This document shows positions 1 to 64,000 of a stretch of DNA of 64,000 nucleotides, in pieces. Location: IMG/VR virus record IMGVR_UViG_3300027374_000478, positions 1-64,000 of that record. One strand, 5' to 3'. This DNA comes from a virus. Lineage: Duplodnaviria > Caudoviricetes. Made by a program: the position numbers and the translations under genes. Each line of letters starts with the position of its first letter. Positions within the stretch are counted from its first letter, which is position 1. The notes beneath the pieces were generated by a model that had not been told where the DNA came from, made no database searches, and saw nothing but the letters and a program-made list of their open reading frames with translations.

Positions 1-1590
1 CCACTGATGCCATATTAAAAATTCCCCATAAAATGAAGATACATTTTTTGCATGTCCCAACCGATACCATGCACCAGTAGTATTAGCTTTGATAGTTCGG
101 GTACTGCTGTGGAAAACTATATTCTTATTTAGTTCAGTAATCTTATCGTTCAAAATCTTTCCTTGAGTTGCATCTAATGCAAATCCTGCTACTGTAGCTA
201 AAAGATTATTAATAACACTTGTCTTTGGGAATTTTGTGTCGTTTAAGATTTTTCCTTGTTTTGCACTTAAAGAATCAACCGTAGATTGCGAATTAAGATT
301 ATCTTGGATTCCACGCCATGAGTTTTTATATCCGGTATCATTTTCAAATTCTGATAATTTTGTTGGAAGATTAACCAAATCAGTATAATTGGCAGTAAAT
401 GCTACCGTTTTAAGATCAGCAAAAAACTTCGTTATTTTTCCAAATATTTCCGAAAGTTTATTTCCGCTAGATATGTTTTCCCTGATTTCTGCTGGTTCGA
501 ATGTTGGGGTCTGGTCGTTAGTTGTTACATTTGGAACATTGCCAAGTCCTATATTTTCAGCAGTAATATTAACATTACCAACGCGATAATTATTTTCTGC
601 ACCACCCTTAATACCCGTTACCTGTATTCCGACCATAATATCCCATTTTTCCGTTCTTGCCCAATAAACATTGGTTCCTGCACGATAAAAAATACCGCTT
701 CCATCAACGAAACGTTCATCTGTTGTAAAATCATTCGATATATTATACATATATCCAATTCTAGGCTCTGTAGGAAGTTCTTCAAATGTTATCGTGCCAT
801 CTGGAATAATAGCGCCAGCAGTAGCAGCAGCGACAATTCTCTGAGCCTGCTCCAATAATTTTTGAGCCTCATCTACCAACTGTTGAGCCAACTCTGAGTA
901 TGATTTTGCATTATCAAAAATATCTGTTGGGCGAACTTCGCCTTCTGTACCAACAGCGTAACTCTTAGCTTGTAAATGAAACATTTCAGCTTCGTTTGCA
1001 CTAGATGCTGCATTTTCTTCACTTTTACTTGTGGCATCCTGTGAAGCTTGTGCATTATTTTCAGATTCCTTTGCATTTATTGCTGATACTTTTGCCTGTT
1101 CATAATATCCCTTGGCACTATCAAGTTCTTCATTTTCACGCAAACTAGTATCGCCAATAGCATAGCTTCTGGATAAAACAGAATAATCATTAGCACTTTT
1201 TGCAAACTCTTTTGCTTCGTCTAAAACCTGTTTAAATGTAATATATTCTTTCTGGTCTGAATACACATAATCTGCTGGTCTAGGGCGTTTCCTTACCATA
1301 ATTCTAAAACAATATACACTTTTCTGTTCGTTGTTTTTATCAATGAAAATATATCCAGTAATAGGATATGGTTCTGATAAAAGATCATTTGGGACTGTTG
1401 CAGATAATGTGTTGTCTTGGTACGTAGATTCTACAACCATAGCTTCATCAATGTTATTCTGATTAAAAAAATGTACTTTATAAGCTTTGTCTATTTCATC
1501 TTCTTGAACAAAGACTTTAACGTTCTTATCCCATTGTACTAATGAGTTTACTGAATTATTATTTATATCAAAAATAGTAATCTCTTGCAT
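1..1590 (-). CDS. Tail fibre / receptor-binding protein, partial (runs off left edge)
   Basis: ATG at 1590 (MQEITIFDINNN...); frame open to base 1, so absent from the ORF track. Contains LVQWD, an Ala/Ser-rich coil, GNVNIT..IGLGNV and LSAKQGKILND/LDATQGKILND repeats typical of Firmicute phage fibres. Confidence 0.75.
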   Translation of the reverse strand, partial: MQEITIFDINNNSVNSLVQWDKNVKVFVQEDEIDKAYKVHFFNQNNIDEAMVVESTYQDNTLSATVPNDLLSEPYPITGYIFIDKNNEQKSVYCFRIMVRKRPRPADYVYSDQKEYITFKQVLDEAKEFAKSANDYSVLSRSYAIGDTSLRENEELDSAKGYYEQAKVSAINAKESENNAQASQDATSKSEENAASSANEAEMFHLQAKSYAVGTEGEVRPTDIFDNAKSYSELAQQLVDEAQKLLEQAQRIVAAATAGAIIPDGTITFEELPTEPRIGYMYNISNDFTTDERFVDGSGIFYRAGTNVYWARTEKWDIMVGIQVTGIKGGAENNYRVGNVNITAENIGLGNVPNVTTNDQTPTFEPAEIRENISSGNKLSEIFGKITKFFADLKTVAFTANYTDLVNLPTKLSEFENDTGYKNSWRGIQDNLNSQSTVDSLSAKQGKILNDTKFPKTSVINNLLATVAGFALDATQGKILNDKITELNKNIVFHSSTRTIKANTTGAWYRLGHAKNVSSFYGEFLIWHQW

Positions 1591-1650
1591 TTTACAACCT
1601 CATAAAAAATCACCAGATTACACAAGTAATTTCTGGTGATTTTACTTTCT

Positions 1651-1872
1651 TTATTTGTTTGCTTCAGGTGTAGTAGAGTGCATGTTCTTTTTATAGTTTT
1701 TCATATCTATTTCTAACTGCCGTTGACTTGCTACCCTGATATCATTTAAAATATCTCTTAGTATATATTCAACTACAAATATAGGTAACTGACTATTATT
1801 TATATTTTTAATAATTTCCTCAATAAATTCCTGCTGTATAATTGTCATTGGTTTTGCAGTTTTTTCATTCAT
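1651..1872 (-). CDS. Hypothetical phage protein (tail module)
   Basis: 73-aa ORF with GGAGA RBS, colinear with tail genes. Confidence 0.6.
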   Translation of the reverse strand: MNEKTAKPMTIIQQEFIEEIIKNINNSQLPIFVVEYILRDILNDIRVASQRQLEIDMKNYKKNMHSTTPEANK

Positions 1873-1898
1873 AATTATTTCTCCATTATCCTATTGTG

Positions 1899-2108
1899 TT
1901 AAGTAGGTATTTTTGATGTTAAGTTTCTAGTAATAGCATCAACATGTGATTGTAAATCGTCGTCAACTACCACAATGTTAAATCTCTCGTTACTTTTTAT
2001 GAGTTTTCCATCTTCTGAAATCTCTGAATAAGTAGCAGATATTCTACTGCCTTCAGCAGTTTTATGATGTGTAAACGATGTTATTTTTTTGATATTATTC
2101 ATTTTCAA
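1899..2108 (-). CDS. Hypothetical phage protein (tail module)
   Basis: 69-aa ORF overlapping the end of the spike gene. Confidence 0.6.
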   Translation of the reverse strand: MKMNNIKKITSFTHHKTAEGSRISATYSEISEDGKLIKSNERFNIVVVDDDLQSHVDAITRNLTSKIPT

Positions 2109-5100
2109 TTAACTCCTTTTCATATGATTTTAAATAATTATCTGCTTGTTCAATGTAATCAATTTCTGAACCATTATCAGACGATATTATTTCTTCTAAT
2201 CGTTCAAATGAATAATCAGCTTGTTTTGCTTTGATTTCCCAATCAAACTCCGTATTTGGAATACCTTTGACAATAAAATAGTTACATTCTTTTTGATAAA
2301 CATATATTTGGTCGTTAGAATATGATTGTAAAAATACACTATAATTTTGTATAGTATCAACTGTCTCTGAAAAAATGCAATCTATATCAATATAACAAAA
2401 TCCGTCATCACCAATAATTCCGTGTCCAATATCACCAAAATAGGGGCTTGTAGTTTCGTAACAATAAAGAAGCCTGTTATCATAAGAACGTGTGTTAATT
2501 ATGCGTGATTTAGAACCGCTTACATTTAAATCACCTTCTATATTTACGCCACCTCTTTGTGTGATTAGTTTAATAGTTCCTCTACCAGTAGTTGATATTT
2601 TGAAACCATCAGTATTAAATGTCATAATTGAAGATGTAAATAATGGATCATCTCCATAATATTGTGTTCCAATAAATACACCTTCGGTTGGATTAGAAGA
2701 CATGACCCATTTAAAATTATCACCATTTATTGAAACAGGAACACTAACGTTAAATGACTTTGTAAATTCTCCACTACTACCAGAAATATTTGTACCAGTA
2801 ATATTTCCACTAAATTTCCCGTTCTTTGCTTGAAGACTTCCATCTGATAGAATCTTAAAATTTTCGTTTGCTGTAACAAGACCTTCTAGTTTGATTTTTT
2901 CTGCTTTAATAGAAACTTCTTCATTACTCTTATTTATTTTATCAATAATTTTATAATCATCTAATTCAGTACCATCCCCCTTTAAATGCAACACCCCATT
3001 TTCGTCGACAGATAATATACTTCCATTCTTGTTTGATAGTGATAGCAATGTACTAGAATTAGGATTCACAATAAAAGTATTTTTGTCATTGGTTATCTTT
3101 AATCCATTCTTATCAAACGTAAGAGAATTATCGTCAGAATAAATACCAAGGTTTTCTCCTAGAATTAGATTTCCAATTAATGTTTCAGCATTAACGCCAT
3201 ATGTATATTTTAGTTCGTTTGTCGATGGTTCATAATAATAATATCCGCCAATAGCAGTTTTTACATTTTCCCAATTATCATTGGTAATGAGTATGGAATT
3301 ATTTAAAAAACGCATTTGTTCATCGTGATAAGAATCGGTTATTTCATCATATTTTCTTAACAGAAATCCATGTTCATCCCATGTTTGTGTTTGTCCATCA
3401 GAACCAGATAAGATTTTTGTTTTAGTTACATCAAGTCCATTTTGTACCCATTTGTTTACAACCTCTTGACTTTTTAAACCTTGTTCTGCTTGTCTTTGTA
3501 CATAATCATAAGATGATGTAATCGAACTTGCTTTATCGAAAATCGATTTAGAATCGCTTATACCACCAATAATTCTAAGAACATCTGAAAAATCAACAGT
3601 AGATAAGTTTGCCAAATTATCATAATCAATTTCATATTCAATTAACCTTAATTTATAAATCTTGTCATCTATTTGAACTCTTAACCAATTCCCTATTTCA
3701 AAATGGTCGTATAAAGGTTTGAATTTTTTGATTGCAAAAATATTTTTTAAGTTAGAAGAAATAGAATGTTGAAGAGTAGAAGACTTATATATTTCTTTAC
3801 TGGCAGTTTCAAGAAATTCTAGCGCTCTATTAAATAATTCTGTATTATTTAAACCGTCAGATATATAATTGCTATTAGAATACTTGTCTTCTCTGCGATA
3901 CGCATAAAAGTCTAACCACAATTCTTTTCCAAGATATTTTTCAAAATTAAGATTATCTTGGATTTGCTGTTTTTCTTCAATAATGTAAGTTTGTATTCCG
4001 TGTGAAATTACGTTATTATCGTTTGAAGCTCCAGTGATTGTCTCAACTTCATTTTCTCTTATAGCGATTTCAGATTGAATTGCATCTAATTTATTTCTAT
4101 ATGGGAGGTATAATTCATCGTATAAACTAGGGGTTTTATCTGCCCATGTTTCTCTGTTAGCAATTCCCTGTTCAATTAAAATATCAATACATGATTGACA
4201 TATATTGTAAAAAGAATTGAGGCTATCTAGGCAGTATTTTTTTAGTTCTTCACAGAAAAGATTGTGAGTCATTTTAAAAAGCCCAGATATGCTTAAATCA
4301 TGCGCTTCTTTGGATAATAATTTATCGATTTGCTGTTTTACATATTTCTCGTAATTATCATTAATTGTTACAGTAATATCAGAAGTTGTTGTAGTATCTT
4401 CTTCATCAGAATAGTTTGTGACAATAAAACTACCTTTCCATGTTAAATTTGACATGGAAGATGTGTTTATTTTTACTTGATATCTTGGATCGACTATAGA
4501 TTTTGCAAAGCTTAAGACTGCATTGTTAGCAGTAGAAATAGATATATATTTAATGTTTGAAACACTTATAGGAGACAAATTTTTAGATGTTAATAAATTG
4601 CCTTGTTCTTCTGCGCTAGTATCATTTAATTTGGCATCTGGCATTAATATAGACTTTAAATATAATGCTAAATCAATAGTATTGTAATATGCTGTCATTA
4701 GCCTGGGATATCCTATTATCGGTATATTGATTTGCTCTAAATTCTGGTTATATGCTTTGTATTTTAAAATGATATCATTATATTTTTTCAATAAAGCGTC
4801 ATCAATGGATATATGATGATTCTTTTGATAATAATCAAATAATTCATCATACTGATTTATCTTATTTACTAGCTCATCTGGCATAATTTCTTTCATATCG
4901 TCAGAAATGTACCAAATATAATCAGAACCGTTAGGATTACAGTTTCGTATTGTTGCTGTCATTAAATCGTCGCCTGCTTCTAGCTTAAAGCAATTATTTA
5001 CAGCAACAGTATCAGTTGTAAGTTTTAAATCATTAGCAATTTCATTCGATGTGATAAAAATAGAAGTATCTTCACCATATCCATCAGTTATATTGACACT

Positions 5101-5811
5101 ATTACATTTTGGACACTTGTCAGTAAATTCTCCTCTATATTCACAGTCAATACAATTATGTTGTAAATCATATACAGATATGTCTCGAATGATATTTTCT
5201 TCCTTGTTTATATATGTTTCATATATGAATATACATCCGATTTCTTCAGCAATTTCCATAAAAGCATCATCGATGGATGTGTCATCAAATGTAAATGCTC
5301 TTTGTAATTTTGCAATACTGGCATCAACGTGAGCTATATGGTAATGTGGTGCTTTTTCAAGAATTCGATGTAGCAAAGATTTTTGGGGATTGTCTTTGTC
5401 AAATAAAATGGCAATTTCATAGTCATCTCTAGCTATGTCTTTCTCAGTGTTTATTTCTACGTTAAAAAGCTTTATCTTTGATAATTCTGCTTTCCCAAGC
5501 TCTATACCAGACACATGTTTTATAGTTTTATTTGTTTCATCAATTTCAACAGAAATTTCAAACCACGTATTCCATTCTTTACATAATACTAAACGAAAAT
5601 TAACAATTCTGTCCCATAAGTGGTTTTTGATGTTATTTTCATATTTATTTACACTAAATGATATCTCAGATGGATTAACCATGCTATCTTTGACTATAAC
5701 ATTTTTGGCAATAATCTCTCCTAACTTATCACCATTTTTATTTGCCAAAATAATAGTAGGCATCTCAGGAGCGTGTGTAATAGGGTCAAATTTAAGCTTT
5801 ATTTTGCTCAT
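2095..5811 (-). CDS. Tail spike / Tal-like minor tail protein with probable C-terminal intramolecular chaperone
   Basis: 1238 aa directly after Dit; C-terminal YCYET..YFGDIG...EFDWEIKAKQ resembles auto-cleaved chaperone domains. Confidence 0.75.
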   Translation of the reverse strand: MSKIKLKFDPITHAPEMPTIILANKNGDKLGEIIAKNVIVKDSMVNPSEISFSVNKYENNIKNHLWDRIVNFRLVLCKEWNTWFEISVEIDETNKTIKHVSGIELGKAELSKIKLFNVEINTEKDIARDDYEIAILFDKDNPQKSLLHRILEKAPHYHIAHVDASIAKLQRAFTFDDTSIDDAFMEIAEEIGCIFIYETYINKEENIIRDISVYDLQHNCIDCEYRGEFTDKCPKCNSVNITDGYGEDTSIFITSNEIANDLKLTTDTVAVNNCFKLEAGDDLMTATIRNCNPNGSDYIWYISDDMKEIMPDELVNKINQYDELFDYYQKNHHISIDDALLKKYNDIILKYKAYNQNLEQINIPIIGYPRLMTAYYNTIDLALYLKSILMPDAKLNDTSAEEQGNLLTSKNLSPISVSNIKYISISTANNAVLSFAKSIVDPRYQVKINTSSMSNLTWKGSFIVTNYSDEEDTTTTSDITVTINDNYEKYVKQQIDKLLSKEAHDLSISGLFKMTHNLFCEELKKYCLDSLNSFYNICQSCIDILIEQGIANRETWADKTPSLYDELYLPYRNKLDAIQSEIAIRENEVETITGASNDNNVISHGIQTYIIEEKQQIQDNLNFEKYLGKELWLDFYAYRREDKYSNSNYISDGLNNTELFNRALEFLETASKEIYKSSTLQHSISSNLKNIFAIKKFKPLYDHFEIGNWLRVQIDDKIYKLRLIEYEIDYDNLANLSTVDFSDVLRIIGGISDSKSIFDKASSITSSYDYVQRQAEQGLKSQEVVNKWVQNGLDVTKTKILSGSDGQTQTWDEHGFLLRKYDEITDSYHDEQMRFLNNSILITNDNWENVKTAIGGYYYYEPSTNELKYTYGVNAETLIGNLILGENLGIYSDDNSLTFDKNGLKITNDKNTFIVNPNSSTLLSLSNKNGSILSVDENGVLHLKGDGTELDDYKIIDKINKSNEEVSIKAEKIKLEGLVTANENFKILSDGSLQAKNGKFSGNITGTNISGSSGEFTKSFNVSVPVSINGDNFKWVMSSNPTEGVFIGTQYYGDDPLFTSSIMTFNTDGFKISTTGRGTIKLITQRGGVNIEGDLNVSGSKSRIINTRSYDNRLLYCYETTSPYFGDIGHGIIGDDGFCYIDIDCIFSETVDTIQNYSVFLQSYSNDQIYVYQKECNYFIVKGIPNTEFDWEIKAKQADYSFERLEEIISSDNGSEIDYIEQADNYLKSYEKELIENE

Positions 5812-5822
5812 TTTCTACCTCC

Positions 5823-6629
5823 TCATATACCTACTTTTACAATAGGCGAATATTTTATTTTAATTATACAGGGAACCGAAATAGTAAGCATGTTTTGATT
5901 ATTTCGGAATGTATTATATATTCTAAACCAATTCCAATTAAAATCATTTTGAATTTTATGAGATGGAAGAGAAGAGTAGATTATGGGATAATCTAAAGTT
6001 ATTTTCTCACCTGCAATACAATTTTTTATTTCCATTAACCTATCCTCTAAGCTGTTATGAATGGCAAATGTGCCATCTTCAATAATATCAATTTCCATAT
6101 GAGGATAAATATATCCTTCTTCGTCAGAAATGTCATTGATAATTTTTTTGCCGTTTGTTTCAGTATTATTTATAAAAATAGATATTGGCTCGTGTAATGC
6201 GAATGGTCTATTAGTTGTCATTTCCAACTCTAATCCGCATATCATATCTCCGAATTTCAATTTGCTGATATTATTAAAGCTTGATTCAAAATAAAAATCT
6301 ACATATTCATCTCCTAAGGGTTTGAATTTATGAAAATCTTTGCGGTTTAACCACGACATCAAATCTCTTAAATCATGTACATTAATCTCAAAATTGCTAT
6401 TCATACATGGGTCTTTGCAGATTTGAAACGTTGTTTTAAGACATTCTGTATATTGCGAATCAGTCAATTCGTATTTTTTCCCATTTAAGGTATTTACAGT
6501 ATTAAAGGTGATTTGGGAACCATTAGAGACTGTTTGTAATCCTCCTGAATCAAATCTACATACCATATAACCCATATCACTTAAAGTGATGCCATCATAT
6601 TCAAAATCATACAATTCCACGATTATCAC
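5823..6629 (-). CDS. Distal tail protein (Dit)-like
   Basis: DFEYDGITLSDMGY N-terminus, position after TMP; true start probably GTG at 6620. Confidence 0.7.
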   Translation of the reverse strand: MIIVELYDFEYDGITLSDMGYMVCRFDSGGLQTVSNGSQITFNTVNTLNGKKYELTDSQYTECLKTTFQICKDPCMNSNFEINVHDLRDLMSWLNRKDFHKFKPLGDEYVDFYFESSFNNISKLKFGDMICGLELEMTTNRPFALHEPISIFINNTETNGKKIINDISDEEGYIYPHMEIDIIEDGTFAIHNSLEDRLMEIKNCIAGEKITLDYPIIYSSLPSHKIQNDFNWNWFRIYNTFRNNQNMLTISVPCIIKIKYSPIVKVGI

Positions 6630-6648
6630 CTCCGTATTTACTTGGATT

Positions 6649-6942
6649 TTATTCTTTAAAACTTTTATGCCATAAACGTTTAATCCTAACGTTTTTCATG
6701 ATATTCTTGATTTCTGTCAAGTTAGACATTAATTGTCCATACTCATTTTTGATTTCTTCTAACTCATTTAACAACGCAAGCTGGTCTGTACATATATCAT
6801 TAATAAATTCTGATAATTCATCTTTTTTGCTTACATCTATTTCTAAATCAAATATTTTTTCTTTAAGTTTTTCTATTTCAAAACTCTGTCTTAATATAGT
6901 TTGGGTTTGAAAATCCTTTGATTTATGTTTGCTTTTAATCAT
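6649..6942 (-). CDS. Hypothetical coiled-coil protein
   Basis: 97-aa ORF with RBS between TMP and Dit. Confidence 0.5.
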   Translation of the reverse strand: MIKSKHKSKDFQTQTILRQSFEIEKLKEKIFDLEIDVSKKDELSEFINDICTDQLALLNELEEIKNEYGQLMSNLTEIKNIMKNVRIKRLWHKSFKE

Positions 6943-7064
6943 ATAAAAACTTCTCCATATAATTTTTGAGCATAAGACAGGAAATTAATTCACCGATCAA
7001 CAGATCTTATGCTGCTCTATATTAAATGAGGCTGTCTTTCAACAGCCCCATAAGTTAAAATTTT

Positions 7065-9232
7065 CTAAATCCTATATTTTCTCAGTGAACTTCCACCAGA
7101 CATTTCACCTACAGTCGCAGCCTGAATTGCACCCACAAAATTTTTATTATGCATCAAATCGTGTGGCACGCGCTCCATGAATTCATCGTAGTTCGTAACA
7201 TTGGGCAGATTCATGGTCAGGTGGATCTCATTATTAGCTACATTGTTATTCTTAATATTACTAATATTTTGCATTGCGGTTTTTAAGCTCTCTGCTCCGA
7301 GATTTCCTGCAATGTGAGTAGGTGATGTTGTTAATAATGTCCGAAGTGTTTCCATCTGCTTTTGACTAACGACCATATCTCCAGCACCTAACGGAGTAAG
7401 CACTGCGCCATCAGATTTTCTGATGATAGCCTCTGGCTTGTTGTTTTCCTGTGTCCATGCTAACTGGTCATGTGGGACATTCATCGTACCTTTAGCATAT
7501 CCTTTAAGCTGACTTAAGTTTACCCATCCTAAGTTGCCGCTTCCGTACTTTTTCCCAGTGCTGATATGGTAGGGCTTTTTAGCGCCTTTCTTAATCTTTG
7601 TAATATATACAGTGTCCCCTTTGTGTTTGTTTCCAGAAGAACCTGTACCATTACTGTTTTTAAAATAATTTCCACTTTTGTAAGTAACAATGTCGCCTAC
7701 TTCTGCTTTGCCGTTTGGTTTGTATTTTGGGTCATAAATTAAGTTGGTAGTAGCTTTCTTGGTAGGCGAGGTAGTGATTGGCTTTCCTACACCTGATAAC
7801 ATCGATGAAATATTGCTTGCCATATCATTCGATGCAGAACTTGAAGCATTATCAGAAAACACCTTCATGCTTGCAAGCGTATCCAACCGTGTGATCATGT
7901 TTTGGATATTTACATTTATTAATCCCAAGGTGTTATTTACGGTCGTAGCAGCAGACTCAATACCTGTCTGTAAATTATCGCCATAAGTAGTCAATACATT
8001 GGAAAGTTCCCCTGTGCTGGTATTCCAAATCTGCTCCATGGATGTTGATAAATCATAACCCACAGAATCAGCCTTTTCAGAAAGGGTAGTATTGATTGAT
8101 GATGCATTTTCGTTAATCTTTGCGATCATATCTGATATCAGCATTTCGATATCATCTAACCGCTTATTTAAGATTTCCTCATATTCATCATACAAGGTAT
8201 CAAGCATCTTTTTTTGGTCAGACACATATTTATCATATTCAGTTTCTTCCAGATTGTCTTTTGCTTCTTCCAGAGATACTTTATATTCCTGGATTTTGGC
8301 TTTAGCTTCTTCAGAATTGTCACCTTGGTAAGCGTCTAATATCTTCTGTAAATTAGCAATCTCTTTTGTCTGCTCTTTGACGCGCTTCTGATAGTCATAT
8401 AAATCCTTCTGTGCATCCAAGGCTTCTGTATAGGTGTCGATCAGCTCTCTCAAAGAATCCAGTTCTTTTTCAATTCCGTCTTCCACCATATCCTTGATCG
8501 CCTGTTTCTCGTCTTCGGCAGCGAGGATCATATCCTGTTGCAACTCAAGAAGTTCCTGTCTGCGTTCGACCAGTTCCTTGTCATATGGGTCTTCAGCAAT
8601 CTGTTTATCAAGATTATCTATTTCTTTATCATACCTGTCAGCTTGTGCCATGTACACATTGTAATTCATGCCGTGCAAGCCCATAGTAGTAAGCCCCTCG
8701 TTAGTGAGCTGTCCTTTGTCGTTATAAAGCTCCTCATTGCTCAAAAGCTCTGTAAGGAACTTGGATTCGTCTATGATATGGGAAATCTTGCCCTGTAGCA
8801 GATCAAATACTTCCCAACTGATATCACGTATGGAGTTGCCATATTGTATCATGGCTGTATTGGCTTCTTCAATTGAAAGGGTAACATCATCAATCTGGTT
8901 GCACATTTCGTACCAAGCTTCCGATTCTTTTTTAATAGCACCGCTGCTGACAGCTTCATTGAGTGATTTTGTCAAATCAGCTTTTTCTTTCTGAAGTTTA
9001 GAAATATTATTCCGCTCATTATCCATAAGAGCTTCATAGTATTTAATACTTACAATATATCCTTTTTCTTCAGCCTGTGTGATGGATTCATCAAGCATGT
9101 TCTTTTTATTCTCGATAATTGCCAAGATGCTATCATATTGTGATACAACATTATTGAAAGCTGTCTCGTATAATTCGCTAACCTTTTCATTCAGCTCCTC
9201 AACTGCATCACGGCAGTCTAACGCTTTTTCAT
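7065..9232 (-). CDS. Tape measure protein, exon 3
   Basis: Splice TGG T|AT GAA AAA GCG TTA GAC TGC gives QQWYEKALDC, in frame with ORF 7065..9125; coiled-coil plus C-terminal GYAKGT / AWTQE..PEAI motifs. Confidence 0.9.
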
Positions 9233-9399
9233 CATTGTCTTTACATAGTTCGCTACACTATGCGAGTTATCAAAACTCCCCATACTTTCATATGGCATGG
9301 GACTATATCTTCTATCTGTTAAATATTTTTGTGCATAATAAAAGAGCAGGAGAGTATTAATTTTCCTACTCTTTTTATTCTATCTAGTCAACTAAAGTC

Positions 9400-9921
9400 T
9401 CAATCATTCGCTTTATATGACAAAGCTAAATTTTCCATATCTTTAAAATCAATACATCTTTTTGCCAAATCACTATCCGGTTTATCATATTTATTATTAT
9501 AAACTTTTAAAGCAACTTTATCTAAATCCATTGTATTAATAACTTTTAATTCTGTTCGCATTAAAGATATGTATTTACTTTTTTCTTTTTCATTCTTAAA
9601 TGTTCTATGTTTGTCTAAATCCTTATATTGTAATTTATTATATATATTTTTAGGAATTGGGAACATATAGTTTAAATTGATTACAGCAATTAATCTATTA
9701 CTTTTTGGATCAAAAATTTTCTTAAAATCCTCATTGGCTTTCATTTTAAAATGCTTTTGTTTAGGATGAGATACTTGTGTAACATAATAGAAGTCATCAG
9801 TTTCAAACAATACTCCAAAAAATGGCTTATATTTATTATTTCCATAATCTGATTTTGGTATTCTGTTTTCTTTACTCCTAAGATAATTCAAATAATTTTC
9901 ATCAATGACAAGCCATTCCAT
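9400..9921 (-). CDS. toxN: Type III toxin-antitoxin endoribonuclease ToxN/AbiQ family
   Basis: YLNYLR...KPFFGVLF...YYVTQVSHPK...INLNYMFPIP motifs; preceded by repeat array and terminator. Confidence 0.88.
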   Translation of the reverse strand: MEWLVIDENYLNYLRSKENRIPKSDYGNNKYKPFFGVLFETDDFYYVTQVSHPKQKHFKMKANEDFKKIFDPKSNRLIAVINLNYMFPIPKNIYNKLQYKDLDKHRTFKNEKEKSKYISLMRTELKVINTMDLDKVALKVYNNKYDKPDSDLAKRCIDFKDMENLALSYKAND

Positions 9922-9947
9922 AATTTATCTCCTGTAAATTAACTTAT

Positions 9948-9974
9948 AAAAAGAGATAGTTTCCTATCTCTTTT
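9948..9974 (-). terminator. Intrinsic terminator between toxI and toxN
   Basis: AAAAGAGATAG-GAAA-CTATCTCTTTTT hairpin plus U tract. Confidence 0.85.
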
Positions 9975-9978
9975 CTAA

Positions 9979-10071
9979 ATTAATACGGTTTTATAGGCTC
10001 CGTAACCTCTATTAAGATAGTTTTAAGGTTCTATAACCTCTATTAATACGATTTTAAATGGATTCGTAACC
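9979..10071 (-). ncRNA. toxI: ToxI antitoxin RNA, ~3 diverged 30-32 nt pseudoknot repeats
   Basis: Units start at 9979, 10011, 10042; e.g. AGGU-UACGG-A-GCCU...CCGUA forms an H-type pseudoknot, with compensatory changes between units. Confidence 0.85.
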
Positions 10072-10106
10072 AGCTTAAATTGAAAACAATTTGTTTTCTT
10101 GAAGAT

Positions 10107-10135
10107 AGTATATGTTTAAAAAAACTGAATGTCAA
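10107..10135 (-). promoter_or_regulatory. Sigma-A promoter of toxIN
   Basis: TTGACA-17 nt-TATACT. Confidence 0.85.
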
Positions 10136-10589
10136 TACTTTTTATTGTTAAACTTTTATAAAATTTATTATTTTTTTATTAATAAAATGCTTTTTATCCT
10201 TTTATAATTATTTTGATCAATAGATTTTCTTTTTCAATCAGAACTTACATTTATTATATTATTTCTTTTTCATTTTAACAGATAGTCTATATTTTCGAAC
10301 TGCCAATCGCTTGCAGCCCTACATTAAGGCTTTCGCCGCCAATTTAGGCTAGTCTCTGAACGTCTTCCATCAGCATAACCCGTTAAGGAAGTTCGCTGCG
10401 TCTGGGTGACTTGCACACCCGGTTGCCCCTGGTCTGATTACTTTTTATGGTTTCTATCTGCTTGCACATGCAGACTGTAAGCTATAAGCCTATACCGCAT
10501 TCACGCTCACCGTTTCCAGTCACGTTGTAGCGAATCAGATATTATGGGGGTTCCCCGCAATAAAATAGATTAAGTGGCGTGAAAAATTC

Positions 10590-13500
10590 ACCACTGTTGA
10601 TATTCTTTGATTCTATTTGCTAGTTTCTCGTTTTTGATGGTGCTGATATCAATCTTACCTTCTCTAACTTTCTTGGTCAGAGATTTCCATGTTGACTTTT
10701 TATAACCATCATCTTTAGCTTTCTTGAGTGCTGTTTTATTTACTTTCGCAGCTTCCTGTTTATACCGTTTAAAACCCTTCTGTTGTATGGTGATTTCTTT
10801 GTTTACCTTGGAAAGCTCACTCTTGAGATTTTTGTTTCTGTCAGACCATGCTTTGTATGCACTGCTTGCTTTTAAGTCTAAGCTGTCTATTGCGCGTTCG
10901 ACACGATTGATTGCTACCTCAATCCAATCAAAAGCTTCTTTTGCTTTCTTAGCATCTTTTGTGGCTTGTTTAGATTTTTTGTTTGAAGTATTTTTACTTT
11001 TTGGAGTTGTTTTCTTTGTGGTCTTCTTCTTAGTAGTAGATGAACTCGCAAAAAGTTTGCGTCCACCATTCCTCGATGCATAAGCTGTACCCTCTAAATG
11101 GGCTGTGCCGCTTAATCTTGCTGCACCTCTGGATGGAGTAAAACCGTTCTTAAGTAATTCTTTGGTCTGCTTTGCGTTAAAAACTACAGATCCAGCAGGA
11201 ATATGAGAGAACTCAGCTCCGTTATCACCCACTGTCCACCAGCGATTGCCATACACTACCATTTCTTGACCCAATTCACCTGTTAAAGCATCTTCGCTTT
11301 TTTTGGTTTTCCAATTTGGATTTAACCACGTTTCGTCATCAAGTGTTCCATGTGCAAGAGCGCGTCTGGACAATTTGGGAATTGGATATAATCCGCCCGT
11401 CTTTTTTGATACTTCTTTTTGGCTAAGTGGGAGAGTAGTAGAGGTTTTATCTTTAACTGTTCCTTCTTTGTGAGCGGTTCCGTTTAATTGAGCTGTTGTC
11501 TTTACAAAACTCTTACTACCACCAAACGTTTTTAATGCATTTTTGACTTTATTAACTGCATTTGATACTGTATCTGAAACAGTCGCACTAATAGTTATCT
11601 TCTTGTCTTTTACTCCTGCTAATGCGTTCTTAGCTGACGTAGCTTTTGGAGTAACACCATCAGTAGCAGTCATATTTGTTTTGGTCTTCTTGGGAACCTT
11701 CTTTGTCTCTTTAACTACTTTTTTAGCAAGCCCAGACACATCATCAGAAGCTAAAAATTTTGTGATCTTTTCTTTTGGTATTCCTGTTATCTGTGATAAA
11801 ACAGTAGCTAATACACCAGAAGCACCGTCACTGGCATTGATTTCAGTAATTTTTTCTTCTGGTATTCCGCTGATTTCAGAAAGTACCTTGATTGTTGCGT
11901 CACTGGCTTTGTCTTCAGCTAATAGTTCAGTTATGATTTCTTTCGGGATTCCGGTAGAAATGGAAATCATACTTTCGAGTGCTGATGTAGCTTCATCATT
12001 AACCTTTGCGTTGATTTCTATATCTTTTGGGTCGATATCCAATATGTCTGCTATATCTTCTTTTGCCAATCCAGTAGATTCTTTAATAGCCTCAAATGCT
12101 TTGTCGGCTTCTTTTGACTTTAAGAAACTATCCCAGTCAACGGCCTTATTATCAGAGTAAGCATCCTGGAAAGCGTTTTGCAAGTCATAAATAGCAGATA
12201 TCTGGTCTTGAATTTTCGCACGGGCATTTTCATCTTTAACATCGCCAAATTTTGATTGTAAATCCTTAACCTTCTGAGACGCATTGGCATATCCTTTGCT
12301 TATAGACTCATCGTATCCCGTTTCCTTTTCACGTTTGTCCCTATATTCAGATTTCTTAGCGTTCAGAGCTGCTTTTTGTGTATTGTCTCCTTCGCTTGCC
12401 AATCTCTGCAACTGGTCTATCTCTGACTGAATTTGAGCCATACTGTATTCAAACTCGATATGAACAATCTGGTCTTCTGAAAGAGAAGATAAATCATCCT
12501 GGTACTTAGCGTACTCTTCATCCCAATTATTGATAAGTCCGTCAAGACGTTCCTTTCCAGCTCCCTCGCCCATGGAATCACGGAGAGATTTGATATTATT
12601 CAGGGTATTCTCATACCTTGTAATACTTTCTCCACTAAATGTCACATCATCCCACTCAAATCCATAGGATTCAAGATTGCGCAACAATGTTTCCGTAGCT
12701 TCAAGACTCATCTTCATTTTTTCTGCTGCTTCAGCAGTATTGTCGAACGTTCCCGTAAGCCCAGTTTCGTCTTCCTTTAACAGTCCTTTATCAATCAATG
12801 CATTCTGGAAGTTTGCAGCACTTCTTTTTGGATTTTCAGCATCAAAGAATTTCTTATATAGCTTTTCTGCGTCTTTGTATTTCTTTTCATAGACATCAGC
12901 AACATATTCAAGGTCGTCATTCTTTTTGAGTTCCTTTTTTACGCTGAATTTAGGGAGTACCCATTCAATAGACTTCTGTAGGTCGTCGGTTCCCCATTTA
13001 TCCTGTTTTGCAAGCTCTCTAGCCTGTGTAGCGTAATCGGCAAATTTTTTCCAGTCAGCATCTTTGTTTTCAGATTTAAAAGCTTCATCTACGTCTGACA
13101 GGGTAGTACCAAGTATACTAGCTTTTTCTTTTGCTTGTTCTGCTGAGTTTGCAACATTCTGGAAGTATTTGATGAAATTATCTTGTGACACTCCGATATC
13201 ATCAAGAGAAAGTCCCAGTTCTTTGAACTTACGGAGCGCATCTTCTGCATTTCCACTTTCGGCAACGATGTTGTTAAGATAATCTCCGATGGCATTTCCA
13301 GCAGTGGAAGAGAAGAAGGAGTCTAAGGATTTGAGTTCTTTTTCGGCGGGAAGCAACCCCATATTCCCGATTGCGTCATATGCAGATTTTACTTCGTTAA
13401 ATTCATCTTCAAATCCTTTTAACGCATCTAATCCTTCGCCATTTACAGAAACCGCTGACAATAATTTATCCAGGTCAACTTCTTTGCTATCTAAATCTTC

Positions 13501-14286
13501 TGTTAGTTTTTCGATTGCCGTATTATAGCTTTCAATATCTTTTTCTGACTGTTTCCATTCTTTTGATTTTGGATCAAGTTCAGACATAGATTTTTCTAAG
13601 TTGGAAATTTTATTTTCGTAATCTTCAATAGCAGCAATATTTTCTTTGACAGCAGTAGCAACATTAACATTACTGACCGTTCCCTGATAAGTCTTTTTGC
13701 CACCAGGAACTTGCTGTGCCACTTGTTGTGCTACAGATTGTTTCCCTCTATTTAATGCGTCTTTTGCATTGTAAGCAGCATCCTTTTGTTGAGATAAAGA
13801 TAATCTTTCTTTTATAGAAAGCTGAGATTCAAGTTTGCTGTTTGTTTCGGAAATTTTGTCAATTTCAACCTGATCTATTAATTGGATTTTTCCACTTTCG
13901 TTTAATTTTCCAATTTTCTCATCAATAGAGTCAATGCCACTTAAATCTACATTATATTTTTCTCCCAAAGATGAGAGGGTAGATTTGTATTCTTCTGCTT
14001 GAGATTTTAAGTTTTCTACCTCAGATTTTGTGCTATTTAGTCCATCTAAATGCTCTGATGTGTTTTTTATCGCAGAATCATAGGACAAGTTATACGCATC
14101 GGACAGTGCTTGTATTGCTTTGTACATTGCATAGGTTGTTCCAATGGTCGTTATTGCTTGACCTTTGAATGTGGACATAAAAGAACCTATACTTTTCCCA
14201 AGAGCATTAAAAGTTAATGATAGTGCGCTTTTGGTTCCTAATCCACTCTGAAAAATTGTAAATAGTTCAAATACTCTTTTAAACTG
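10590..14286 (-). CDS. Tape measure protein, exon 2
   Basis: ORF 10588..14178 stays open 36 codons upstream to CAG at 14286 (QFKRVFELF...); helical TMP repeats, ALTGELGQEMV and FDWIEV motifs. Confidence 0.88.
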
Positions 14287-14317
14287 CTATGAAGTAATGA
14301 TTATTTTTAAAAATTTG

Positions 14318-14346
14318 TTGGATAAATCTAAAAATAATGTTACAAT
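14318..14346 (+). promoter_or_regulatory. Putative sigma-A promoter of zinc-ribbon cargo gene
   Basis: TTGGAT-17-TACAAT with TG extension. Confidence 0.55.
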
Positions 14347-14363
14347 AAATCAGAGGTGATTTT

Positions 14364-14744
14364 ATGAATAGGTGTCCAAAATGTAATAAACAATTTTCTG
14401 TGGAAGTGAAGTTTTGCCCAATTTGCGGATACGAAAGTAATAATCAACAAAACGATACAGAATTTTATATTTGTCCTCAATGTCATATTGAGTATTCATA
14501 TAAAATAGACCACTGTACTAATTGTGGATATTGCACATCAAACTATAAAAATAAAATAAGAGATATTAATAATGAAAGCTTAAAGAAAGCAACAATTAAT
14601 ATTCCCATGTGTCCTACTTGTCAATCAACTAATATTCGAAAAATATCAGGAACTAAAAAGGTGACATCGATTATTGGGTTTGGAATATTGAGCGATAATA
14701 TTGGGAAAACTTTCGAGTGCTTAAATTGTAAATATAAGTGGTAA
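14364..14744 (+). CDS. Multi zinc-ribbon protein (intron cargo)
   Basis: Six CxxC pairs; C-terminal CPTCQSTNIRKIS...FECLNCKYKW. Confidence 0.75.
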   Translation: MNRCPKCNKQFSVEVKFCPICGYESNNQQNDTEFYICPQCHIEYSYKIDHCTNCGYCTSNYKNKIRDINNESLKKATINIPMCPTCQSTNIRKISGTKKVTSIIGFGILSDNIGKTFECLNCKYKW

Positions 14745-15094
14745 GATGAAATAAATCATGTTAAATAATGAAAACCAAACAAAGATCAAAAGGCTTTTGT
14801 TAAAAATAATTAAATTACCACAAATTATACATTCTTTCTTTACGAATGATGATTCTAAATCATACGTGATAATACGCAATTGTTATATTACTTTTTGTGA
14901 TTTTCATGTTAAAAGATAAAAGATGTTTTATTTATAAACTCGCATGATTTAGAATGTTTGGTAATAAATGATGTATTAGAATATAAAGTGAAATTATAGA
15001 AAACATATTCTGAATCCACAATCATCACTAATATTGTTGGATTATATGATAAAATGTGGTATTATAAGGAAAATATATATGTAGGTGAAGAGTA

Positions 15095-15649
15095 ATGGCA
15101 TTAGTAATTTGTCCAGAATGTAATAAACAAATGAGTCAATATGCAAAAAGCTGCCTTAACTGTGGATTTCCGATTCAAAAATTTATGAATGATAATAATA
15201 TGAATGATGAAACTAAAGCTTTTGTATGTCCAAAATGTGCAGATACTTATAAAATTAAAGGTGTTATATTTTTAAAGTGTGAATTTTGTAATACAACATT
15301 AGTCCAAACAGACATGAGTATCAAAGAGTTATTTCGATTTTCATGTAATAGTACAGATGAAGAATTTGAGTCTAAAGCAATTGAGTTAGCTAAAAAGTAC
15401 GGAGACAATCAATTTGATGAAAATGCTTATAATGAAACCAAACTTAAAAAGAAACAGCGTAATCTGAGCATGAGTTCATCGAATATAAATCAATCTCAAC
15501 AAGAAAATACACCCAAATGTCCTCTATGTGGATCGACTGCAATTACGGATGGTCAAAGAGGATATGCTTTGCTCACAGGATTCTTAGGAAGTAATAAAAC
15601 AGTAAATAGGTGTATTAACTGTGGATATAGTTGGAAACCTGGAAAATAA
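15095..15649 (+). CDS. Multi zinc-ribbon protein (intron cargo)
   Basis: MALVICPEC... and CPLCGS...CINCGYSW; promoter TTGGAT-17-TATTAT at 15037-15065. Confidence 0.75.
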   Translation: MALVICPECNKQMSQYAKSCLNCGFPIQKFMNDNNMNDETKAFVCPKCADTYKIKGVIFLKCEFCNTTLVQTDMSIKELFRFSCNSTDEEFESKAIELAKKYGDNQFDENAYNETKLKKKQRNLSMSSSNINQSQQENTPKCPLCGSTAITDGQRGYALLTGFLGSNKTVNRCINCGYSWKPGK

Positions 15650-15879
15650 AGTATCATGTCTTATCACAATAAAAAAATAATGATGTTTTACCATTAATGT
15701 GTATAATTTAACTTTGATGTTAATGGAAATATGTTGACCATTAACTATTTATGATTTGTTGGATATTCATTTATGCTTGATAATTTTCAAAATAAACATA
15801 TGTTTAATCTTAACAAATTGATGTGCATGTGATAGAATAATTTTATTATGTAACAATTACAAAAGATGGAGTATATAAT

Positions 15880-16338
15880 ATGTCAGATGCACAAAGCTAT
15901 ATTCAGTGGCTTAATAAAAAATTAAAATTAAATAATTATTCAGTTCAGAATAATGCCCAATTAATGAATTGGAAAATAAATAGAGGACAAATTTACACAT
16001 GCTTTCTTGGCGAAAATATTGGATTTGAAAAAAGTAGGATGGCAGCAAGACCATGTGTAATTATATCAACACAACGTATTAATCATGAAAGTGGTAATGT
16101 GATTGTAATTCCACTTTCAAAAAATATAAAATATGTACGTAGTACAAATAAATTAAAATATCCTTATCACTTTGTTTTAAAAAGATCCAAATATCCTAAA
16201 CTTCAATTTGATTCTGTCGTACAATGTGAAGATATACGTTGCGTGTCTAAAGCCAGGTTGTCGAAATATATTTGCAATGTCAAACCCGATGACATGAAAG
16301 ACATTAGGAAGAGATTGAAAAATGCTTTACAAATATGA
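15880..16338 (+). CDS. MazF/PemK-family endoribonuclease toxin, no adjacent protein antitoxin (intron cargo)
   Basis: RGQIY..LGENIGFE...RPCVIIS...VIVIPLS...DSVVQCEDIRCVSKARL. Confidence 0.88.
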   Translation: MSDAQSYIQWLNKKLKLNNYSVQNNAQLMNWKINRGQIYTCFLGENIGFEKSRMAARPCVIISTQRINHESGNVIVIPLSKNIKYVRSTNKLKYPYHFVLKRSKYPKLQFDSVVQCEDIRCVSKARLSKYICNVKPDDMKDIRKRLKNALQI

Positions 16339-16360
16339 CATATTATGGTATGATTAAAAC

Positions 16361-16546
16361 GTATAGAATATATTTGCTTACCTTATAGCCTACGAGATGC
16401 GTATTTATAATTTCCACTCTTATACATATAATTCTCGTGCGTTATTTGTTCGTAGGCCATTCGTTTAAAATTGTTTGAGAGTCCAAGTGATTCTCGCCGA
16501 AGTGATTATATGAAGAAAGGTAGGTTTAAGCCTATCTTTTTTCATA
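16361..16546 (+). ncRNA. Candidate sRNA downstream of mazF/pemK
   Basis: Own promoter TTTACA-17-TATGAT (16326-16354); stems GCCUACGA/UCGUAGGC and GAGAGUC/GAUUCUC; ends in hairpin 16508-16546. Confidence 0.55.
16508..16546. terminator. Probable bidirectional intrinsic terminator
   Basis: ATATGAAGAAAGGTAGGT-TTAA-GCCTATCTTTTTTCATAT between convergent genes. Confidence 0.7.
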
Positions 16547-16654
16547 TTCATACATAGCGGATGGACTGCGAAGCTTGTAATATAGAAGGTATATCATTAA
16601 ATAAGACTTACTGGTTATAGCATTTAGCTCTGCAATAACAGCAAAAATCAGAGC

Positions 16655-17947
16655 CTAGAATTGGCCCTGATCCTCAATTTCTTTACACAATTTTTCATAA
16701 TCATCATCGCCACTTAAAATATCTTCGGCAGTAAGCAATGTATCATACGCATGAGTAATTCCCTCTTCTTCATCATTTTCAAGATAATCCCTAGCTTCTT
16801 CCAATATTTCTGATTTATATTTTGAATATGCATTTGAATAATCAGTTTTAAATTCCTTTTTGTAAGAAGATTCATTTAAGTAATCGATGATATCTCTCCA
16901 TGCTTCCTTCTCTTCGAAATCTGAAATCTTATCAGATACAATGGTTTTATCTATTTTTTTAGATTGTTCGTCTATTTTATCATCATTACCGATTTTCTTT
17001 TTTAGCTCTGATAAAACTTTTTTAGCGGAATCATATTCCCTATCTTCCAAATAATCATTACTATCTGAAATTGCGTTGTTTATCATTTCGCTTTTTGCAT
17101 TTTTTAAAGTTGAAATATTGTCATTTTTCAAAGTTTCTTTTAACGAATTTATGTATTTATACAGTCCGTACCAATCTTCTTTATCCTTGTAAACAGATAT
17201 TTTATAAGAAACTTCTTTTTCATCTATATTTCTTGATTGTTCTGATATTTTTTTATCTTTCCCAACCAACTTTTTTGCTGAACTTAAAATTTTTCTTGCG
17301 CCATCGTACTCATGGCTCTCAATTTTTTGATTTGAATCTGATACCATATCAGACAAATAAGTATCTTTCGCCTGTGAATATATTTCCGATACTGTTTTAT
17401 CATTACCAAATACATCTTCATTAGAGTTAATATAGGCAATAACATCTTTTGGATCAGTTGTTTCAGTTAAAGAATATAATTCTTCACGTGCAGACACATA
17501 TGCTTGTTTATCCAAAAGCGTTTCGTTTTCAGGTAATTCTTTAAGTCCTTCCCTAATTAAACTCCTGGCTTTATTATAATTATTATTTTCAACTTCACTA
17601 TCTGTTTCAGTTACGATGTAAGACAAATATTGTTTTTTTGCAGATTCCAATAATTGCTCTTTATCGTCAACAACTCTGGAATCATCACTAATGCTCTCAT
17701 AATAACCTATAGCACTTAAATATTTACCTTCATTAATTGCATCATCCCCATTAGATTTTGCTTCTAAATCAGCATTATCTCGTTTTTCTTCTTCTGTAAG
17801 ATGTCTTTGAGATTCATATTTTTTTGGAAAAAAATCTAAATGTTCAATATTTACCGCAGTAAAACTGCCAAAGGCTATTAAACTGCCTATTAAAGTGATA
17901 GCAATTAAACCAGATAAAGGAAAGTTATTTTTGTTGTTATCGTTCAT
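16655..17947 (-). CDS. Membrane-anchored helical-repeat protein (intron cargo)
   Basis: N-terminal TM segment, repeated YDxAxKxL helical units, GGAGG RBS. Confidence 0.65.
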   Translation of the reverse strand: MNDNNKNNFPLSGLIAITLIGSLIAFGSFTAVNIEHLDFFPKKYESQRHLTEEEKRDNADLEAKSNGDDAINEGKYLSAIGYYESISDDSRVVDDKEQLLESAKKQYLSYIVTETDSEVENNNYNKARSLIREGLKELPENETLLDKQAYVSAREELYSLTETTDPKDVIAYINSNEDVFGNDKTVSEIYSQAKDTYLSDMVSDSNQKIESHEYDGARKILSSAKKLVGKDKKISEQSRNIDEKEVSYKISVYKDKEDWYGLYKYINSLKETLKNDNISTLKNAKSEMINNAISDSNDYLEDREYDSAKKVLSELKKKIGNDDKIDEQSKKIDKTIVSDKISDFEEKEAWRDIIDYLNESSYKKEFKTDYSNAYSKYKSEILEEARDYLENDEEEGITHAYDTLLTAEDILSGDDDYEKLCKEIEDQGQF

Positions 17948-18482
17948 AATTGCACCTCCTAGAAATATTTTTATATATTATAAACGTTTCTAGCCTAAAT
18001 GCAAGTATTAATCGAAAATTATTTGGACAAAAATAAAAAATATTTCTTGATATCATAACAGGTATATTTTACATCATATCTGGTCAGTTTATTGTATTTT
18101 TTATCTCTATTAAAAAATTATAATTTTATATCAAAACAATTCATTTCAAACAATAATCTTCTTTTTTCTTTTAAATCTACGTCTGCGTAATTCTAAGCTA
18201 TACCCGCCCCTCATTGAATACTCACCAATACTATCTTGTAGATTCTTGTCATCCGGCACACTCAAATCCCTTGCAGCAAACGTATCTATAGTGCGTTTCT
18301 TGATAATTCTATGCCCATTAGATTTTTTACTCCTTTAATACAAATTATTTCATCCCTACCCATTTCTTGACTCTATCCACCAATTTCTTATTCACAGACT
18401 GGTAGGTGATTTCGATTCTATCAAAATTTCAAACAAATGTTTAGACTATTATTATATTCCAAGAAGTGATAAAATTAATTTC

Positions 18483-18570
18483 GTAAGAAGTCGCATTGTG
18501 CAACTGCGACTGTTGCACTCTTACATAGTAACTATTAATTGTAGCCGTACAAAATGTAAGAAGGTACGGT
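18483..18570 (+). ncRNA. Structured leader with two pseudoknots / alternative pairings
   Basis: AGUCGCA/UGCGACU with loop GUGCAAC/GUUGCAC; UCUUACAU/AUGUAAGA with CCGUAC/GUACGG. Confidence 0.55.
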
Positions 18571-18661
18571 GAATCACCTCTTGGAAAATCAAAAACTTCA
18601 TAGTGGATTTCCCACAGTATTTTCCAAATTATTTTATTCTCTTACAGAAGGGAGGAAGACT

Positions 18662-18811
18662 GTGGATAAAGTCTTTGACATCTTTATGGCTCTTATTGGA
18701 CAAGTTCCTTGGTTTGTGTCAGGATATATCGTGTACAAGGTATATTCTAATAAACCAAAACACACATCCATAAGTATATCAGATAAGCTAACCATTGTAT
18801 CTGAAAGATAA
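18662..18811 (+). CDS. Small hydrophobic peptide (49 aa), type I toxin-like candidate
   Basis: GGGAGG RBS then GTG at 18662; hydrophobic stretch followed by basic residues. Confidence 0.5.
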   Translation: MDKVFDIFMALIGQVPWFVSGYIVYKVYSNKPKHTSISISDKLTIVSER

Positions 18812-18935
18812 TCAACACCATCTTTTGCCATTTGCTTGATTCATCAGGAGAGTAGGAGAGTAATCACCCAAACAAATACCCATGTCACACAACGGCATGG
18901 GTATTATCATCCATATTCAATTTTATACTATTCAT

Positions 18936-19109
18936 CTACGCATCCAGAACCATACACTGATACTTACCTTTATCAGAATAAATCTCTTTCAATTCCCTCA
19001 GAGTTTCCGCATTATTCCCATATACCTCATCATGGATTTGAGCATATAATCCTGATTTGTCGATGATTAAAAATCTCCATGTATCTTTCTTAAATGTTAC
19101 CTGTCCCAT
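18936..19109 (-). CDS. Small hypothetical protein (intron cargo)
   Basis: GGAGGG RBS before ATG at 19109 (MGQVTFKK...). Confidence 0.45.
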   Translation of the reverse strand: MGQVTFKKDTWRFLIIDKSGLYAQIHDEVYGNNAETLRELKEIYSDKGKYQCMVLDA

Positions 19110-19211
19110 AATGTACACCCTCCTGGATATCTTTAATGTTCTTTGATAAGGTAATGATATCATAATGGGTGTGTAAAAGTTTGGACAGTTGATTTTTAAT
19201 TACATATTATA

Positions 19212-19937
19212 TTAATAGCACACTTTACACGGACGCGATTTTGGGCAACTTGATTTTGAGCCTTTATAAATTGTACGTGAACGGCTCAATGTAGGACAAT
19301 TCTTTGTGCTATGATATACTTCACCACTAGGAACCCAATAAACAGTTTTCCCTACTTTATTACTACTTGATTTCTTTTTAGCCGAAACTTTAACAGTACA
19401 AGTTGCTTTTTTACCAGATTTCAGCAGGACTGTTATCTTGGCAGTACCTTTTTTCTTAGCCTTAATTTTGCCATTAGCTGTGACGGTTGCCACTTTTTTA
19501 TTATTGGACTTATATTTCTTAACGGAATCCCCTTTTGCGTATGATGTCTTTAATTTATAGGTTTTAGATACAGCTAATTTAATTGTTTTTTTAGATAATT
19601 TTATGTATGGTTTTAATTTAGGAACAACACTTGTTTGTGTAGCTCCACACATCCAGCATTCCCGCTCTTTTAATCCTGTAGCATTAATTGTTGCAGATTT
19701 TGTCTGTTCCCATAAATCCCAATTATGTTTGCCAGTGGCAGAAATCTTCTGTTCCTCTTCTTTATTACATAAGTAACAATATCTATATTCGCTGCCATCA
19801 GTTCCGCAATCAGATTCTCTATATACAATCCAATCACTCCAATTATGATTACAAACATCTTCTGCAAATACTTGCAGAGGGAAAAGTGTTGCCATAATCA
19901 TCACAATTAACAGGTTACATAATTTTTTCTTCATCAC
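19212..19937 (-). CDS. Secreted protein with Cys/His repeats, bacterial Ig-like (Big_2) domain and C-terminal Zn-binding motif (intron cargo)
   Basis: Signal peptide; YKSNNKKVATV..NGKIKAKKKGTAKITV; YHSTKNC...PCKVC. Confidence 0.75.
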   Translation of the reverse strand: MMKKKLCNLLIVMIMATLFPLQVFAEDVCNHNWSDWIVYRESDCGTDGSEYRYCYLCNKEEEQKISATGKHNWDLWEQTKSATINATGLKERECWMCGATQTSVVPKLKPYIKLSKKTIKLAVSKTYKLKTSYAKGDSVKKYKSNNKKVATVTANGKIKAKKKGTAKITVLLKSGKKATCTVKVSAKKKSSSNKVGKTVYWVPSGEVYHSTKNCPTLSRSRTIYKGSKSSCPKSRPCKVCY

Positions 19938-20099
19938 AACTCCTCCTTAGTAAACATGTTAAAAATATTATACCATAGTGTTGTGATTCGTTCTATAGAA
20001 ATTGATTATTTAGACATAATAAAAGGGCAGGAGAGTGGCGAATTTCTCTGATTGCTCTTTCTTCTTTTGTTTTCTCTGAACCATATATTTGATTTTTCT

Positions 20100-20273
20100 T
20101 TATAAAACTAGAAAACTGCCATACTTAATAGCATGACAGTTTTCTAGAACTCATGTGTAGATTCATGGTTACACCAATCATCTACTAAATCTCCTTTATC
20201 CTTTCGTATGTTTCAAGGTTACACCTTTACCAAACGAATATCATCACTTCAAGGTTACACCTTTATTGATGAT
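20100..20273 (-). ncRNA. DUF3800-associated sRNA with three repeated stem-loops
   Basis: Promoter TTGAAT-17-TATAAT (20280-20308); repeats at 20162, 20212, 20248; terminator 20108-20147. Confidence 0.65.
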
Positions 20274-20311
20274 AAAGAGATTATAACATATTCTTGCCAA
20301 TAATTCAACAT

Positions 20312-21040
20312 TTATAAAATATCTTTAAAACCGATTATTTTTTCAAGATCGTCTCTTGCATGATATAATTTTTGATAAAATATATCTCCAAGTCCAAAAA
20401 AGCCTTTATTAAACTTGATTTTTCGAATCAATAAAGACGGTGACATGTCTGAAATTTGAAGTCCAATACAGTTATCTTCCTTATATATGAATCCTAACGA
20501 AGATAAATGTTGTTGAATGATTGTTGAAGAATTATATAAAGATCCTCTTGTTATATAGTCATAGTAGGAATTTTGCAAATATGAATTTTCTTTTAAGGTT
20601 CTTGATTCTATACAAATTTGCCCAATTGCGTTTTTATTACGTAAAAAATGAACAATATTATCCAACAGAGAAATAAAAGCAATATCATAACTATTGTATG
20701 AAGTTTTTAAATACAATGAAGTCATGATTGATTGCTCAAAATATACACCTATGGATGTAAAATTAAGAGTTTTTAATATGTTTTCATATTCTATCCAAAA
20801 GCTTACACGTAATTCACTATCTTCTTGAAATATTTTAAATTTATTTTTACTTTTTTTCATATCAGTAAAATGAAAAATAATATCTGTAGACTGAAAATAT
20901 TTTCTTTTTAAAGTAACAATATCAGGTATTGCTTTTGTTACATATTCATCTTTTGAAATTATTATTCCTGACATGCAAAAATATGGATTTTGATTTTTTA
21001 CAGGTTTTGTTTCGTCAAGAAAAATTAAATATTCATCCAA
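20312..21040 (-). CDS. DUF3800-family protein (intron cargo)
   Basis: N-terminal IFLDET, FHFTDM, C-terminal GLQISD motif. Confidence 0.8.
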   Translation of the reverse strand: MDEYLIFLDETKPVKNQNPYFCMSGIIISKDEYVTKAIPDIVTLKRKYFQSTDIIFHFTDMKKSKNKFKIFQEDSELRVSFWIEYENILKTLNFTSIGVYFEQSIMTSLYLKTSYNSYDIAFISLLDNIVHFLRNKNAIGQICIESRTLKENSYLQNSYYDYITRGSLYNSSTIIQQHLSSLGFIYKEDNCIGLQISDMSPSLLIRKIKFNKGFFGLGDIFYQKLYHARDDLEKIIGFKDIL

Positions 21041-21704
21041 AATAGCTTCCTCCTTAGTACAAATACTATTGAGTATTATACAATAGAGTTCACTATATTT
21101 CTATAAAATCAAAATAAATAAATGCAATCGGATTAATTAAATACCCCTGTCAAGACCAAACAGCATTAAGGACACACTTCTTAAAAAGCGATCCGAAGAT
21201 TATATTGGTTAACGACTCTTAACATAGCCGTCCTATCATCGCACGAGATAGAAGACCGTTCCAACATTAAGGATTGCGAATCCTAGTGGATTACCACCAT
21301 TTTGTTATTTTACCTTGGACTATACATTATAAGCAAATACAATAAGGTCTGTATTTACTCAGAGGATCGGTAGTCTCTGAACATCCCCCTATATCATAAT
21401 GATATATTGGTGTGCTGCTGATTAGTTAATCGGTTGCAATAACAACATACAACCTTTGCCCTTATTCTAGGTACTTAGGAGCATCGTCCCGATGCCTTTT
21501 ATTTCACCTTATACCATCTCATTAATTTTTTCTGCTTTCGCTGCATATCACGCTTACCATTTTCAGATTACGTTGTAGCTTAATGAGCATTAGGCTTCCC
21601 AGTCAAGTTACTCCTCCAGTTTTAGAACATGACACCACACAATTGTACATGATACCATATTTGTCATTTCCTTTTGTGTAGATTAGACCAGTTTAATAAA
21701 ACAA

Positions 21705-23609
21705 ATCTAGGTTCCTGAATAATTTAATACCGCCAATAGTGGCGAATAGTGTAGGTAATGCGCCTCCGACATCTATAATTTTTGTTAATACATTTAAAAA
21801 TTCTGATCCTGTATCAATCGCACCTTTTAAGAAGTCAGAATTAAATGCAACATTTGAAAATTCTTGGAACTGACTGCGGAACTGCTGGATTTTTGCTTCC
21901 ATACTTTGCATCCATCGGTCTTGTTCCTTTTGAGCTGAACCTTCAGCATTTAAAGTCGCTTCATAAGCTTTTTGTATTTGTCCGGATTTAAAAGCCTGTA
22001 AAATAGCGGCACCTTGATTACCTCTGTTTTTACCGAACATGGTTTCAAGCAAATCAGCTTGTTCTGTTTGTTCCAAATTGTCATATACTTTTGAAACGTC
22101 TTCTAATATATCATAGTAATCTCTAAACTTAGTTGAATCAGCAGAATCCATTATGTTGACTTGACCCTTTGTGAGATTTAAAATGTGCGTTTGAATTTTG
22201 CTGACAGATTCTAAGCCGTCCGATTCTTCGCCTAGAGCTTCCAGATCGCCCTTCATACCTTGAATGCGCATCTGTCCAATTTTTAAAGCATTACCAAGTT
22301 CTCCAGCAGATTGTGTGATTTCTGATCCGCCCGTTAATAAAGCTAACGCCTTGTTTAAATCAGTTCCACCTAAAGATAGCATGGATGCAGCATGTGACAT
22401 TCCTTCGCCCAAATCTTTAGCTGATGTCGCAAATTCATTTCCAAGTTTATTATATTTATCTACAATAGACAAAGCATTATCATAACTAATGTCATAAGCT
22501 TTCATGACAGTTACTAAGTCACTTACAGCGGTTTTGTCATCGACTTCGCCAACATTAGAATAAATAGAGCTTATTTTGGAAAGTCTTGCACTTTGCTCCA
22601 TAGTGTAGCCAAGTTTTGCCCATTCGCTAGTTTGCGTTATATATGATGACATGTCTCGTCCGATTGACTTAGAGATATTTCCGGCATTATTCAGAAAATC
22701 ATTATATTTAGATGTGGTTTCATCTGTAACCTTATACAAATTGGTCATAGCAGTATCAACACTTAACACTTCATTTGCCATTTGTTTCAATACATAGGGT
22801 ATTCTCTGGATAGCCCCATAAGTAAGTGCAAATTGCCCAATCTGTTTAAATCCACGATTCATTTCTGCAAAAAAACTTTTCCCATTCAATCCCTGGGAAG
22901 AAATAGTAGATTTTAAGTTTTTGAATTCATTGTCAAGTTTAGCTTTATCGGCAACAGTTGTAGCTTGTCTATATCGATTTTCTAAATCTTTTAATTCTAT
23001 TCCGTATTTTTTAACAGCTTTAGAATTATCTTCATAATATTTCTTTACTGCATTTGCCGAACGTTCTGCCACTCCGATATCAAGTGTTTTTGACCCTGTG
23101 TTACGGATTTGTGTCATTATATTATCAAATCTTTCTGCGGCCAGCGTCATATCATTAAAAGAATTTACAAACTCTTTATTATCAAGTTTAAATGAATTGT
23201 TAGAATCAAAATGTGCTTTTATCTTACTGAGTGTAGAATTGTATGCTTCAGCTTCTTTTCTGGCGGCTTTTACTAAATCAGAATCCTGTCCACTATATCC
23301 AGAAAGCTTATTTTTCATGACAGATGATTTTGCGTCATAAGCCCCATTTAAAATTTTATGTTGAGCATTAGAAATTATTTTTGAATACATTTCGGCTTGT
23401 TTTGTTGAAGACCTTATAGAATTATTGGCGGCGTTTTGTATTTGTCTTCCTATATTATCAACATTAAGATTCCTAAAACCTTTGTCATCAAATTTTATCT
23501 TAATTGTTTTATTATTAAGACTATTGATTTTATTTTCTATTTGTGTTAATTTTTCAAAACCTAGTAGTTTGGCGTGTATGTTAACATTATAATCTGCCAA
23601 AACATTCAC
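21705..23609 (-). CDS. Tape measure protein, exon 1 (TP901-type core)
   Basis: VDTAMTNLYKVTD...EWAKLGY...LGNEFAT...GNALK; ends FRNLD at the 5' splice site; start may be TTG 23600. Confidence 0.92.
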
Positions 23610-23665
23610 CTCGCTTTTTCAATAAAAAAAAGAGAGGGTATTCCCTCTCTATATAATTTCAATAT

Positions 23666-24055
23666 TTAACCAAATTGTGAACGAAAATTCTCTTTTGCCA
23701 TATTTACAATTTTCTTTAGAGCTTTTTCATCGTATTCTGGATTTCCTAAAACTCCGTATGTTCCAGTTGCAGTGGCTTCAAATACTTCTTGTCCACTAAA
23801 TGTTCCATCTCCTGGAGGATACGAGATTTGTGTACCATCATAGCCGGCAGTAATATGAGCAGAATCGCCTCCGATGCTCAACTCAATTTTGGAAGCTCCC
23901 TTAAGGGTTCCCGTTCGTTGTCTTTTGGGATTTCCTATAGAATAATATTGGTCATATGATTCTGCTAAAATTTCATTAGAATCTCGACCTGTGTTATTCA
24001 TAGCGTTTGCTAATTTTCTTTGACAATCTTTATGTATCTGGCTTAATTTCGTAAT
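23666..24055 (-). CDS. Putative tail completion/neck protein
   Basis: YY...RTGTL motif; frame extends to ATT at 24055 behind GGAGG. Confidence 0.5.
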   Translation of the reverse strand: MTKLSQIHKDCQRKLANAMNNTGRDSNEILAESYDQYYSIGNPKRQRTGTLKGASKIELSIGGDSAHITAGYDGTQISYPPGDGTFSGQEVFEATATGTYGVLGNPEYDEKALKKIVNMAKENFRSQFG

Positions 24056-24146
24056 ATTGACCTCCTATTACATTAATACATCTTACATTAAAAACTACAT
24101 TTCAAAGTCAAAAAGGACTTATCTTTTTCGACAAGTCCTTTTGATT

Positions 24147-24332
24147 TTATGAAACCGTTGATTTTTTCATAGGTATCAACATCCATTTTGAATATTCTGG
24201 TGCGTGCTTTTGGATATGTTCTTGTACATATTCATGAACTTTTTCTAAATTTTCAATATTTACATCTTCAAGTACACTATATCCGATAGGATTATCGTCA
24301 ACACAAACCAGTTTGAAAAAATAATTATCCAC
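24147..24332 (-). CDS. Hypothetical protein
   Basis: AAGGAGG RBS plus GTG. Confidence 0.55.
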   Translation of the reverse strand: MDNYFFKLVCVDDNPIGYSVLEDVNIENLEKVHEYVQEHIQKHAPEYSKWMLIPMKKSTVS

Positions 24333-24453
24333 TCACAACACCTCCTTGCCCGTTTCTGAAAGAATACTATCATATGATGATGTTATATTCTACAGGTAAG
24401 TAGTGGAATCACAAGAAGAAAGTGGTATTATTTCCATTTTTCTATAGTATTTT

Positions 24454-25125
24454 TTATTTGCTCTTTAATTTGTTTTCCAGTTCAATAATTTTATTATCTT
24501 TTTCTTTGAGCTGATGAGTTACATCTAACAATTCTTTGTTTCTTTTATAAATATCGCTCTCTGAATATTTTTTGATTACAGAATCAGCTAAAGAATCAGG
24601 ATTAAAATTCTCAGCAAAATTACGCTGCATTTCTGGTGTTATTAGAGCATTTAATTCTCGTTGTTCATCAATCCATATATTAAAATTATTTAAAGTTTCA
24701 GTTTCAAGTTCTGTCTTTTCTGTCTCCTTTTCAACAAGCTCTAATATTTTACAAGAAACCACAGAGTCAACTTCATTTTGAATGTGCGCGATAATTTCTG
24801 CCTTTTTAAATTCAACAATATCATGTACTGTATTCATGATACTTTTAAATTTATTAGTTGAAATTACATTATTAACCAATGTCTTTGTTTCATGGTCATT
24901 TATTACAGCGCTATATATACTTTCATCTTTATTAAAAGAAACGCCTTCAATAAGATATTTAGAAATGGCAATAACTTTTCCTACCTCGGAAAAATAAGGG
25001 GTGTATTCGATTTCTCCGTCATCGTTTGTTTGAAAATACGAATTTACAATTGTATTTATAACATTAACTCTTTCATCAATTGTGATTGTTGAAATATTTT
25101 TTACAGTAATATTTGATTTGGTCAT
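24454..25125 (-). CDS. Putative tail assembly chaperone-like protein
   Basis: 223 aa, AAGGAG RBS, upstream of TMP; function from position only. Confidence 0.45.
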   Translation of the reverse strand: MTKSNITVKNISTITIDERVNVINTIVNSYFQTNDDGEIEYTPYFSEVGKVIAISKYLIEGVSFNKDESIYSAVINDHETKTLVNNVISTNKFKSIMNTVHDIVEFKKAEIIAHIQNEVDSVVSCKILELVEKETEKTELETETLNNFNIWIDEQRELNALITPEMQRNFAENFNPDSLADSVIKKYSESDIYKRNKELLDVTHQLKEKDNKIIELENKLKSK

Positions 25126-25191
25126 TTTATTTCTCCTTTAAATAAATATTAAATAAGGTCTGTATGGTACAGACCTTATAATGAATTTAGT

Positions 25192-25443
25192 TTATTTAAT
25201 TAGTAGCTTTTTGATTTCATCAAGTGTTTTTCCTGATTCGGCTATTAGTGCAGAAATTTCTCGTATTTCGTTTTCCTTCTTCTGGTCTTCAATCATTTGA
25301 TCATATACAACCTTATCTTTCTTTAGTTTCTTTAAATTTACTCGTTCTTCCTTAAGATCTGCCATAAGCGTTGCAATATGCTCTTCGGATGCTTTGATTA
25401 ATTCGTCATAATTTTTTTCTTCTACTTTTTTCTTTCTTGCCAT
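25192..25443 (-). CDS. Hypothetical coiled-coil protein
   Basis: AAGGAGG RBS, 83 aa. Confidence 0.6.
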   Translation of the reverse strand: MARKKKVEEKNYDELIKASEEHIATLMADLKEERVNLKKLKKDKVVYDQMIEDQKKENEIREISALIAESGKTLDEIKKLLIK

Positions 25444-25590
25444 ATTAATGACCTCCTTATTACACTGTGAAAAATTAATTTAAAATAATATTATAAAGAT
25501 ATCATTAATTGATAGAATAGTAAAGGATAAAAATATAACTTCAAGATAAATTTTCGATAAATTTTGATAATTTATGATAAATATCACATG

Positions 25591-26061
25591 CTAAAATTGT
25601 CTCAATACAGCCGCTCCAATACCAATTGCTTCGACTTCATCTTCTGAACGTTCCAGATTTAGATTTTCCTTAACCCATTCAAAACATTGATGTTTTAAAT
25701 CTTGGCGTTTAATACCAGCCCCTTGTTTAAATCCTAATAGTTTTCGCCACCGACTTGGAGCAATTATTTGTATATCAATGTCTTTGGCTTTACAATAACC
25801 CATAATGACACCTTGTAACTGAGACAATTCTTTTAATGTCTTAGCATTCCTCTGAAGTGCTGTATCCTCTATATAAACAACAATAGGATTATACTTATTT
25901 AAAAGCGATGTAATGCTTCTTGACATATTATCAAATCTGATCTCCAAATCTTTAACTTTTGAAAAATCAATTATACCGCTTGTCATATATTTACCATTTT
26001 TCCATATGCACCAGCCTGTTAATTTAGTACTTTGATCTAAGCTGCAAAATATAGTATCTAT
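25591..26061 (-). CDS. ruvC: RuvC-like Holliday junction resolvase
   Basis: Frame extends upstream of 25986 to include catalytic LDQSTKLTGW; also VYIED, PSRWRK, EDEVEAIGIG; likely ATA start at 26061. Confidence 0.8.
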   Translation of the reverse strand: MDTIFCSLDQSTKLTGWCIWKNGKYMTSGIIDFSKVKDLEIRFDNMSRSITSLLNKYNPIVVYIEDTALQRNAKTLKELSQLQGVIMGYCKAKDIDIQIIAPSRWRKLLGFKQGAGIKRQDLKHQCFEWVKENLNLERSEDEVEAIGIGAAVLRQF

Positions 26062-26204
26062 ATAATCATTCCTTTCTAGGGCAGTGAGAGGCTAGTTCAG
26101 CCTTTCACCCCTCATATTTAAAATGCCCTTACTTATTGGCTGAACTTAAAATAAGTAAAAGCATTTTATAAAAGAGTAATCTCAAATGAAATTACTCTTT
26201 TATG

Positions 26205-27374
26205 TTAAAATCCATTCTTTAATTTTTCTTTGTACGAATCGTTGATGAGTTCCATAGAAATTTCCACTTCGCCATTTTCTAATTTATTATCACGTAAAAT
26301 CGTTTCATAGTCTTCGTAAAACATCCATTTTAATTTTGTGCCATCTTTTAATTTGCCAGAACTTTTAGTTTTTCCCTTACAACAATATAAAATGTCAGAA
26401 GAACTTGAAATATTATAAAAGTTAGCTGCTTTCTTTAAAGAATCAAAAATTTTATTAGTTGTCAAACAGATTACTTTTCTTTTATGGGAATTTTTGCATT
26501 TATACAAATATGCTTCAACATCCTCACTTGACATTTTAATATAATCATCATACCATAAAAAATGTTTTCCCTTTACGGATTTAAGAAGAAATTCACTCTT
26601 ACCATTTTTGGCAGTATATTCTAATTGTGAGCATATATTATATATACTGCTTTGACTAACATTATGTTGTAACGCTGCATCATATGAACTATTATATATT
26701 TGCTTGTTTTCTATGCAATACACCAATCTTGTTGTTGGTAAATCTCCATGATATTTTTCTAAATGTTTAACTGATAATCCCAACCATTTTTCAAATTCCT
26801 CTTTTGTATTATTGCCTCTGCCATATATACTATGAAAATTATAATGGCAATTATGACATAATGTTACAGCATTAGTTTCATCTGTTCTTCCTTTTTTGTA
26901 CCAGTTATATCCATTTAAATGATGAACTTCTAAATTTTCATGTGTTTTGCCACAACATAAACACGTAAATTTGTCTCTATTTAATACTTTTTTTATAAAA
27001 TCAGTATATTCTCTGTAATTTCTTGAAATTTCTCTCTCTTCATCAGTTTTGTTTTTATTCCAACAATAATTTTTTTCTCCACCACAAAATACTTTTTTAC
27101 TACAAGCATTGCAATAACATAAACCATTATAATTATAATTAGTATAACGATGATAAGGGGCTTCAAATCGTTTTTTACAAAAATCACACTCTAACGTAAC
27201 TTTTGCGGTGCTATTTGGTGATAAATCCTTAACATTAACAATAATTTTAGTGCCTTTTTTAACAGTGTTTCCCCATTTGTGTTTAACTGTTGGAATATAA
27301 TACCCTTTTTCTCGATAGTATTTTATATTAGTGCCATGAGCAACGATTTCTGCCGTATTACTTATCAATCCCAT
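26205..27374 (-). CDS. Free-standing HNH endonuclease with NUMOD1-like repeats
   Basis: RDKFTCLCCG...LEVHHL...NAVTLCHNCH..FH; two VxC...IxxS..AA repeats. Confidence 0.85.
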   Translation of the reverse strand: MGLISNTAEIVAHGTNIKYYREKGYYIPTVKHKWGNTVKKGTKIIVNVKDLSPNSTAKVTLECDFCKKRFEAPYHRYTNYNYNGLCYCNACSKKVFCGGEKNYCWNKNKTDEEREISRNYREYTDFIKKVLNRDKFTCLCCGKTHENLEVHHLNGYNWYKKGRTDETNAVTLCHNCHYNFHSIYGRGNNTKEEFEKWLGLSVKHLEKYHGDLPTTRLVYCIENKQIYNSSYDAALQHNVSQSSIYNICSQLEYTAKNGKSEFLLKSVKGKHFLWYDDYIKMSSEDVEAYLYKCKNSHKRKVICLTTNKIFDSLKKAANFYNISSSSDILYCCKGKTKSSGKLKDGTKLKWMFYEDYETILRDNKLENGEVEISMELINDSYKEKLKNGF

Positions 27375-27602
27375 AAAGTACCTCCAATATTTCTACATAA
27401 TATATTTCTCCATTAGAAAAGGTGATCTACTTATTTGCAGACCACCTATCTAATAAGTTATTTAATTTTTTATCTTTTACATAAACCCAAAACAATTTCT
27501 GTGAATTTGGATTTAATGCTGCTAATTTATATCTCAATCCATTTTCATAAAGAAAGTTACGAAGTGGGAGAGAATAACAACAATATAATTCAACATCCAT
27601 AT

Positions 27603-28118
27603 TTATTGTACAACTCCATGTTTTAAATTTTCTCGATACATTTCATTTATATATCCAATACTCTCTGTTACCAACCCATTTTCCATATGTTTCTTGTTAA
27701 GAATATCTTCATATTTTTGATACATTCTTAAGATATGATCAAATGACTCTCTATTATATGTTTTTCCGCTTGATAAATCAGTAGCAAAATTTATAATTTC
27801 CCATCTCATATCATCAATTTCTTTTTGTACAAACATATCCGTAAGGTTTTTGATATCTTTACGAATTTCAGCATTGTTTTTAACAGATTTTATTATATCT
27901 TCTTCATGTTTTTTTTGTAACTCAATTAGCCCTTTGGATGTTTGTATCAATAAATTATGCTCTTCTCGTTTTTGACGCATCCATTTTGTTTCTATTCCCA
28001 ATTTGTCAAACAACCATTCAAATAACGAGACAATAGCTTTTATTCCAATAAGGACAGAAAAAGATGCAATAAAAAGAGAAGAGTAGTCAATAGCAGTTAA
28101 TGCGTTTATTGATTCCAT
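27603..28118 (-). CDS. Holin-like / membrane protein
   Basis: N-terminal TM helix plus coiled coil; lysis-module position. Confidence 0.5.
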   Translation of the reverse strand: MESINALTAIDYSSLFIASFSVLIGIKAIVSLFEWLFDKLGIETKWMRQKREEHNLLIQTSKGLIELQKKHEEDIIKSVKNNAEIRKDIKNLTDMFVQKEIDDMRWEIINFATDLSSGKTYNRESFDHILRMYQKYEDILNKKHMENGLVTESIGYINEMYRENLKHGVVQ

Positions 28119-28125
28119 TTTTGCA

Positions 28126-28536
28126 TCATTCCTCGTATTCTAAAGTTATATTCATATTCTTCATATCATACAAAGCTGTGCCGATTAAGCTGTCAAGATA
28201 TTCATCAAAATCTTCGTTAGCAATCTTTAGGGCCTGGTAAGCAGAAGTTGTTAGTGCAGCAATTGCTTTAGTCTTGGCAAGCTCTCTAACTTCATTTTGT
28301 TTATCCTCTGTCCAAAGATCGGGCTTTCCTTTAATATCCTTAACTACCGTTTCATATACATCCTTAACTGCATCTAAAACATTTCGATAAAGAATGTTAG
28401 TATACTTATCAATTCGTTTCGCTTTTGCATACGCATTAATTTCAGTTCCAATATATGTAACTACTGGCAGTAATACAACTGTCCATATTGTATAAATCAC
28501 CTGATTCCAATCAATCCCTTTTAATACTTCACTCAT
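28126..28536 (-). CDS. Holin-like protein
   Basis: One TM helix then AV..VY.T.V...K motif typical of Firmicute phage holins. Confidence 0.6.
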   Translation of the reverse strand: MSEVLKGIDWNQVIYTIWTVVLLPVVTYIGTEINAYAKAKRIDKYTNILYRNVLDAVKDVYETVVKDIKGKPDLWTEDKQNEVRELAKTKAIAALTTSAYQALKIANEDFDEYLDSLIGTALYDMKNMNITLEYEE

Positions 28537-28558
28537 ATGTTAAATCCTCCTAAAAGAT

Positions 28559-29674
28559 TTATAATTCATTTTTTATCTCTCTGAGAGTTTGTACACCTTT
28601 TTTTAAATTTTCGCAGACATAAACTAATTCCTGCTCAGTTTCTTTGCCACTAAAAGTAAGCCTTATACAGCTATGAATATCTTTCACATCCATACCAATA
28701 GCAACTAGAGTTGGGCTGGGGGTTAATTCCCCACTAGAACATGCACTACCAACTGATACACATATTCCATACATATCTAGCATAACCATAAGAGACTCGC
28801 CTTCAATGCCTTTGAAGCATATATACAGATTGTGTGGCAGTCGATTTCCTGATTCGATAGTTGCTCCGATTAAATAGCTGTCTGGGATGTTTTCTATAAT
28901 ATAGTTGTGCACATAATCTCTATTGGCAGAAGAAATAGAAGAATAATCATAGTCTTCAATTGCCTTGCCTAACGAAGCAATCCCTAATACGTTTTCAGTA
29001 CCACCTACTAATCCTTTTTCCTGAGTTCCATATGTTAATGGCTCAAGTTCTATTTCTTTCTTTTTATATAAAACCCCACATCCTTTTAAGCCACCAAGTT
29101 TGTGAGCGGAAAAACCACATATATCTACATCTAAAGATTTAACATCTAAAGATAAGGTGGGAACACTTCCAGTACAATCAAGGTAGACAATTCCCTTATA
29201 AAAATGTACAATATCAATTATATTTTTAACCTCTTGGATTGTTCCGATTTCAGAATTAGCATAATCAATTATCACAAAAGGTTTACGCCCCATAATTGCC
29301 CGTTCCATGTCATCTAAATTAATATAACCAAATTCATCTACATTTAGTGGGGAAGCATTGATATTTTCCATGATATTTAATATTGATTTATGTGCGATTG
29401 GAGAATAAAAAACCTTATAATTATTTTTGTCAATAAATCCTTTAATACCTAATGTATTACTAGCAGAACCGCTACATGTAAAATAAATATTATCAACTTC
29501 AGCATTGATAAAATTTGCAATGTTTCTACGTGATTCTAAAATAATTCTTTTTACCCCTGATCCCATTGAATGCATAGAACTTGGATTTCCATATACATCA
29601 AGTAAAGAAATCAAATATTTTTTCATTGAATTAGATAACGGGGTTGTACTCGCATGATCTAAGTAAATACTCAT
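28559..29674 (-). CDS. iscS: Cysteine desulfurase (IscS/NifS family)
   Basis: YLDHASTTP, NSEIGTIQ, SAHKLGG (PLP lysine), SVGSACSSG (catalytic Cys). Confidence 0.92.
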   Translation of the reverse strand: MSIYLDHASTTPLSNSMKKYLISLLDVYGNPSSMHSMGSGVKRIILESRRNIANFINAEVDNIYFTCSGSASNTLGIKGFIDKNNYKVFYSPIAHKSILNIMENINASPLNVDEFGYINLDDMERAIMGRKPFVIIDYANSEIGTIQEVKNIIDIVHFYKGIVYLDCTGSVPTLSLDVKSLDVDICGFSAHKLGGLKGCGVLYKKKEIELEPLTYGTQEKGLVGGTENVLGIASLGKAIEDYDYSSISSANRDYVHNYIIENIPDSYLIGATIESGNRLPHNLYICFKGIEGESLMVMLDMYGICVSVGSACSSGELTPSPTLVAIGMDVKDIHSCIRLTFSGKETEQELVYVCENLKKGVQTLREIKNEL

Positions 29675-29675
29675 A

Positions 29676-29882
29676 TTACTCCTCGTGATTATTCCATTTC
29701 ATTTTATATTTTTCGTGATCTGATTTTGAAAATACAAACACAAAAACTTTGTCACTGGTAGGAAATACATCTAATAATTTTGCTCCCCATAAGACATAAC
29801 TTGCGCTTTGTTTTGCGTTTTTAAAATAAACAGAGTTTTCAGGTTCATATCTTTCACCCGTAACATCACTTACTGTAATCAA
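29676..29882 (-). CDS. Hypothetical phage protein
   Basis: AGGAGG RBS, 68 aa. Confidence 0.55.
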   Translation of the reverse strand: MITVSDVTGERYEPENSVYFKNAKQSASYVLWGAKLLDVFPTSDKVFVFVFSKSDHEKYKMKWNNHEE

Positions 29883-29981
29883 ATATATTATTGCCTCCTT
29901 TATATAGAATCGTAAAAAATAGGCATTCTACTAAACGCGAATAGTAGAATGCCTATTATATTCTTAAAATTACTATTCACA

Positions 29982-30296
29982 TTATTTTGTTGTATTATTT
30001 TTAACTAATGTTGTCTTTTTTGATGCCTCTGTTACAGACATAATTTCTTTGATTTTATCTTGCACTGATACTTTTAATTCTTCTGTGTTAAATTTAATAT
30101 TTTCAAGCTGTTTTTTAGCTTCGTCCTTTTTGAGATATCCATTATTATATTGACTTATGACTAAGAAAATTTTATAATGTTCCACACTATCTGTAATATT
30201 TCTCCAAGGTTTAATTACATCCTGATCCTTGCAAGATAAACAAGCTTTATATTTTTTACCACAAATTATACATGTGGCCATATCAGAATTATTCAT
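29982..30296 (-). CDS. Zn-finger phage protein
   Basis: CIICGKKYKACLSC...PWR. Confidence 0.6.
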   Translation of the reverse strand: MNNSDMATCIICGKKYKACLSCKDQDVIKPWRNITDSVEHYKIFLVISQYNNGYLKKDEAKKQLENIKFNTEELKVSVQDKIKEIMSVTEASKKTTLVKNNTTK

Positions 30297-30355
30297 ATGT
30301 TACCTCCATATAACAAGTGCCAGGATAATTTCCTGACACTGTTTTTATACTTGTA

Positions 30356-31144
30356 TTATTTTGCAATGTAAATATTAAAGAGTCTCTTTTCTAAATCACA
30401 ATAATCCTGCATCATCTGCATAGAGAATGGATGTCCGCTATCAGTATTGAAACCAAGTTCCATATCCGTTTTCAGTTTTGCATTTGGGAATACAAGATAA
30501 GCAACGTATGTAGCTGTCTTATCACATGTATCCTTACCAATAACCTCAAGCATGAACTTACCTGCTTTTGGGAACTCAGATGCGTTATTCTGAAGCATTA
30601 CAGCTTCTTCAGCATCATAATCGTAGAATACAGCAATATTACCTGTAACCCCAGTCGGTACAGTAATTGTCTTTGTAGCTGCATCAAGAGTAAATTCTGT
30701 AGCAGATACAGAAGTTCCAAGAGTATATTTGGTTCCAAGCGTACTGTCATTATTCAGTGCGTAAATATACTTAATTTCTGCACCGGTTGTTCCAGCCGGT
30801 ACTTGTGATAATACTATCTTTCCACCGTTAACTACTAACTGTTCATACATAGGAGTACGAATCTTTTCTGTAGAAGATGCAACTTTCTTTTCGTGACCAA
30901 ACTGAGCGGCAGATAATCCGAAATCCCATAACGCATTGGTTGCAGAAAACTCAGCATTTTTAGAACGGTCAAACTGCGTGATAACGTTTCCAATTGCATC
31001 AGTAGCATCAGCGGTTTCACTACTCATGTTAAGAGATGCATCTTTAATCTGTGTGATTGACCAGAGAGCTTCTCCAGTAGTGTCACTAAACATAGTCCCA
31101 CGTCTCACTCTATCGATCAAAAAATTATTTAGTGAAAAACTCAT
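30356..31144 (-). CDS. Major tail (tube) protein
   Basis: AGGAGG RBS before MSFSLNN at 31144; beta-rich, ~262 aa, position between neck genes and TMP. Confidence 0.7.
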   Translation of the reverse strand: MSFSLNNFLIDRVRRGTMFSDTTGEALWSITQIKDASLNMSSETADATDAIGNVITQFDRSKNAEFSATNALWDFGLSAAQFGHEKKVASSTEKIRTPMYEQLVVNGGKIVLSQVPAGTTGAEIKYIYALNNDSTLGTKYTLGTSVSATEFTLDAATKTITVPTGVTGNIAVFYDYDAEEAVMLQNNASEFPKAGKFMLEVIGKDTCDKTATYVAYLVFPNAKLKTDMELGFNTDSGHPFSMQMMQDYCDLEKRLFNIYIAK

Positions 31145-31200
31145 TTTTATTCCTCCTGTAAATAAAGTTTTTTGTTGTTTTTTTTGCATAAAAAATAGAC

Positions 31201-31947
31201 CTAACTTTCATCAGATCTACAAAAATAATTCAGTTCTTTTTTATTTATTTTTTTCAAATCAATACCAAATCCAGAATAACCACTTGATAATAATAATTTT
31301 GCATTTTCTACATGCTGTATTCTTTGAACCGCATCCATAAACGCATTGATTTTCATGTCCCAAACATTTGACCAATTATATTTAAACCCAGACATATTTG
31401 TCATCGTAGAAATTAGTGGTAATAAATGTGATTGATATTTTTCGTTTTTACTCATCTCATATTGTTCTTTTGCTTCATCTATAAGAACAATTTTTGTTGT
31501 CTCATTCATTGCATGTTCAATATTTGGTGTCAAATTATGCATTTTACGAACGTAATTGATTACTATTTCAAATATAGAACGATCAATTAATATATCGTTT
31601 TTCTGGTCATATAAAACAATTTCATCATTTTCTTTTTTTAAAATCTTAAATAGAGTAAGATCTAAATCCCCTAATAATATTTTTGACTCATTATTTTCAA
31701 ATGTGCCACACCTTATTAAAAATAATTCATAATCAGATATACTATTCCAATCGATATCAGCCAACGACAATTGATATTTTAAATCAGTAGGAGTTGCTGT
31801 AATACTATAAACAAAAGAAAAATATTTCTGTTCTCCGAAATTACATATTTCTCCAAGCGTAGGTTGATGGATTCGTATTTTATCATTAACGATAAAATCC
31901 TCTCCCCGATATATTTGTAATTCATCATTTTTAGTAATCACTGCCAT
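31201..31947 (-). CDS. Conserved SPbeta-like virion/assembly protein
   Basis: IHQPTLGEI motif, synteny. Confidence 0.55.
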   Translation of the reverse strand: MAVITKNDELQIYRGEDFIVNDKIRIHQPTLGEICNFGEQKYFSFVYSITATPTDLKYQLSLADIDWNSISDYELFLIRCGTFENNESKILLGDLDLTLFKILKKENDEIVLYDQKNDILIDRSIFEIVINYVRKMHNLTPNIEHAMNETTKIVLIDEAKEQYEMSKNEKYQSHLLPLISTMTNMSGFKYNWSNVWDMKINAFMDAVQRIQHVENAKLLLSSGYSGFGIDLKKINKKELNYFCRSDES

Positions 31948-31953
31948 ATTGTA

Positions 31954-32442
31954 TTAATTACAAAAAGAGTCATTTACATCAATTGTTTCAAAAAGTAAAC
32001 GTCGATATAAATAATCTTTATTGTAAGTTCCCTCAGTATTTAGCGTTAATTTCAATGTACCAATACCACCATACTCTGTAGAACCATTAAACATTTCATC
32101 AATCAACATAGAAATATAGTCACAACGATTATCTTTGGTGATTTTTCTATCCATTTTCATATGTCCATAATGGCAATAAATCCAAAACTCAAGAGAAGGG
32201 TTAATAAAATACGCATTTGTGTCCCAGTTATTTTTTCTCTGAGTGTGTACCATAATTGTCATATATGTTGCTACGTTTATGACAGTATCCGGAACCTTGT
32301 TAAAAGTAAAAATATGTGTATTTTCTAAATCCCCTCCATTTTCACATTCCTTTGCATCAAAAGCATAAAAAATTGTATCGTCATGTGTTATCGCATTCAT
32401 GACATTTTTTTTAAACTCAGAAATACTTGTGCTGTTCGCTAT
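31954..32442 (-). CDS. Putative tail terminator
   Basis: NRCDYIS..IDEMFNG..GIG.L motif; ATA start at 32442 behind GGAGGTG. Confidence 0.55.
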   Translation of the reverse strand: MANSTSISEFKKNVMNAITHDDTIFYAFDAKECENGGDLENTHIFTFNKVPDTVINVATYMTIMVHTQRKNNWDTNAYFINPSLEFWIYCHYGHMKMDRKITKDNRCDYISMLIDEMFNGSTEYGGIGTLKLTLNTEGTYNKDYLYRRLLFETIDVNDSFCN

Positions 32443-32457
32443 TTTTAATCACCTCCG

Positions 32458-33492
32458 CTATTCGACTATATTTACTTTAATTTCTGATAGTACAGTTTCG
32501 CCAGTACAGACAGATACAAAAAAAGAACCCCCAATAAGGTTCTCGTCATTAATGGAAACGGTTATTTTATTATCTGTAGCAGTCTGTTTAACATCAAAAT
32601 CAGAAACTACTTTCCATTTATAATCAACATTCTGCCAGTCAACATCATTTCCATCTTCATCTGTAAAAGTAACAGTATATGTACGACTGTACCCATTCTT
32701 CAAGTTGATATTTCCAGTGATCACACACCTTAAATCTGTCGTTTCATTGGGTTCTGATGGAGTTGGTGGGAGAGGAGTGTGAGAATTATTATAATTGCAA
32801 ATCCATACTTCTTGTCCATTCTCCATAGTAACTTTTTTATCATCGTTTGGATTAAATGCATCAAATGACATAGTTACAATCATCGTGCCACCACGACCAA
32901 AATATTGATTATCACTCAGTTTAACTTTTCTATTAGTGAGTTTATAAATATCTGGTTGTTCACTATCATCAAAGTCCATAGGGAAACGCATATCACGTTT
33001 TAGTTTTTTGGTTTCATCATCTACAGGAATAGTTAATCCATATTGGTTATCTCCAACAGTAATAGTGTTGTTTCCTGTAACGCCATTTGAATATTTTGTA
33101 AAATCTTCTGCATAAACGTAGCGTTCAATAATTTTACCATCTAAATTCTGCCATCTGAGAGGAACAGTGCAAAGATACATATAACCAGAATGATATGTTT
33201 TATCATCAGTATCAACCAAAGTAACAAGCCATATCTGATTATTCCACTCAATATAATCGCCAAGATTAAACGGCTCAGAAGGTCTTGATTTTATCTTTTT
33301 CTTAAATGTATTATTATCTGTATCTTTAATAATCAATAGTTCAAATGGTTCACCATTTCTTTTTACAACATGATAATCAATCGTATCATCAAAACACTCA
33401 TCTACATGACGGTTTAATAAATACAAATCAGTTTCTTGTCTGCTTTTTGATTTATATGTATTATTGATTTTTTGGAAGTAACTAATATCCAT
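32458..33492 (-). CDS. Putative head-closure protein with C-terminal Ig-like domain
   Basis: GDYIEWNNQIWLV...C..LRWQ; Pro-rich linker then beta domain. Confidence 0.55.
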   Translation of the reverse strand: MDISYFQKINNTYKSKSRQETDLYLLNRHVDECFDDTIDYHVVKRNGEPFELLIIKDTDNNTFKKKIKSRPSEPFNLGDYIEWNNQIWLVTLVDTDDKTYHSGYMYLCTVPLRWQNLDGKIIERYVYAEDFTKYSNGVTGNNTITVGDNQYGLTIPVDDETKKLKRDMRFPMDFDDSEQPDIYKLTNRKVKLSDNQYFGRGGTMIVTMSFDAFNPNDDKKVTMENGQEVWICNYNNSHTPLPPTPSEPNETTDLRCVITGNINLKNGYSRTYTVTFTDEDGNDVDWQNVDYKWKVVSDFDVKQTATDNKITVSINDENLIGGSFFVSVCTGETVLSEIKVNIVE

Positions 33493-33506
33493 ATCCAGTT
33501 ACCTCC

Positions 33507-34001
33507 TTAGTCATCGTATTGGCTGTAATTGATTGTTTTCCGCTTACCAGTTTTTCTATCTGTAGAAATATATCTTGATATATCGTTTCTGTTTTCTGCT
33601 TTAATTCTCGCCAACATATTTTCAAATGAGGCACGTTCATTAGCAGGAGAGAATTGGTTAAGATCAGATGGAGTCATACGAATTTTAAATGCTTTCAAAA
33701 GTGCTTCATCTCTTTCAAAATACACTTCATACATAAGCGAAGCCAACAATCCAATTTCCCGTTGCGTCAACTCGAAACGAAACATTTCTAACTCATCATC
33801 ATAATTATAAAAATCAACATCTGGCTCACATTTAGAAACCAATAAATCAATTGCATCATATAAATAACCTGTTGCCTGTTCCATTACAAGAGATTGTACT
33901 TCTGAAACAGACACATTATAATATGAAAAGAAATCTTTATCTTTTTCAATTTTTCTAAGTAATCTTGATATTACTTTTTCAAAAGAAGTTGTCTGTCCCA
34001 A
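33507..34001 (-). CDS. Putative head-tail adaptor
   Basis: TSFEKV...F.FELT..EI.LLA; synteny. Confidence 0.55.
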   Translation of the reverse strand: MGQTTSFEKVISRLLRKIEKDKDFFSYYNVSVSEVQSLVMEQATGYLYDAIDLLVSKCEPDVDFYNYDDELEMFRFELTQREIGLLASLMYEVYFERDEALLKAFKIRMTPSDLNQFSPANERASFENMLARIKAENRNDISRYISTDRKTGKRKTINYSQYDD

Positions 34002-34031
34002 TTACAATACCTCCTCTAAGTCGTAGACTTT

Positions 34032-34730
34032 TTAGGTCTTCCAGCTTTTTTTCTTTGGGGGTGTAGAATCGGCAACAGCGTCTTCCTTAATCGTATTTTC
34101 AGATGTGATTGAAGTAGAAGTATTCTGCATGGACATCATCTGTTCCATCATCTTTTTCATTTCATCCAACTGATTCTGCAAAGCTGCATTCTGAGCAGAC
34201 AGTTCCTTGACCTCATCAGGTGTAGCATAAGCCTTATTAGTATCTTTCTTGGTAAGAACAATAGAACTCTTACGCTGTCTATTGCGAAGCTCATCATATC
34301 TCTGTTCAACAATTCTGCTTACTTTAGTAGTAATGTCAACACCTTGTTTCATCAGTTTGAACATTATAATACGGACTCTATCAAAATAAGTCTGATTTTC
34401 AATATTTATAATTTTCTGTAATCCTTCCATAGTAGGATTTGTCAAAATATCAGCAATATCTTCATTAGAAAGAATATCCTGCCAATTTGCAATACGAAGT
34501 TCCTTAAATACTTCTTCTTTTACATCTTCATCAAAAGTTAGCCATCCAGTCACAATAATATCTGTATTACTACAAATATTCTGCAATTCGCTTAAACTAA
34601 TAGGGATCACAGATGGTGTTTTACCGTCCCTAGAAGCGTTGAATTTATAGTGTTCTTTTGAACTGTCTACAAATACTTCATTTTCGTTATAATTCAAAAC
34701 ATTGATATTCTGTGTATCAATTTTAGACAT
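34032..34730 (-). CDS. Conserved phage protein downstream of capsid
   Basis: AAGGAGG RBS before MSKIDTQ; ORF-track start is probably too far upstream. Confidence 0.55.
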   Translation of the reverse strand: MSKIDTQNINVLNYNENEVFVDSSKEHYKFNASRDGKTPSVIPISLSELQNICSNTDIIVTGWLTFDEDVKEEVFKELRIANWQDILSNEDIADILTNPTMEGLQKIINIENQTYFDRVRIIMFKLMKQGVDITTKVSRIVEQRYDELRNRQRKSSIVLTKKDTNKAYATPDEVKELSAQNAALQNQLDEMKKMMEQMMSMQNTSTSITSENTIKEDAVADSTPPKKKSWKT

Positions 34731-34908
34731 ATTTCCGATACCTCCTTTATAATTAGTGCGAGTTGGACATATGCCCAAAACCAACCCACGGTATCCCATT
34801 TATATAAAATCAGGAAGAGGGCAGTGGGTATCTGCTTTTCGTGAGCGACACTATCTTCCTGATTTTAAGCATAAAAATAGACAGTGTCTTTTCTAATATC
34901 CAAAAGGA

Positions 34909-35904
34909 TTAATTAGTAAGAACCATCTTGTTACAATTTTCGATATTGGTAATACCAACAGAATAAGTAAAGTCCTTAACTCTGATGATAACCTTCTCAT
35001 TAGAGTTGTCTAAATCTTCATATGTATGAAGTTCACCTTTCATATCCAGACCGCCAATTTTACCAGCCACACCGAAGATACGAAGGTCAGGTAACATAAG
35101 CTGACCCTTGCCAGTTTTCTTTGCACCAGAGATGGAAGCAATACGAACGCCATCAATGAAGTCTACAAGACCATAACGGTTAAATCTATCCTTCATATCA
35201 TTGCTCATATACTGCGTACGACCATCCATTCTACCAAGAGCCTGTGCATATTTGCTAAGACAAACAGCTACAGCAGCAGGATCTCTATCAAGCAAATACA
35301 AATTAAATGCATCCATGGCAGTCTGAGTAGGAACCTTACCACCGGCTGTTACTAACTGCTCACCACCTACAATTGCATTGTCAATCATAGAAAATACATC
35401 ATAGAAGAGTGCGTTCTGCAATGCTTCCTTTGCATAAGTGGTAAGAGTGGCAACAGACTTAAATCCGTTCTTTCTCAGATCCACATAGGAAAGGTCTGTT
35501 TCAATCTGACGGTTTCTCACAATAGGATTAACTGCTGTGAAGTCAATGTAACTTCTATCTACAGTACCGCCCTTTGCGGCTTCGTGCGCTTCAAGTGTAT
35601 TCTTTGGAGTCTTGGTGAATTCCTCATCATCAAACTCTCCGATAGAACCCCTGTCAAACATGGAATCAAGCAGTTCGTCAGGAGCATTGTAAATCTCCTC
35701 ATTAACTACCTTATTAACAAAGGCTGCGATTTCTTTTTTCTCATCGCAGCCCGTTTTTCCGATTTCTTTGCACCATGCATCAGAAATTTCATAAATTTCC
35801 TTTTCCTCTGTACTAAGATTTCTCTTATATTCTACTTTTTCAGCAACGTCATACATAACGCCTGGCTTTTCCATAAGTTCAGCAACTTCAATTTTTAAAG
35901 ACAT
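34909..35904 (-). CDS. Major capsid protein
   Basis: 331 aa after protease/decoration genes; SPbeta-like gene order. Confidence 0.75.
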   Translation of the reverse strand: MSLKIEVAELMEKPGVMYDVAEKVEYKRNLSTEEKEIYEISDAWCKEIGKTGCDEKKEIAAFVNKVVNEEIYNAPDELLDSMFDRGSIGEFDDEEFTKTPKNTLEAHEAAKGGTVDRSYIDFTAVNPIVRNRQIETDLSYVDLRKNGFKSVATLTTYAKEALQNALFYDVFSMIDNAIVGGEQLVTAGGKVPTQTAMDAFNLYLLDRDPAAVAVCLSKYAQALGRMDGRTQYMSNDMKDRFNRYGLVDFIDGVRIASISGAKKTGKGQLMLPDLRIFGVAGKIGGLDMKGELHTYEDLDNSNEKVIIRVKDFTYSVGITNIENCNKMVLTN

Positions 35905-35938
35905 ATATATGTTCTCCTTTCAAATCTTCTGTTTATTA

Positions 35939-36406
35939 TTAAGAATTAGCAACTGCTGTATCAGAAACCTCGATTACAGCCAGCTTGTGACCATTATCAG
36001 TCCAGAAACCCTTAAACACATATCTGGATGCCGCCGTTGCTTTAGCCAATTTACCATCGGTTCCTGCTGCAACACGAACACCTTCTGTAAGTCCAGTTTC
36101 GGTATACTGGTCAGTTGCAAATCTTTCCCCAGGATAATAAGCAATTAGCTTCCCAAATTCATTTCCCTTAAGTGTTACAAAATCCTCATCATAATCGGAC
36201 ATATCACCTCTTGCGGCATTAATACCACTAGGAACACGTTCCTTATCTACGAAAAATACATCTGTTGCAGTAGCGGCAGATGCAAACTCAAAAGTCTTGT
36301 TCGTCTCATTCTTAACAACCGCCATACCAGTTACAATTTTCTCTTCACCAGCCTTATACATAGAATTCGCTGGCTTGTCTTTAGTTACCTGTAATTCTCT
36401 AAGCAT
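35939..36406 (-). CDS. Capsid decoration protein-like
   Basis: 155 aa, Ala/Gly-rich beta protein between scaffold and capsid. Confidence 0.55.
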   Translation of the reverse strand: MLRELQVTKDKPANSMYKAGEEKIVTGMAVVKNETNKTFEFASAATATDVFFVDKERVPSGINAARGDMSDYDEDFVTLKGNEFGKLIAYYPGERFATDQYTETGLTEGVRVAAGTDGKLAKATAASRYVFKGFWTDNGHKLAVIEVSDTAVANS

Positions 36407-36420
36407 ATAAAATATCCTCC

Positions 36421-37977
36421 TTATTTCCTTAAAAAGTTTCTCATAATAGATGCACCGTCCACGACTTCATCTTCGGTGTTTAAATTTGAAGCTACATGAA
36501 CATCATTTTTTGTTTCAGAAGTTTCGACCTCTGTTTCATTTTTCTTATCTACGGATGCAGACAATCTCTCACCGACAATAGCCATAAGAGATTTCTTATC
36601 CAGATTTTCAACATATCCAGAAAACTCTTCTGATTTTTCAATTTCTTCTCTTGTAATCTGACCAGACTTAACAACAGAAGCAATCAAATCTTCCTTCTTC
36701 TGCGCCAATTCAGCAGCCACTTTTTCCTGTTCCATCTGTGTGAATTTTTCTTTGTACTGAGACAGTTCAGTGTTCTCAGATTTAAGAGAAGTGATTTCAG
36801 AACTTGCCTTTACAATCAGATCATCTTTTTCTGCAATCGTCTTTTCGTATTCAGAAACAGTAGTGTTAATATCCTTAACAGATACAGTCAAAGATACTTT
36901 CTCTGGCTCAGATACAGTTACCACATCATTTTCAACTGTATATGTAAATTTGAGATAATCTAATTCAGACTCACCATCGTACTCACACCATACTTCATGT
37001 TCCTCTGGGAACAAATATGCGACCCAACACCAGTCATCATATTTATCTCTACATGCTTTTGAAATTCGTACCCTTAAATCATAAGAAGTAAGCGCAGACG
37101 TTTCAGTAGATGCGCTATCATCAGTTACATCCTTTTTATCTTCTTTAACTTCTGCTTCAGCAGTATCGCTTTCAACATTAGTATCAGTTGCGGCATCAGA
37201 TACGTTTTCGGTATTTGTTGATACTTCTTCCGCACTATTGTCAGAAGATAAAACAGTATTTTTGTCTTTCTTCAAACTATTTTCCTCCTTTTCGGGTTCA
37301 TTGTTTATGTCAAAAGTTCCTGTTTGATTTTCAGATAAATCAAGACTTAGAGCTTCTGCAACCAGTAATTCATCTTCACTAAGAGAAGATAGTGATATTG
37401 CTTTTGATGTGCCATTATAAGCAGGGGTAGTGGTGCTACCCAAGAAAGTATTAGCCAAGAAAGCATAATCTTTAAGAATTTTTACACCTGTTTTATACTC
37501 ATATTCAGAAGTAGAAATCTCCCAACTTGAATTTAAGCCACCATCAGATTCATATAATCTTTTGACAGCAGCAATCATATTAGAGTTTCTTTTCCATATA
37601 CGACATTTAGCAAATAGGCATGGAAGAGTTTTAGTGTCACCAGAAACAGTGGTCACGGTATCATCTTTAATTTCAATAGAAATATGTGTGCCGATGCTCT
37701 CAGTGAGAAATTCTACTTCTCCATTTGGAAGAACGTGCATTTCGTGACTTCCAAGGTCATCCATGTTATTTATTTTTCTATACTTTGCTTGCACTGGCAT
37801 ATTAATAAGAGTCTTAGCGTTTTCTAAGGCAGACTCTTCAAAACCTTTATATGGGAGCATTACATTATTCAAGTTTTTATCATCGTAGTAGCAAAGCCTG
37901 TTAGTAATCTCCAAATATAAATCGTTCTCAGCAATATCAATGGCTTTAGATGAAAAACATATTTTTTCAAATTCCAT
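36421..37977 (-). CDS. Prohead protease / scaffold fusion
   Basis: PVQAKY..DLGSHE, IWKR, SSWEI, LG...PAY followed by acidic coiled coil. Confidence 0.7.
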   Translation of the reverse strand: MEFEKICFSSKAIDIAENDLYLEITNRLCYYDDKNLNNVMLPYKGFEESALENAKTLINMPVQAKYRKINNMDDLGSHEMHVLPNGEVEFLTESIGTHISIEIKDDTVTTVSGDTKTLPCLFAKCRIWKRNSNMIAAVKRLYESDGGLNSSWEISTSEYEYKTGVKILKDYAFLANTFLGSTTTPAYNGTSKAISLSSLSEDELLVAEALSLDLSENQTGTFDINNEPEKEENSLKKDKNTVLSSDNSAEEVSTNTENVSDAATDTNVESDTAEAEVKEDKKDVTDDSASTETSALTSYDLRVRISKACRDKYDDWCWVAYLFPEEHEVWCEYDGESELDYLKFTYTVENDVVTVSEPEKVSLTVSVKDINTTVSEYEKTIAEKDDLIVKASSEITSLKSENTELSQYKEKFTQMEQEKVAAELAQKKEDLIASVVKSGQITREEIEKSEEFSGYVENLDKKSLMAIVGERLSASVDKKNETEVETSETKNDVHVASNLNTEDEVVDGASIMRNFLRK

Positions 37978-38147
37978 TAATCACATTCCTCGCTTTCAAC
38001 GATTCCTAATTCAATTCCCGTTTTCTGAAATAATTCATTTTGGGAAATCTTATTTTTATCCAATAAAAAGGCAGTAGCATTACCACTACCATCAATAGAT
38101 ATTTTTATTTGTTTGCCACAACAGGGGCAATTAACTGTATAATCCAC
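37977..38147 (-). CDS. Small CPCC zinc-finger protein
   Basis: 56 aa (MDYTVNCPCCGKQI...), AGGAGG RBS; below ORF-track cutoff. Confidence 0.5.
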   Translation of the reverse strand: MDYTVNCPCCGKQIKISIDGSGNATAFLLDKNKISQNELFQKTGIELGIVESEECD

Positions 38148-38149
38148 TA

Positions 38150-39796
38150 TTACAATGCCTCCTGTCTGGTCTTATCATATTGTTGCTTGACTTTATTGTT
38201 AGAATCAGCAGGGCGACCACCCTTATTATCTTCTGGATTCCGTTTCTCAGAATTAGTGTACTGACTTCCATGAGGCTTAAATATTTCATCATATTTTTTC
38301 TCATTTTCCATTGTACGTTTCTGTACTTCGTCATTGATATCCAATCCAAGAATTTCAAAAGCAGTAGCATAGGAACAGTTCATTGTACTGAATAGAAGAG
38401 TAGCCAATGAATGTTTTAATTCCGCTTCTAACTGTTCTGTATCAATAACATTTACATCAGGCGTATAATCTAATGGATATCCATTATCCAAAATAATCTG
38501 ACGATACCACTTCTTCAAAATGTCTTCTAATTGTTCAGATATTGCGTTGATTGTACGCATAAGCTGTGTCACAGAAATAGAAGCAGTAGAAACAGACTGT
38601 GATCCGCTGTCCATCAAAAATTGTATTCCAAGAGTAGACAACACCTTTGAACGATAAATATTATAAGTGTCCTTAGAAGTCATCTCCACTTTTGGTTCTA
38701 CATAAGAAATCTCCTCAACGGTAGGAGGAGAAGTAACAACGACTGTATTCTGCTTAAAAGCATCCATAAAGTTAGAGTGTGCATAACTTACTTCTGGGAA
38801 GAAATCTTTATTGTAGTCCTGTCCCATAGTTTCTTTGCGCATTTTCTGATGAATAATCTTTTTGGCTTTTGCCTTACTATTTATCCTGTCTGAATCCGCA
38901 AAAGTATCAAGCATACTCAAATCTGTATATGCTCTTAAAATAGGAGAAACACCATATTTACGGTTAAGATTATTGATACGGATAATGCCGGTGTATTTAT
39001 GGTCTAAAACAGCATAGTCCTCTTTATTAATGAACGCTTCATAGACTTCTTTTGGATAACTGTTCTTTACTTCTTCTTCCATATTTTCAAACATCAAAGG
39101 CTTTTTCTTCTTGGTTTTCCGATATACCTTTTGAAGTCTTTTGCGTAATTCTTTAATATTAAACCATATTACAGGCTCTCCGTTTATCATTGTCTCTGTG
39201 ATTTCACAAACACCCAATGGGTAAATATCTACGGTATAATTATCTTTATCCTCGTGACGCAAATAAGAAATCCAGTTACCCTCAACATAAGAAGTGGTGA
39301 TTGCGTTTCTGGTCAACTGCTGTACTTTGATAGCACTATTAAAACCCTTAATAAACCGTTTACATTCATCTAACTTTTTTTTCTTATTTCTTCCTTCATC
39401 AACATTTCCGTATGTAAGTTTAATCTCTGTATTGATATTTGTATCAATTGATTCTACCGTCTTTCCAACAATATCATTTTTGTTAATGAGTTTTCTATTA
39501 TAGGCATTTATCCTTAAAACCTTATTCAAATCATTCTGTGTATTAGTGGAAAGTTCTTCGATTTCCTCAACAGATATTGATTTAGATGGTGATATACCTT
39601 CATTAAGATATACAGAATACTTTTTGTTCTCTGGGTCATACTGGCTTAATGCAAGCTGGAGTTTCTGGTCACGAATTGATAATGGGGTAGTAGCAACTAC
39701 TGTACCATCATCTGTTTTAGAAACAAAGATAACATCAAAATCTTCATTAGATTGTTCCTGAATATTATCTGTTTCAGATTTCATTTCTTCTGACAT
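38150..39796 (-). CDS. Portal protein
   Basis: 548 aa after terminase; YGVSPI, C-terminal GGRP motif. Confidence 0.78.
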   Translation of the reverse strand: MSEEMKSETDNIQEQSNEDFDVIFVSKTDDGTVVATTPLSIRDQKLQLALSQYDPENKKYSVYLNEGISPSKSISVEEIEELSTNTQNDLNKVLRINAYNRKLINKNDIVGKTVESIDTNINTEIKLTYGNVDEGRNKKKKLDECKRFIKGFNSAIKVQQLTRNAITTSYVEGNWISYLRHEDKDNYTVDIYPLGVCEITETMINGEPVIWFNIKELRKRLQKVYRKTKKKKPLMFENMEEEVKNSYPKEVYEAFINKEDYAVLDHKYTGIIRINNLNRKYGVSPILRAYTDLSMLDTFADSDRINSKAKAKKIIHQKMRKETMGQDYNKDFFPEVSYAHSNFMDAFKQNTVVVTSPPTVEEISYVEPKVEMTSKDTYNIYRSKVLSTLGIQFLMDSGSQSVSTASISVTQLMRTINAISEQLEDILKKWYRQIILDNGYPLDYTPDVNVIDTEQLEAELKHSLATLLFSTMNCSYATAFEILGLDINDEVQKRTMENEKKYDEIFKPHGSQYTNSEKRNPEDNKGGRPADSNNKVKQQYDKTRQEAL

Positions 39797-39817
39797 TCTC
39801 GTTTATCACCATCCTTT

Positions 39818-41662
39818 CTAAAAATCTATACTTGACGCAAATGTTGGAGCAGAAGAGTAATTTACTTTTGGTTTATCTGTCGTAACAGTTTGTCCACGCC
39901 TTAAATCATACAAATAATGTGCCAACATGATGACAGTATAAAAACGGTCATCATGCATTTTTGATTCTTTGTCTTTTGCTAAAGCATAACTTTTTGAGGT
40001 TTTTTCTGCATTTTCATACTTGTATATAGAAGTAATCTCACTTTTCATCAAATCTATATTGGCTAATGTAAGAATTTCTTCATCTGACAACTGATAGTTT
40101 TCAATTGTTTCAGTATCATCATCCTCTTTTTTGGCCATAGCAATAAATTCCTGCTTAAACTCATATGGGAATTTAATTACGCCTAAATTCATTAATTCTA
40201 TGAATTCATCAACCATCTGAGTCCTATATTTTTTGGGGTTAATAAGCCTTAATTTATCTATTGCATTGGGATAAAGCTGTTCATAACCTTTGTATATTTC
40301 ATGCGATTTATCAATTAACCCACGGTGCTTTCTGCCATCACGCCCCACCCAATCATTTAATAAACCATCTGCATAAGTAGAGGTTCCGCCTCCACCTGCA
40401 CCTTGATCAATCAAAAGAATATCTATGTTCTGATAATCATTGTGCATACCATTATATATGTCAAGATAATTTCTGATTTCTTCCAACTGTCTGTTAGAAT
40501 CTAATTTATATCCTTTCTTGCTTGTTTGGTCTACAAAGTTTACACAGTTTACAATTTCGCCCATGTACCCATAATTTTTATCATTGATAATATTCATAGC
40601 ACTTAAAATAGAATTATCAAGTGTACGAGCAGGATCTAATGCTAAAGCAATTCTTGTATTTGGTTTATAACATAGCTGTGGAAGATAGAATGATTCATTC
40701 CTACGAATGGTTCCCCATTTTACAATCTGATTTACACCGCCATCACGAGTAGGCTGGTTGTAATATTCACGAAGAGCCTTTTCACGATTTGCTTTCATTG
40801 CTGCATCAACTTTATCTTGCGTAAGAAGGGCAGTATATGGCTTTCCCTCCATAAAAGTTTTTATTGCGGTATCACAAATCATATCTACCACTATGTAATC
40901 TCTATCTCCGGCAATCATCTTTTTGGTAAAGTTCTTATAATGCTGATAGAAGATTTTGCTCATATCGTCCTGTGAAGAAGCATATACAAGCTGAGTAGGA
41001 CATTTTCTTTTTAATGTCTCTGGGTTAAAATCCTTTGCAACAGAAGTTTTAAATTCTGTATTCTGGGTAGCAAATGCTTCACAGACGGCAATTAATTCAT
41101 CAGATGAGAACGCTGCCTCATCAAAGAAAACTAAAGTAGCACGTCTACTTCTGTTATTATCAGGATTTCCGTTAAGGGTAAAAATTTCACTACCATTATA
41201 AAACTCAACATGAAATCCAGATTGAGCATGACCAAAACCTGTTTTATTATTTCCAGATTTTTTTGTTTCCTTTTCAACAATATCTTTTAATGAATCAATT
41301 GAAGCTGCCGTTTTTCCAATCCGTAATACAATTTCTTCAATTTTAGAGAATGTTTCTTTTGACTGATCACCGACAGAAGATACAATATAAATGGCTTGAT
41401 TCTCATATAAGATTGCCTTCAAAATCATAAATATTGCGCCTAAGAAAGATTTGCCAAAGTTACGGCTACAACACCATAAAACGTGAGGCTTATTCCAACT
41501 GGCTTGCAATATATATTTTTGACTATCTATGAGCTTTATACCCAACAGTTCTTCACAGGCGATACATGGATTTCTGCGATAAAACGCAATGCTTTCAGAA
41601 TCTAATTCACAGATACGTTTTTTCCTTTCGGACATTAATTTATAATACGCCATCTTCAGCAC
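39818..41662 (-). CDS. Terminase large subunit
   Basis: Walker A SRNFGKS, Walker B FFDEAAF, nuclease LDPAR and HDDRFY. Confidence 0.9.
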   Translation of the reverse strand: MLKMAYYKLMSERKKRICELDSESIAFYRRNPCIACEELLGIKLIDSQKYILQASWNKPHVLWCCSRNFGKSFLGAIFMILKAILYENQAIYIVSSVGDQSKETFSKIEEIVLRIGKTAASIDSLKDIVEKETKKSGNNKTGFGHAQSGFHVEFYNGSEIFTLNGNPDNNRSRRATLVFFDEAAFSSDELIAVCEAFATQNTEFKTSVAKDFNPETLKRKCPTQLVYASSQDDMSKIFYQHYKNFTKKMIAGDRDYIVVDMICDTAIKTFMEGKPYTALLTQDKVDAAMKANREKALREYYNQPTRDGGVNQIVKWGTIRRNESFYLPQLCYKPNTRIALALDPARTLDNSILSAMNIINDKNYGYMGEIVNCVNFVDQTSKKGYKLDSNRQLEEIRNYLDIYNGMHNDYQNIDILLIDQGAGGGGTSTYADGLLNDWVGRDGRKHRGLIDKSHEIYKGYEQLYPNAIDKLRLINPKKYRTQMVDEFIELMNLGVIKFPYEFKQEFIAMAKKEDDDTETIENYQLSDEEILTLANIDLMKSEITSIYKYENAEKTSKSYALAKDKESKMHDDRFYTVIMLAHYLYDLRRGQTVTTDKPKVNYSSAPTFASSIDF

Positions 41663-42743
41663 CGTCCTTTATCTTTAAAAGTTCCGAATTTAACGCATCA
41701 ACAGTAATTAATAACTGACGTACCTGTTCCTTTTTATCATCTAATTCTTTATATAAATCATCAATTAATTTTAGTTGATTTTCATATACTTCTTTTTTAT
41801 CATTTTCATCAAATAAACAGTGATCCAATAAAGCCTTTTGTGATACAGATATTGCCCATTGTGTTCCTTCTCCACGAAGCTGATCATAATAGTCTGCTTC
41901 TGCTTTATCAAAATTCTTTTCCCTTAAATCTCGCATAAGGTATGTAAGTGTAGATTTACCAACATCCTTATTTGAACGGTTCTTTACCGAAATCTCATTT
42001 TCCTTTGCAATTTTATCGTTACTTGCAACTAAATCCTTTTTTATTGTATTTAGTGCTTTTATATCATTTGCATCTTTAATTGGGTCAAGGTTTGCAATTC
42101 TTTTATCGCACACATGAATTTGCTTATTATTATTAACAATCTGCAAAATTTGGGACAACTTATAAGCATCTTCAGCAGAATCTTCGTCATCTAAATATGG
42201 AGTCAATTGATTGAATAAGAACTTGCGATCTTCTTCTGGATAATCTTCAAAAGGGTCATATCCAATAATTTCAATTGCATAATCTCGATTTTGAGCATCC
42301 TGTTTAGACCATTTTATTTCTTTTTCTTTCTCATAATCATTTTTTGATTTTCCAACTTCATTATTTAAAATTGATTGAGAAAAATCCTGATATTGATACT
42401 GCCTACCATTTATTTGCCTTAGATACAAGCCCATGCTAAAGTTATTATTATTTTTAATGATAGAATCATAAAGAGAGTAGTAGTATGGGATATCTAGTTT
42501 GTAACACATAAAAATACACGCTGTATTTGTACCATATTTTTTCTCATAAGAAGAAAACATATCACCTACACATTCCTTACATAAAGGAACAAATTTAGAA
42601 TTTTTCTCAAATGATTCTGACCAGGGAGATTTAAAAAAATGCCCAACTGGATTCTCCCAAACTTTTCCGCACCGAAGGCATCTATATTCGTGAGAATCGT
42701 CAAAATTATCAGATGCATCGGCAACTTTGGCTTTTCTCGCCAT
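41640..42743 (-). CDS. Zn-finger protein upstream of terminase (small-subunit position)
   Basis: CLRCG...PLCKEC; likely start MARKAK at 42743. Confidence 0.55.
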   Translation of the reverse strand: MARKAKVADASDNFDDSHEYRCLRCGKVWENPVGHFFKSPWSESFEKNSKFVPLCKECVGDMFSSYEKKYGTNTACIFMCYKLDIPYYYSLYDSIIKNNNNFSMGLYLRQINGRQYQYQDFSQSILNNEVGKSKNDYEKEKEIKWSKQDAQNRDYAIEIIGYDPFEDYPEEDRKFLFNQLTPYLDDEDSAEDAYKLSQILQIVNNNKQIHVCDKRIANLDPIKDANDIKALNTIKKDLVASNDKIAKENEISVKNRSNKDVGKSTLTYLMRDLREKNFDKAEADYYDQLRGEGTQWAISVSQKALLDHCLFDENDKKEVYENQLKLIDDLYKELDDKKEQVRQLLITVDALNSELLKIKDGAEDGVL

Positions 42744-42807
42744 ATAAACACCTTCTTTCAAAATTATTTGTTCAACTAAAAAAAGACAGCTGTGATGACT
42801 GTCTGAA

Positions 42808-42876
42808 AACACATAGAAAGAGTCGGACTTTCATTTTCGAGTGGAATCGAATGTCTTGCCGTTGGACGATATGTGT
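42808..42876 (-). pseudogene. Degenerate tRNA-Gly(TCC)-like element
   Basis: Cloverleaf ACACAUA/UAUGUGU, D arm, stem UUCGA/UCGAA with 6-nt loop UUCCAC, T arm GAAAG-UCCGACU-CUUUC. Confidence 0.5.
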
Positions 42877-43005
42877 GGGAATAATTTTATTTGTTTAAAT
42901 ATTAGTATATTTATTTATTTGGTTTGTTTGTACATTAATCTGTGCTATAATTAAACTAAAACAAGTTACCAAACGATAATTTTTACAAAGTATAAGGTAT
43001 AAATA

Positions 43006-43836
43006 ATGAGAAGAATATTATTGATATTTATTATAATTTTAACATTGTCCATATATATAAAAGTCGATGCTTCGGAAAATGAATTTGTACCAGAAGATGC
43101 ATTTGAGTTTAACAATCATTCCTATAAATTATTTGATTCTGGATGCACACAGAAACAAGCAATTGAAATATGTGAAAATTTGGGCGGGCATTTGCTTACT
43201 ATTACATCAGAAGAGGAACAGACGTTTATAAATAGTATGATAGAAGACTGCACAATGAAAAATATATGGCTTGGTGGTAGTTATGTAAATAACGAATGGT
43301 ATTGGATAACAGACGAAAAGTTTACATATGTAAATTGGAATGATGGTGAACCAAATAATGTATTCAATTCACAAAATGCGATTATGATGTATACATATCA
43401 TGGAGCAGATAATGATAATAATACTATCGAAATTGGAAAATGGAATGACGAAAATGAAAACGGCAGAAACTGGGACGGCTATACTTCTGAAGAAACTGGT
43501 TTTATATGTGAATGGGATTTTCTATCTACACATAATAGTATAAATGACCAAGAACCTCAATCAGTAAACAACGGTGAAAAACAAAAAGTAAGTAATGATA
43601 TTTCTTCTCCCATACCAAACATAGAAAGTAATCCAATAGAAGATGCCAATATTAAATCAGGTAGTCCAATAGAAAGTAAAAGTAATAACGATGGCGTCAA
43701 TATAACATTTCATATTGATAATTTAAGCATCATTGGAGGAATAAGTATATTTGGCGGAATTAGCTTTATTGGTGTAATTATAAAAAATAAGAAAAGGAAG
43801 AAAAATAGAAGGAATGATTCTACTTATACCCAATGA
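43006..43836 (+). CDS. Surface C-type lectin domain protein (moron)
   Basis: Signal peptide, C..LGGHL.TI.S.EE, WLGG, NW..GEPNN, WND, FICEW, C-terminal TM plus basic tail. Confidence 0.85.
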   Translation: MRRILLIFIIILTLSIYIKVDASENEFVPEDAFEFNNHSYKLFDSGCTQKQAIEICENLGGHLLTITSEEEQTFINSMIEDCTMKNIWLGGSYVNNEWYWITDEKFTYVNWNDGEPNNVFNSQNAIMMYTYHGADNDNNTIEIGKWNDENENGRNWDGYTSEETGFICEWDFLSTHNSINDQEPQSVNNGEKQKVSNDISSPIPNIESNPIEDANIKSGSPIESKSNNDGVNITFHIDNLSIIGGISIFGGISFIGVIIKNKKRKKNRRNDSTYTQ

Positions 43837-43891
43837 AACAATTCTTCTAAGTAGTGATAGCGGAGCAGTGGTTAAACTGCTCCTTACTATT

Positions 43892-44652
43892 TTACTCAGT
43901 ACATAATTTATTCTGTTTAGATAACATCTTTCTGATATATTCCAGTCCTTTCCGTGTAGCATATGTAGCTGGTCTATAATTACCATCACGACAAGGAGTT
44001 TCTTTTACTTTGAATAACCCCTGTTCCATAAATCTCTGATATGGAATATTCACATTTCCTTTATAAAACATAACATCATTCGCCCTTAAAAAAGAATATA
44101 ATCTCTTCAATCCAATTTCAGTTCTTTAGCTACAATGTTCATAGGCAGTAACCCTTCTGTGCTAAGAATAGTATCATAAAATTCCTTTAATTCAGCATTC
44201 TCAGCTTTCAATTTTTCATTACTGCTTTTTAGATCTTTGATGACTAAAACCTTTGTTTCCTCGCTAAGTTCTGGGAGATAATTATTTACAAATTCTTCTT
44301 CCATATCTGTTTCGACATAGCCACCAGTTTTATTGATTATAGGGAGGACTTCTTCGACCACCCATTTTCTGAATGGTTTACATTTTTCAGTATGTGCTTC
44401 AAACATAAAATCATATAACTGATTTTCGTTCATAAAAAGTTGTCCATCGTGGACAACCGTTGAAATATCGGCATTTTTGACAGTTTTATCAATTCGCTCA
44501 GTACGAGGATATTGTTTTCCCTTTGCTGTCTTCACATATCCAAGTGCCATACCAATTGAGTAAAGTTCAAACATTGGAACTCCGTCAACAATCTCAATAG
44601 TTACGTCAGTTGCCTCAAATTTCTTCAAAATTCTGTTTTCTGTTTTAATCAT
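43892..44652 (-). pseudogene. Bro-N + KilAC/ANT antirepressor split by a 1-nt frameshift near 44116
   Basis: ORF 44107..44688 (FRKWV.EEVLP.I.KTGGY) and ORF 43892..44110 (PYQ...GLFKVKE...T.KG) join as AKELK-IGLKRLY. Confidence 0.7.
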
Positions 44653-44948
44653 AGTTTTTCCTTTCTTTGCATTATAGTAGCGAAACACTAAAATATTTGT
44701 TTACGTTATTTGCCGATAACGTGGATCGTTATCTGATGTGGAACAGTTGCGGCAACAACTATTCCTGAAAGAAAAAATCATATGATAAATGAAAACTTCT
44801 TTTGGGACGTAACTATCCCACATCAAACAACGATGTCTAAACATTTATTCTCTTTTTATTTCTTCAAAACAACACAAAAAGAGCCATGATATTTCACATG
44901 ACTCTTAAAAAAATCTTATTAAGTTTCCCAATGAAATGCTTATTTAAA

Positions 44949-45031
44949 CGCAAAGCAGAACAATCGAAGTCCATTCTTTTCAGAACACATCCGTTAGCAG
45001 CGGAGTCCCAAACCTTATGGGTTTACTTTGC
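44949..45031 (-). tRNA. tRNA-Ser(GCT), atypical
   Basis: Acceptor GCAAAGU/GCUUUGC, anticodon loop CUGCUAA, long variable arm, UUCGAUU T loop; no encoded CCA. Confidence 0.6.
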
Positions 45032-45068
45032 ATGTAGTAGGAGAGTAGTTACACTGCTCTCCACAAAC

Positions 45069-45374
45069 TTACACATTATCAGAATTCCATAATAAATCCA
45101 CATCATATTCTTCTAAAGCTACTGGAACAATTTCAGATCTATTATATGTATTCAGAAGATCAATACATTTTTCTTCAAACTTATCTTTACTGGATTCTTT
45201 ATATGAAACAGTTTGAAATTTTCCAGTACCGACTAATTCGGTTTCAGTACGTACTTCATGAGTGTCTGAATCTTCCACCTCCTTAGAAATTTCTTCCATT
45301 ATTTCTTCTTTTACTTGAAGGAATCTATATATGGATTTATCTTTTTTATCTCTAATAAGAACACTATAAGCCAT
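45069..45374 (-). CDS. Hypothetical protein
   Basis: GGGAGG RBS, 101 aa. Confidence 0.6.
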   Translation of the reverse strand: MAYSVLIRDKKDKSIYRFLQVKEEIMEEISKEVEDSDTHEVRTETELVGTGKFQTVSYKESSKDKFEEKCIDLLNTYNRSEIVPVALEEYDVDLLWNSDNV

Positions 45375-45388
45375 TTATATACCTCCCA

Positions 45389-45868
45389 TTACAGAACAAC
45401 TTCTGTTTCACCTTCAAATTTTGTATTGATACTTCTTAATTCAGTCAGTTTCTTACCAATTTCTTCTTTTACTTTTACAGAAAACAGTTCTGCATATGCC
45501 TTACCTAACTTTTCTACTGTGTCAAATACATTATTAAGCGCACTGGAAGGAATCTTCGTTACATCAAAAGTCATTACAATATTCATATCCTGATTGATTG
45601 CGTATTCCTTATTGATAAGATTCTCAATTTGCACTTCTTCAACGTTTGTACTATCAACTGGATCAGATGTAACAACTGGATCGCCAGTAGCATCATCAAT
45701 CTTCATATTTTCTTTAAATGTAATATCGCTAAACCTGACACTTCTAGGGAAATCTGTTAATACCTGTGCTTCCTCGATTTCTGTTGATGTCGCCGTGCCA
45801 AGTTCTGCAACGCTAATATCAACAGTAATAATATTGTTTTCAATAGTTTTATTTACTTTTAATTTCAT
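45389..45868 (-). CDS. Hypothetical protein
   Basis: 159 aa, translationally coupled. Confidence 0.6.
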   Translation of the reverse strand: MKLKVNKTIENNIITVDISVAELGTATSTEIEEAQVLTDFPRSVRFSDITFKENMKIDDATGDPVVTSDPVDSTNVEEVQIENLINKEYAINQDMNIVMTFDVTKIPSSALNNVFDTVEKLGKAYAELFSVKVKEEIGKKLTELRSINTKFEGETEVVL

Positions 45869-46161
45869 GTTTCTTGTTCCTCTCTTTCATTTGAAACTAC
45901 TTGGTTGTACGCATTTTTTATCTGAATTGTGAGATCATATAATACATCTTCATTGATCGTACAATCTAAATTTGACATATCAATATTAGGATCTGAAATT
46001 GTAAATTCTAAGGTGCCATTATTTTTTGGTGCAAATAAAACTTCAACATTGTTACTTAATAGAAGAGTAATAGAATCAATTTTCTTTCCGTTGTTGGATT
46101 TTATAGTTCGCACTTGCCCAACTTTTAGACGTTCTTCTTCAATAGATAATCTACTTGCCAT
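45865..46161 (-). CDS. Hypothetical protein
   Basis: 98 aa, translationally coupled. Confidence 0.6.
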   Translation of the reverse strand: MASRLSIEEERLKVGQVRTIKSNNGKKIDSITLLLSNNVEVLFAPKNNGTLEFTISDPNIDMSNLDCTINEDVLYDLTIQIKNAYNQVVSNEREEQET

Positions 46162-46202
46162 TTATTCACCAACTTTCTTTTAGTAATTTCAAATTTGTAT
46201 AA

Positions 46203-46286
46203 TGGGCAGAAGAGGACTCGAACCTCTGATGTTTCTTGTGTGCCTGATTTACAGTCAGGTGCAGTCGCCGCTATGCATATCTACCC
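46203..46286 (-). tRNA. tRNA-Tyr(GTA)
   Basis: GGGUAGA/UCUGCCC, CCUGA-CUGUAAA-UCAGG, GGUUCGAGUCC. Confidence 0.85.
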
Positions 46287-46507
46287 ATGAAAATAGGAGA
46301 GTGCTGAAGACTCTCCTGAATTGTTTTGTCTTTCCAGAATGCCAGACCGTCCAGCAGTCATTCGCTAATTTATAAAAGCCACCACTATCAGAAATGGCTT
46401 TCAACCATAATCAATATGGTTATCTCCAAATAAAGGTCATCATTAACACAGATGAGTACGAACATCTTAACGATTTATTACTTTGAAATTGGAGTTCTAT
46501 TTGGCGG

Positions 46508-47539
46508 CTATACAAAAGCGTCGTCAGCATCTTCTTCATCTTCTCGTACAACATATATCTTTGTTGTCTCACTACTTTCATGACCTAATAACTTTTGAGC
46601 GGTTTCTATAGATCTGTTTTGATAGCATACAAGATTAGTTGCCCGTGAAGCTCTAAAAATATGTGGATTTATTCTACGTCCCATTATTTGAGTAAATAAC
46701 CCTTGACACCATCCATTAAATGTGTCTTCTCCTACTTGGCGAACATCACCATTTGAGTGTTTTATTACAAACATATAAGGACAATCATCATCGCCACGTA
46801 CTTCTAACCACTTGTCTAAGAATCTCTTTACATCTTCTCCGAATTGCAACTTACGAACTTTCCCTTGGCGACTACGTCCCTTACAACGAATATCATGTGT
46901 TTTATACGAAACGGATTCTACTTCGTGTTCAATTCCTTCTTCATCAGTAATTGTAATCATCTTTCTCTTTGGTTCATAATTCACAACCTCTTTAAGAAGC
47001 TGCCTGGCTTCAGCCCTACGACAGCCTGTTGAATATGTAAACTTAACATATGCCAATTTTTCCCATTCTTCACGCTTTTCTAATTCTTCACAAAGATAAT
47101 TAATTTCATCAGGAGTAAGAGGAATTTTTTCATGAACTTTTCCTGTTAATGCTATCCTTTGCTCTGTTGTCACATAATTCCGGAATAAAGGATATTCTTC
47201 CTCATAAAATGACTCTATAAATTTATTAAATGCACTAACAGACGATTTTTTAAATTTCATAGCAGAATCAGAAAGCCCACGATTATTTAACCAATTCAGA
47301 TATCTAAGAAATTCTTTTTTCTTAATTTCTGTACAATTCTTATCTCTTAGGTTCTCATGCACCCACCAAAAGTAAATTTTTAATGCGCTGGTATAACCAA
47401 TCAAACTTTTTGGAGATAAATGAGTTTGATTACTGAGGTAATCAGCGACCATATCTCTGTTAAATTTATTTACTTGCGACCACATTTCATCAGTTATTTC
47501 ATCAGATCGTTTAGCGATTTCTTCACCCAATAATCTCAC
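46508..47539 (-). CDS. Tyrosine recombinase
   Basis: STGCRRAE, HIFRASRAT, LLGHES..T..Y catalytic residues. Confidence 0.9.
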   Translation of the reverse strand: MRLLGEEIAKRSDEITDEMWSQVNKFNRDMVADYLSNQTHLSPKSLIGYTSALKIYFWWVHENLRDKNCTEIKKKEFLRYLNWLNNRGLSDSAMKFKKSSVSAFNKFIESFYEEEYPLFRNYVTTEQRIALTGKVHEKIPLTPDEINYLCEELEKREEWEKLAYVKFTYSTGCRRAEARQLLKEVVNYEPKRKMITITDEEGIEHEVESVSYKTHDIRCKGRSRQGKVRKLQFGEDVKRFLDKWLEVRGDDDCPYMFVIKHSNGDVRQVGEDTFNGWCQGLFTQIMGRRINPHIFRASRATNLVCYQNRSIETAQKLLGHESSETTKIYVVREDEEDADDAFV

Positions 47540-47736
47540 TTCCTTTCATTACAAAATAATAAAAAAGACTTGCTACCTAGAGATAAGGGATATCCTTGTA
47601 ATTCTCTTTACCTGTCTAACTGACAGACCATAAATTGTTTACACTATATACTTCTTCAAACAAATAAGACTCACACTCAATTTTCTAAGTGTAAGCCTTT
47701 TCATAACAATCTGATTAAATATCAAATACTTTCAAT

Positions 47737-47883
47737 TCAGTTTCCTAACTTCCCCAACAATTCTTTAACAGTAATTTCTTCTCCGATAGAAACACACTCA
47801 TCTAAACGATAGAAGAGTAGTTCTTTGAGAATTATTAACTCATCGTCTGTGAGGTCTACGGATTTTACAATTCCATCATACAA
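47737..47883 (-). CDS. Small hypothetical protein
   Basis: 48 aa, GGTGGTG RBS plus TTG. Confidence 0.35.
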   Translation of the reverse strand: MYDGIVKSVDLTDDELIILKELLFYRLDECVSIGEEITVKELLGKLGN

Positions 47884-47906
47884 AGTTATTTCACCACCAG
47901 TCTGAA

Positions 47907-48182
47907 TTATAGTGTCTTAACAGATTTACTAATCGTAAATTTCAATTCATCATGTGCTGGCTTTGTCCATTCCTTGCCTCCTGCAAGAGCAGCAACACCA
48001 CTTCTCTCGGCAACATGTTTTACAGAAAACGTACCAATTCCAGGAAGAGGAACCTTTTCATCACGACTCTCGTTCAATGCTCCAAGCAAAAACTTTCCAT
48101 AGGCTTTCATAACTGCCTCTGCAACCTTATTCGTAACTTCTGCCTCAGAAGCAACTGCTTTAATCATATCATTCTTTACCAT
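47907..48182 (-). CDS. HU-family DNA-binding protein
   Basis: MVKNDMIKAVA...LPGIGTFSV...KF..SK; AAGGAG RBS. Confidence 0.85.
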   Translation of the reverse strand: MVKNDMIKAVASEAEVTNKVAEAVMKAYGKFLLGALNESRDEKVPLPGIGTFSVKHVAERSGVAALAGGKEWTKPAHDELKFTISKSVKTL

Positions 48183-48381
48183 TATAAAAATCTCCTTTAT
48201 TTCAATATTTTTCAATAAAATAGGAGAGTAGTACATACTCTCCAACACATGTGTTTGTGACTTTGTTGACCAAATATAATAATCGCCCACTCGTGACGAT
48301 TTTGTTTGTTAAAATAATTTTCCATAACTTTCCATAACTTTCCAATCTGTAGTACAATAATATTATCACACAAGAGAGGAG

Positions 48382-48522
48382 ATGACCAATATAGCGACTA
48401 CAGGAGAAAAGCCAGGAGCAGGTACATACACCTGTGATAATTGTGGACAAGTGGTTGTGTTAGATGATAATACAGATACATTACCGCCTTGCCCTAAATG
48501 TAATGGTACAGAGTCCCATTAA
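48382..48522 (+). CDS. Small zinc-ribbon protein
   Basis: TGEKPGAGTYTCDNCGQ...LPPCPKC; start ATG 48382 or ATA 48391. Confidence 0.6.
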   Translation: MTNIATTGEKPGAGTYTCDNCGQVVVLDDNTDTLPPCPKCNGTESH

Positions 48523-48668
48523 TCTGCTAATGTAAAATGTTGGATCTCAAATGGCTTACCAAACCATTGTCTCCAGACTGTGAGTTTCTTTTCTCCATTC
48601 TGGAGACTGTATTTTGAGTGATATTTTAATGGTAATAACTGTTTTAGATAATATATAAGTTTATTCAT
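48519..48668 (-). CDS. Small hypothetical protein
   Basis: 49 aa (MNKLIYYLKQLLPL...WRQWFGK), GGAG RBS. Confidence 0.45.
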   Translation of the reverse strand: MNKLIYYLKQLLPLKYHSKYSLQNGEKKLTVWRQWFGKPFEIQHFTLAD

Positions 48669-48700
48669 TTTCGTCTCCAAATAAAATTAGTAATTCATAG

Positions 48701-49912
48701 TCAATCAAGTTCAATAGGGTAACAACACTTGATTCCCTTATCGTTTACTACCAATACTGTTTGTGACGGTTTTCCAGTAAGTCTCTTTTGTCTAGTATAT
48801 TCATCTCCACTTCCACCAAGACTTCCTGATTGTACAACTTTAATTCCAGAAACATCAGTCATTGCAGGATAATGTTTATGTCCACACACAACACAATATG
48901 GTGTCATTTTTGCCCATAATATTAACTTAGATATTGAAGTGTCACTTGTAGAATCAAAATCACCATGCACTCCAAAATATAGTTTGTCTCTTACAAAGAA
49001 TATAGATAGTGTATCATCAATATCTTCATCAATAACTGAGATGTTTTTAACATTTTTAAGCATGGACTTGATAAACCATAAAATAAGAGTATCTAACCGT
49101 TCTCCAAGTAATGCATCTTCTTTTTCCTCAAGACGACTATGATTTCCAGCAACTCCACGCAATTCAACTGTTTTGAAATATTTCCCTAGTTCATATACAA
49201 AATCAGAAATGTATTCGCAAGCAAGTTTTACTTGCTCAATAACATTTTCTTTATTTGTGACAGAAATGGTTTTATGTATAGAACCACTTATAAGATCTCC
49301 AAGAAGAAGGCAAATGCAATTCTCTGTATTATGAGTTTTCTGAATCTCTATGATTTCGGATAAATACTTCTCCAATCGTTCTTTGGCAATGAGAGAATCA
49401 TATGCACCATCAAAACCATAATATGTTGCACCTATATGAAGATCAGATAGACATACAATCATATCATTTTCGCTATTTGAAACAGCAGGAGAGTATGTTA
49501 CATATCTATCATTTGCGACATTAGATAGCATATCTTCAAATTTCTCTATTGTTGTTTCTAATCGTGATTCTTCCCTGAGTCTTCTGTTAATATCGAGTCT
49601 TTCATCATACAATTTGCGCTTTTCTTTTTGAATTTCCTGTTTTTGTAGCCGTAATTCCTTAAAATACTCATCTTCACTAAGTTTATTAAAAACACCAGCT
49701 TCCATAAACTTTTTTGCCATTTGATAAGGTTTACGCCAAGCTGCTTCGGAATAAGGTTTATCTGGATCACCAAAATACTTATTCATAAGGTCAGCTATAC
49801 CATTCCAGTCAATATCTAATAGTCCAGAATCTTTTGCCTGTCCTAATCTCCATAGATACTGAAATTCGTTTTCTGTTTCTTTTCTGGTTGTATCAAACAG
49901 AACAGTCACCAC
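48701..49912 (-). CDS. Metallophosphoesterase (calcineurin-like; SPbeta YonJ-like)
   Basis: SDLHIG, LGDLISG, GNHSR, HGD, GHKH. Confidence 0.85.
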   Translation of the reverse strand: MVTVLFDTTRKETENEFQYLWRLGQAKDSGLLDIDWNGIADLMNKYFGDPDKPYSEAAWRKPYQMAKKFMEAGVFNKLSEDEYFKELRLQKQEIQKEKRKLYDERLDINRRLREESRLETTIEKFEDMLSNVANDRYVTYSPAVSNSENDMIVCLSDLHIGATYYGFDGAYDSLIAKERLEKYLSEIIEIQKTHNTENCICLLLGDLISGSIHKTISVTNKENVIEQVKLACEYISDFVYELGKYFKTVELRGVAGNHSRLEEKEDALLGERLDTLILWFIKSMLKNVKNISVIDEDIDDTLSIFFVRDKLYFGVHGDFDSTSDTSISKLILWAKMTPYCVVCGHKHYPAMTDVSGIKVVQSGSLGGSGDEYTRQKRLTGKPSQTVLVVNDKGIKCCYPIELD

Positions 49913-49914
49913 CT

Positions 49915-50148
49915 TTACTTTTCAGTGTCTTCAGATGTAATCAAATCTAAATCCTCATCGGATTTTAGGCTCACACCAAATTCAATTGGCTGATTTATAA
50001 ATGCTTTGAGTAAATCAGATATTTTTACATCCTGTTCTGTATCATTTTCGTCAGTATAAGTAATAAATGTTCCATCTTCCGATAAAATTCCTTTTACAGA
50101 TAATTTATCAACAATATTTCTTTTAAAAGAGAGTTTAGATTTTGCCAT
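49915..50148 (-). CDS. YonK-like small protein
   Basis: MAKSK...L.VKG.L; synteny with phosphoesterase. Confidence 0.5.
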   Translation of the reverse strand: MAKSKLSFKRNIVDKLSVKGILSEDGTFITYTDENDTEQDVKISDLLKAFINQPIEFGVSLKSDEDLDLITSEDTEK

Positions 50149-50270
50149 TTGAAAATTTCCTTTCATTCATATATTTTATATTTTTTCTAATACGTATTTT
50201 TACATATGGTGGGCTATTGACGATGAGCCTAGCAACGGAGGTTTATTTTATCAAAAATAAACAAAAGAAT

Positions 50271-50350
50271 TGCTGAAGCACAGGAGTCGAACCTGTTATC
50301 ACACAGGTTATGAGCTTGGTATGGTTTATGTATCCGTTCCACTCGCCAGC
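50271..50350 (-). tRNA. tRNA-Met(CAT)-like, degenerate
   Basis: CUCAUAA anticodon loop, CAGG-UUCGACU-CCUG T arm; mismatches in acceptor and anticodon stems. Confidence 0.55.
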
Positions 50351-50352
50351 AG

Positions 50353-50425
50353 TGTGCCTATTGGGATTTGAACCCAAAACCTATCGGTTAAAAGCCGATT
50401 ACTCTACCAATTGAGTTATAGACAC
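50353..50425 (-). tRNA. tRNA-Lys(TTT)
   Basis: GUGUCUA/UAGGCAC, AUCGG-CUUUUAA-CCGAU, GGUUCAAAUCC. Confidence 0.85.
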
Positions 50426-50429
50426 AGAA

Positions 50430-50940
50430 AGAACAGATGACGATACTGCTAGAATAGCAGCACCGCCACCTGTATAAGAAAAAATAGATTACTCCTTATA
50501 AACGCCTTCGGTTCAGGACGACTCTCGTAAATATTATCGGGAGTTAGAACCATGTATATCTTCTGGAGTAAGTGGAGTCGTACCGTCTCGCTTGGCGAAC
50601 TTAACGGGTCTATATCACGTTCCACAAGTTTTTTCATATAACATCATGCCAACTAATTTATAGTTATATGTCAGACGAAAAATTTTGATTGCCCACTTAA
50701 GGGTTCTTTATAGTTTTCAGAACCGGCAATGAATTAGTACCGATGGAATCTTACGGGCATGTCAAGCTACTTTTGGAAGTATAGACATTTACATATATTT
50801 ACCAACATAAATTAAAAATTCGCATTTATGGCTGCGTGCACCACATACAATTTTATTCTCGCTAAGTATGATAGAAACGATAAATCACTGTTCTGAATTT
50901 GTTTATTTAAGACTACAAGCCCAAAGGTCATTGTAGTACA
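50430..50940 (-). ncRNA. Candidate large structured ncRNA upstream of tRNAs
   Basis: ~500 nt without a convincing ORF, GC-richer than flanks, many hairpins (ACUACAA/UUGUAGU, GGUUCU/AGAACC, ACUCCCGA/CGAGAGU, UGCUGCU/AGCAGUA). Confidence 0.45.
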
Positions 50941-50948
50941 ATCCAATT

Positions 50949-51224
50949 TTATGTCTTTAACTTAGAACTGGGGACAAAACGTATATGTTTTTCGTTTTCA
51001 AATCTTCTTTCCTTGCCAGTAGAAATATCCTTTCCGACATATGTTTTATAGTATGGACAGAATCTTCCAAGCCCTTCTATCTTTACAATATGACCCTCTT
51101 TAATTTCTTTACCAACAATATTTATAAAAGTTTTAATTATAGAATCAACATTATTCTTCTCAACTTTTCCATTAAGATTCTTCCATGTTTCATCAATTAA
51201 CTCTGATTTTACTATCGTTTTCAC
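50949..51224 (-). CDS. HU/IHF-like DNA-binding protein
   Basis: K.ELID...VKIEGLGRF...G.D..TG...F.PS..LK. Confidence 0.75.
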   Translation of the reverse strand: MKTIVKSELIDETWKNLNGKVEKNNVDSIIKTFINIVGKEIKEGHIVKIEGLGRFCPYYKTYVGKDISTGKERRFENEKHIRFVPSSKLKT

Positions 51225-51299
51225 CTCTTTTTCTTTCTTCCTTAAGGGAACCTTATCCTGACCTTTAAATTTTTTCGCTAGTAGCGTAAAAATTTAAAC

Positions 51300-52307
51300 T
51301 TACAAAATCGCTTTGGGGGAACTTTTTTTAGAAAAATTGATACTATACACGCAAATTTCTCCTTTTTTATCCTCGTATAAAAAAGTATTAATTTTATCAT
51401 ATTGATTCAATATGTTGGTTAATATTTCATTCTTGTAATTAAATAAAATATAAAATAATAAATTTTTAATTGATGAATTCTCCACATTATCTAAACGTTG
51501 TAGTAAACGATACATTGTATGGGAATTAATTTTCATTCGATCAATCTCATATAATAATTCCATTTTTGCACGATTTCTGTAATAATATTGATATTCATAA
51601 AAAGATGGATTATATGATATCATTTTTATATAATCAGATGTTTCATTTGCCAGACGAATTATTTTAACAACTTGTTTTTTGTTAACTAAATTTTTATCGA
51701 ATTCTTTTGGTTTAAAGATATCTGCTAATGGGATGAAATTACTTCCCATAGATTTTTTTGATCGTTTTTTGGCAATACAATTATGAAGATAGTCCATGCT
51801 GGTATTATATTTTTGATAATCTTTTCGATTAACATTTTTATAATTCTTAGTATCTGCAATAAACCCCAAGAAATATGGAGTCCGCTTTCTCCCATCAGGT
51901 GTAGTCAATAAGTTCTCATATTTCTTTCTCATCCGTTTCAGTTCTTTTGTAGTATCTACAGGATATTCCTTTTTTGCTTTATCTATTTCAATATTACTCA
52001 TAACATCCAACTGACATACATCATAATATATTTCTTTGATATCATCATATTGTTCTTGTACGGATTGTCCAGATTTTGACACTATATCCCATAGCAATGA
52101 ATTAAGTTCTTGTGATAGATTTACGATTTCACCAATTTTATTATTACTTGTTTTATCATCTAAGTCAGCCAAATCAGTAGGAGTATAATGCCTTTTTGAT
52201 TTTGGAGGATTTATATTGCGTGTTGGAACCTTGAATATATGGTAATTCTTTTTCGCTGAATCAATCAATATCTTATTATCTGTAATAAGCAAAGTATCGC
52301 TGTCAAA
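51300..52307 (-). CDS. YonO-like single-subunit RNA polymerase, exon 2
   Basis: Begins FDSDTLLITDN after terminal G 52308; IGEIVNLSQ, EIDKAKK motifs. Confidence 0.85.
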   Translation of the reverse strand, partial: FDSDTLLITDNKILIDSAKKNYHIFKVPTRNINPPKSKRHYTPTDLADLDDKTSNNKIGEIVNLSQELNSLLWDIVSKSGQSVQEQYDDIKEIYYDVCQLDVMSNIEIDKAKKEYPVDTTKELKRMRKKYENLLTTPDGRKRTPYFLGFIADTKNYKNVNRKDYQKYNTSMDYLHNCIAKKRSKKSMGSNFIPLADIFKPKEFDKNLVNKKQVVKIIRLANETSDYIKMISYNPSFYEYQYYYRNRAKMELLYEIDRMKINSHTMYRLLQRLDNVENSSIKNLLFYILFNYKNEILTNILNQYDKINTFLYEDKKGEICVYSINFSKKSSPKAIL

Positions 52308-53336
52308 CCTTTGTACCCTCGGTTTCCCGATATTTATTAGGGGAGTAGACTATCTCTTCATCCTCTAAAAGAGGAGGTTGGCACTTCCCAATAAGCATTT
52401 CATCTTATCAGTAAAGATTTCATAGACTGTTCTAGTCAGTATATCCTAGTCGTTACACCTTCAAACACATCCCTGTGTAAGCTTGGCACGGTATCTTCAT
52501 ATGGTTTATTGAAATTTAGGCTATTTTCTTATAAAAATGTTTTAAGTATTTCTTATTTTTATTAGATGCAATAATAATATTGCTCCTAATTGAATCTATA
52601 TTAGCTTTTGTAAAATTATTATCTATTAAATATTCTGCACAAGCACCAATCCATCCAAATGTATCAATGTAATTCATTTCTTCATCGTATAATTCTATTT
52701 TTACAGCACGACCATTTTGTTGTGCAGGTCTACTTAATTTTTCTTTTGCTATATTTGGATTATTTTTGTAAAATTCAGATAATGAATGGTTTCCATAATT
52801 AGGATTATTCCTACCATTAAAATCACGTTGTTTATATCTTCCGTTATTTGAACTGTGTTGGATATTTTCCTGATGTGTGCACCATTCTAAATTATCAACT
52901 CGATTATTTTTTCTATTAAAATCAATATGATTGACCTCTGATTTATTTTCTGGATTTGGTATATAATGTCTTGCTACGAGAATATGTATACCTAAAGTTT
53001 TATTATTACCATTTTTACTTAACGTTACAGTATGATATCCATCAGAATTTATTTTAGGGGTTTTAATTATGCCTTTTCTAAACTGAGAAATGCCATCCTT
53101 CCTAGTAATTATTCTGTCCATACTTTTAACTCTACCTAAATTACTTACTTGATACAAACCTTCATAATCTTTAATATTTTGCCAAATTTCTGTTACTATA
53201 ATATACTCCTCCGTATTATAAACCACTTAGATTTTTACCGTTAGCAGATAAGAGCCTACCTTATCCACACCTTATATTTATAAGTTCACCAACTTTATTT
53301 TGAGGATGTTACCATCCAAAGCAGACTATATGGTTA
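52308..53336 (-). mobile_element. Group I intron (1029 nt) with homing endonuclease in the RNAP catalytic motif
   Basis: P1 GCAGAU/GUCUGC; R GUGUAACGACUA 52447-52458; S AAGAGAUAGUC 52348-52358; removal gives SGAD|FDSD. Confidence 0.92.
52516..53226 (-). CDS. NUMOD4-HNH homing endonuclease (intron-encoded)
   Basis: EIW..IKDYEGLYQVSNLGRVKS; VNHID..RKNNRVDNLEWCT..EN..H. Confidence 0.92.
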   Translation of the reverse strand: MVYNTEEYIIVTEIWQNIKDYEGLYQVSNLGRVKSMDRIITRKDGISQFRKGIIKTPKINSDGYHTVTLSKNGNNKTLGIHILVARHYIPNPENKSEVNHIDFNRKNNRVDNLEWCTHQENIQHSSNNGRYKQRDFNGRNNPNYGNHSLSEFYKNNPNIAKEKLSRPAQQNGRAVKIELYDEEMNYIDTFGWIGACAEYLIDNNFTKANIDSIRSNIIIASNKNKKYLKHFYKKIA

Positions 53337-55175
53337 ATCTGCACCACTTAATCTTTCTAATATATTTTCTCCAATACTGTTAATACAAATGATATTTGTT
53401 GTAAGATTAAAATATCTATCGATAATTTCACAAGCAACATTTTTGGTTATCAGGATATTCCCAATTGTGACATGTGGACTCCTGCTTCCCAGAATTTCAT
53501 ATCCATAAGGATATCTTGTACTATGTACTGTTCCAGATATAAGAATGGATGAACCATCAAATTTTCCTATTGACTGTAATAACATTTCATATGGATTTCC
53601 AAATAAGGTTGCATAAGTTCCGTTGAGAAGAATGTGTCCTTTTCTCATATTTTTTAAATATGAACGGCATAAATCCTTTTTAAACTCATAATAAATACGT
53701 GTTTTATGAAAATCACAGTTATAATTCAGCAACTTATATACAATCTCATTTTTATTCTTCATGATATTATTATCTTCAAATTCAATCCTATCTTCTGTAT
53801 CACTGAATTTTAAATGATATCTCATCACATCCACGTCAGTATTGATTAAATTAATATATTCCAACCCATCTTTGGTTATATGCTTAATTTCATTCTGTGA
53901 TAACTGTAAAGTATTCAGAAGCTGGTAATGAGCCTGAACCATCCGCCCACCAAAATAATGTGTATCCTTGTCATGCTTCACAATACCGAAAAATGGATAG
54001 ATATTTTCCAACCATGTTTTTAGATTTCCAAATTTATAAAACTTAATACTGGATGGAGTAGTAATAAGTTTTATGTCTTTTATATCCTGTGCTATTGTTT
54101 CACCATTTAGCTGTGAAATATCAGTTATATTGTTATCTTCAAAAAACTTTTGAATATTAGTATTAAAACAACATGACTTAAAAAACTTATTTCTCAATAA
54201 CAGCATTCCTTTTGACAGATATTTTCCCATCAATGAAAAATCAATCAAAGATTGCCCGTCCCAAATGGAATTAGAAATCTCCATCTGCTTTTCTTCTGTC
54301 TTAAGCCATCCATCCCCACCTAAGTCAGTACATACAGCATTATCACAGAATGTACTTGTCCAATCATCAATAACAAGTATATTTTCTGGACGGATTTCAA
54401 GTGTATCTATAATACTGCTTGTGGGCAATGATATATATGCCTCAAATGCAGCAATATCTAATTCGTCACCTGTTTTTATATTTAATCCACATTGTTCAGA
54501 GAGATGCATATCAGAATATAGGCGTTTATCAATAAAAAGACATTTTCCAACTCTTGCTGATCCACTAGACCTTTTAAATCTGCAATAATGAATGCCATTA
54601 CATATAAATCCGTTTTCATAACACCATTCTCTCAGCCATTTTGCAGATTTCACGGTTTTTATTGTCTTTATTAACAAATAAGTATATGTCATTTTTTTCT
54701 CATCATAAGTACAGGTAAAATAAGATGGCAGAAGAGTAGTGTCTATAGAGTTATAAAAGGGTTCATCTACTTTCAGTGCTACCAAAATTTTATTACCCTC
54801 ATTATCTGTATCAATTGCATATCCGTCAATCAAATCATAGTCCCTTAAATTATAACCGTTTCTAACATAAGTATTTTTTGCAGTCTTATTAAACTCTTTG
54901 ACGGCGTATTTAAAAGTCACGTTTATAACTTTTGATGAATATTTTTTTCCTTTATGCTCAAATGACAAAGAATCTTTTTTGCCATATACTTTTCTTGCCA
55001 CATCTCGCAATTCTATTAAGTCTAAACTGTAGTCAAAGCTATTGATGTATTTTCCCAAATTATCAGTACCATCCTTACGGGTAAGTTTATACCCATAAGG
55101 AGTGCTTTTGATAAAATTATTTGATAAGTACAAATCCTTGGCATCAATTGATGGGATATATAAATTATTTCTCAT
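53337..55175 (-). CDS. YonO-like single-subunit RNA polymerase, exon 1
   Basis: RSSGSARVGKCLF, WDGQSL, LRNKFFKS, RSPH, ERLSGAD; spliced product 948 aa. Confidence 0.85.
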
Positions 55176-57046
55176 TACTGACGCACCTCCATTACACGAT
55201 ATCCATATTGTTCCATATTTTTCATAACCAGTTTCATTTTATTAACTAAAGCATTACGCAATCTCTTGTCAGAAGACAGATACCCTTCTGATAAATCAAT
55301 ATGTTCTTTTGTCATGTGCCACTCAGAAGGATTAATATATACTTGATCTATTTCCAGGTGTAGAACGCCAATACAATTAAAAATTAACGATGCTTTCCAA
55401 AAACCATTTTTACAATTATTTATCTGAGACACTAAATCAATGACCGTATTGAATCTTTCTATGAAGTTATCAATTTCTCGCTTCGCAGATTCTATTACAC
55501 ATAAAAACTTATCTTTTTCAAGCGTGAGTTTTTCAGTATAAATGATTCCGTTATAAATTTCCAAATCAAAATATATGCCAGATTCCTGATCCTTATTGCA
55601 TTTTTTCTTATATCCAACATGGACTTTAGCATCAACATTTTTATAATTCCGCAAATCAGAAATAAGTGCCTGTGTTTCTTTGCTCTTTATATAATTCTCT
55701 AAAAAGTCCTTCTCAGCCCTATCCTTTAATTCATGCTGGATTTCCTGAGACAATAAATCAATACTCAGTTTTTCGATATGTCGTCCTTCTAAAATTGATT
55801 CAAGCTTATTCATCTCTGTTGTCTTTAAAACAGTATAGCGATTATTATTAAATCTAACTTTATATCCATTTTTCTCAAATTTTGATAATTCTTTCTCATA
55901 ATCCGTTAGCTGTTCTTTGTATTCAACAGTCTTGTTAAATATATCTTTCAGTTCTGAAAGTTTATTTTTGGGTATTTCTATCTCTTCAACACTAAATATA
56001 TTTCTTTTGAAAATTATCTTAGGATATCCAGTAGACTTTTCAAAATCCCATCCATTATGTTTGCATCTCAAATAAAAATCATTATATATAATATGCTCTG
56101 TCTGTATATTCAGCCTGATACCAATTTCATATGTTCTTCCTTTGTAATTTCTTACATCAAAATAGACATTTTCATCAAATGGAATACCAATGGAATTCCT
56201 GATATTACCTATCACTTTTTTATTAATTGTGTCCAATACATCTTTCTTTAAATGAGACACACATTGCTTTCTTTTTATAATTTCAAAGCATGAAACCATA
56301 TCTTCATATGGCATAGTGTCAATACATTTTAAAATATCTTCTTTTGAACTATTTTCAATAATTTTTTGCCAGAACCAGTCTAATTTTTCTATCCTTGCTT
56401 TATAATCAAGAACTTTTTGTCTTGTTAGTTCATTCTTTATCTTTGCAATTGTTGTGGCATATAAGTCTCTTTTAATATATGTCTTGGAATAACAAATGCC
56501 ATCATGGTACAAGTATGTAAATTTTGGGATGATACTTATGTCAGTTTTACACATATATTCTTTAACATTGACTTCCACGACAGAATTTCCAAGAGCGTCC
56601 CACTTACAAAAATAATCATCTCCTGTTTTCCTGTTGGTGAAAAATATTTCAAAATAAATTGTTTCACCAGACGATGTATATACTGTAATATCTGGTATAT
56701 ATTTTCCAAAAGGAGTATCCCATGCTGTCTCAATATTTATAGAATCTACTTCAAATATATCATCATCTATATAAAATTTACTTCCCTTTTCAAATAACCA
56801 ATTTTTACAGAAGAAATGTAATTGACTTTCTTTTGTGCATTTTCCCGTAATATGATAATAATGCGATTGCTCCTTGGTACTATCTAGCGCCCTTGGTTTT
56901 ACAATTCCACCACAACACGGACAATAATACTCTTTGTCGTGCTTTGCTTTTTTTACATGAATAAGATTGGCAAATTCATCGTTACTATCATAAGCAACGA
57001 TCAGTTGCGGCAAATATTCAAAAATATCCATATAGTTCCTCCTCAT
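55175..57046 (-). CDS. CoiA-like Zn-finger / PD-(D/E)xK nuclease-domain protein
   Basis: YYCPCCG..H..H, ES.LH...K, PDI...FEI. Confidence 0.6.
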   Translation of the reverse strand: MRRNYMDIFEYLPQLIVAYDSNDEFANLIHVKKAKHDKEYYCPCCGGIVKPRALDSTKEQSHYYHITGKCTKESQLHFFCKNWLFEKGSKFYIDDDIFEVDSINIETAWDTPFGKYIPDITVYTSSGETIYFEIFFTNRKTGDDYFCKWDALGNSVVEVNVKEYMCKTDISIIPKFTYLYHDGICYSKTYIKRDLYATTIAKIKNELTRQKVLDYKARIEKLDWFWQKIIENSSKEDILKCIDTMPYEDMVSCFEIIKRKQCVSHLKKDVLDTINKKVIGNIRNSIGIPFDENVYFDVRNYKGRTYEIGIRLNIQTEHIIYNDFYLRCKHNGWDFEKSTGYPKIIFKRNIFSVEEIEIPKNKLSELKDIFNKTVEYKEQLTDYEKELSKFEKNGYKVRFNNNRYTVLKTTEMNKLESILEGRHIEKLSIDLLSQEIQHELKDRAEKDFLENYIKSKETQALISDLRNYKNVDAKVHVGYKKKCNKDQESGIYFDLEIYNGIIYTEKLTLEKDKFLCVIESAKREIDNFIERFNTVIDLVSQINNCKNGFWKASLIFNCIGVLHLEIDQVYINPSEWHMTKEHIDLSEGYLSSDKRLRNALVNKMKLVMKNMEQYGYRVMEVRQ

Positions 57047-57101
57047 ATAATAATAAGTTTTTATAGTTATTACTTCTCTATCACGTCAATAAAATTTCTA
57101 T

Positions 57102-57383
57102 TCAATACACAAAATATACAGGAACTTTATCAATTCCTTTAATCTCTGCAATTCGTACAGAAGAATATCCATCTAATAAATTGAAATCTTTGTCCAAAAT
57201 AATTCTGGATTCAAACTCACCAGTACGGTACCAATATTGCATTTTCTTTTTAAACTTTGTTTTACCTATTCTGGTTTTTCTCCAAGCTGGATTAACTTTA
57301 ATTTCTTTTGTATAGACCCAATATTCATATCCAGTTTCATATTCGCCAAATAATTCTTTGATAAATCTAATAAAACTTTTCAT
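57102..57383 (-). CDS. Small ParB-like nuclease-fold protein
   Basis: I.LD....L.DGY....A...G...VPV; GGAGG RBS before MKSFI. Confidence 0.5.
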   Translation of the reverse strand: MKSFIRFIKELFGEYETGYEYWVYTKEIKVNPAWRKTRIGKTKFKKKMQYWYRTGEFESRIILDKDFNLLDGYSSVRIAEIKGIDKVPVYFVY

Positions 57384-57630
57384 ATGTATCCTCCATAGTT
57401 TTAACTTCATATCCCAACCATTCCAACAAGTCTTTCATTCCACATAAACAATCATAATGCCGATATTCCCCATCATCATTGATTAAATATTCTTCGCCTT
57501 CTGAAATCCCTTCACCACAAACAGAGCAGTAGAATATAGATTTTTTGGGAACAAAATTAGGACAGGAAGAATGACATGTATTTTTTAAACATAAATTACA
57601 AATTATGCAGCACCTCCTTGGTATAATCAA
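57367..57630 (-). CDS. Cys-rich zinc-finger protein
   Basis: CNLC..CH..CPN, CSVCGEGI, HYDC. Confidence 0.6.
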   Translation of the reverse strand: MIIPRRCCIICNLCLKNTCHSSCPNFVPKKSIFYCSVCGEGISEGEEYLINDDGEYRHYDCLCGMKDLLEWLGYEVKTMEDTYEKFY

Positions 57631-58037
57631 AAAATTTGTTCATAAACATATCCAGTATCTGATGTATAATATATTTCTTTGATTTCTAAATCTTTTATTG
57701 CCGCCATACAGGAGGGACATGGACGTGACATTCCAAATGGCTGATCTTTCCTGATTCGATATATGTATAACTTGACTTTTGAAAAGTTGACATCCAAATT
57801 CCGAATTGAATTTATACAGCTAATCTCTGCATGTAGTTTTGGCAACATAGTCTCTGACGGTTTGCGGTATTTATTATATTTCTTTTGTATTGGATGGGTT
57901 TTATTGCAATTACACCCAATGCTTATGATATTTCCTTGATACACTGCCACGCATCCGATGTGTATTTTATGAAAATCAGACATGGTGGCAGCTTGTCTTG
58001 CTTTGCAAAAATATTTGTAATCAATTTTCGTTATCAT
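57627..58037 (-). CDS. Zn-dependent nucleoside/nucleotide deaminase family protein
   Basis: LHAE...RPCPSC. Confidence 0.82.
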   Translation of the reverse strand: MITKIDYKYFCKARQAATMSDFHKIHIGCVAVYQGNIISIGCNCNKTHPIQKKYNKYRKPSETMLPKLHAEISCINSIRNLDVNFSKVKLYIYRIRKDQPFGMSRPCPSCMAAIKDLEIKEIYYTSDTGYVYEQIF

Positions 58038-58437
58038 TTATTTTTTCCAATCTTTCACGTTCAAACAGTTCATTACCACGCTCAAAACATACCAGTTCAT
58101 ATTCGTAGCGTTTTACATAACGATCAAAATATTTTTCTCCGTTTTCATTAGCCACATTAGCAGCCTGGTAAACAATTCTACAAATGTTTTCAACAATGGT
58201 TTCCCTAGTTCCTGATATGTATTGTGTGTCAACTTTTTTAGAAGACAACATCATCCGATCCTCCAAATCGGTACGATTTAACCACATAGAAAGAGCATAT
58301 TTACTATTATGTTTGTCAAAATGATATGCACATTCTACAAAGTAGTTTTCATATCCAAAATCGGATAATTCAATTGTAAGTGTGTTGCCTTTGAATTTTG
58401 GTTGCATCAATTCTCTTAAACTTCTTTTCATTAACAT
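58021..58437 (-). CDS. Hypothetical protein
   Basis: GGAGG RBS before MLMKRS. Confidence 0.55.
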   Translation of the reverse strand: MLMKRSLRELMQPKFKGNTLTIELSDFGYENYFVECAYHFDKHNSKYALSMWLNRTDLEDRMMLSSKKVDTQYISGTRETIVENICRIVYQAANVANENGEKYFDRYVKRYEYELVCFERGNELFERERLEKINDNEN

Positions 58438-58574
58438 TTTTAAACATCCTCCATATTCTAAATTGTATAGTTGTTTTTTTACACAAAATTTCACGGTCGA
58501 TAATTTTATCAATAAGTGTGTTAAAATTTTCTACGCTAATGTGTATCATTTGATTTCTAGCAAATAAATGTATC

Positions 58575-58934
58575 TCAGTTGTGTTTACTTGCTTGGTATT
58601 TTCTCATGCGTTCACCGGTAGCAATTTTCTGTTCTTCAGATAATTCTCTTTTCTTTGCTCTGAAACTGATCAGAATCTTATCTTCAACACGATATGTCTT
58701 ACCTCTACCCGTATCAGCGATGAGAGAGTACATATCAGGACTTGTCTTGCACAATTTATCTAACTTGGTCATATATGTGGTGTCAGAAATATAGATAGTA
58801 GCAAAATTTTCATCTCTCATAAAATTGATACATACTTCCTGTTCTGAAACGGATACTGAATTGGATAATTTTGGTTCTTCAATAGTTGCTTCTTCTTTTT
58901 TATCAATGTCTGTGTATCCAGATTTATTTGACAT
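58575..58934 (-). CDS. Hypothetical phage protein
   Basis: 119 aa with RBS. Confidence 0.6.
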   Translation of the reverse strand: MSNKSGYTDIDKKEEATIEEPKLSNSVSVSEQEVCINFMRDENFATIYISDTTYMTKLDKLCKTSPDMYSLIADTGRGKTYRVEDKILISFRAKKRELSEEQKIATGERMRKYQASKHN

Positions 58935-58940
58935 CTATAA

Positions 58941-59501
58941 TCACCTCTCTAACCAAACTTCCCAATAACCATCACAATATTTTGTTCTTAAATCGCTAAA
59001 ATGAAATTTCAAAAGTTCCTCAATCTGATATATAAAATAGCAATAATCCCTTTGGTTACTACGAATATTCTTTAATACATCGTTGATAAATGAACAATAT
59101 TCCTGCCAATTTGTCTTTCCGTGATATATACCTTGTGTTTCTTCATTCCACATTCCTGATTCTTTTGAATATTGTCCTGTTAGTTTTGTAATATTTTTGT
59201 CATATGGCTTAATGAATGTTTTTCGTACATTAAATTCTTTTTGCCATTTTTCATCTGTAAGAGTGGAAGATGGTCTTCCATTTGTATTTGAGACAATTCG
59301 CATCTCTCTAAGTTCTTCTAAAGTCATATGTTTATATCTTTGCCGTTCCTTTCGTCGATTAGATTCTTTAACATCTTTTATCTGATTACTAATTCTATTT
59401 TTGTTTGGAAAATTAGTATTAAAGTCTTCAAGATCAACTTTTCCTCCAAATTTTGTGTGATCTACTTCATAAATTCCATATCTGTTAGTTGTCTGTGTCA
59501 T
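58941..59501 (-). CDS. Hypothetical phage protein
   Basis: 186 aa, AAGGAG RBS. Confidence 0.6.
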   Translation of the reverse strand: MTQTTNRYGIYEVDHTKFGGKVDLEDFNTNFPNKNRISNQIKDVKESNRRKERQRYKHMTLEELREMRIVSNTNGRPSSTLTDEKWQKEFNVRKTFIKPYDKNITKLTGQYSKESGMWNEETQGIYHGKTNWQEYCSFINDVLKNIRSNQRDYCYFIYQIEELLKFHFSDLRTKYCDGYWEVWLER

Positions 59502-59660
59502 TAGTTACTGTATTTTCTCCTTTTCTGTTTGATAAAATTTTTGATGTTACATTTGTTTTAGTTGTTGTCATAGTCTTTATTTCTCCTTTTGATGATAGAG
59601 TAGTAGTGGTGATGAGGGATATTGATTCATGCTTACAATGCTTATTTCTATGTTGCAGAA

Positions 59661-60515
59661 TTAGTCTTGGTAAAATTTTTTACTTACATAATTTTGAGTT
59701 CTCAAAAATAAAATTCCATATTCCAATTCCTTCTCATAGTTATATTCTTCTTTTGTACATTGAATTATTTGATTATTTCTCCATATATACCGATAAGGAC
59801 AGATATAAATAATATCATCAGTGTGCCAATTATCATTAGAATCTTTATATCTTGGCATCCTATGGGTTTTTATTAAACCAAGTTGTTCTAATACTTCTGT
59901 CGCTTTTGCAATCATTTTTCTATCACTACCTATAAAAGCAGCTATAGACTGAAACTGTGAATAAAATATTTCTGGTTTATTCTTCTTAGATTTTTCAGAA
60001 TGTCCAGATGATTCATTCGTTCTGATCCAAGTAAATGCCTTGATATAAGCTAATAGAAGAAATAATATACTTTTGTTAAGAGGCTTATATGGTGATTGAT
60101 ACTTATTTATTGACTCTACTTCAAAATCATATAAAATACCAAAATTGTTTTTTGGATTCATTTTTTCCATATTAATCAATGATGACTGAAAGGTATTCTG
60201 TATATATTTCTCTTTATCAAAATCAATGATGTATCCATTTTTAAAGAACCAATCCATGCAATCTCTAAACTTGGTAAAAATATTTTTTTCAGTACCCCTA
60301 TGCCAGTTTGGTTTATACTTACACCACTGGATCATATAAATTGGAGAGTAGTGAACAACGTTTTCCCATGTTTGGTTATAATTTAAATAGAGCAAAGCCG
60401 ATAATCTGTGTTCTGGTAAAGTATTTGCCAAAATTACTTCTTTTGGAATCTTTACAAAACGATTTACTGTATCTGGTAATTCTAATGTAGCTGTTGGTGA
60501 TTTATTATTCTCTAT
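59661..60515 (-). CDS. Putative winged-helix DNA-binding / replication initiator-like protein
   Basis: Frame extends to ATA 60515 behind AAGGAGG (RFVKIPKEVI); C-terminal IAAFIG.....IAKA...L..LGLI. Confidence 0.45.
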   Translation of the reverse strand: MENNKSPTATLELPDTVNRFVKIPKEVILANTLPEHRLSALLYLNYNQTWENVVHYSPIYMIQWCKYKPNWHRGTEKNIFTKFRDCMDWFFKNGYIIDFDKEKYIQNTFQSSLINMEKMNPKNNFGILYDFEVESINKYQSPYKPLNKSILFLLLAYIKAFTWIRTNESSGHSEKSKKNKPEIFYSQFQSIAAFIGSDRKMIAKATEVLEQLGLIKTHRMPRYKDSNDNWHTDDIIYICPYRYIWRNNQIIQCTKEEYNYEKELEYGILFLRTQNYVSKKFYQD

Positions 60516-60534
60516 GTAAAAAACGCCTCCTTTC

Positions 60535-61386
60535 TTATACCCACTTAGTTTTCTGTTTTTTTACACAATCATATTCTGTTTGTAATATTTGTTTTCTCTC
60601 TTCGTATGAGTAAATTTCCTGAGAAATAATTAACTGTGTATCATATCGTTCTAATCTTTCTACATCATCTAATTGATCTTCAGAAAAATAATTTCGTATC
60701 TGTTCATTAGAAGATATATTATGTTCTTTGCGATATTGAGTAGCCGACATTCCAAGTATTACAGTATTTAGTAATGAAAACTCAATAGAGTATAAATTGC
60801 CATTAGTAATCCATTCAGGAACGCCATTAAGTAATTCTTCTCTTTTTGTAATCAATGCACCACGCAATTCTTTGCAGTTAATGAGAGTGTTCTTACGATT
60901 TTGATTCCAATTGGTACGATTTTTAAATGCTTTCTCTATAATGATGAAATATCTTCTGACCAAAGCACCAATATCTGTACGCTCTACCATGGCTAACTGT
61001 TTAGCGCAATCAAGAGTAAGATTATAGTCCAGAGTCTCTTTTGGGTGTAAACTGCTATTTTTTACGGTTTCGTACTTTCTGGAAACCGTAAAATAATCAA
61101 TCTCTTTTATCAACTGGTAAGAATTGATACGATTTTCAATCCAATCTGTAAATTTCCAACCATTATTTAATTGTTTATGTAAGTCTCTGGCATTAATCTT
61201 TGAGTCATTTCTATCAGACTGTAAAATGGGCAAATGTGCCTGATATTCAATGATTGTAGAGATTTCTTCATCTGACAATCCATATTGTTTTAATTCTTCC
61301 TTAGTAAATTTTCCATCTTTAAATGAATCACTTTCATATACTTTTTCTTTTCTTGGTTTTGTGGCATTTTTATTTGTAATTCGCAT
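60535..61386 (-). CDS. AntA/AntB-family antirepressor
   Basis: INARDLH..L....FTDWI..RI...DY.LTLD.AK.LAMVE....G...RRYFI. Confidence 0.85.
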   Translation of the reverse strand: MRITNKNATKPRKEKVYESDSFKDGKFTKEELKQYGLSDEEISTIIEYQAHLPILQSDRNDSKINARDLHKQLNNGWKFTDWIENRINSYQLIKEIDYFTVSRKYETVKNSSLHPKETLDYNLTLDCAKQLAMVERTDIGALVRRYFIIIEKAFKNRTNWNQNRKNTLINCKELRGALITKREELLNGVPEWITNGNLYSIEFSLLNTVILGMSATQYRKEHNISSNEQIRNYFSEDQLDDVERLERYDTQLIISQEIYSYEERKQILQTEYDCVKKQKTKWV

Positions 61387-61675
61387 AGTTTTCTTCCTTT
61401 CATTTTCTGTAATTTCTAAGGTATATCACATCACAGTGTGATATACTTGAAGAAAAAATGGCAAAGTATGTCACGCCACAGTGTGCAGAATCAGCCGTCT
61501 TTTTATAAATAAAGACTGATTATATAAATAAAGACTACTATCGTAATGAATGATTCATATACATTCATAATCCATTACTCTTTTAAAAACTTTTTGATTG
61601 TTGATGGTTAATGCTATAAGTGTAGAACTGATATAAAATATATTTCTCTTTCTGAAATCACTGTTTATTGGTATT

Positions 61676-62176
61676 ATGGTTGCAATTATTACTGGAATAA
61701 CTTCAATTGCTATTTCTATAATTGCTTTGCGACAAAATTCAAAAATGGTTAAAGAAAGCAATAAGGCTCAAATTGAAATATTTCCTTATAAAGTGTATGG
61801 TGATATATATCCTAAAATCCGGATTCAAAACTTTGGTTAAACAACAGGAATTATAATTAATGTAAAAACTATTCCTGAAATGCCAGTAGAACAAATGGTT
61901 ATTAATTCATTTGATTTTTATAAGGATTTATCGCTTGCTCCAAACCAATCTTTCACCACAATATTCTGTAAAAAGGATTCAAATGATCCAGATGTTCCTG
62001 TTGAAGTATTTGATGTAATACTTACATATAAAACATTAGATAATATTGTAAAATCTACATTTCATATAAATTACAATTTCTTAAATGGTTACACAGAAAC
62101 TAAATCACCATCCAAAACAACAGAAAGTGCACTTGATAAAATCAATCAAAGTATTCAAGGACTTCAGCAAAAATAG
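61676..62176 (+). pseudogene. Membrane-anchored protein gene with in-frame TAA at 61838-61840
   Basis: Hydrophobic N-terminal frame ...IQNFG*TTGII... continues in frame into ORF 61880..62176. Confidence 0.5.
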
Positions 62177-62791
62177 TGGCTAAGTCGTTTTTAATTTCTG
62201 CTTTGTCTGCCATCTATGGTTACACTGATTCCATGAGATATTGTTTCACCTTTACCATTTTTGATGGTTGGTTTTTCAAATGAAAATTTCTGAGGTATTA
62301 TTTTTGGTTTTGTCATATTTTAGTTATCTCCTTTAGTTTTGAGTGTTATATGTGTTTGGCTATTACTTCTACATTTTGATTTTGATAATGTTATAAATTT
62401 TAAACCTCTATTTTGAGCCGGTAGGAGAGTATATATACAGTAAAATATAAAATATGTAAAATATACCCCTGGTATATATGAAATGATTTATATTTTGAAA
62501 GGTTATGCTGATAATTTATATTTCTACATATGCAAAAATTAAGTTCTGAAAAAAATTTAATTTCCAAGTATTCCGTTAGAAATAAATTTGACTATGAATT
62601 AATATTTTTTTATATTAAATTATTGGAGCAATTTTGAATTTTGATATGCTATTTTCAATTTTCAATCACTATATGATAATTTATAAGTTATGGGGAATAA
62701 ATTGAATTTTTGGATATGATTTTTAGAAATAGATATAATAAAAAAATAGGATACAAGAAATTTGCATACTAAATATAATTTATTTCATTTA

Positions 62792-63757
62792 CTATGGCTT
62801 CAGCCAGTTGCTTTCAGGCTTGGCAATTAATCTGGCATTGTTATATGCCATATCTAAAGTCAAACATGTATGCCCCTGATAATAGTTCCCTATTTTGGTA
62901 ACTGTTAATGCCAGTGAAGGAATTTCATCGTCTTCTAAACATAAAGGTAATAATAATTGTATCTTTCCTTCGTAATATTGTGGAATTGCCAATTTGTAAT
63001 TAGCCGATACTTTCTTTTTCATTGTTTCAATTGAACCATTAAGATTATTGAGAATGTTTTTGCCGTCTTTTAATTTCTCAGGTATTCTATCAAAATTATT
63101 AATATCTTTTAGAATATGTTTGTAATTTATATTTATTTCATAGTGCCAATCAAACAATAATAGTGACGGATCTTCAAAATAATTTGCTTTTGGTGGTCTT
63201 TCAGATATATTAATATTTCCCAATTCATAAGCAGTAAGAAACTGTAATCCATTTTTATCATTATACGCATATATTGGCTGGTAAAATTCAGTAAATAATC
63301 CTGTATTCAAAAGTGCATAATCCTTATTGATAATAATATTTTTTTCTGATGATAGTTTTCTATAAGTATGTGCCATATAATTTGTAAGGATTTTTTTATC
63401 AGGATATGTTACACTTGACCATTCTTCTTTAGCTGCTAATTCTGATAGCTCATTGGTATAATCATTCCAGTTTACATTAAAATATGACATATATTCAAAT
63501 CCTTTCGTGCTAAGAAATATTGAATTAAGCATATCACATTTCTCAGATTCATGAAACGGAAATGTTGGCAAATTATGTGTTTCTATATCATATGACTCAT
63601 ATTCAGGTAATTCTTGTGGGATATTTGCATCAAGTTCAGATTTTGCCTTGCTGTATGCCTCCTGATCTGAATGTGCTTTTACTAAATAAATATGATTATA
63701 TGGTTCATATTCATATAATGGTGTTGTAGGTATTAGATATAATTTTTGAACTGTCAT
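62792..63757 (-). CDS. DUF3825-domain protein
   Basis: NTGL, AIPQYY.GKIQLLLPL, TCLTLDMAYNNARLI. Confidence 0.75.
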   Translation of the reverse strand: MTVQKLYLIPTTPLYEYEPYNHIYLVKAHSDQEAYSKAKSELDANIPQELPEYESYDIETHNLPTFPFHESEKCDMLNSIFLSTKGFEYMSYFNVNWNDYTNELSELAAKEEWSSVTYPDKKILTNYMAHTYRKLSSEKNIIINKDYALLNTGLFTEFYQPIYAYNDKNGLQFLTAYELGNINISERPPKANYFEDPSLLLFDWHYEININYKHILKDINNFDRIPEKLKDGKNILNNLNGSIETMKKKVSANYKLAIPQYYEGKIQLLLPLCLEDDEIPSLALTVTKIGNYYQGHTCLTLDMAYNNARLIAKPESNWLKP

Positions 63758-64000
63758 AATGTTGTCTCCTTTTAATTTTGTTTTGTAGTTATTTGATTAG
63801 TATTATGTTTATATATTCTCTTTTTTAAGGATGAAAACAAGAGTAATTTTATATGAGTTCGGTGAGAGGGTAGTTTTGATAGAGTTATAAAGTGTAAAAG
63901 GTATTGATTTTATTGGATATTTTAAGATTCTTAGATGATATTTTTTAAGAAAATTGAATAGTTGTTTTTCTATTTTAAATGTGATTTGGGTTTGGTTCGA

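Follow-up and report, generated by a model that had tools for sequence, protein, structure and literature searches.

The tape-measure gene (TMP) of this phage is cut by two related, predicted group I introns, which we read as cargo bays for genes that would be expressed in the lysogen from their own promoters, with the strand layout of the cargo acting as insulation and with late transcription reading through the cargo before splicing removes it. We put the probability of this reading at roughly 0.55. An earlier, sequence-only reading of the same DNA had explained the strand layout by self-immunity, which is partly implausible. The orientation of the cargo in relatives is clearly non-random, and such non-randomness does not single out self-immunity; insulating the late operon against cargo promoters, together with shared descent, is the simpler explanation of a layout that is convergent, inward-facing, and self-terminated. 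The gene belongs to a ~159-kb temperate gut phage, probably of Lachnospiraceae, in which TMP is an essential late gene.

One tape-measure gene in three exons

TMP spans positions 7065-23609 on the minus strand of the window (the whole 64,000-nt stretch that was analyzed), the strand that carries nearly all of its long open reading frames (ORFs). Its three ORF pieces (23609..21693, 14178..10588, and 9125..7065, all minus) correspond to exon 1 (21705..23609), exon 2 (10590..14286), and exon 3 (7065..9232), all open and together amounting to about 2,520 codons. Exon 1 contains the PhageMin_Tail domain (Pfam PF10145, 1.1e-16) and matches the TMP profile phrog_4211 (9e-79; 2625 positions in all) at positions 493-942, exon 3 matches the same profile at positions 2108-2612, and the 1196-amino-acid middle piece fits the gap left between these two matches. 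For exon 2, 1443 homologues were found, and its ends coincide exactly with the starts and ends of many gene calls among homologues. The coding homology of exon 1 stops at ...NLD, a C-terminal boundary held in common with related loci L009 and L012 and with the uninterrupted homologue P0112, and exon 3 shares 70 to 74% identity with P0004 and P0005 in their C-terminal parts.

Two related introns below the Rfam threshold

Intron 1 (14287..21704, minus; 7,418 nt) is predicted to be a group I intron on the basis of its core, covariation, and junction. The core, P1 to P9 (21704..21260), holds the P, Q, R, and S elements and the P7 pairing, the terminal G lies at 14287, and a closing helix (21266..21260 with 14322..14316) would shut a cargo loop of about 6.9 kb. 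P1 comprises 5 bp (21709..21705 with 21688..21684) and is short (3 to 5 bp) in some relatives of this intron type, with a P1 shorter than the one here in L012 and L014. When RNAalifold was applied to four homologous cores, 91 pairs were obtained, 23 of them with compensatory changes; P7 is invariant, and P3, which forms a pseudoknot, was assigned by visual inspection only. Five loci show covariation in the closing helix, with three different compensated variants.

Both predicted splice junctions are confirmed, at the level of sequence, by uninterrupted homologues. For intron 1, the junction NLD|QFK matches the contiguous NLD-SLK of P0112, in which SLK takes the place of QFK: the tail of exon 1 aligns to P0112 as far as NLD at residue 104 (3e-19), and in L005 and L006 the head of exon 2 aligns to it from residue 107 (5e-35 and 4e-55). 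A G directly precedes the first conserved exon 2 codon in nine of nine loci, and the codon before that first conserved codon is a stop in two loci and UCG in one. Coding homology in the window reaches 36 codons upstream of the in-frame ATG at 14178, up to the terminal G, and a search for a Shine-Dalgarno sequence at the exon 2 head in the loci with an intron 1 3' junction found none.

Intron 2 (9233..10589, minus; 1,357 nt) is likewise predicted to be group I from its core elements and from the protein restored by its removal. Its P1 has 6 bp (10595..10590 with 10578..10573), with the splice-site U at 10590 paired to G; the R element lies at 10361..10350, P7' at 9305..9301, and the terminal G at 9233, and a 12-bp P8 stem (10285..10274 with 9323..9312) encloses a toxIN cassette. 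Removal of the intron gives ...QQW-Y-EKALDC..., as in the uninterrupted P0033, P0004, and P0005, with the predicted junction W-Y-E identical to P0033; in uninterrupted homologues, the final residue of exon 2 and residue 10 in the frame of exon 3 are one residue apart. In L006, an intron 2 scaffold that is 91 to 93% identical surrounds a different cassette.

The two introns had been described as relatives, which our analysis bears out. The 64 kb contain exactly two copies of the 12-nt R element (10361..10350 and 21382..21371, both minus), each about 230 to 320 nt past a TMP exon end, and an extension in the P5 region can be aligned between both introns and a group I-type intron from the nrd gene of an Enterococcus phage; that intron has a 33-nt identity with the sequence here. 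Neither intron matches the Rfam group I model RF00028 at E<=1 or E<=10; in a control on the split Enterococcus phage nrd gene, that model likewise misses the related intron and weakly matches the other two. The P, Q, R, and S elements, a P1 with U.G, and P7 were located in both introns.

As in the phage group I introns of T4 (td, nrdB, and sunY/nrdD), SPO1, Twort, and the nrd gene of Enterococcus Kochikohdavirus, a predicted ribozyme sits here in an essential phage gene, with the same P, Q, R, and S elements, P1 with U.G, terminal G, and cargo in a peripheral loop. In sunY, the 3' splice site is remote from the core, resembling the layout here. Classical phage introns carry a homing endonuclease, whereas intron 2 holds a toxIN cassette with its own promoter and terminator and intron 1 a 6.9-kb multigene island that uses both strands. 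The length of intron 1, far beyond that of classical phage introns, is another difference, as is its closing-helix strand, which doubles as a -35 box; a further one is that both introns fall below the RF00028 threshold.

Cargo of the introns

The sequence-only reading had placed toxI and the DUF3800 repeat RNA sense to TMP, and mazF, both zinc-ribbon genes, and a small membrane peptide antisense to it; the strand was verified in each case. In intron 2, the sense-strand segment 9952..10135 comprises a sigma-70 promoter (10135..10107, 11/12 match), 2.5 copies of a toxI repeat with a 31-nt period (10057..9979), and an attenuator hairpin with a U-run between toxI and toxN (9971..9952). The toxN segment (9335..9921; coding part 9921..9400, terminator 9371..9335) encodes an endoribonuclease of the ToxN/AbiQ type (Pfam ToxN_toxin PF13958, 2e-42 over the full length; PADLOC AbiQ, 1.6e-17; 411 homologues). 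The arrangement is that of ToxIN/AbiQ type III toxin-antitoxin abortive-infection systems, in which tandem RNA repeats behind their own promoter precede an attenuator and the gene for a ToxN-family toxin. It differs in a repeat unit of 31 nt rather than the 36 nt of Pectobacterium ToxIN and in being the phage's own system, inside a predicted ribozyme loop. The toxI region is nearly identical to the stretch upstream of toxN homologues outside introns and is kept in L018 and L022, with the same number of repeats as in the copies outside introns; toxIN cassettes 69 to 89% identical occur in the leading region of a mobile element and in a chromosome. Because toxN is absent from every sampled relative, L006 carries another cassette, and near-identical copies exist outside introns, the sequences indicate that toxIN is a single, recent, unmodified insertion, and its sense orientation has even prior odds.

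The sense cargo of intron 1 (minus strand) begins on the core side with a DUF3800 gene (20312..21040; Pfam PF12686, 9.4e-12), 3' of which lies a predicted small RNA that has its own promoter and three hairpin repeats (20108..20308; promoter 20308..20280, 18-bp terminator 20147..20108). DUF3800 genes accompanied by a structured RNA have been described (Weinberg et al. 2017). A promoter-driven, terminator-ended RNA also lies 3' of DUF3800 in L003 and L011, the three sequences being unrelated, and a search of Rfam, its DUF3800 motifs included, gave no match to the RNA here. There follow a secreted, Cys-rich Big_2 (Ig-like) protein (19212..19937; Pfam Big_2, 3.5e-9), which has a signal peptide and a ribosome-binding site of its own, and a 430-amino-acid protein with an N-terminal membrane anchor and helical repeats (16642..17947 with its terminator, 16676..16642), which closes the sense block; family searches including Pfam and phrog found no significant match for the latter.

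On the plus strand, antisense to TMP, the segment next to the 3' splice site (14316..14744) carries the first zinc-ribbon gene (14364-14744, assigned through Pfam) and its promoter (14319-14346), the -35 box of which overlaps the 3' strand of the closing helix; in relatives this -35 element is conserved and covaries with its helix partner. The second zinc-ribbon gene (15095..15649) has Pfam zinc-ribbon matches and a match to phrog_2546 (1.1e-11), and family searches including Pfam found no toxin signature in either zinc-ribbon protein. The mazF/pemK region (15880..16545; gene 15880-16338; PemK_toxin PF02452, 1.6e-20) includes, 3' of the gene, a promoter-like site (16326-16354) and the terminator that ends the antisense block (near 16520-16545). 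The toxin domain is that of MazEF/PemIK type II systems, whereas a MazE/PemI-type antitoxin gene was found neither at 15649-15880 nor downstream of mazF; a zinc-ribbon gene lies upstream instead, as in L009, whose mazF homologue is 74% identical and also antisense, and mazF itself contains a weak, partial mazE-like phrog match. A putative small hydrophobic ORF (18569..18811, plus; from the ORF list and its translation) had no match in a family search.

Orientation as proposed insulation

The same island occupies the intron 1 site in eight related phage loci. The gene adjoining the 3' splice site is antisense in 10 of 10 loci and the first cargo gene past the core is sense in 5 of 5; zinc-ribbon homologues are antisense in every related locus, mazF is antisense, and the DUF3800 homologues of L011 and L003 are sense. 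The proposed check across homologues thus shows that orientation is not random, and as the related loci share ancestry, these counts are not independent. The sense and antisense blocks each end at their own terminator, the two lying back to back near 16545 and 16642 with about 100 nt between them.

From this orientation alone we infer the insulation. Cargo on the core side would read inward on the sense strand, and cargo on the side of the 3' splice site would read inward on the antisense strand; with both blocks facing inward and terminated, no sigma-70 cargo promoter would therefore read into exon 2 and the tail genes or back through the core. The inward-facing orientation is not a universal rule, since toxIN is sense, adjoins exon 3, and is shielded from it by its terminator only. 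In lytic growth, either a terminator-insensitive late polymerase, for which the YonO type is a candidate, or antiterminated host polymerase would read through, and the cargo would then be removed from the late transcript by splicing. As both introns contain intrinsic terminators on the sense strand, full-length pre-mRNA depends on this proposed antitermination. Should late transcription pass through both introns, RNA containing toxI and antisense transcripts to mazF and the zinc-ribbon genes would be unavoidable by-products of this read-through. It is possible that extra ToxI helps to keep the phage's own ToxN quiet; the layout can be explained without it.

That the phage encodes its own RNA polymerase, as had been claimed, holds as far as a candidate is concerned. 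A putative YonO-type single-chain polymerase lies in two pieces at 51300..55175 (minus), with an HNH endonuclease ORF between them (53226..52516, minus; phrog_59, 7e-44). ORF 55175..53334 matches phrog_8308 (847 positions, no assigned function; 7e-73), and its ESM Atlas neighbours carry PF05183 RdRP, of the YonO-related two-barrel family; sequence searches of Pfam, NCBIfam, and PDB with this ORF gave no match. YonO transcribes the late genes of SPbeta as a single operon and is without the flap used in hairpin termination (PMC5467207).

Alternative readings of the layout

The full model of the sequence-only reading was that orientation has been selected for self-immunity, such that late intron RNA disarms the phage's own defences during its own lytic cycle, through extra ToxI and DUF3800-associated RNA and through antisense RNA against mazF, the zinc-ribbon genes, and the peptide. 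The strand geometry is as claimed, each cargo family keeps its orientation across relatives, and a candidate phage polymerase is encoded. A precedent also exists, in that phages are cited in PMC5772629 as escaping ToxIN by expressing ToxI-like RNA; in the case of PhiTE, such RNA neutralises ToxN, the principle that the self-immunity idea uses. ToxI is also short-lived, so that a phage lowering host transcription would have to obtain it in some other way. We nevertheless consider this model very unlikely. Since toxN is sense as well, read-through would raise toxin mRNA together with antitoxin RNA; toxIN is a recent cassette without counterpart in the sampled relatives; and sense is the default strand for the window's long ORFs. 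It is an established principle that a stable toxin is normally set free, rather than blocked, once transcription of its toxin-antitoxin module stops or the RNAs of that module are paired or sequestered. The zinc-ribbon proteins lack a toxin signature, DUF3800-associated RNAs, whose function is not known, can face either way with respect to their gene (PMC5737381), and TMP is late whereas ToxI lasts minutes (PMC5772629). Duplex formation with antisense transcripts, moreover, would make the TMP pre-mRNA itself vulnerable to cleavage.

A narrower version, which we hold to be unlikely though less so than the full model, would have sense toxIN within a late-polymerase transcript maintain ToxI as sigma-70 transcription falls, with no disarming role for the antisense block. 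The half-life of ToxI is 3 to 4 min, and passive activation is modelled as a consequence of arrested transcription (PMC5772629). With two to three toxI units ahead of the attenuator, each read-through transcript would carry more antitoxin units than toxin ORFs, and the 12-bp P8 stem could keep the ribozyme together despite ToxN cuts in the loop. Conversely, toxIN in an intron is a single instance, with the repeat number of copies elsewhere; if the polymerase disregarded the attenuator, the balance would tip toward toxN; late transcription is unfavourable in timing; and in SPbeta, YonO leaves host transcription running (PMC5467207). Very unlikely, in our view, is the absence of any read-through, in which internal terminators would stop transcription, no late cargo-derived RNA would arise, and the prophage would be defective or TMP made in separate pieces or by trans-splicing. 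The strong sense-strand terminators (20147..20108, 16676..16642, 9971..9952, and 9371..9335), the 7.4-kb length of intron 1, the ATG at 14178, and the provirus class of the IMG/VR record would fit this; yet the three exons are open throughout, core and closing-helix pairs are kept by compensatory changes across phages whose TMPs are only 35 to 55% identical, and coding homology extends upstream of the ATG to the terminal G without a Shine-Dalgarno sequence. A late operon would in any case have to pass a terminator (23650..23631), because one lies directly upstream of the TMP start.

Under the preferred reading of the introns as insulated cargo bays, the locus is comparable to prophage morons and defence hotspots, which are likewise autonomous cassettes expressed in the lysogen, with variable content at a fixed site and with toxin-antitoxin and exclusion-type genes. 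Morons have their own promoter and terminator and are often opposite to the late operon. Their hotspots lie between genes, whereas the one described here lies within essential coding sequence, where the predicted splicing would make it harmless.

A tape measure gene split at two sites

The window is the first 64 kb, at a G+C content of about 30%, of a provirus record that extends to 159 kb in IMG/VR, and a complete Lachnospiraceae genome contains a related prophage. Nearly all long open reading frames (ORFs) of the window lie on the minus strand, and three of them between 23609 and 7065 (638, 1196, and 686 aa) make up one tape measure protein (TMP). On the 2625 positions of profile phrog_4211, exon 1, which holds a PhageMin_Tail domain, matches positions 493-942 and exon 3 matches positions 2108-2612, with the 1196-aa exon 2 filling the gap between them. 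The unannotated faecal phage MT835469 has an uninterrupted TMP of 2722 aa whose alignment spans the exon 2/exon 3 boundary. Exon 2 drew 1443 homologues in a full scan; IMG/VR searches for related loci, whether by exon 2, by an alignment, or by a 90-aa piece, returned no match.

The splice junctions can be placed by comparison with uninterrupted homologues. In P0004, P0005, P0033, P0047, and others, residue 10 of the exon 3 frame aligns exactly one residue away from the final residue of exon 2, and the junction reads ...EW-(Y/H)-EKALDC.... Cuts after U10590 and G9233 restore this W-Y-E, and intron 2 is therefore assigned to 10589..9233. For intron 1, exon 1 coding homology ends at ...NLD in the window and in the related loci L009 and L012, while exon 2 homology begins at [S/Q/R][L/F]K in nine loci, directly preceded by G in all nine. 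In the uninterrupted homologue P0112, SLK directly follows NLD; the window's exon 1 tail aligns to residue 104, and the exon 2 heads of L005 and L006 align from residue 107. Taken together, these observations define intron 1 as 21704..14287 (7,418 nt). As the gene calls of many homologues start or stop exactly at either splice site, both sites appear to be often occupied in this phage family.

Other accounts of the first junction were considered and rejected. Two loci have a stop as the codon preceding exon 2 homology and one has UCG, and a Shine-Dalgarno sequence is absent from the loci examined; exon 2 as a separate gene would thus be without a start codon in three loci and with a Shine-Dalgarno sequence in none. 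Where gene calls begin MSLK..., the M is a TTG or ATG codon whose last base is the splice-site G. A search of the intron 1 cargo for a small hidden TMP exon, using the linkers of fused homologues, gave nothing significant, and the P0112 junction makes one unnecessary.

Two related probable group I introns

Both elements are very probably group I introns, and their splicing is predicted. Each has the classical P, Q, R, and S sequence elements, a P1 helix with U.G at the splice site, a P7 pairing, and a terminal G. The sequence-only reading had taken them to be relatives, which is borne out by an exact 12-nt R element and a P5-region extension common to both. The cargo of intron 2 is enclosed by a perfect 12-bp stem between R and S (10285..10274 with 9323..9312), which places it in the P8 loop. 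In intron 1, the first 445 nt or so after the 5' splice site contain R, P8, S, and P9 hairpins, and a 7-bp helix (21266..21260 with 14322..14316), whose second strand is about 30 nt short of the 3' splice site, closes the cargo loop. This closing helix recurs in L009, L012, L014, and L007 as three compensated sequence variants, and RNAalifold on four intron-1-type cores gave 91 pairs, 23 with compensatory changes. An S-like motif adjoining exon 2 in L007 was rejected as a candidate for P7', as it overlaps the first exon 2 codons.

Rfam scans at gathering and E-value thresholds returned no group I, ToxI, or DUF3800-motif match, the group I model falling below threshold on both introns. The same model misses a related nrd intron of Enterococcus phages and weakly detects the two other introns of that gene, so the miss is taken as a model limitation and as uninformative here. 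It is to the gap between two split nrd coding sequences of these Enterococcus Kochikohdavirus phages that 33 nt of the P5-region extension match, the sole return from a megablast of phage records. A 37-nt match (97%) to the extension at 2501-2537 of L002, the jumbo Shewanella phage FishSpeaker, just upstream of an RNA polymerase beta subunit gene, suggests that this phage carries the same intron family.

Intron cargo and its exchange

ORF, promoter, and terminator calls confirm what had been read from sequence for the strands of toxI, the DUF3800 repeat RNA, mazF, the Zn-ribbon genes, and the small peptide. All intron 2 cargo is sense to TMP: a toxIN promoter (10135..10107; 11 of 12 sigma-70 positions), 31-nt toxI repeats, an attenuator hairpin (9971..9952), and toxN (Pfam 2e-42; AbiQ in PADLOC) with its terminator. 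The sense block of intron 1 comprises the DUF3800 gene, a promoter-driven RNA of three hairpin repeats and an 18-bp terminator, a Cys-rich Big_2 protein predicted to be secreted, and a 430-aa membrane-anchored helical-repeat protein whose gene ends at terminator 16676..16642. Its antisense block holds two Zn-ribbon genes, the promoter of the first having as its -35 box the 3' strand of the closing helix; a candidate small hydrophobic ORF (18569-18811); and mazF (PemK_toxin, 1.6e-20), after which come a promoter-like site and, near 16545, a terminator. The blocks run towards each other, and their ends are separated by about 100 nt. Sites 9334-9355 and 20015-20036 share a 22-nt element at 95% identity, the first where the toxN cassette ends (3' side) and the second past the terminator of the DUF3800 RNA. 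The element, which L006 also keeps at its cassette boundary, may mark a cassette junction or represent a shared terminator.

Relatives (loci L005-L015 on metagenome contigs of up to 214 kb, with L010 from a Lachnospiraceae genome) have a 4- to 8-kb island at the TMP site of intron 1, with a varying content of XRE-type HTH, DUF723, DUF2513, Spo0A_C, YbjQ, PemK, DUF3800, and Zn-ribbon genes. The sequence-only reading had named random cargo orientation across homologues as the outcome that would count against it; instead, each cargo family holds one strand in the loci sampled. Zn-ribbon homologues (about 14 copies) are antisense in every related locus, as is the mazF homologue of L009 (74% identical), and DUF3800 is sense in L011 and also in L003, there outside any intron and upstream of an uninterrupted TMP. 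An antisense gene adjoins the 3' splice site in 10 of 10 loci, and the first gene past the core is sense in 5 of 5.

The toxIN module is a standard autonomous cassette that entered intron 2 recently. This follows from three observations: toxN was found in none of the related loci examined; the intron 2 scaffold of L006 matches that of the window at 93% and 91.5% identity on the two sides of the P8 loop but holds a different cassette of about 500 nt; and the nearest ToxN relatives (89% and 69% identical), one with ArdA in the leading region of a mobile element and the other in a metabolic neighbourhood of a chromosome, have toxI regions almost identical to the window's, repeat number included. 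A ToxN search of phage records gave three distant matches, too few to survey orientation.

Several further features were seen at these loci. The L006 cassette (5023-5526), in which no ORF was called, has a terminator-ended RNA and an extended -10 promoter. Directly 3' of the DUF3800 gene, L003 (4344-4640) and L011 (2005-2209) have a near-consensus promoter with a small RNA that ends at a terminator; the RNAs of these two loci and of the window are unrelated in sequence. Relatives also show additional TMP interruptions elsewhere in the gene: a DUF723 gene lies within the PhageMin_Tail region of TMP in L014 (3878-6230), an IS605-type TnpB with an HTH gene interrupts TMP in L011 (8442-11001), and an integrase gene lies just upstream of TMP in L007 (954-2030). 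In L010, a prophage of Lachnospiraceae bacterium CE91-St61, four tandem antisense Zn-ribbon paralogues precede TMP exon 2 (8011-9846) and a fifth lies downstream (14486-15088).

Meaning of the cargo orientation

Judging from orientation, the convergent, inward-facing, self-terminated layout is most simply explained by shared descent and by insulation, which would shield the late operon and ribozyme core from lysogenic promoters, and we put the probability that the pattern reflects insulation or is a neutral by-product at roughly 55%. The sequence-only reading had proposed strand-coded self-immunity, in which late-gene introns with RNA-antitoxin modules placed in sense and protein toxin genes placed in antisense would allow induction to neutralize the phage's own abortive-infection systems, while in the lysogen these would remain armed against foreign phages. 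Late read-through, if real, would yield toxI and antisense by-products, and the nonrandom orientation fits. Nevertheless, sense is the default strand of the genome, toxN is also sense, TMP is a late gene, and toxIN represents a single insertion, at even prior odds and without adaptation to its context. Blocking the transcription of toxin-antitoxin modules, or sequestering their RNAs, usually releases the stable toxin, and duplexes would endanger the TMP pre-mRNA itself. The Zn-ribbon family, widespread in Bacillota phages, has no toxin signature.

In favour of self-immunity, ToxI is short-lived, and ToxI-like RNA is a known means of phage escape from ToxIN (PMC5772629); against it, DUF3800-associated RNAs are found in either orientation (PMC5737381). 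The full self-immunity model is accordingly improbable in our estimate; its toxI arm alone is somewhat less so, though still doubtful, and a complete lack of read-through, from which no such by-products would arise, is improbable as well. Self-immunity is at present one among several readings of the conserved orientation pattern, with insulation or a neutral by-product preferred. If true, it would be a new regulatory principle.

Group I introns and the cargo families are already known, and the novelty is in their combination: multi-gene, two-strand, promoter-bearing cargo in predicted ribozyme loops of an essential late gene, kept across a phage family. A nonexhaustive literature search found no paper tying group I introns to ToxN or defence cargo. 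If the introns splice, ribozyme loops in an essential structural gene serve as exchangeable cargo sites for toxin-antitoxin and other accessory genes, including an island of 6.9 kb that brings its own promoters and terminators. The cargo range of group I introns would then extend beyond homing endonucleases, and accessory genes could sit in coding sequence without cost to the protein. A testable question also arises, namely how a temperate phage, once induced, keeps from setting off its own abortive-infection modules.

Candidate phage polymerase and other features

The proposal that the phage encodes its own RNA polymerase is partly upheld. The 613-aa ORF 55175..53334 matches phrog_8308 (847 positions), 21-68% of the members in its ESM Atlas neighbours at 0.98-0.99 have PF05183 RdRP, and a distant homologue from one phage bears the annotation RNA-dependent RNA polymerase; on the other hand, the ORF had no matches in Pfam, NCBIfam, or PDB sequences. 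No DFDGD-type polymerase motif emerged when the genome was searched in six frames. A YonO-type polymerase is therefore plausible as a candidate. The SPbeta enzyme YonO, which serves a late operon, is without the flap used in hairpin termination (PMC5467207); with such a polymerase, the intron terminators and the terminator directly upstream of the TMP start (23650..23631) could be passed.

The candidate polymerase gene (51300-55175, minus strand) is seemingly itself split by a third intron with an HNH endonuclease ORF (53226..52516), which comes after the 613-aa ORF, and the downstream piece of the gene contains, at 51503, a further P5-extension motif. Elsewhere, the window contains a class-V aminotransferase gene (28559-29674), an int-alpA RNA match (34797-34861; 41 bits), and a tRNA-like gene (42808-42876; ARAGORN) whose anticodon loop has two bases.

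Follow-up and report, generated by a model that had tools for sequence, protein, structure and literature searches.

A ToxIN-type toxin-antitoxin cassette in the P8 loop of a predicted group I intron that interrupts a phage tape-measure gene

In the window (the whole 64,000-nucleotide stretch of DNA analysed here, positions 1 to 64,000 of the IMG/VR record IMGVR_UViG_3300027374_000478), a phage tape-measure gene on the minus strand is split by a 1357-nt element at 10589..9233, which we assigned from its sequence to the IA-type group I introns with P7.1/P7.2 and for which splicing is predicted. The record, classed as a provirus, contains two tyrosine recombinases. The provirus measures roughly 159 kb and probably had a Lachnospiraceae-like gut bacterium as its host. 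The exons and the guide region of the intron are as follows.

10590..14178, minus strand: upstream tape-measure exon, ending in ...KEYQQW, its last base being the U of a Tyr codon at 10590.
10573..10595, minus strand: P1/P10 region, in which the exon AGUGGU (10595-10590) pairs with the internal guide GCCACU (10578-10573).
7065..9232, minus strand: downstream tape-measure exon, beginning with the AU of the Tyr codon and continuing with EKALDC...

The two exons form open, in-frame coding stretches of 1196 and 722 codons and match successive parts of one tape-measure family, the downstream exon matching positions 2255-2612 of the 2625 of the phrog_4211 tape measure. The upstream open reading frame (10588..14178) ends in a TGA that overlaps the 5' splice site, and its C-terminal residues align with uninterrupted homologues. 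The initial annotation had proposed that splicing restores QQW-Y-EKALDC. At the predicted junction CAGUGGU|AUGAAAAAGCG, ligation would indeed give ...KEYQQW-Y-EKALDC... in frame (CAGUGGU-AUGAAAAAGC in RNA, CAGTGGT-ATGAAAAAGC in DNA), in agreement with the uninterrupted homologues (L047-L050 and others), which read ...YQDWYEKAQDC... across the same point, that is, ...KEYQDWYEKAQDC... / ...KEYQDWYEKAQDCKDAIEEL...

The U.G pair of P1 sits at the 5' splice site (AGUGGU|G) with the guide 11 nt downstream, and the local fold of this region has an energy of -8.4 kcal/mol. P10 comprises 7 bp between UUUUUCA (10586-10580) and the exon UGAAAAA (9231-9225), and the intron ends with the G at 9233. P1 and P10 are an exact fit to the exons. 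At the second insertion site of the family, site B, the guide GCUCCU/UAUUU fits that exon and P10 is formed by UAUUU/AAAUA; the P1 and P10 guides thus shift in step with the exon sequence between the insertion sites. Within the intron, the ribozyme is divided into two parts by the P8 loop.

10286..10589, minus strand: ribozyme 5' part, with P1, P3, P4, P5 and a large P5 extension, P6, the P7 5' strand, P7.1, P7.2 and the P3 3' strand.
10361-10350, minus strand: R element GUUCAGAGACUA, which fits the consensus and holds the 5' strand of P7.
10274..10285, minus strand: P8 5' arm CUAUCUGUUAAA, an inverted repeat with a 12-bp perfect core.
9324..10273, minus strand: P8 loop of 950 nt, the ToxIN cargo cassette, delimited by the homology break at the P8 arms and by low GC.
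9312..9323, minus strand: P8 3' arm UUUAACAGAUAG, the partner of 10285-10274.
9311-9300, minus strand: S element AAGAUAUAGUCC, which fits the consensus and holds the 3' strand of P7.
9233..9311, minus strand: ribozyme 3' part, only 79 nt, with the S element and P7 3' strand, P9 (GAAA loop), P9.1, P9.2 and the terminal G.

All core pairings are intact in this intron. For the helices P3-P7.2, an alignment of 23 introns had 96.9% of cells paired, with compensatory changes in 13 pairs compared with 3.9±1.5 in shuffled alignments (0/500) and 0-3 on sliding; P3 and P7 were invariant in this comparison, so these two helices are backed only by their consensus fit. At site B, the pairing of P9.1 and P9.2 is kept with different sequences, as is that of P7.1. 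An inserted hairpin breaks the 3' strand of P4, which is unusual. The intron shares a P5-extension module of 33-40 nt with introns scoring on Rfam RF00028. The intron itself received no RF00028 score at the gathering threshold or at E≤10, with the whole window, positions 9000-10800 or the 5' half alone as the query, probably because P8 holds a 950-nt insert and the P5 extension is long; cargo-free relatives score 42-72 bits on this model. Therefore, the intron assignment rests on homology to the scoring relatives and on covariation. RNAalifold, applied to a joined mini-intron, wrongly paired P1 with the P9.1 region and is unable to represent the P3-P7 pseudoknot; P1, P3, P10 and P9.1 were assigned by hand.

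The 12-bp inverted repeat between the R and S elements (10274-10285 / 9312-9323), which had been read as P8, was found again at these positions. In site-B relatives the P8 arms are CUAUUUGAAU/AUUCAAAUAG, with four compensatory positions. The loop between the arms has 23% GC overall (16-28% along its length) compared with 46-50% in the ribozyme, and in the same-site relatives L032 and L062 homology ends with the P8 5' arm and returns 30-48 nt ahead of the 3' arm. The elements within the loop, from a sigma-70-type promoter to a second terminator, are listed in the order of transcription.

10107..10135, minus strand: cargo promoter TTGACA-17-TATACT, the best of 11 promoter-like sites (11/12).
10082..10098, minus strand: conserved 5' hairpin of the cargo transcript, GAAAACA AAU UGUUUUC, identified by folding and conservation.
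9975..10071, minus strand: ToxI-type antitoxin array of three units (33, 31 and 34 nt), defined by hand.
9949..9974, minus strand: terminator/attenuator between toxI and toxN, predicted to be leaky, with an 11-bp stem and a U tract (-17.1 kcal/mol, z -6.3).
9400..9921, minus strand: toxN, 173 aa, with GGAG 8 nt upstream.
9340..9375, minus strand: terminal terminator of the cassette (-14.9 kcal/mol, z -3.9).

A near-consensus sigma-A promoter inside P8 had been proposed, and the predicted TTGACA-17-TATACT corresponds to it. The number of promoter-like sites in this AT-rich region is not above chance. In six cassettes, however, a spacing of exactly 6 nt separates the -10 box from the conserved 5' hairpin downstream of it; besides the present cassette, these are the intron-borne L014, L108, L029 and L019 and L006, a free-standing ToxIN locus. 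The promoter of L108 has the same geometry as the one described here. As for the terminators, folding gave two stable hairpins, each followed by a U-rich tail. An automatic terminator scan of the region reported none; its rule probably counts the U tract as part of the long A/U-rich stems. The hairpin at 9974-9949 confirms the terminator of the earlier reading, from which the second, at 9375-9340, was missing. The 3' half of this second terminator is kept in L032 and L062 despite their different cargo.

Directly upstream of toxN, on the same strand, lie the tandem repeats, which TRF described as 2.5 copies with a period of 31 and which we divided into the three units listed above, in line with the three pseudoknot repeats initially proposed. 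Each repeat can form an H-type pseudoknot with the stem GGUU/AxCC, in which the loops ACGA, AUAG and ACGG pair with UCGU, CUAU and CCGU, respectively. The sequence of stem 2 is different in every repeat while its complementarity is retained, which represents covariation between the repeats. The same repeat family is found upstream of ToxN in L005, L006, L013, L014 and L108, including free-standing relatives.

The toxN gene, the sole sense open reading frame of at least 40 aa within the intron, was identified as such by matches to PF13958 (2e-42, covering 1-157/159) and to the PADLOC AbiQ model (1.6e-17), which bear out its earlier naming. Searches against the PDB returned 7D8O (5e-7) and 2XD0 (3e-5), the likeness to solved ToxN being visible only by sequence-profile search (phmmer E 3e-5, first ~90 residues). 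K32, S51 and K54 align with K33, T52 and K55 of ToxN (2XD0), and the first two of these residues, K32 and S51, do not vary among 13 relatives. The dN/dS values of 0.06 and 0.13 indicate purifying selection on toxN; the pN/pS among near-identical L014-type copies is based on just 5 differences, too few to be informative. By its layout and homology, the cassette is predicted to be an autonomous type III toxin-antitoxin module of the ToxIN/AbiQ family.

For the comparison with relatives, the intron family was collected from viral contigs with a 19-mer around the R element, and 13 of the matches, which lacked the P3'/P8 motif of the family, were taken to be other introns or accidental similarity and left out. 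A longer query, an exact 26-mer from the same region, had no match in these contigs. Approximately 45 complete introns homologous to this one, located at two tape-measure sites, together with a third intron lineage that also carries ToxIN, contain sense-oriented P8 cassettes of 0.9-1.25 kb. Their cargoes include ToxN, TenpN-like proteins, drum RNA with PBECR4, NYN RNases (NYN/HEC-09), a protease pair that falls in aspartyl-protease families and one open reading frame without a family match. A survey of P8 content in homologous introns, as the initial annotation had suggested, thus met toxin or RNase cassettes in nearly all of the ~45 complete relatives. The cassette breakpoints coincide with the P8 arms, and different cassettes have replaced one another between ribozyme arms that are almost identical. 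A P8-borne cassette is a trait of the family and not a singular event.

Homing endonucleases of the LAGLIDADG, GIY-YIG, HNH, His-Cys and PD-(D/E)xK types are absent from the intron of the window and from the cargo of the ~45 complete relatives and of the third lineage. We also considered that the cargo frames of the relatives might be unrecognised homing endonucleases and rejected this, since they match the ToxN, TenpIN, PBECR4, NYN and aspartyl-protease families. The proposal of a complete ToxIN system in place of a homing endonuclease in the P8 loop is borne out in structure and strengthened by the comparison with relatives. Among viral contigs, 24 of the 26 ToxIN loci of the same clade are free-standing, which means that ToxIN does not depend on the intron to function.

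Several known systems resemble parts of this arrangement. The T4 td intron with I-TevI is a phage group I intron that bears a homing endonuclease; like it, the present element is a phage IA intron with a peripheral-loop reading frame that has its own expression signals, and with a stop just past the 5' splice site. However, the frame encodes an endoribonuclease toxin with an RNA antitoxin instead of a DNA endonuclease, and a homing mechanism is not evident. The cassette shares a promoter, tandem repeats of ~31-36 nt, a terminator and a ToxN-family endoribonuclease with ToxIN of Pectobacterium atrosepticum pECA1039 and AbiQ/antiQ of Lactococcus, which are plasmid-borne and free-standing, whereas the module described here lies in a ribozyme loop within an essential phage structural gene. 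In the morons and defence hotspots of P2/P4-type prophages, autonomously transcribed, exchangeable cassettes lie between conserved flanks. The P8 cassettes are likewise of low GC, predicted to be autonomously transcribed, and exchangeable at a fixed position, but this position is an intron inside a coding sequence and is not intergenic.

A further comparison is with TMP-IVS1/2/3, the group I introns that Tourasse and Kolsto (2008, PMC2504315) described from tape-measure genes in prophages of the Bacillus cereus group. They are likewise of IA class, most of them are without a complete homing endonuclease, and their P1/P10 are adapted to differing sites, as here to sites A and B (PMC2504315). 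Unlike the present intron, they contain either no ORF or a GIY-YIG or HNH endonuclease gene, and no promoter-driven toxin-antitoxin cassette in P8 was described for them (PMC2504315). The IStrons CdISt1 and BcISt1 (Tourasse, Stabell and Kolsto 2014, PMC4227781), also found in Firmicutes, share the principle that a group I ribozyme renders unrelated cargo harmless to the interrupted gene. They carry at their 3' end a transposon of the IS200/IS605 or IS607 type, which gives mobility (PMC4227781), whereas the cargo here is a toxin cassette in P8 that supplies no known mobility; no transposase frame of either type was found in the intron, placing it outside the IStron class. Our literature search returned no paper linking group I introns with ToxIN.

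From these features we infer self-splicing, toxicity and defence, and we consider it likely that the ToxIN cassette is housed in P8 of a splicing intron and works in the lysogen in the following way. With the late operon silent, the cassette's own promoter would yield ToxI in excess over ToxN, and ToxN would be inhibited by the single repeat units that it cuts from the array. Once an infecting phage has stopped host transcription, or after loss of the DNA, ToxI, which is labile, would decay, and the freed ToxN would cut cellular and phage RNA, resulting in abortive infection or post-segregational killing. During virion production by the prophage, the ribozyme would remove the entire insert, with the 12-bp P8 stem closing off the 950-nt loop, so that the cassette would cost the tape-measure protein nothing; the late pre-mRNA holds ToxI in sense and may add antitoxin. 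A difficulty for tape-measure expression is posed by the two intrinsic terminators in sense inside the intron, since a late transcript must read through both to reach the last exon, and no antitermination device was identified.

It was also proposed initially that the intron may persist through addiction or lysogen defence rather than by homing. The lack of a homing endonuclease, the toxin or RNase cargo found nearly throughout and the turnover of cassettes are three results that fit this proposal. The intron is probably retained because the cargo pays for it and because an essential gene would be lost if the intron were deleted imprecisely, and the conserved ribozyme halves may serve as homology arms, so that cassettes could be swapped by recombination.

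A purely selfish addiction, in which neither host nor phage benefits and the cassette stabilises the intron and prophage because its loss, through recombination with an intron-less allele or through curing, leads to killing by long-lived ToxN, would account for a widespread intron without a homing endonuclease, the more so as precise cassette loss requires a homologous intron-less template and as ToxIN-type systems can stabilise replicons. We regard it as unlikely on its own, since varied cassettes behind near-identical arms look more like defence hotspots under diversifying selection and since the NYN cargo matches the candidate defence family HEC-09. Addiction and defence are not mutually exclusive.

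Still less probable is a role confined to lytic growth, with no function in the lysogen, such as the exclusion of co-infecting phages, the degradation of host RNA or the supply of ToxI against a host ToxIN. The constant sense orientation of the cargo, by which late transcripts include ToxI and toxN, speaks for it, as do the related contigs of 130-216 kb, whose lifestyle is not established, and the ability of phages to escape ToxIN through ToxI-like repeats that they carry. However, the cassette brings a host-type promoter and terminators of its own, the record is a provirus with tyrosine recombinases, and a decoy needs no complete toxN under purifying selection. Finally, a relic, that is, an intron that no longer splices in a split or dead tape-measure gene of a defective prophage, with ToxIN merely lodged there, might be suspected from the missing RF00028 match and the terminators inside the intron but is very improbable given the open, in-frame exons of 1196 and 722 codons, the intact core pairings with compensatory changes between relatives, the exact fit of P1/P10 to the exons and the same design kept in many independent contigs.

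Beyond the preferred reading of a ToxIN cassette working in the lysogen, a broader and more tentative one, which we hold to be possible but short of an even chance, is that the P8 loop is a dedicated slot for toxin cassettes exchangeable by recombination. In that case, the ribozyme would act as a 'safe harbour' for temperate-phage defence genes in an essential gene, the intron a mutualist without a homing enzyme, and the orphan drum RNA the RNA antitoxin of PBECR4 nucleases. Under the same tentative reading, most slot cassettes, including ToxI/ToxN, TenpN-like, drum RNA/PBECR4 and NYN, would share the type III layout of promoter, structured RNA, terminator and RNase.

Group I introns of bacteria and phages are usually described as either empty or equipped with a homing endonuclease. 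The persistence and spread of endonuclease-less introns in prophage tape-measure genes were termed puzzling in the 2008 Bacillus survey (PMC2504315). A promoter-driven toxin/RNA-antitoxin cargo with frequent cassette exchange offers a testable answer, namely that the cargo pays for the intron, and the intron family would define a new kind of defence hotspot, inside coding sequence. The finding also raises two mechanistic questions, namely how the late transcript passes two intronic terminators and whether ToxN cutting of the P8 loop would affect splicing. With ToxI-ToxN, drum-PBECR4 and leader-NYN in equivalent slot positions, the family provides natural like-for-like comparisons, which suggest roles for orphan RNA motifs and point to candidate new type III-like systems.

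The interrupted gene was identified as a very long tape-measure gene, since two of its pieces match successive parts of the tape-measure family phrog_4211, namely an N-terminal piece further upstream (23609..21693; family positions 493-942) and the 9230..7068 piece (positions 2255-2612). The group I intron lies between two exon frames.

14178..10588, minus strand: upstream exon frame, open for 1196 codons, ending ...KEYQQW and then TGA, which overlaps the 5' splice site
10589 to 9233, minus strand: insert, 1357 nt
From 9230 to 7065, minus strand: downstream exon frame, ~720 codons

A second, much larger intron was observed in the same gene (21692..~14287, minus strand), after ...AACCUAGAU. Its core shares the P5-extension module; R is at 21381-21371, P8 is short, and an S-like AAUGUAUAGUCC lies at ~21330-21319. 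The exon frame restarts only at ~14.2 kb. Among the structural genes there is also an HNH-endonuclease-like ORF (26205-27374, minus strand; several PHROG HNH families, E 1e-14 to 1e-8), which could be a free-standing homing endonuclease mobilising neighbouring DNA in trans. The whole IMG/VR provirus record is 159 kb, of which the window covers the first 64 kb. Two tyrosine recombinase genes, at 46203-47539 (minus strand) in the window and at 84694-85206 in G000, both in the record, agree with a temperate lifestyle; one of them adjoins a tRNA gene (46286..46203), and an int-alpA RNA motif lies at 34861..34797. The record may carry an attachment site or be composite.

The splice sites were fixed by both RNA pairing and protein homology. 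In P1, the exon's last six bases, AGUGGU, pair with GCCACU 11 nt inside the insert, with a U.G at the junction; the insert begins after U and ends in G, and in P10 the seven bases just 5' of the guide, UUUUUCA, pair with UGAAAAA at the downstream exon start. Excision gives CAG UGG U/AU GAA AAA GCG (slash, junction), encoding QQW-Y-EKALDC as the initial annotation had predicted, and 19 uninterrupted homologues from viral contigs are continuous across this junction, reading ...LANKIKEYQDWYEKAQDCKDAIEEL... in L047-L050 and WY-EKA or WI-EKA in the rest. The R element GUUCAGAGACUA (10361-10350) and the S element AAGAUAUAGUCC (9311-9300) fit the classical R/S elements; paired with each other, they make up P7, which has a bulged A. 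Since it has P7.1/P7.2, the intron belongs to subgroup IA, the class reported for tape-measure introns of Bacillus cereus-group prophages (PMC2504315). In L044-L046, L057-L059 and L061, relatives uninterrupted at the window's site, an S-like AAGATATAGTC motif was seen ~650 nt upstream of the matching junction, and these loci may have an intron elsewhere in the tape-measure gene.

The Rfam group I model RF00028 gave no match in the window, at the gathering threshold or at E<=10, with the whole region or with the 5' half alone. Intergenic gaps that interrupt genes for ribonucleotide reductase or RNA polymerase in Enterococcus, Serratia and Shewanella phages share with the insert a 33-40 nt stretch (CUACAACGUGACUGGAAACGGUGAGCGUGAAUG) at 92-100% identity; these gaps score 42-72 bits with RF00028. 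In these phage introns the common stretch lies in the P5 extension, and when the window is aligned with them, its P3, P4, P5 extension, Q and R come in the same order. Using a 19-mer around R as the family query, we recovered this intron from one Lachnospiraceae genome (MGBC000083), from 24 viral contigs and from 38 metagenome contigs, many of which come from the human gut. A hand-drawn structure on 23 distinct 5' halves (P3, P4, inserted P4 hairpin, P5, P5a-c, P6, P7.1, P7.1a, P7.2) was paired in 96.9% of cells. Both partners had changed in 13 pairs; shuffles gave 3.9+-1.5 such pairs (0/500 reach 13) and slid partners 0-3. In the joined mini-intron alignment 15 of the 81 column pairs carried compensatory double changes. 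The family occupies two insertion sites in tape-measure-like genes. At site A (window, L032, L062, L090, L098) exon and guide are AGUGGU/GCCAC(U/G), with the P10 of the window being UUUUUCA/UGAAAAA; at site B, which holds most relatives, they are AGGGGU/GCUCCU, with P10 UAUUU/AAAUA. P8 is conserved with differing sequences (CUAUCUGUUAAA/UUUAACAGAUAG versus CUAUUUGAAU/AUUCAAAUAG), and P7.1, P9.1 and P9.2 are likewise retained between sites; P3 and P7 are invariant across the alignment, their support being consensus fit only.

The helix ending immediately before the S element is P8, and it corresponds to the 12-bp inverted repeat of the initial annotation, with the loop between its arms at 10273..9324. 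The GC content of this loop is 16-28%, versus 46-50% in the ribozyme. The complete ToxIN layout that had been read in the loop held up, with its promoter-like site, three repeats, terminator and toxN all in place.

~140 nt at the 5' end of the loop, minus strand: AT-rich DNA
10135..10107, minus strand: candidate promoter TTGACA-17-TATACT, the best promoter-like site
10098-10082, minus strand: small hairpin, 6 nt downstream of the -10 box
10071-9975, minus strand: three repeats of 33, 31 and 34 nt
9974-9949, minus strand: 11-bp hairpin with U-rich tail (-17.1 kcal/mol, z -6.3)
9921..9400, minus strand: toxN, preceded by GGAG
9375-9340, minus strand: second hairpin terminator (z -3.9)

The number of promoter-like sites in the AT-rich stretch is not above chance, and the candidate promoter is supported instead by its conserved position relative to the hairpin: the same -10 box stands 6 nt before the AAGAAAAC...GUUUUC hairpin in the intron-borne L014, L108, L029 and L019 and in the free-standing L006, and in the L108 cassette TTGACA also lies at 17 nt. 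Each of the three repeats can form an H-type pseudoknot, in which the 4-nt loop of a GGUU/AxCC stem pairs with a downstream tetramer. This second stem is complementary each time (ACGA/UCGU, AUAG/CUAU and ACGG/CCGU in the window, ACAG/CUGU in one repeat of L005). The toxin matches PF13958 over the whole profile (2e-42), AbiQ in PADLOC, and the solved ToxN proteins 7D8O and 2XD0. Its K32, S51 and K54 align with K33, T52 and K55 of 2XD0, which we take to be the catalytic residues, and K32, S51 and H52 are invariant in 13 relatives. The dN/dS value was 0.06 against the free-standing L101 (protein 89% identical) and 0.13 against the intron-borne L108. The module thus shows all the sequence features that a working ToxIN would have.

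The survey of P8 content that the initial annotation had proposed covered loci in which the R-to-S interval is complete. Every one of them has a cassette in its P8 loop, always in sense orientation, 0.9-1.25 kb long and with 23-32% GC, and no homing endonuclease was found among these cargoes. P8 cargo is a trait of this intron family.

Cargo of P8 loops in loci with a complete R-to-S interval
ToxI repeats and ToxN: window; L014/L016 type (58% protein identity, ~5 contigs)
TenpN-like toxins: two, NF047358 at 1e-19 and 1e-7, both under its cut-off
PBECR4 nuclease: PF18813, ~15 loci
NYN RNase, three kinds: PF01936; PADLOC HEC-09
85-aa protein (weak DUF5678) and 156-aa retropepsin-like aspartyl protease (PF13650, 1e-8): site A, L062:5420-6150 (Lachnospiraceae bacterium MGBC000083), L090, L098
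192-aa ORF: no family match, one case

In L062, L090 and L098 the protease pair occupies the window's own insertion site, in a ribozyme that is 91% identical. Pairwise comparison located the points of cassette exchange. The window is 91% identical to the same-site L032 and L062 up to and including the final position of the P8 5' arm; the loop is then unrelated, and likeness resumes 30-48 nt before the 3' arm, a stretch that takes in the descending half of the cassette's last terminator. In the site B introns, homology runs through a 270-nt leader (promoter and 5' hairpin) and the cassettes differ beyond it. The ribozyme halves may serve as homology arms for cassette exchange. A homologous ToxIN cassette also occurs in a different ribozyme: a third group I intron, more distantly related and set in another tape-measure gene (L108:1100-2400 and L109-L112, including GCA_948582745.1), bears a ToxN 75% identical to the window's, with a homologous leader and the same promoter, and this intron has a canonical P4/Q (CUGCUGG/AAUCAGCA) and R GCUCAACGACUA. 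In viral contigs, 24/26 ToxIN loci of this clade are free-standing, and the two closest ToxN proteins (89% and 80% identity) lie outside introns.

Each of the TenpN-like and NYN genes in the intron slot (L029:9951-10466, L082:10204-10677, L030:1022-1705, L036:1389-1997, L032:650-1597) follows a promoter, a structured leader that is not repetitive and a hairpin resembling a terminator. With this type III-like layout, which has no tandem repeats, these loci are candidates for new RNA-antitoxin systems. The orphan drum RNA motif RF02958 (71 bits; L019:1696-1802, plus strand; same cassette in ~15 loci) has the conserved promoter and 5' hairpin of the cassette on one side and a terminator on the other, directly upstream of a PBECR4 nuclease gene, and drum-PBECR4 fills the same P8 slot as ToxI-ToxN in the sister intron L014. 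This position and common slot suggest that drum may act with PBECR4, as its RNA antitoxin or another kind of partner. When drum was described in 2017, a terminator and a link to a nearby protein were noted, with no function given (PMC5737381).

ToxIN itself is well known. Subgroup IA tape-measure introns, most of which have no endonuclease gene and whose P1/P10 fit different sites, were already known (PMC2504315), and IStrons are a known case of a ribozyme making foreign cargo harmless (PMC4227781). No paper connecting group I introns to ToxN, to type III systems or to abortive-infection cargo was found in a search that most subscription journals lay outside.

From the anatomy of intron and cassette, we infer how the element probably works. 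In the lysogen, the cassette promoter would yield abundant ToxI and, through a leaky terminator, a little ToxN, while the terminal terminator would keep the cassette transcript out of the ribozyme 3' part and the last exon. When an infecting phage shuts off host transcription, or the DNA is lost, ToxN would be freed, resulting in abortive infection or addiction; addiction pure and simple remains a rival account. ToxI would lie in sense within the late pre-mRNA, and a function in the lytic phase likewise remains in contention. Both intron terminators lie in sense to the late transcript, whose passage would call for read-through, antitermination or inefficient termination. A dead intron fits badly, since the exon frames and the pairings are intact and the same design recurs in many contigs. 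For a spliced intron carrying a ToxIN cassette, the onset of prophage late-gene expression would let the ribozyme remove the cassette from the tape-measure mRNA, so that the insertion would be silent for the phage.

Follow-up and report, generated by a model that had tools for sequence, protein, structure and literature searches.

The tape measure gene and its inserted genes

The tape measure protein (TMP) gene lies on the minus strand of the window, by which we mean the whole 64,000-nt stretch of DNA that was analysed, and is found there in three pieces. Exon 1 (21705-23609) encodes 635 aa with a PhageMin_Tail domain (Pfam PF10145, E 1.1e-16) and ends in ...KLFRNLD; exon 2 (10591-14286) is open for 1232 codons from the splice site; and exon 3 (7065-9232) carries the frame QQW-Y-EKALDC onward across a second intron. 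Direct reading places the first interruption at 21704 to 14287, a minus-strand intron of 7,418 bases. The exon 1 frame, ...AGG AAC CTA GAT, stops at 21705 and is followed by TTG TTT TAT TAA, and at the other end a UAG stop (14289-14287) supplies the last intron base, G14287, directly before CAGUUUAA (14286-14279), the start of the 1232-codon open frame QFKRVFE.... The two exons join in frame as FRNLD|QFKRV, and on this join and on the end of exon 1 at 21705 our reading agrees with an earlier note on this DNA.

Exon 1 is colinear with the initial portion of over 100 full-length TMPs and the C-terminal part of exon 2 aligns downstream of the exon 1 match in the same proteins, so that the two exons match successive parts of single TMPs of 2000-3150 aa. 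The junction is uninterrupted in 93 of 111 long homologues, which read KNF[EDQ]|[QND]LKN where the window has RNLD|QFKR. The earlier note had allowed that intron-less homologues might reveal a TMP segment missing between NLD and QFK; they run straight through this point, and no such segment is found. It could be argued that exons 1, 2, and 3 are made as separate polypeptides that assemble without RNA joining, with the ribozyme described below being a relic or serving the inserted genes, and gene callers do give the pieces as distinct proteins in hundreds of relatives. We consider this unlikely, as the uninterrupted homologues are single proteins and, in the window and one related locus (L138), the open frame of exon 2 begins precisely at the splice site. 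The 5′ end of exon 2 has no Shine-Dalgarno sequence with a start codon in any of the six loci that carry this intron, though their frames are open for 1232 to 2152 codons, and in the window the first ATG is 36 codons in and has no Shine-Dalgarno sequence. Furthermore, lineages whose exons share only 41-62% identity have retained the ribozyme structure, the P10 match and a junction that stays in frame.

The cargo of the intron is encoded on both strands and consists of six ORFs that either have a Pfam or PHROG match or exceed 120 aa, together with small ORFs. On the TMP strand these are a 242-aa DUF3800 protein (20312-21040; PF12686, E 9.4e-12), a 241-aa Big_2 Ig-domain protein (19212-19937; PF02368, E 3.5e-9) that is 59% identical to a cargo protein of the related intron L140, and a 430-aa protein of unknown family (16655-17947) with no PHROG or PADLOC match and only sub-threshold Pfam matches. 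A small conserved protein of 57 aa, starting MGQVTF... (18936-19163), is shared with the introns of L137 and G002, and its gene has its own promoter-like site and terminator; contigs from the four sequencing runs examined all cover it. Antisense to TMP are a 152-aa MazF/PemK-type toxin (15880-16338; PF02452, E 1.6e-20; PHROG 1936), a 184-aa triple zinc-ribbon protein (15095-15649; PHROG 2546) with 33-45% BLASTP identity to the ORF adjoining the 3′ splice site in G002, L137 and L139, and a 126-aa zinc-ribbon paralogue (14364-14744; zinc-ribbon Pfam matches) that itself adjoins the 3′ splice site and is 54% identical to the terminal ORF of L140. That three cargo genes run opposite to TMP counts against an intron, as do two terminator-like hairpins in the TMP sense, a strong one at 20108-20147 (an 18-pair stem followed by a T run) and a second at 16676-16642. 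Scans with Pfam, PHROGs and PADLOC found no homing endonuclease (LAGLIDADG, GIY-YIG, HNH, His-Cys or VSR-like) in the cargo ORFs, no nuclease signature was seen in the conserved zinc-ribbon protein, and Pfam gave no transposase among the window cargo. The ORF count and family scans therefore uphold the earlier description of about eight genes on both strands with no endonuclease.

Ribozyme core and long-range pairing

Directly after exon 1 is a structured RNA of ~460 nt (21250-21704) with the hallmarks of a group I intron, including P1 with its U.G pair, a P3/P7 pseudoknot, P8, P9 and the R and S elements; P2 and the other helices from P3 to P8 also belong to this core. In P1, UAGAU pairs with GUCUA, placing U21705 opposite G21688, and every P1 pair is standard. 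Direct reading found R as GUUCAGAGACUAC and S as AUGUAUAGUCC, P3 can be built from GGAGGA and UCCUCU, and a short hairpin makes up P8. When eight homologues were aligned, 97.2% of cells in the core were paired, the P1 pairs were invariant, and the splice-site U.G was present in 8/8 sequences. The alignment holds 40 compensated pairs compared to 13.1 ± 2.7 in shuffles, none of 500 shuffles reaching 40, and slid-alignment controls gave 0-5. Compensated pairs fall in P7 (2), P8 (5) and P9 (4), and the helices between P3 and P7 covary as a group. Two results count against the intron here: P3 is 92% paired in this alignment with no compensatory change and pairs poorly in L138, and the Rfam Intron_gpI model gave no match on 611 nt, either at the gathering threshold or at E 10. 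The same model likewise missed the annotated intron region of a staphylococcal Kayvirus (L149) used as a control, so it has low power for this class of intron and its negative is uninformative. The Infernal check proposed in the earlier note thus came back empty; of the complete group I core that the note had described, P1, P3, P8, R and S can be read and the core covaries, while confirmation by the Rfam model did not follow.

Resemblance to known phage introns is also found at the level of primary sequence. Positions 21600-21496 are ~80% identical over 100 nt to 135 phage records from Staphylococcus, Enterococcus and Lactococcus, the Kayvirus intron being one of them, and in vB_Sau_CG the core-like sequence sits between the tail tube gene and an annotated "putative intron-encoded nuclease". 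The ribozyme segment continues past the core into a conserved 3′ extension (21148-21249) that ends in TTGACA, and the resemblance of relatives ceases just beyond it. Intron positions 1-557 of the window are 91.8% identical to positions 1-560 of L137 and diverge afterwards, with L136 following the same pattern, and the X15 and X16 contigs part from the window sequence at 21199. The core occurs once in the whole 159-kb record.

The distant 3′ splice site is marked by pairing with the guide region of the ribozyme (21683-21696). Here UUAAACUG (21696-21689) is followed by the internal guide GGUCUAA, whose G21688 forms the U.G pair, and the former is complementary to CAGUUUAA, giving an 8-bp P10; the terminal G and this target (14279-14287) include the first codons of exon 2. 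The earlier note had said that the complement of the eight bases beside the guide opens exon 2 after G14287, and this is what we read. The motif GCAGTTTAA alone is not rare, with three copies in the window against 0.88 expected, so the weight rests on its position and on the five other loci described below, and not on its occurrence. One copy is inside the intron (17886-17878), where G|CAGTTTAA at 17886 could act as a competing splice site, and this counts against the intron. P10 shows no covariation, which is also counted against; neither guide nor target varies, and the conserved Q-F-K/N is encoded by the target as well.

Two nested long-range helices had been proposed in the earlier note to bring the intron ends together, and one of them was kept. 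UGUUGGA (21260-21266) pairs with UCCAACA (14316-14322), and the latter precedes the 3′ splice site by 26-36 nt in 6/6 introns. Relatives of type B carry UAUUGGC and GCCAAUA, two double compensatory changes (G-C to A-U and A-U to C-G). This helix is 7 bp long with support from two lineages, and the promoter-like nature of its 3′ strand is counted against it: the plus strand of 14316-14322 belongs to the promoter-like TTGTTGGAT of the zinc-ribbon gene, a motif that reappears at 15042 and 15764 and has 2-3 copies per intron. The other helix, AUGGUGGUAAU with AUUACUUCAU, was rejected, its 5′ strand being part of a covarying local P9 hairpin and its 3′ partner unconserved.

The same intron in related phages

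The intron also occupies this TMP site in five other uncultured SPbeta-like phages. Its length is 7418 nt in the window, 10197 in G002, 9470 in L137, 3330 in L138, 5562 in L139 and 7795 in L140. In all six, the 5′ splice site reads AAYCTAGAT|TTGTTTTAT, the guide is TTAAACTG+GGTC, and G|CAGTTTAA falls in frame at the first codon of exon 2. The cargo is largely unrelated between introns, and the antisense zinc-ribbon is the only ORF family present in all the related introns; an IS605 pair is found only within the cargo of a different intron lineage (L131). The core of the window intron matches that of L137 at 92.7% identity, against 49-72% for the flanking exon DNA, and presence or absence at one conserved site with an intron more alike than its flanks is a trait of mobile introns. 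Alignment of homologous loci, suggested in the earlier note, thus bore out cargo turnover and shared splice sites for introns of 3.3 to 10.2 kb, and the covariation between guide and exon 2 that it had also hoped for was not seen, P10 being invariant.

These comparisons bear on whether a normal small intron was simply hit by insertions, leaving a defective prophage with a broken TMP. The record is a provirus from metagenomes, and the toxins and repeated promoter motifs in the cargo are suggestive of piecemeal insertion. Against this, all six lineages retain an intact core, ωG and P10, as well as exons that stay open over great lengths, despite their different cargo, which independent decay would not preserve, and the same read-through tail is found in 38 of the 120 similar-length relatives listed (clusters at 90% identity). 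We therefore regard decay as quite improbable.

A site-specific recombination event on induction, of the kind that removes some elements during development, could instead restore the TMP gene before transcription, in which case the junction AACCTAGAT-CAGTTTAA is predicted in DNA libraries. Programmed DNA rearrangements are a known feature of SPbeta-type phages (PMC5499854), which lends this idea some precedent. However, recombinase and integrase families are absent from the cargo of the window, L137, L138, L139 and L140, the 8-nt match between the island ends is inverted rather than direct, and a covarying ribozyme sits exactly at the boundary, all of which make excision at the DNA level very hard to credit.

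Proposed splicing and cargo exchange, and known relatives

The TMP gene contains a second group I intron (9233-10590), with R, S and a 12-bp stem read directly, that carries ToxIN/AbiQ in its P8 loop; toxN (9400-9921) matches ToxN in Pfam at E 2e-42 and AbiQ in PADLOC. This intron is missing exactly at the predicted junction in a close relative, whose contigs join 9232 to 10591. Upstream of the late operon and in the same orientation as TMP is a gene for a YonO-like phage RNA polymerase (53334-55175), which matches yonO of SPBc2 by tblastn (E 1e-4, 62% of the query) as well as an Enterocloster phage "RNA polymerase".

A processive polymerase matters to the question of whether the ends of the first intron are on one RNA or two. 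If exon 1 and the ribozyme were on an RNA ending at an internal terminator, and a second RNA began close to where the cargo ends on its 3′ side, pairing in the closing helix and P10 could hold the two together for trans-splicing. The two sense-strand hairpins (20147-20108 and 16676-16642) could provide the terminator, the layout fits a split intron in that the ribozyme is wholly 5′ and the 3′ part is just ~40-70 nt, and contigs from an RNA library that cover the core and not the exons point weakly the same way. We doubt this arrangement nonetheless, given that intermolecular pairing would amount to only 7 + 8 bp, that the region directly before 14330 has no convincing sense promoter (sites there score 9/12 at best), and that the gene for a processive phage polymerase is present. 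The known cases of trans-spliced group I introns are organellar, which also counts against it.

Our preferred reading, to which we give a probability of roughly two in three, is that 21704 to 14287 is one group I intron interrupting TMP in an SPbeta-like prophage carried by a mouse-gut Firmicute. No bacterial group I intron of such size and with many genes is known to splice, and this has been counted against it. In the layout seen in the sequence, the 5′ end of the intron is formed by the ribozyme from P1 to P9 (~460 nt) and the conserved 100-nt extension, and the cargo occupies the loop of the peripheral UGUUGGA/UCCAACA helix after P9, with the terminal G and exon 2 following ~36 nt beyond the 3′ strand of this helix. 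In the lysogen, the MazF-type toxin, DUF3800, Ig-domain, zinc-ribbon, 57-aa and 430-aa genes would be read from their own promoters. Upon induction, we infer that transcription of the late operon runs through the entire intron, probably with the processive YonO-like polymerase, and that the closing helix and the 8-bp P10 would then draw the far-off 3′ splice site up to the core. By two transesterifications, ...FRNLD would be joined to QFKRV..., with the RNA junction AACCTAGAT-CAGTTTAAAAGA, and a single TMP mRNA would result after removal of the second intron, which bears ToxIN.

Parts of this arrangement have parallels in known systems. The phage T4 sunY (nrdD) intron, of ~1 kb and mentioned in PMC3984707, likewise has its core before the ORF and the ORF in a peripheral loop near the 3′ splice site, but it holds a single sense-strand homing endonuclease gene as opposed to the multi-gene cargo found here. 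Prophage moron and defence hot spots carry variable defence and toxin-antitoxin genes between conserved flanks and express them from their own promoters in the lysogen, as is likely here; the difference is that the present hot spot is inside an essential coding sequence, where tolerance is predicted to depend on RNA splicing. The closest known relatives of the window intron are the small TMP introns and the IStrons. Small introns in the same gene include TMP-IVS1/2/3 of Bacillus cereus group prophages (PMC2504315) and the ICP1 intron, whose splicing was shown by RNA-seq and RT-PCR (PMC10448857). They share with the window intron an in-frame insertion, an early stop, intron-plus and intron-minus relatives, and the adaptation of different introns to one site, but they carry at most a homing endonuclease gene and none has been reported with a multi-gene island. 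In IStrons such as CdISt1 and BcISt1, an insertion sequence is embedded in the 3′ end of a group I intron (PMC3984707, PMC4227781). The window has the same layout, the core (21704-21250) being followed by cargo (21148-14330) and then by the 3′ splice site (14287), and IStrons resemble it further in their 5′ ribozyme with foreign coding DNA before a distant 3′ splice site, their occurrence in Firmicutes, and splicing that makes the insertion harmless. Their cargo, however, is an IS200/605-type transposon in elements of ~2 kb at many genomic sites (PMC3984707, PMC4227781), whereas introns of the window type hold accessory genes that are unrelated, lie on both strands and add up to 3-10 kb, without a transposase in the window intron, and all are at a single conserved TMP site.

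The earlier note had observed a giant cargo-bearing intron in the TMP gene, and we confirm that observation. Its view of the intron as a site for cargo is supported by sequence comparison, and cargo turnover suggests that the TMP site may serve as the "neutral landing pad" that it proposed. With an insert that is removed at the RNA level, cargo content would be free to change, and the conserved ribozyme end and zinc-ribbon end could act as homology arms for cargo swaps between phages. Given the same site and the same intron with quite different gene loads, the intron appears to be a swappable storage bay, one that would allow 7.4 kb of DNA with toxin genes, defence-like genes and unknown genes to be kept within the essential gene for tail length.

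A tape-measure gene in three pieces

The provirus record that opens with the 64-kb window is 159 kb long in IMG/VR, and the stretch 13800-22200 is present in mouse-gut metagenomes; isolate runs labelled "organism A" also contain the window's sequence. The tape-measure gene (TMP) lies on the minus strand in three pieces: piece 1 (23609-21705; 635 aa, PhageMin_Tail), piece 2, an open frame from 14286 to 10588, and piece 3, which ends at 7065. Judged by comparison with homologues, the three pieces are one gene. In more than 100 full-length TMPs of 2000-3150 aa the match to piece 1 comes first and the match to piece 2 lies further along the same protein, and 93 of the 111 long homologues whose alignment gets to the end of piece 1 are uninterrupted there. 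The closest of these read KNFE-QLKN, KNFD-NLKN and KNFQ-DLKN where the window has RNLD-QFKR (hyphens mark the junction); the earlier note had named intron-less homologues as a check for a lost TMP segment, and none is absent at the proposed junction. Many other homologues end 3-30 residues past this point with several different tails, and the tail NLDLF[YL], which is the read-through of the window's intron 1, occurs in 38 of 120 listed relatives of similar length. Uninterrupted homologues and varied short tails at the same point therefore indicate that introns recur at this site and belong to several lineages. Many TMP relatives (P0134, P0149, P0151, P0185 and P0216 among them) instead run to KEQDRW and then a short unrelated tail, which suggests from sequence another recurrent intron site within the PhageMin_Tail domain. 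Gene callers give hundreds of "truncated" TMPs in gut Firmicute phages. Exon 2 had no tblastn match in cultured phages, and its peptide patterns found nothing in IMG/VR.

Read directly from the DNA, exon 1 ends in AAC CTA GAT and runs on into TTG TTT TAT TAA. The guide, UUAAACUG, is found at 21696-21689 (minus strand) immediately 5′ of GGUCUAA, and in P1 UAGAU is paired with GUCUA, placing a U.G at the 5′ splice site. UCCUCU and a short hairpin lie between GUUCAGAGACUAC and AUGUAUAGUCC. At the other end, 7.4 kb downstream, is a UAG stop whose last base is G14287, followed by CAGUUUAA, the first codons of piece 2. All of the base-level statements in the earlier note were borne out by this reading. 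GCAGTTTAA is not rare by itself, with three copies in the window against 0.88 expected, one of them within the intron at 17886. This copy forms a second G followed by CAGTTTAA at 17878-17886 (minus strand), inside intron 1 at the start of a 430-aa cargo gene. Splicing to this point would yield exon 1 with a 14-residue tail; the copy may be a chance occurrence or a cryptic alternative 3′ splice site.

Five other loci, from uncultured SPbeta-like phages whose TMP carries the same intron at the same place, each have the two ends of the intron on a single contig. The G followed by CAGTTTAA opens the exon-2 frame, in frame with exon 1, in all five, which backs the placing of the 3′ splice site at G14287. 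Intron length is 7,418 nt in the window, 10,197 in G002 (L003 plus L005), 9,470 in L137, 7,795 in L140, 5,562 in L139 and 3,330 in L138, and the junction across loci is NLD-QF(K/N). The G and CAGTTTAA together are single copy across 22-27 kb in G002 and L138, and in the window and L138 the frame opening coincides with the splice site itself. Exon-2 frames stay open for 1232 to 2152 codons, and none has a Shine-Dalgarno sequence and start codon near its beginning. Such frames are hard to reconcile with decay of the gene or with independent translation of piece 2, both of which would fit them poorly. We favour cis-splicing of a 7.4-kb cargo-carrying intron, at a probability of roughly two in three; a trans-spliced version of intron 1 is improbable, and split polypeptides, decay and DNA excision share what remains.

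The group I core and a proposed helix closing the cargo loop

Three Rfam searches gave no group I match, even at E 10 with a 611-nt slice. The same model also misses an annotated Kayvirus intron region, and the Rfam negative is therefore uninformative and was not taken as absence. Positions 21600-21496 are ~80% identical to 135 phage records, and in Kayvirus vB_Sau_CG the counterpart segment has the tail-tube gene on one side and a "putative intron-encoded nuclease" on the other. For the core we aligned eight homologous 5′ segments (window, L002, L135, L136, L137, L138, L139 and L140), that of L136 being carried by Lachnospiraceae bacterium MD308 (VIQU02000094.1). The alignment folds into P1, P2, an inner domain, P7, P8 and P9, and with P3 as a pseudoknot 97.2% of cells are paired. 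Pairs changed on both sides number 40, compared to 13.1 ± 2.7 in shuffles (40 was reached in 0 of 500), and drop to 0-5 with the partners offset by 1-3 columns; P7 has two compensated pairs, P8 five and P9 four. P1 is invariant with its U.G in 8/8, and P3 is paired in 92% of cells with no compensated pairs. This alignment is positive evidence for the group I core described in the earlier note.

An R...S pattern recovered L135 and L136, two P2 patterns recovered only two already known IMG/VR contigs, a 14-mer guide pattern had 117 chance matches in IMG/VR with the core in none, and a 24-mer found nothing in metagenome and genome contigs.

Two long-range helices had been proposed to bring the intron ends together. 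One, UGUUGGA (21266-21260) with UCCAACA (14322-14316), is found in the window, L137, L140 and L138, where it reaches 10 bp. A second intron type (G002, L139 and the 5′ part of L135) has UAUUGGC and GCCAAUA with both strands altered, giving two double compensatory changes, albeit in a short helix and between two lineages only. This agrees with the proposed pairing, and its 3′ strand lies 26-36 nt ahead of the splice site in 6/6 introns. As a further caveat, the same strand, present in 2-3 copies per intron, doubles as a -35-like promoter part of an antisense zinc-ribbon gene. The other helix, AUGGUGGUAAU with AUUACUUCAU, was rejected as a long-range pairing, as its 5′ strand belongs to the covarying P9 hairpin and its 3′ partner is not conserved.

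Variable cargo and a second intron

Sense cargo in the window encodes a DUF3800 protein, a Big_2 Ig-domain protein, a conserved protein of 57 aa that has a promoter-like site and a terminator to itself, and the 430-aa protein of no family; on the antisense strand are a MazF/PemK toxin and two zinc-ribbon proteins. A search of this cargo for a homing endonuclease, transposase or recombinase found none, in keeping with the earlier description of genes on both strands without an endonuclease. Cargo turnover had been named there as a check, and the gene sets do differ: L137 carries AIPR, DUF4062, DUF2513 and Big_2, L139 HTH plus HipA-like and DUF3037, L140 an M78 peptidase, HTH and two Big_2 proteins, and L138 HTH and a Spo0A_C-like protein. 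DNA likeness between introns is limited to the first ~470-560 nt, the zinc-ribbon end and a few shared cassettes, and contigs of a ~97% relative part from the window at 21199, just within the cargo. The L137 core is 92.7% identical to that of the window, against 49-72% for the exon flanks, which suggests that the intron has moved horizontally or been exchanged.

By BLASTP, the window, G002, L137, L139 and L140 have a single family in common, the antisense zinc-ribbon protein next to the 3′ splice site; in L138, too, a zinc-ribbon ORF sits at this position. In all six the gene is antisense and the last before that site, and the -35 part of its promoter-like sequence is complementary to the helix strand closing the cargo loop. 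The window has two zinc-ribbon genes (14364-14744 and 15095-15649, plus strand); the conserved family is a triple zinc-ribbon protein, PHROG 2546. An Atlas look-up returned only "viral zinc-ribbon proteins of unknown function", and the protein could be an intron helper or a fixed cargo gene. The 57-aa protein (MGQVTFKKDTWRFLIIDKSGLYAQ...; 18936-19163, minus strand), whose gene also has a Shine-Dalgarno sequence, is common to three introns with otherwise different cargo; contigs of its region were present in 4/4 runs examined, one a true metatranscriptome.

Loads are still more varied in other lineages at this TMP site, which include GmrSD-like genes. L131 (13589-23673) and L004 (~11480-18500) have a different intron lineage with 7-10 kb of cargo, including a group II intron reverse transcriptase, an IS605 TnpA/TnpB pair and Bro-N/ANT, and by sequence these are mobile elements nested within a group I intron. 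Their candidate junction NIG-IFKT fits homology; P1 and P10 (the guide-exon 2 pairing) were sought by eye and gave no firm placing of the guide, and we did not use this lineage as support. Further SPbeta-like phages (L125-L130) have >10 kb after TMP exon 1, as far as the contigs reach, with GmrSD_N (DUF262) proteins, SLFN/AlbA_2, a SeqA-like protein, an M78 peptidase, an HTH/S24 repressor-like gene and an NS_2 endonuclease.

The same TMP gene has a second group I intron (10590-9233, minus strand) holding a complete ToxIN/AbiQ system in a 12-bp P8 stem, with promoter, repeats and toxN (9400-9921). Contigs of a close relative from three runs join 9232 to 10591 with one base between, which is the predicted junction (QQW-H/Y-EKALD). 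This intron and its exact absence in the relative add credibility to the case for intron 1.

Inferred expression and splicing, and a possible platform for gene capture

All of these phages share an SPbeta-like character, with YomU/V/W/X families upstream. Pfam found no YonO among the large ORFs; tblastn did find a homologue at 53334-55175 (minus strand), which lies upstream of the late genes and points the same way as they do. This homologue of the YonO-like single-chain RNA polymerases is 24% identical to SPBc2 yonO across 62% of the query. Adjoining it, also upstream of the late genes, is a 623-aa ORF (55175-57046, minus strand) that matches SPbeta-group hypothetical proteins. Elsewhere in the prophage are an Rfam int-alpA RNA match (41 bits) and two tRNA genes (34797-34861, 46203-46286 and 50353-50425, all minus strand). 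Two terminator-like hairpins lie on the sense strand within intron 1. From the SPbeta-like context and the co-oriented YonO homologue we infer a division of labour between host and phage polymerases, followed by removal of the insert by the ribozyme. In the lysogen, host polymerase would express the cargo; after induction, phage polymerase would read through the two hairpins, and the ribozyme would then excise the entire insert, leaving the predicted RNA junction AACCTAGAT-CAGTTTAAAAGA.

Contigs from four RNA or possibly-RNA runs were compared with 6500-24000; none joins 21705 to 14286, though they are from relatives and mostly probable DNA and cannot show absence, and they weigh neither way on the splicing of intron 1. 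Coverage in the true metatranscriptome (X19) was limited to 21150-21672 and 18484-19189, at 90-95% likeness. The interpretation in the earlier note, of a ribozyme that lets the TMP gene carry an accessory island, is supported overall, less one of its helices and with splicing unproven.

Group I introns in TMP genes are known from B. cereus prophages (PMC2504315), and that of ICP1 was shown to splice (PMC10448857); these carry at most a homing endonuclease, whereas the window intron has a multi-gene cargo. IStrons share its layout of a 5′ ribozyme and foreign DNA ahead of the 3′ splice site (PMC3984707, PMC4227781), but their load is a transposon and the elements are ~2 kb in size, while the window intron is 7.4 kb with no transposase among its cargo. 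In the papers searched we found no description of a group I intron, from bacteria or phages, that carries several genes unrelated to mobility. At slightly less than even odds, these introns may serve as a platform that captures genes by integron-like logic, with a ribozyme as its base. The conserved module at the 5′ end, carrying the ribozyme, would finish in an outward promoter-like site, and the conserved 3′ module would consist of the antisense zinc-ribbon gene, whose promoter would double as the RNA helix strand docking the 3′ splice site. The two modules would bracket freely exchangeable defence and toxin cassettes, on in the lysogen and spliced out of the late TMP message over up to 10 kb, as enabled by a processive YonO-type phage polymerase that ignores internal terminators.

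If the introns splice, they would extend the size known for bacterial group I introns about five-fold and replace one mobility gene with several unrelated cargo genes. They would also explain the hundreds of "truncated" TMP calls, and tools for phage annotation and completeness that mark such genomes as broken would have to be corrected. The TMP site would be a new type of hot spot collecting defence, abortive-infection and toxin-antitoxin genes (MazF, ToxIN/AbiQ, AIPR, HipA-like and GmrSD-like, relatives included), with a simple search rule for finding more. For RNA biology, it would offer a natural system for how a ribozyme locates a splice site 3-10 kb off. Furthermore, if the gene-capture reading is true, an essential structural gene would be the safest place in the phage to keep its arsenal, and bacterial group I ribozymes would be able to locate a 3′ splice site many kilobases away.

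What the first reader, a model, noticed from the sequence alone, without database searches (positions are those of the whole stretch)
15880..16546. Solo MazF/PemK toxin followed by its own promoter-driven structured sRNA: candidate RNA antitoxin
SEEN: no MazE-like ORF upstream. A TTTACA-17-TATGAT promoter overlaps the stop codon and would give a ~185-nt RNA with stems and a repeated AAGUGAUU, ending at a terminator. KNOWN: ToxN shares the MazF/Kid fold and is inhibited by RNA; a pemK-associated RNA motif has been described computationally (recalled, not verified against this sequence). INFERENCE: a type III-like pair with reversed gene order.
Basis: partly seen in the sequence, partly recalled or inferred. 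Interest (0 to 1): 0.7.

Follow-up and report, generated by a model that had tools for sequence, protein, structure and literature searches.

The report
MazF-type toxin with partner small RNA
A prophage gene for a MazF-type RNA-cutting toxin has no protein antidote but is always followed by its own conserved, folded small RNA gene, which is most likely the antidote; I found no published description of such a pairing for MazF toxins.

Summary
The ORF at 15880-16338 is a true MazF/PemK toxin by Pfam and fold, keeps the catalytic Arg and Ser/Thr, and has an extra N-terminal helix.

A promoter overlaps its stop codon. It would drive an RNA of about 185 nt (about 16361-16546) that ends at a terminator. 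This RNA is a member of a family not in Rfam.

- A model built from 28 distinct copies finds one copy, on the toxin's strand, directly after the toxin in 80 of 86 related loci. Four of the other six end too early or are gene fragments; the last two carry divergent copies.
- Both conserved helices covary: all 11 pairs show double changes, and 92% of cells are paired against 31-46% when the partners are slid.
- The promoter keeps its position in 19 of 28 loci and is replaced by a separate consensus promoter in most others.
- No neighbouring protein is conserved. The zinc-ribbon genes recur in only 4 of 28 loci.
- The repeated 8-mer is real in the window but not conserved.

Best reading (about 50%): a type III-like RNA antitoxin, with reversed gene order and no repeat array. 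It is not a member of ToxIN, CptIN or TenpIN. Function is inferred, not shown. Earlier agents of this scan reported the same theme in other MazF clades on other DNA.

The parts
15810..15838 (+). Predicted promoter of the toxin gene (-35 at 15810-15815, -10 at 15833-15838 with an upstream TG)
   Evidence: Consensus scan, 10 of 12 matches with TG. Most relatives listed carry an extended -10 box within about 45 nt of the start codon.
15880..16338 (+). MazF/PemK-family toxin gene, 152 aa. Residues 4-28 form an added N-terminal helix; the MazF core is about residues 33-152.
   Evidence: Pfam PF02452. PDB profile hits to S. aureus and B. subtilis MazF, E about 1e-13. AlphaFold model pLDDT 82. Foldseek hits to MazF structures, TM 0.83-0.86 on the target length. 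R57 is invariant and S80 aligns with the catalytic Thr.
16326..16354 (+). Promoter of the small RNA; its -35 hexamer lies in the last codons of the toxin gene
   Evidence: Same position and 17-nt spacer in 19 of 28 distinct relatives; most others have a separate consensus promoter just downstream.
16360..16546 (+). Small structured RNA gene: predicted start near 16361, model match 16360-16520, terminator to about 16546
   Evidence: Covariance model R1: 67.3 bits, E 6e-8, the only copy in the 159-kb record. Fold z = -5.1.
16376..16381 (+). Helix P1, 5' strand (pairs with 16452-16457)
   Evidence: All 6 pairs show double compensatory changes on a sequence-only alignment. RNAalifold predicts the same helix on the window's own subclade.
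16382..16446 (+). Variable insert P2 enclosed by P1
   Evidence: Length and sequence differ between loci. The window and L001 have an alternative pairing, 16385-16395 with 16450-16460, that relatives lack.
16447..16451 (+). Conserved unpaired UGYUC element directly 5' of the P1 3' strand
   Evidence: Its U and C are invariant and its G nearly invariant across the 28 distinct RNAs.
16452..16457 (+). Helix P1, 3' strand
16458..16475 (+). Conserved A/U-rich single-stranded linker between P1 and P3
   Evidence: Sequence is conserved without pairing partners.
16476..16496 (+). Hairpin P3 (16476-16483 pairs with 16489-16496)
   Evidence: All 5 counted pairs covary. RNAalifold gives 8 pairs in the subclade.
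16497..16515 (+). 3' single-stranded tail with a conserved U/A-rich element
16516..16546 (+). Intrinsic terminator shared by the small RNA and, by read-through, the toxin mRNA
   Evidence: Hairpin plus T-run. A terminator follows the RNA in most relatives. No terminator lies between the toxin stop codon and the RNA.

Best explanation
The stretch from about 15810 to 16546 is a self-contained cassette of about 740 bp, carried as a moron by a large prophage. It encodes a MazF-type endoribonuclease toxin and a dedicated small RNA of about 185 nt that is the toxin's antidote.

The toxin gene has its own promoter and no terminator of its own. Each toxin mRNA therefore runs through the RNA element to the shared terminator. 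A second promoter, overlapping the stop codon, makes extra free RNA.

The RNA has a three-part fold:
- helix P1, which encloses a variable insert;
- a hairpin, P3;
- conserved U/A-rich single strands and a UGYUC bulge.

I infer that the conserved single strands bind the RNA-binding groove of the toxin dimer, and that the basic N-terminal helix adds binding surface, so that the nuclease stays blocked. If transcription stops, for example when another phage infects or the prophage is lost, the RNA would decay and the toxin would be freed, as in type III systems.

Shown here: the toxin's family and fold, the retained catalytic residues, the RNA's structure, promoter and terminator, the strict one-to-one linkage, and the lack of a conserved protein partner. 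Inferred: binding, inhibition, lability of the RNA, and a defence or addiction role.
For: - Toxin identity. Catalytic Arg57 is invariant and Ser/Thr80 aligns with the catalytic Thr of the S. aureus and B. subtilis MazF proteins.
- RNA structure: on a MAFFT alignment made from sequence alone, all 11 pairs have compensatory double changes, 92% of cells are paired against 31-46% when slid, and 0 of 500 shuffles reach the score. The model-based alignment agrees, as does RNAalifold on the window's subclade.
- Linkage: nhmmer finds 74 hits and the covariance model 80 of 86 loci, each with one hit on the toxin's strand directly after the toxin. Of the six misses, four are contig ends or gene fragments and two hold divergent copies that were aligned by eye.
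- Copy number: one copy in the window's record. One copy, next to the toxin, in 4 of 5 host genomes. Found in only 1 of 151 sampled genomes of the same family, namely the source genome itself.
- Promoter: its position is kept in 19 of 28 loci and it is replaced by a new consensus promoter in most others.
- No conserved neighbouring protein: the largest neighbour family covers 4 of 28 loci. No longer, fused form was found.
- No conserved small ORF lies in the RNA.
- More distant MazF-like clades carry different conserved elements in the same downstream position. This shows the toxin-then-RNA layout is selected for across the wider family.
- A canonical ToxN gene lies 6 kb away in the same island.
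Against: - No expression data and no toxicity or rescue data exist.
- Known type III antitoxins are tandem repeats placed upstream of the toxin and processed by it. Here there is one unit, downstream, and no repeats.
- The added N-terminal helix could itself regulate the toxin.
- Strict linkage would equally fit an RNA that controls toxin synthesis, or one that serves as a cofactor.
- The RNA is also the 3' UTR of the toxin mRNA, so a cis role cannot be separated from a trans role by sequence alone.
Confidence: 0.5

Rival explanations
1. The RNA controls how much toxin is made rather than blocking the protein. As the 3' UTR and as a free small RNA, it would set the stability or translation of the toxin mRNA. 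It might do this by being bound or cut by the toxin (autoregulation) or by pairing with the mRNA.
For: The toxin mRNA must read through the element, because no terminator lies between them. In the most distant clade the conserved element abuts the stop codon and I saw no promoter, which suggests a co-transcribed 3' UTR element there.
Against: The dedicated promoter is conserved, and is rebuilt where lost, which argues for a free trans-acting RNA. Cognate RNA and 5' UTR pairs form no better duplexes than non-cognate pairs (p = 0.96). A nuclease toxin with intact catalytic residues still needs something to hold it in check.
Confidence: 0.2
2. The RNA is a cofactor, guide, decoy or sensor. The toxin and RNA would form a working ribonucleoprotein whose activity or target choice depends on the RNA, or whose disruption by a phage factor is the trigger. 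It would not be a plain antidote.
For: The RNA is larger and more elaborate than needed for a simple groove blocker: it has a three-part fold and an optional conserved insert module. DUF3800-linked relatives form three-part modules. DUF3800-associated terminated RNAs are described as functionally unexplained (PMC5737381).
Against: Nothing in the sequence points to guide-like variable segments. The variable part (P2) is enclosed in a helix and is not obviously complementary to anything tested.
Confidence: 0.12
3. A protein does the neutralising after all. It could be the added N-terminal helix acting in cis, as a fused antitoxin remnant, or an unlinked MazE-like protein of the host or phage. 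The RNA would then be a passenger element with another role.
For: The N-terminal 30 residues are conserved (W10 is invariant) and form a long helix. There is a weak PHROG hit of residues 9-80 to a family labelled 'antitoxin mazE-like' (E 2.9e-4).
Against: This would not explain the one-to-one linkage, the covariation and the retained promoter of the RNA over toxin divergence down to about 40% identity. No conserved neighbouring protein exists.
Confidence: 0.08
4. The downstream structure is only a terminator region or a chance fold, with no function of its own.
For: Promoter-like hexamers are common in this A+T-rich DNA.
Against: Covariation in two helices, conserved single-stranded blocks, and detection by a model in 80 loci.
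Confidence: 0.02

Closest known systems
Type III toxin-antitoxin systems (ToxIN/AbiQ, CptIN, TenpIN)
   Same: An endoribonuclease toxin of the wider Kid/MazF-like fold class is paired with a non-coding RNA encoded beside it. There is no protein antitoxin. The systems are carried on phages or mobile elements. Both genes share one terminator, and extra RNA is made relative to the toxin message. A genuine ToxN gene sits in the same island.
   Different: Here the toxin is PF02452 (MazF/PemK), not ToxN, CptN or TenpN. The RNA is a single structured unit of about 185 nt with its own promoter, placed after the toxin. It is not an array of short tandem repeats before the toxin with an attenuating terminator between them. 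Binding and processing are untested.
Type II MazEF / PemIK (Kis-Kid) systems
   Same: Toxin family, fold and catalytic residues are the same. The closest solved relatives are S. aureus MazF and B. subtilis EndoA.
   Different: There is no MazE/PemI gene, here or in relatives. The toxin has an added N-terminal helix of about 30 residues and a family-specific conserved loop motif. A conserved RNA gene stands where no partner is expected.
DUF3800-associated RNA motifs, drum and skipping-rope (Weinberg et al. 2017, PMC5737381)
   Same: These are structured RNAs followed by intrinsic terminators that associate with one nearby protein family, not with 5' UTRs, and have no known function. Distant relatives of this toxin sit between a DUF3800 gene and a conserved downstream RNA.
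   Different: No Rfam family, these included so far as Rfam holds them, matches the window's RNA or the relatives' RNAs. In the window the DUF3800 gene is 4 kb away on the other strand.
pemK RNA motif (Rfam)
   Different: No match at E up to 10 in 14000-18500 or at E up to 1 in eight related loci. As I recall it, that motif lies upstream of genes, not downstream.

Membership tests
MazF/PemK toxin family (PF02452) | Profile match above the curated threshold | tested here: met
   73.8 bits against a cut-off of 23.1, E 1.6e-20, covering profile positions 2-108 of 109.
MazF/PemK toxin family (PF02452) | MazF/Kid SH3-like barrel fold | tested here: met
   AlphaFold model pLDDT 82. Foldseek best hits are S. 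aureus and B. subtilis MazF, E about 1e-11, TM 0.83-0.86 on the target length.
MazF/PemK toxin family (PF02452) | Catalytic Arg and Thr/Ser (Arg25 and Thr48 in B. subtilis MazF numbering, which I give from memory) | tested here: met
   R57 is invariant in 20 homologues. Position 80 is Ser or Thr and aligns with the Thr of the AAIT segment of S. aureus MazF.
Type II MazEF/PemIK system | Adjacent, usually upstream, MazE/PemI-type protein antitoxin gene | tested here: not met
   No such ORF lies upstream. No neighbour family is shared by more than 4 of 28 loci.
Type III TA (ToxIN, CptIN, TenpIN) | Toxin belongs to the ToxN, CptN or TenpN families | tested here: not met
   The toxin is PF02452. 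The window's real ToxN (PF13958) is a different gene at 9403-9921.
Type III TA (ToxIN, CptIN, TenpIN) | Antitoxin gene is an array of short tandem repeats upstream of the toxin, separated from it by a terminator | tested here: not met
   No tandem array in 15600-16700. The RNA is a single unit downstream with its own promoter.
Type III TA (ToxIN, CptIN, TenpIN) | RNA binds the toxin protein directly and inhibits it, and the toxin processes the RNA | not testable with these tools
   This needs co-expression, co-purification and nuclease assays. The complex predictor offered here takes no RNA chains.
Type I TA | Antisense or base-pairing RNA acting on the mRNA of a small hydrophobic toxin | tested here: not met
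   The RNA is co-directional and overlaps the gene only at its promoter. Cognate duplex energies are no better than non-cognate ones. The toxin is a 152-aa soluble nuclease.
Rfam families (pemK, DUF3800 motifs, ToxI and others) | Covariance-model score at or near the gathering threshold | tested here: not met
   Nothing relevant at E up to 10 in the window, at E up to 1 in eight relatives, or at the gathering threshold over the whole window.
New RNA family defined here (model R1) | P1 and P3 helices, conserved single strands, and position directly after an N-extended MazF gene | tested here: met
   Window match 16360-16520, 67.3 bits, E about 1e-7. The window's own sequence was in the seed alignment. 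Five independent subclade members support the same helices.

The most novel reading that the evidence does not exclude
N-terminally extended MazF/PemK toxins form a broad, undescribed class of toxin-antitoxin modules. In each clade the antidote would be a dedicated structured small RNA encoded just after the toxin, and at least three different RNA classes would serve different toxin clades. Some modules add a DUF3800 protein. If so, this could also give a function to the long-unexplained DUF3800-associated terminated RNA motifs. MazF, the textbook type II toxin, would then also be a major RNA-neutralised toxin of phages and prophages.
Probability: 0.4. Interest if true: 0.85.

Novelty: new variant of a known kind. 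Interest (0 to 1): 0.72.

Why it matters
MazF is the model type II toxin and is thought of as always paired with a MazE-type protein. A clade that has swapped the protein antidote for a structured RNA would blur the line between type II and type III systems. It would add a new RNA family with a testable protein partner. It would also explain many 'orphan' MazF genes in phage and gut-bacterial genomes.

The cassette is small (about 740 bp) and self-contained, so it is easy to test. The link to DUF3800 modules offers a way into a set of conserved RNAs whose function has been open since 2017. If it acts as an abortive-infection module, it adds a defence system that current defence catalogues do not detect: PADLOC gave no hit.

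Tried and rejected
- **Rfam.** No relevant family matched in the window or in 22 related loci. The pemK-motif lead is rejected.
- **The repeated 8-mer as a functional repeat.** Rejected because it is not conserved in the closest relatives.
- **Zinc-ribbon neighbours as antitoxin.** Rejected as a conserved partner: they recur in 4 of 28 loci.
- **A small protein encoded in the RNA region.** No ORF is conserved across the family. A 16-18 aa minus-strand ORF occurs only in one subgroup.
- **Antisense pairing of the RNA with the toxin 5' region.** Cognate pairs are no better than non-cognate pairs.
- **A UACAU site (the B. subtilis/S. aureus MazF cleavage motif, from memory) as a built-in substrate.** It is present in the P2 insert of 5 of 6 RNAs of the window's subclade but almost absent from the rest of the family. 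I treat it as a weak lead only.
- **Cultured phage records.** No DNA match, and only relatives below 35% protein identity.
- **Longer, fused forms of the toxin.** None found, which is weak evidence.
- **First MAFFT alignments.** These put the window's RNA out of register. Adding five subclade members fixed this. It also showed that the conserved P1 uses 16376-16381, not the window-specific complement at 16385-16395.
- **Literature.** Seven full-text searches found no paper that pairs a PemK/MazF toxin with an RNA antitoxin. One preprint on mining non-coding elements could not be opened; the index shows no mention of MazF in it.
- **Motif-first search.** That question was addressed only with the model, on 157 genomes.

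Full report
**What is at the coordinates.**
The ORF at 15880-16338 (+) encodes 152 aa and matches Pfam PemK_toxin well above threshold. A profile of it and 19 homologues hits the solved S. aureus and B. subtilis MazF proteins at E about 1e-13. An AlphaFold model (pLDDT 82) superposes on those structures with TM 0.83-0.86 on the target length.

The model adds one long N-terminal helix (residues 4-28) to the MazF barrel. Arg57 is invariant. Position 80 is Ser or Thr and aligns with the catalytic Thr of the Gram-positive MazF proteins (the residue roles are from my memory of the B. subtilis MazF-RNA structure paper). The protein therefore looks like an active endoribonuclease.

Two zinc-ribbon genes lie upstream and a 430-aa helical-repeat gene converges from downstream. 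None is MazE-like.

**The downstream element in the window.**
The hexamers TTTACA (16326-16331) and TATGAT (16349-16354) are 17 nt apart, with a TG before the second. The first hexamer lies in the last sense codons of the toxin gene.

The stretch folds much better than shuffled copies (z = -5.1). There is no tandem array and no Rfam match even at E = 10.

**Comparative evidence.**
A protein search found 75 related clusters. I fetched 117 loci from species genomes, IMG/VR, metagenomes and single look-ups.

Reading the DNA after each stop codon showed the same layout almost everywhere:
- a promoter at or just after the stop codon;
- a U/A-rich leader;
- a 6-bp helix (P1) enclosing an insert of variable length;
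- a conserved UGYUC bulge;
- a conserved A/U-rich linker;
- a hairpin (P3);
- a U/A-rich tail;
- a terminator.

On a MAFFT alignment of 28 distinct copies, made from sequence alone, all 11 pairs of P1 and P3 show double compensatory changes. 92% of cells are paired, against 31-46% when the 3' partners are slid by 1-3 columns, and no shuffle out of 500 reaches the observed covariation.

RNAalifold, run only on the window's own subclade (toxins 64-91% identical to the window's), predicts the same P1, P3 and terminator. This subclade also showed that the conserved P1 in the window is 16376-16381 with 16452-16457. A second, perfect complement at 16385-16395 is private to the window and its nearest relative.

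**Linkage.**
A sequence-only HMM built without the window finds the element in 74 loci. The covariance model R1 finds it in 80 of 86 loci. In every case there is one hit, on the toxin's strand, directly after the toxin.

The six misses are:
- three contig ends;
- one gene fragment;
- two divergent copies that I had placed in the seed alignment by eye.

The model finds a single copy in the window's 159-kb provirus record. It finds a single copy beside the toxin in 4 of 5 host genomes. Among 151 sampled genomes of the same family as the nearest host, only the source genome has it. The cassette is therefore rare, sporadic and mobile.

**Promoter behaviour.**
In 19 of 28 distinct loci the -35 hexamer starts 12 nt before the end of the stop codon, with a 17-nt spacer and a good -10 box. 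In most of the others a separate TTGACA-like, 16-17 nt, TATAAT-like promoter lies 10-20 nt after the stop. A promoter that is kept, and rebuilt elsewhere when lost, argues for a free RNA and not only a 3' UTR.

The toxin has its own promoter close upstream: an extended -10 box in most relatives and 15810-15838 in the window. No terminator separates toxin and RNA, so the toxin mRNA also carries the element.

**No protein partner.**
I clustered all ORFs of 35 aa or more within about 1.3 kb of the 28 cassettes. The largest family, the zinc-ribbon proteins, covers 4 loci. No conserved small ORF lies inside the RNA, and no longer fused form was found.

**Mechanism.**
The pattern of covarying helices plus invariant single strands is what protein-bound RNAs show. 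Pairing with the toxin's 5' region is not supported. I therefore favour direct binding and inhibition of the toxin, type III-like, at about 50%.

The rivals are:
- control of toxin synthesis through the shared 3' UTR;
- a cofactor or sensor role;
- a cis-acting N-terminal helix.

None can be excluded without experiments.

**Wider family.**
More distant relatives (31-40% identity) sit directly after a DUF3800 gene. PF12686 scores above its cut-off in 3 of 5 tested, and one of the other two aligns to the window's DUF3800 protein at E 8e-12. These relatives are followed by a different promoter-driven RNA with a conserved hairpin of about 21 nt and a terminator.

Still more distant relatives (27-29% identity) have another conserved pair of hairpins abutting the stop codon. 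I inspected this group by eye only.

A profile search of 1.84 billion representatives gives 23 clusters at E up to 1e-30 and 574 at E up to 1e-10. Many of them match from the N-terminal helix onward.

Weinberg et al. (PMC5737381) described eleven DUF3800-associated RNA motifs, several with terminators, and had no functional hypothesis. None of the Rfam models matches the RNAs seen here.

**Context.**
The window belongs to a 159-kb provirus record. The nearest relative of the cassette is in a Lachnospiraceae genome.

The cassette lies in an island between two tape-measure-like ORFs. The same island holds a ToxN gene and a DUF3800 gene. Related cassettes also lie next to tape-measure genes.

**Earlier notes of this scan.**
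Earlier agents reported the same theme, a MazF-like toxin with a conserved small RNA partner, in at least eight other genomes and other clades. I did not test those reports. They did not change my scores.

**Verdict.**
This is a new RNA family and a new variant of RNA-partnered toxin module. Its function is inferred.

Noticed in passing
window 9403-9921 (-): A canonical ToxN toxin gene (PF13958, E 2e-42) lies 6 kb from the MazF cassette in the same island. I did not examine its RNA repeats.
   Followed up: partly
window 20315-21040 (-); L083, L085, L088, L090-L093, L095: The window has a DUF3800 gene (PF12686). In distant relatives of the toxin, a DUF3800 gene sits directly upstream of the MazF-like gene. 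A second, different promoter-driven RNA with a conserved hairpin of about 21 nt follows the toxin. Together these form a three-part module.
   Followed up: partly
L098-L107 (for example L103 1888-1950, L107 1825-1900): The most distant MazF-like relatives (27-29% identity, 126-141 aa) have another conserved element directly after the stop codon: a hairpin, a second short hairpin and a conserved A/U-rich stretch. I saw no obvious promoter. Inspected by eye only.
   Followed up: no
window 10591-14178 (-) and 21696-23609 (-); L108, L109, L111: Two tape-measure-like ORFs flank the 7.5-kb island that holds the cassette. Related cassettes also sit next to PhageMin_Tail genes on the other strand.
   Followed up: partly
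L027 about 3505-3545; also L017, L021, L040, L051-L053, L066, L073: About half of the RNAs carry a strongly conserved module of about 35 nt inside the otherwise variable P2 insert. The window's RNA lacks it.
   Followed up: no
window 14364-14744 (+) and 15095-15649 (+): Two paralogous multi-zinc-ribbon proteins (phrog_2546, unknown function) lie upstream of the toxin. Similar proteins recur near only 4 of 28 cassettes.
   Followed up: partly
window 34797-34861 (-), 46203-46286 (-), 50353-50425 (-): Rfam at the gathering threshold finds an int-alpA small RNA and two tRNA genes elsewhere in the window.
   Followed up: no
window 16420-16432 and 16505-16517: The apical part of P2, which contains UACAU, is 85% complementary to the 3' tail. 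This could form a pseudoknot. It is not clearly conserved in relatives.
   Followed up: partly
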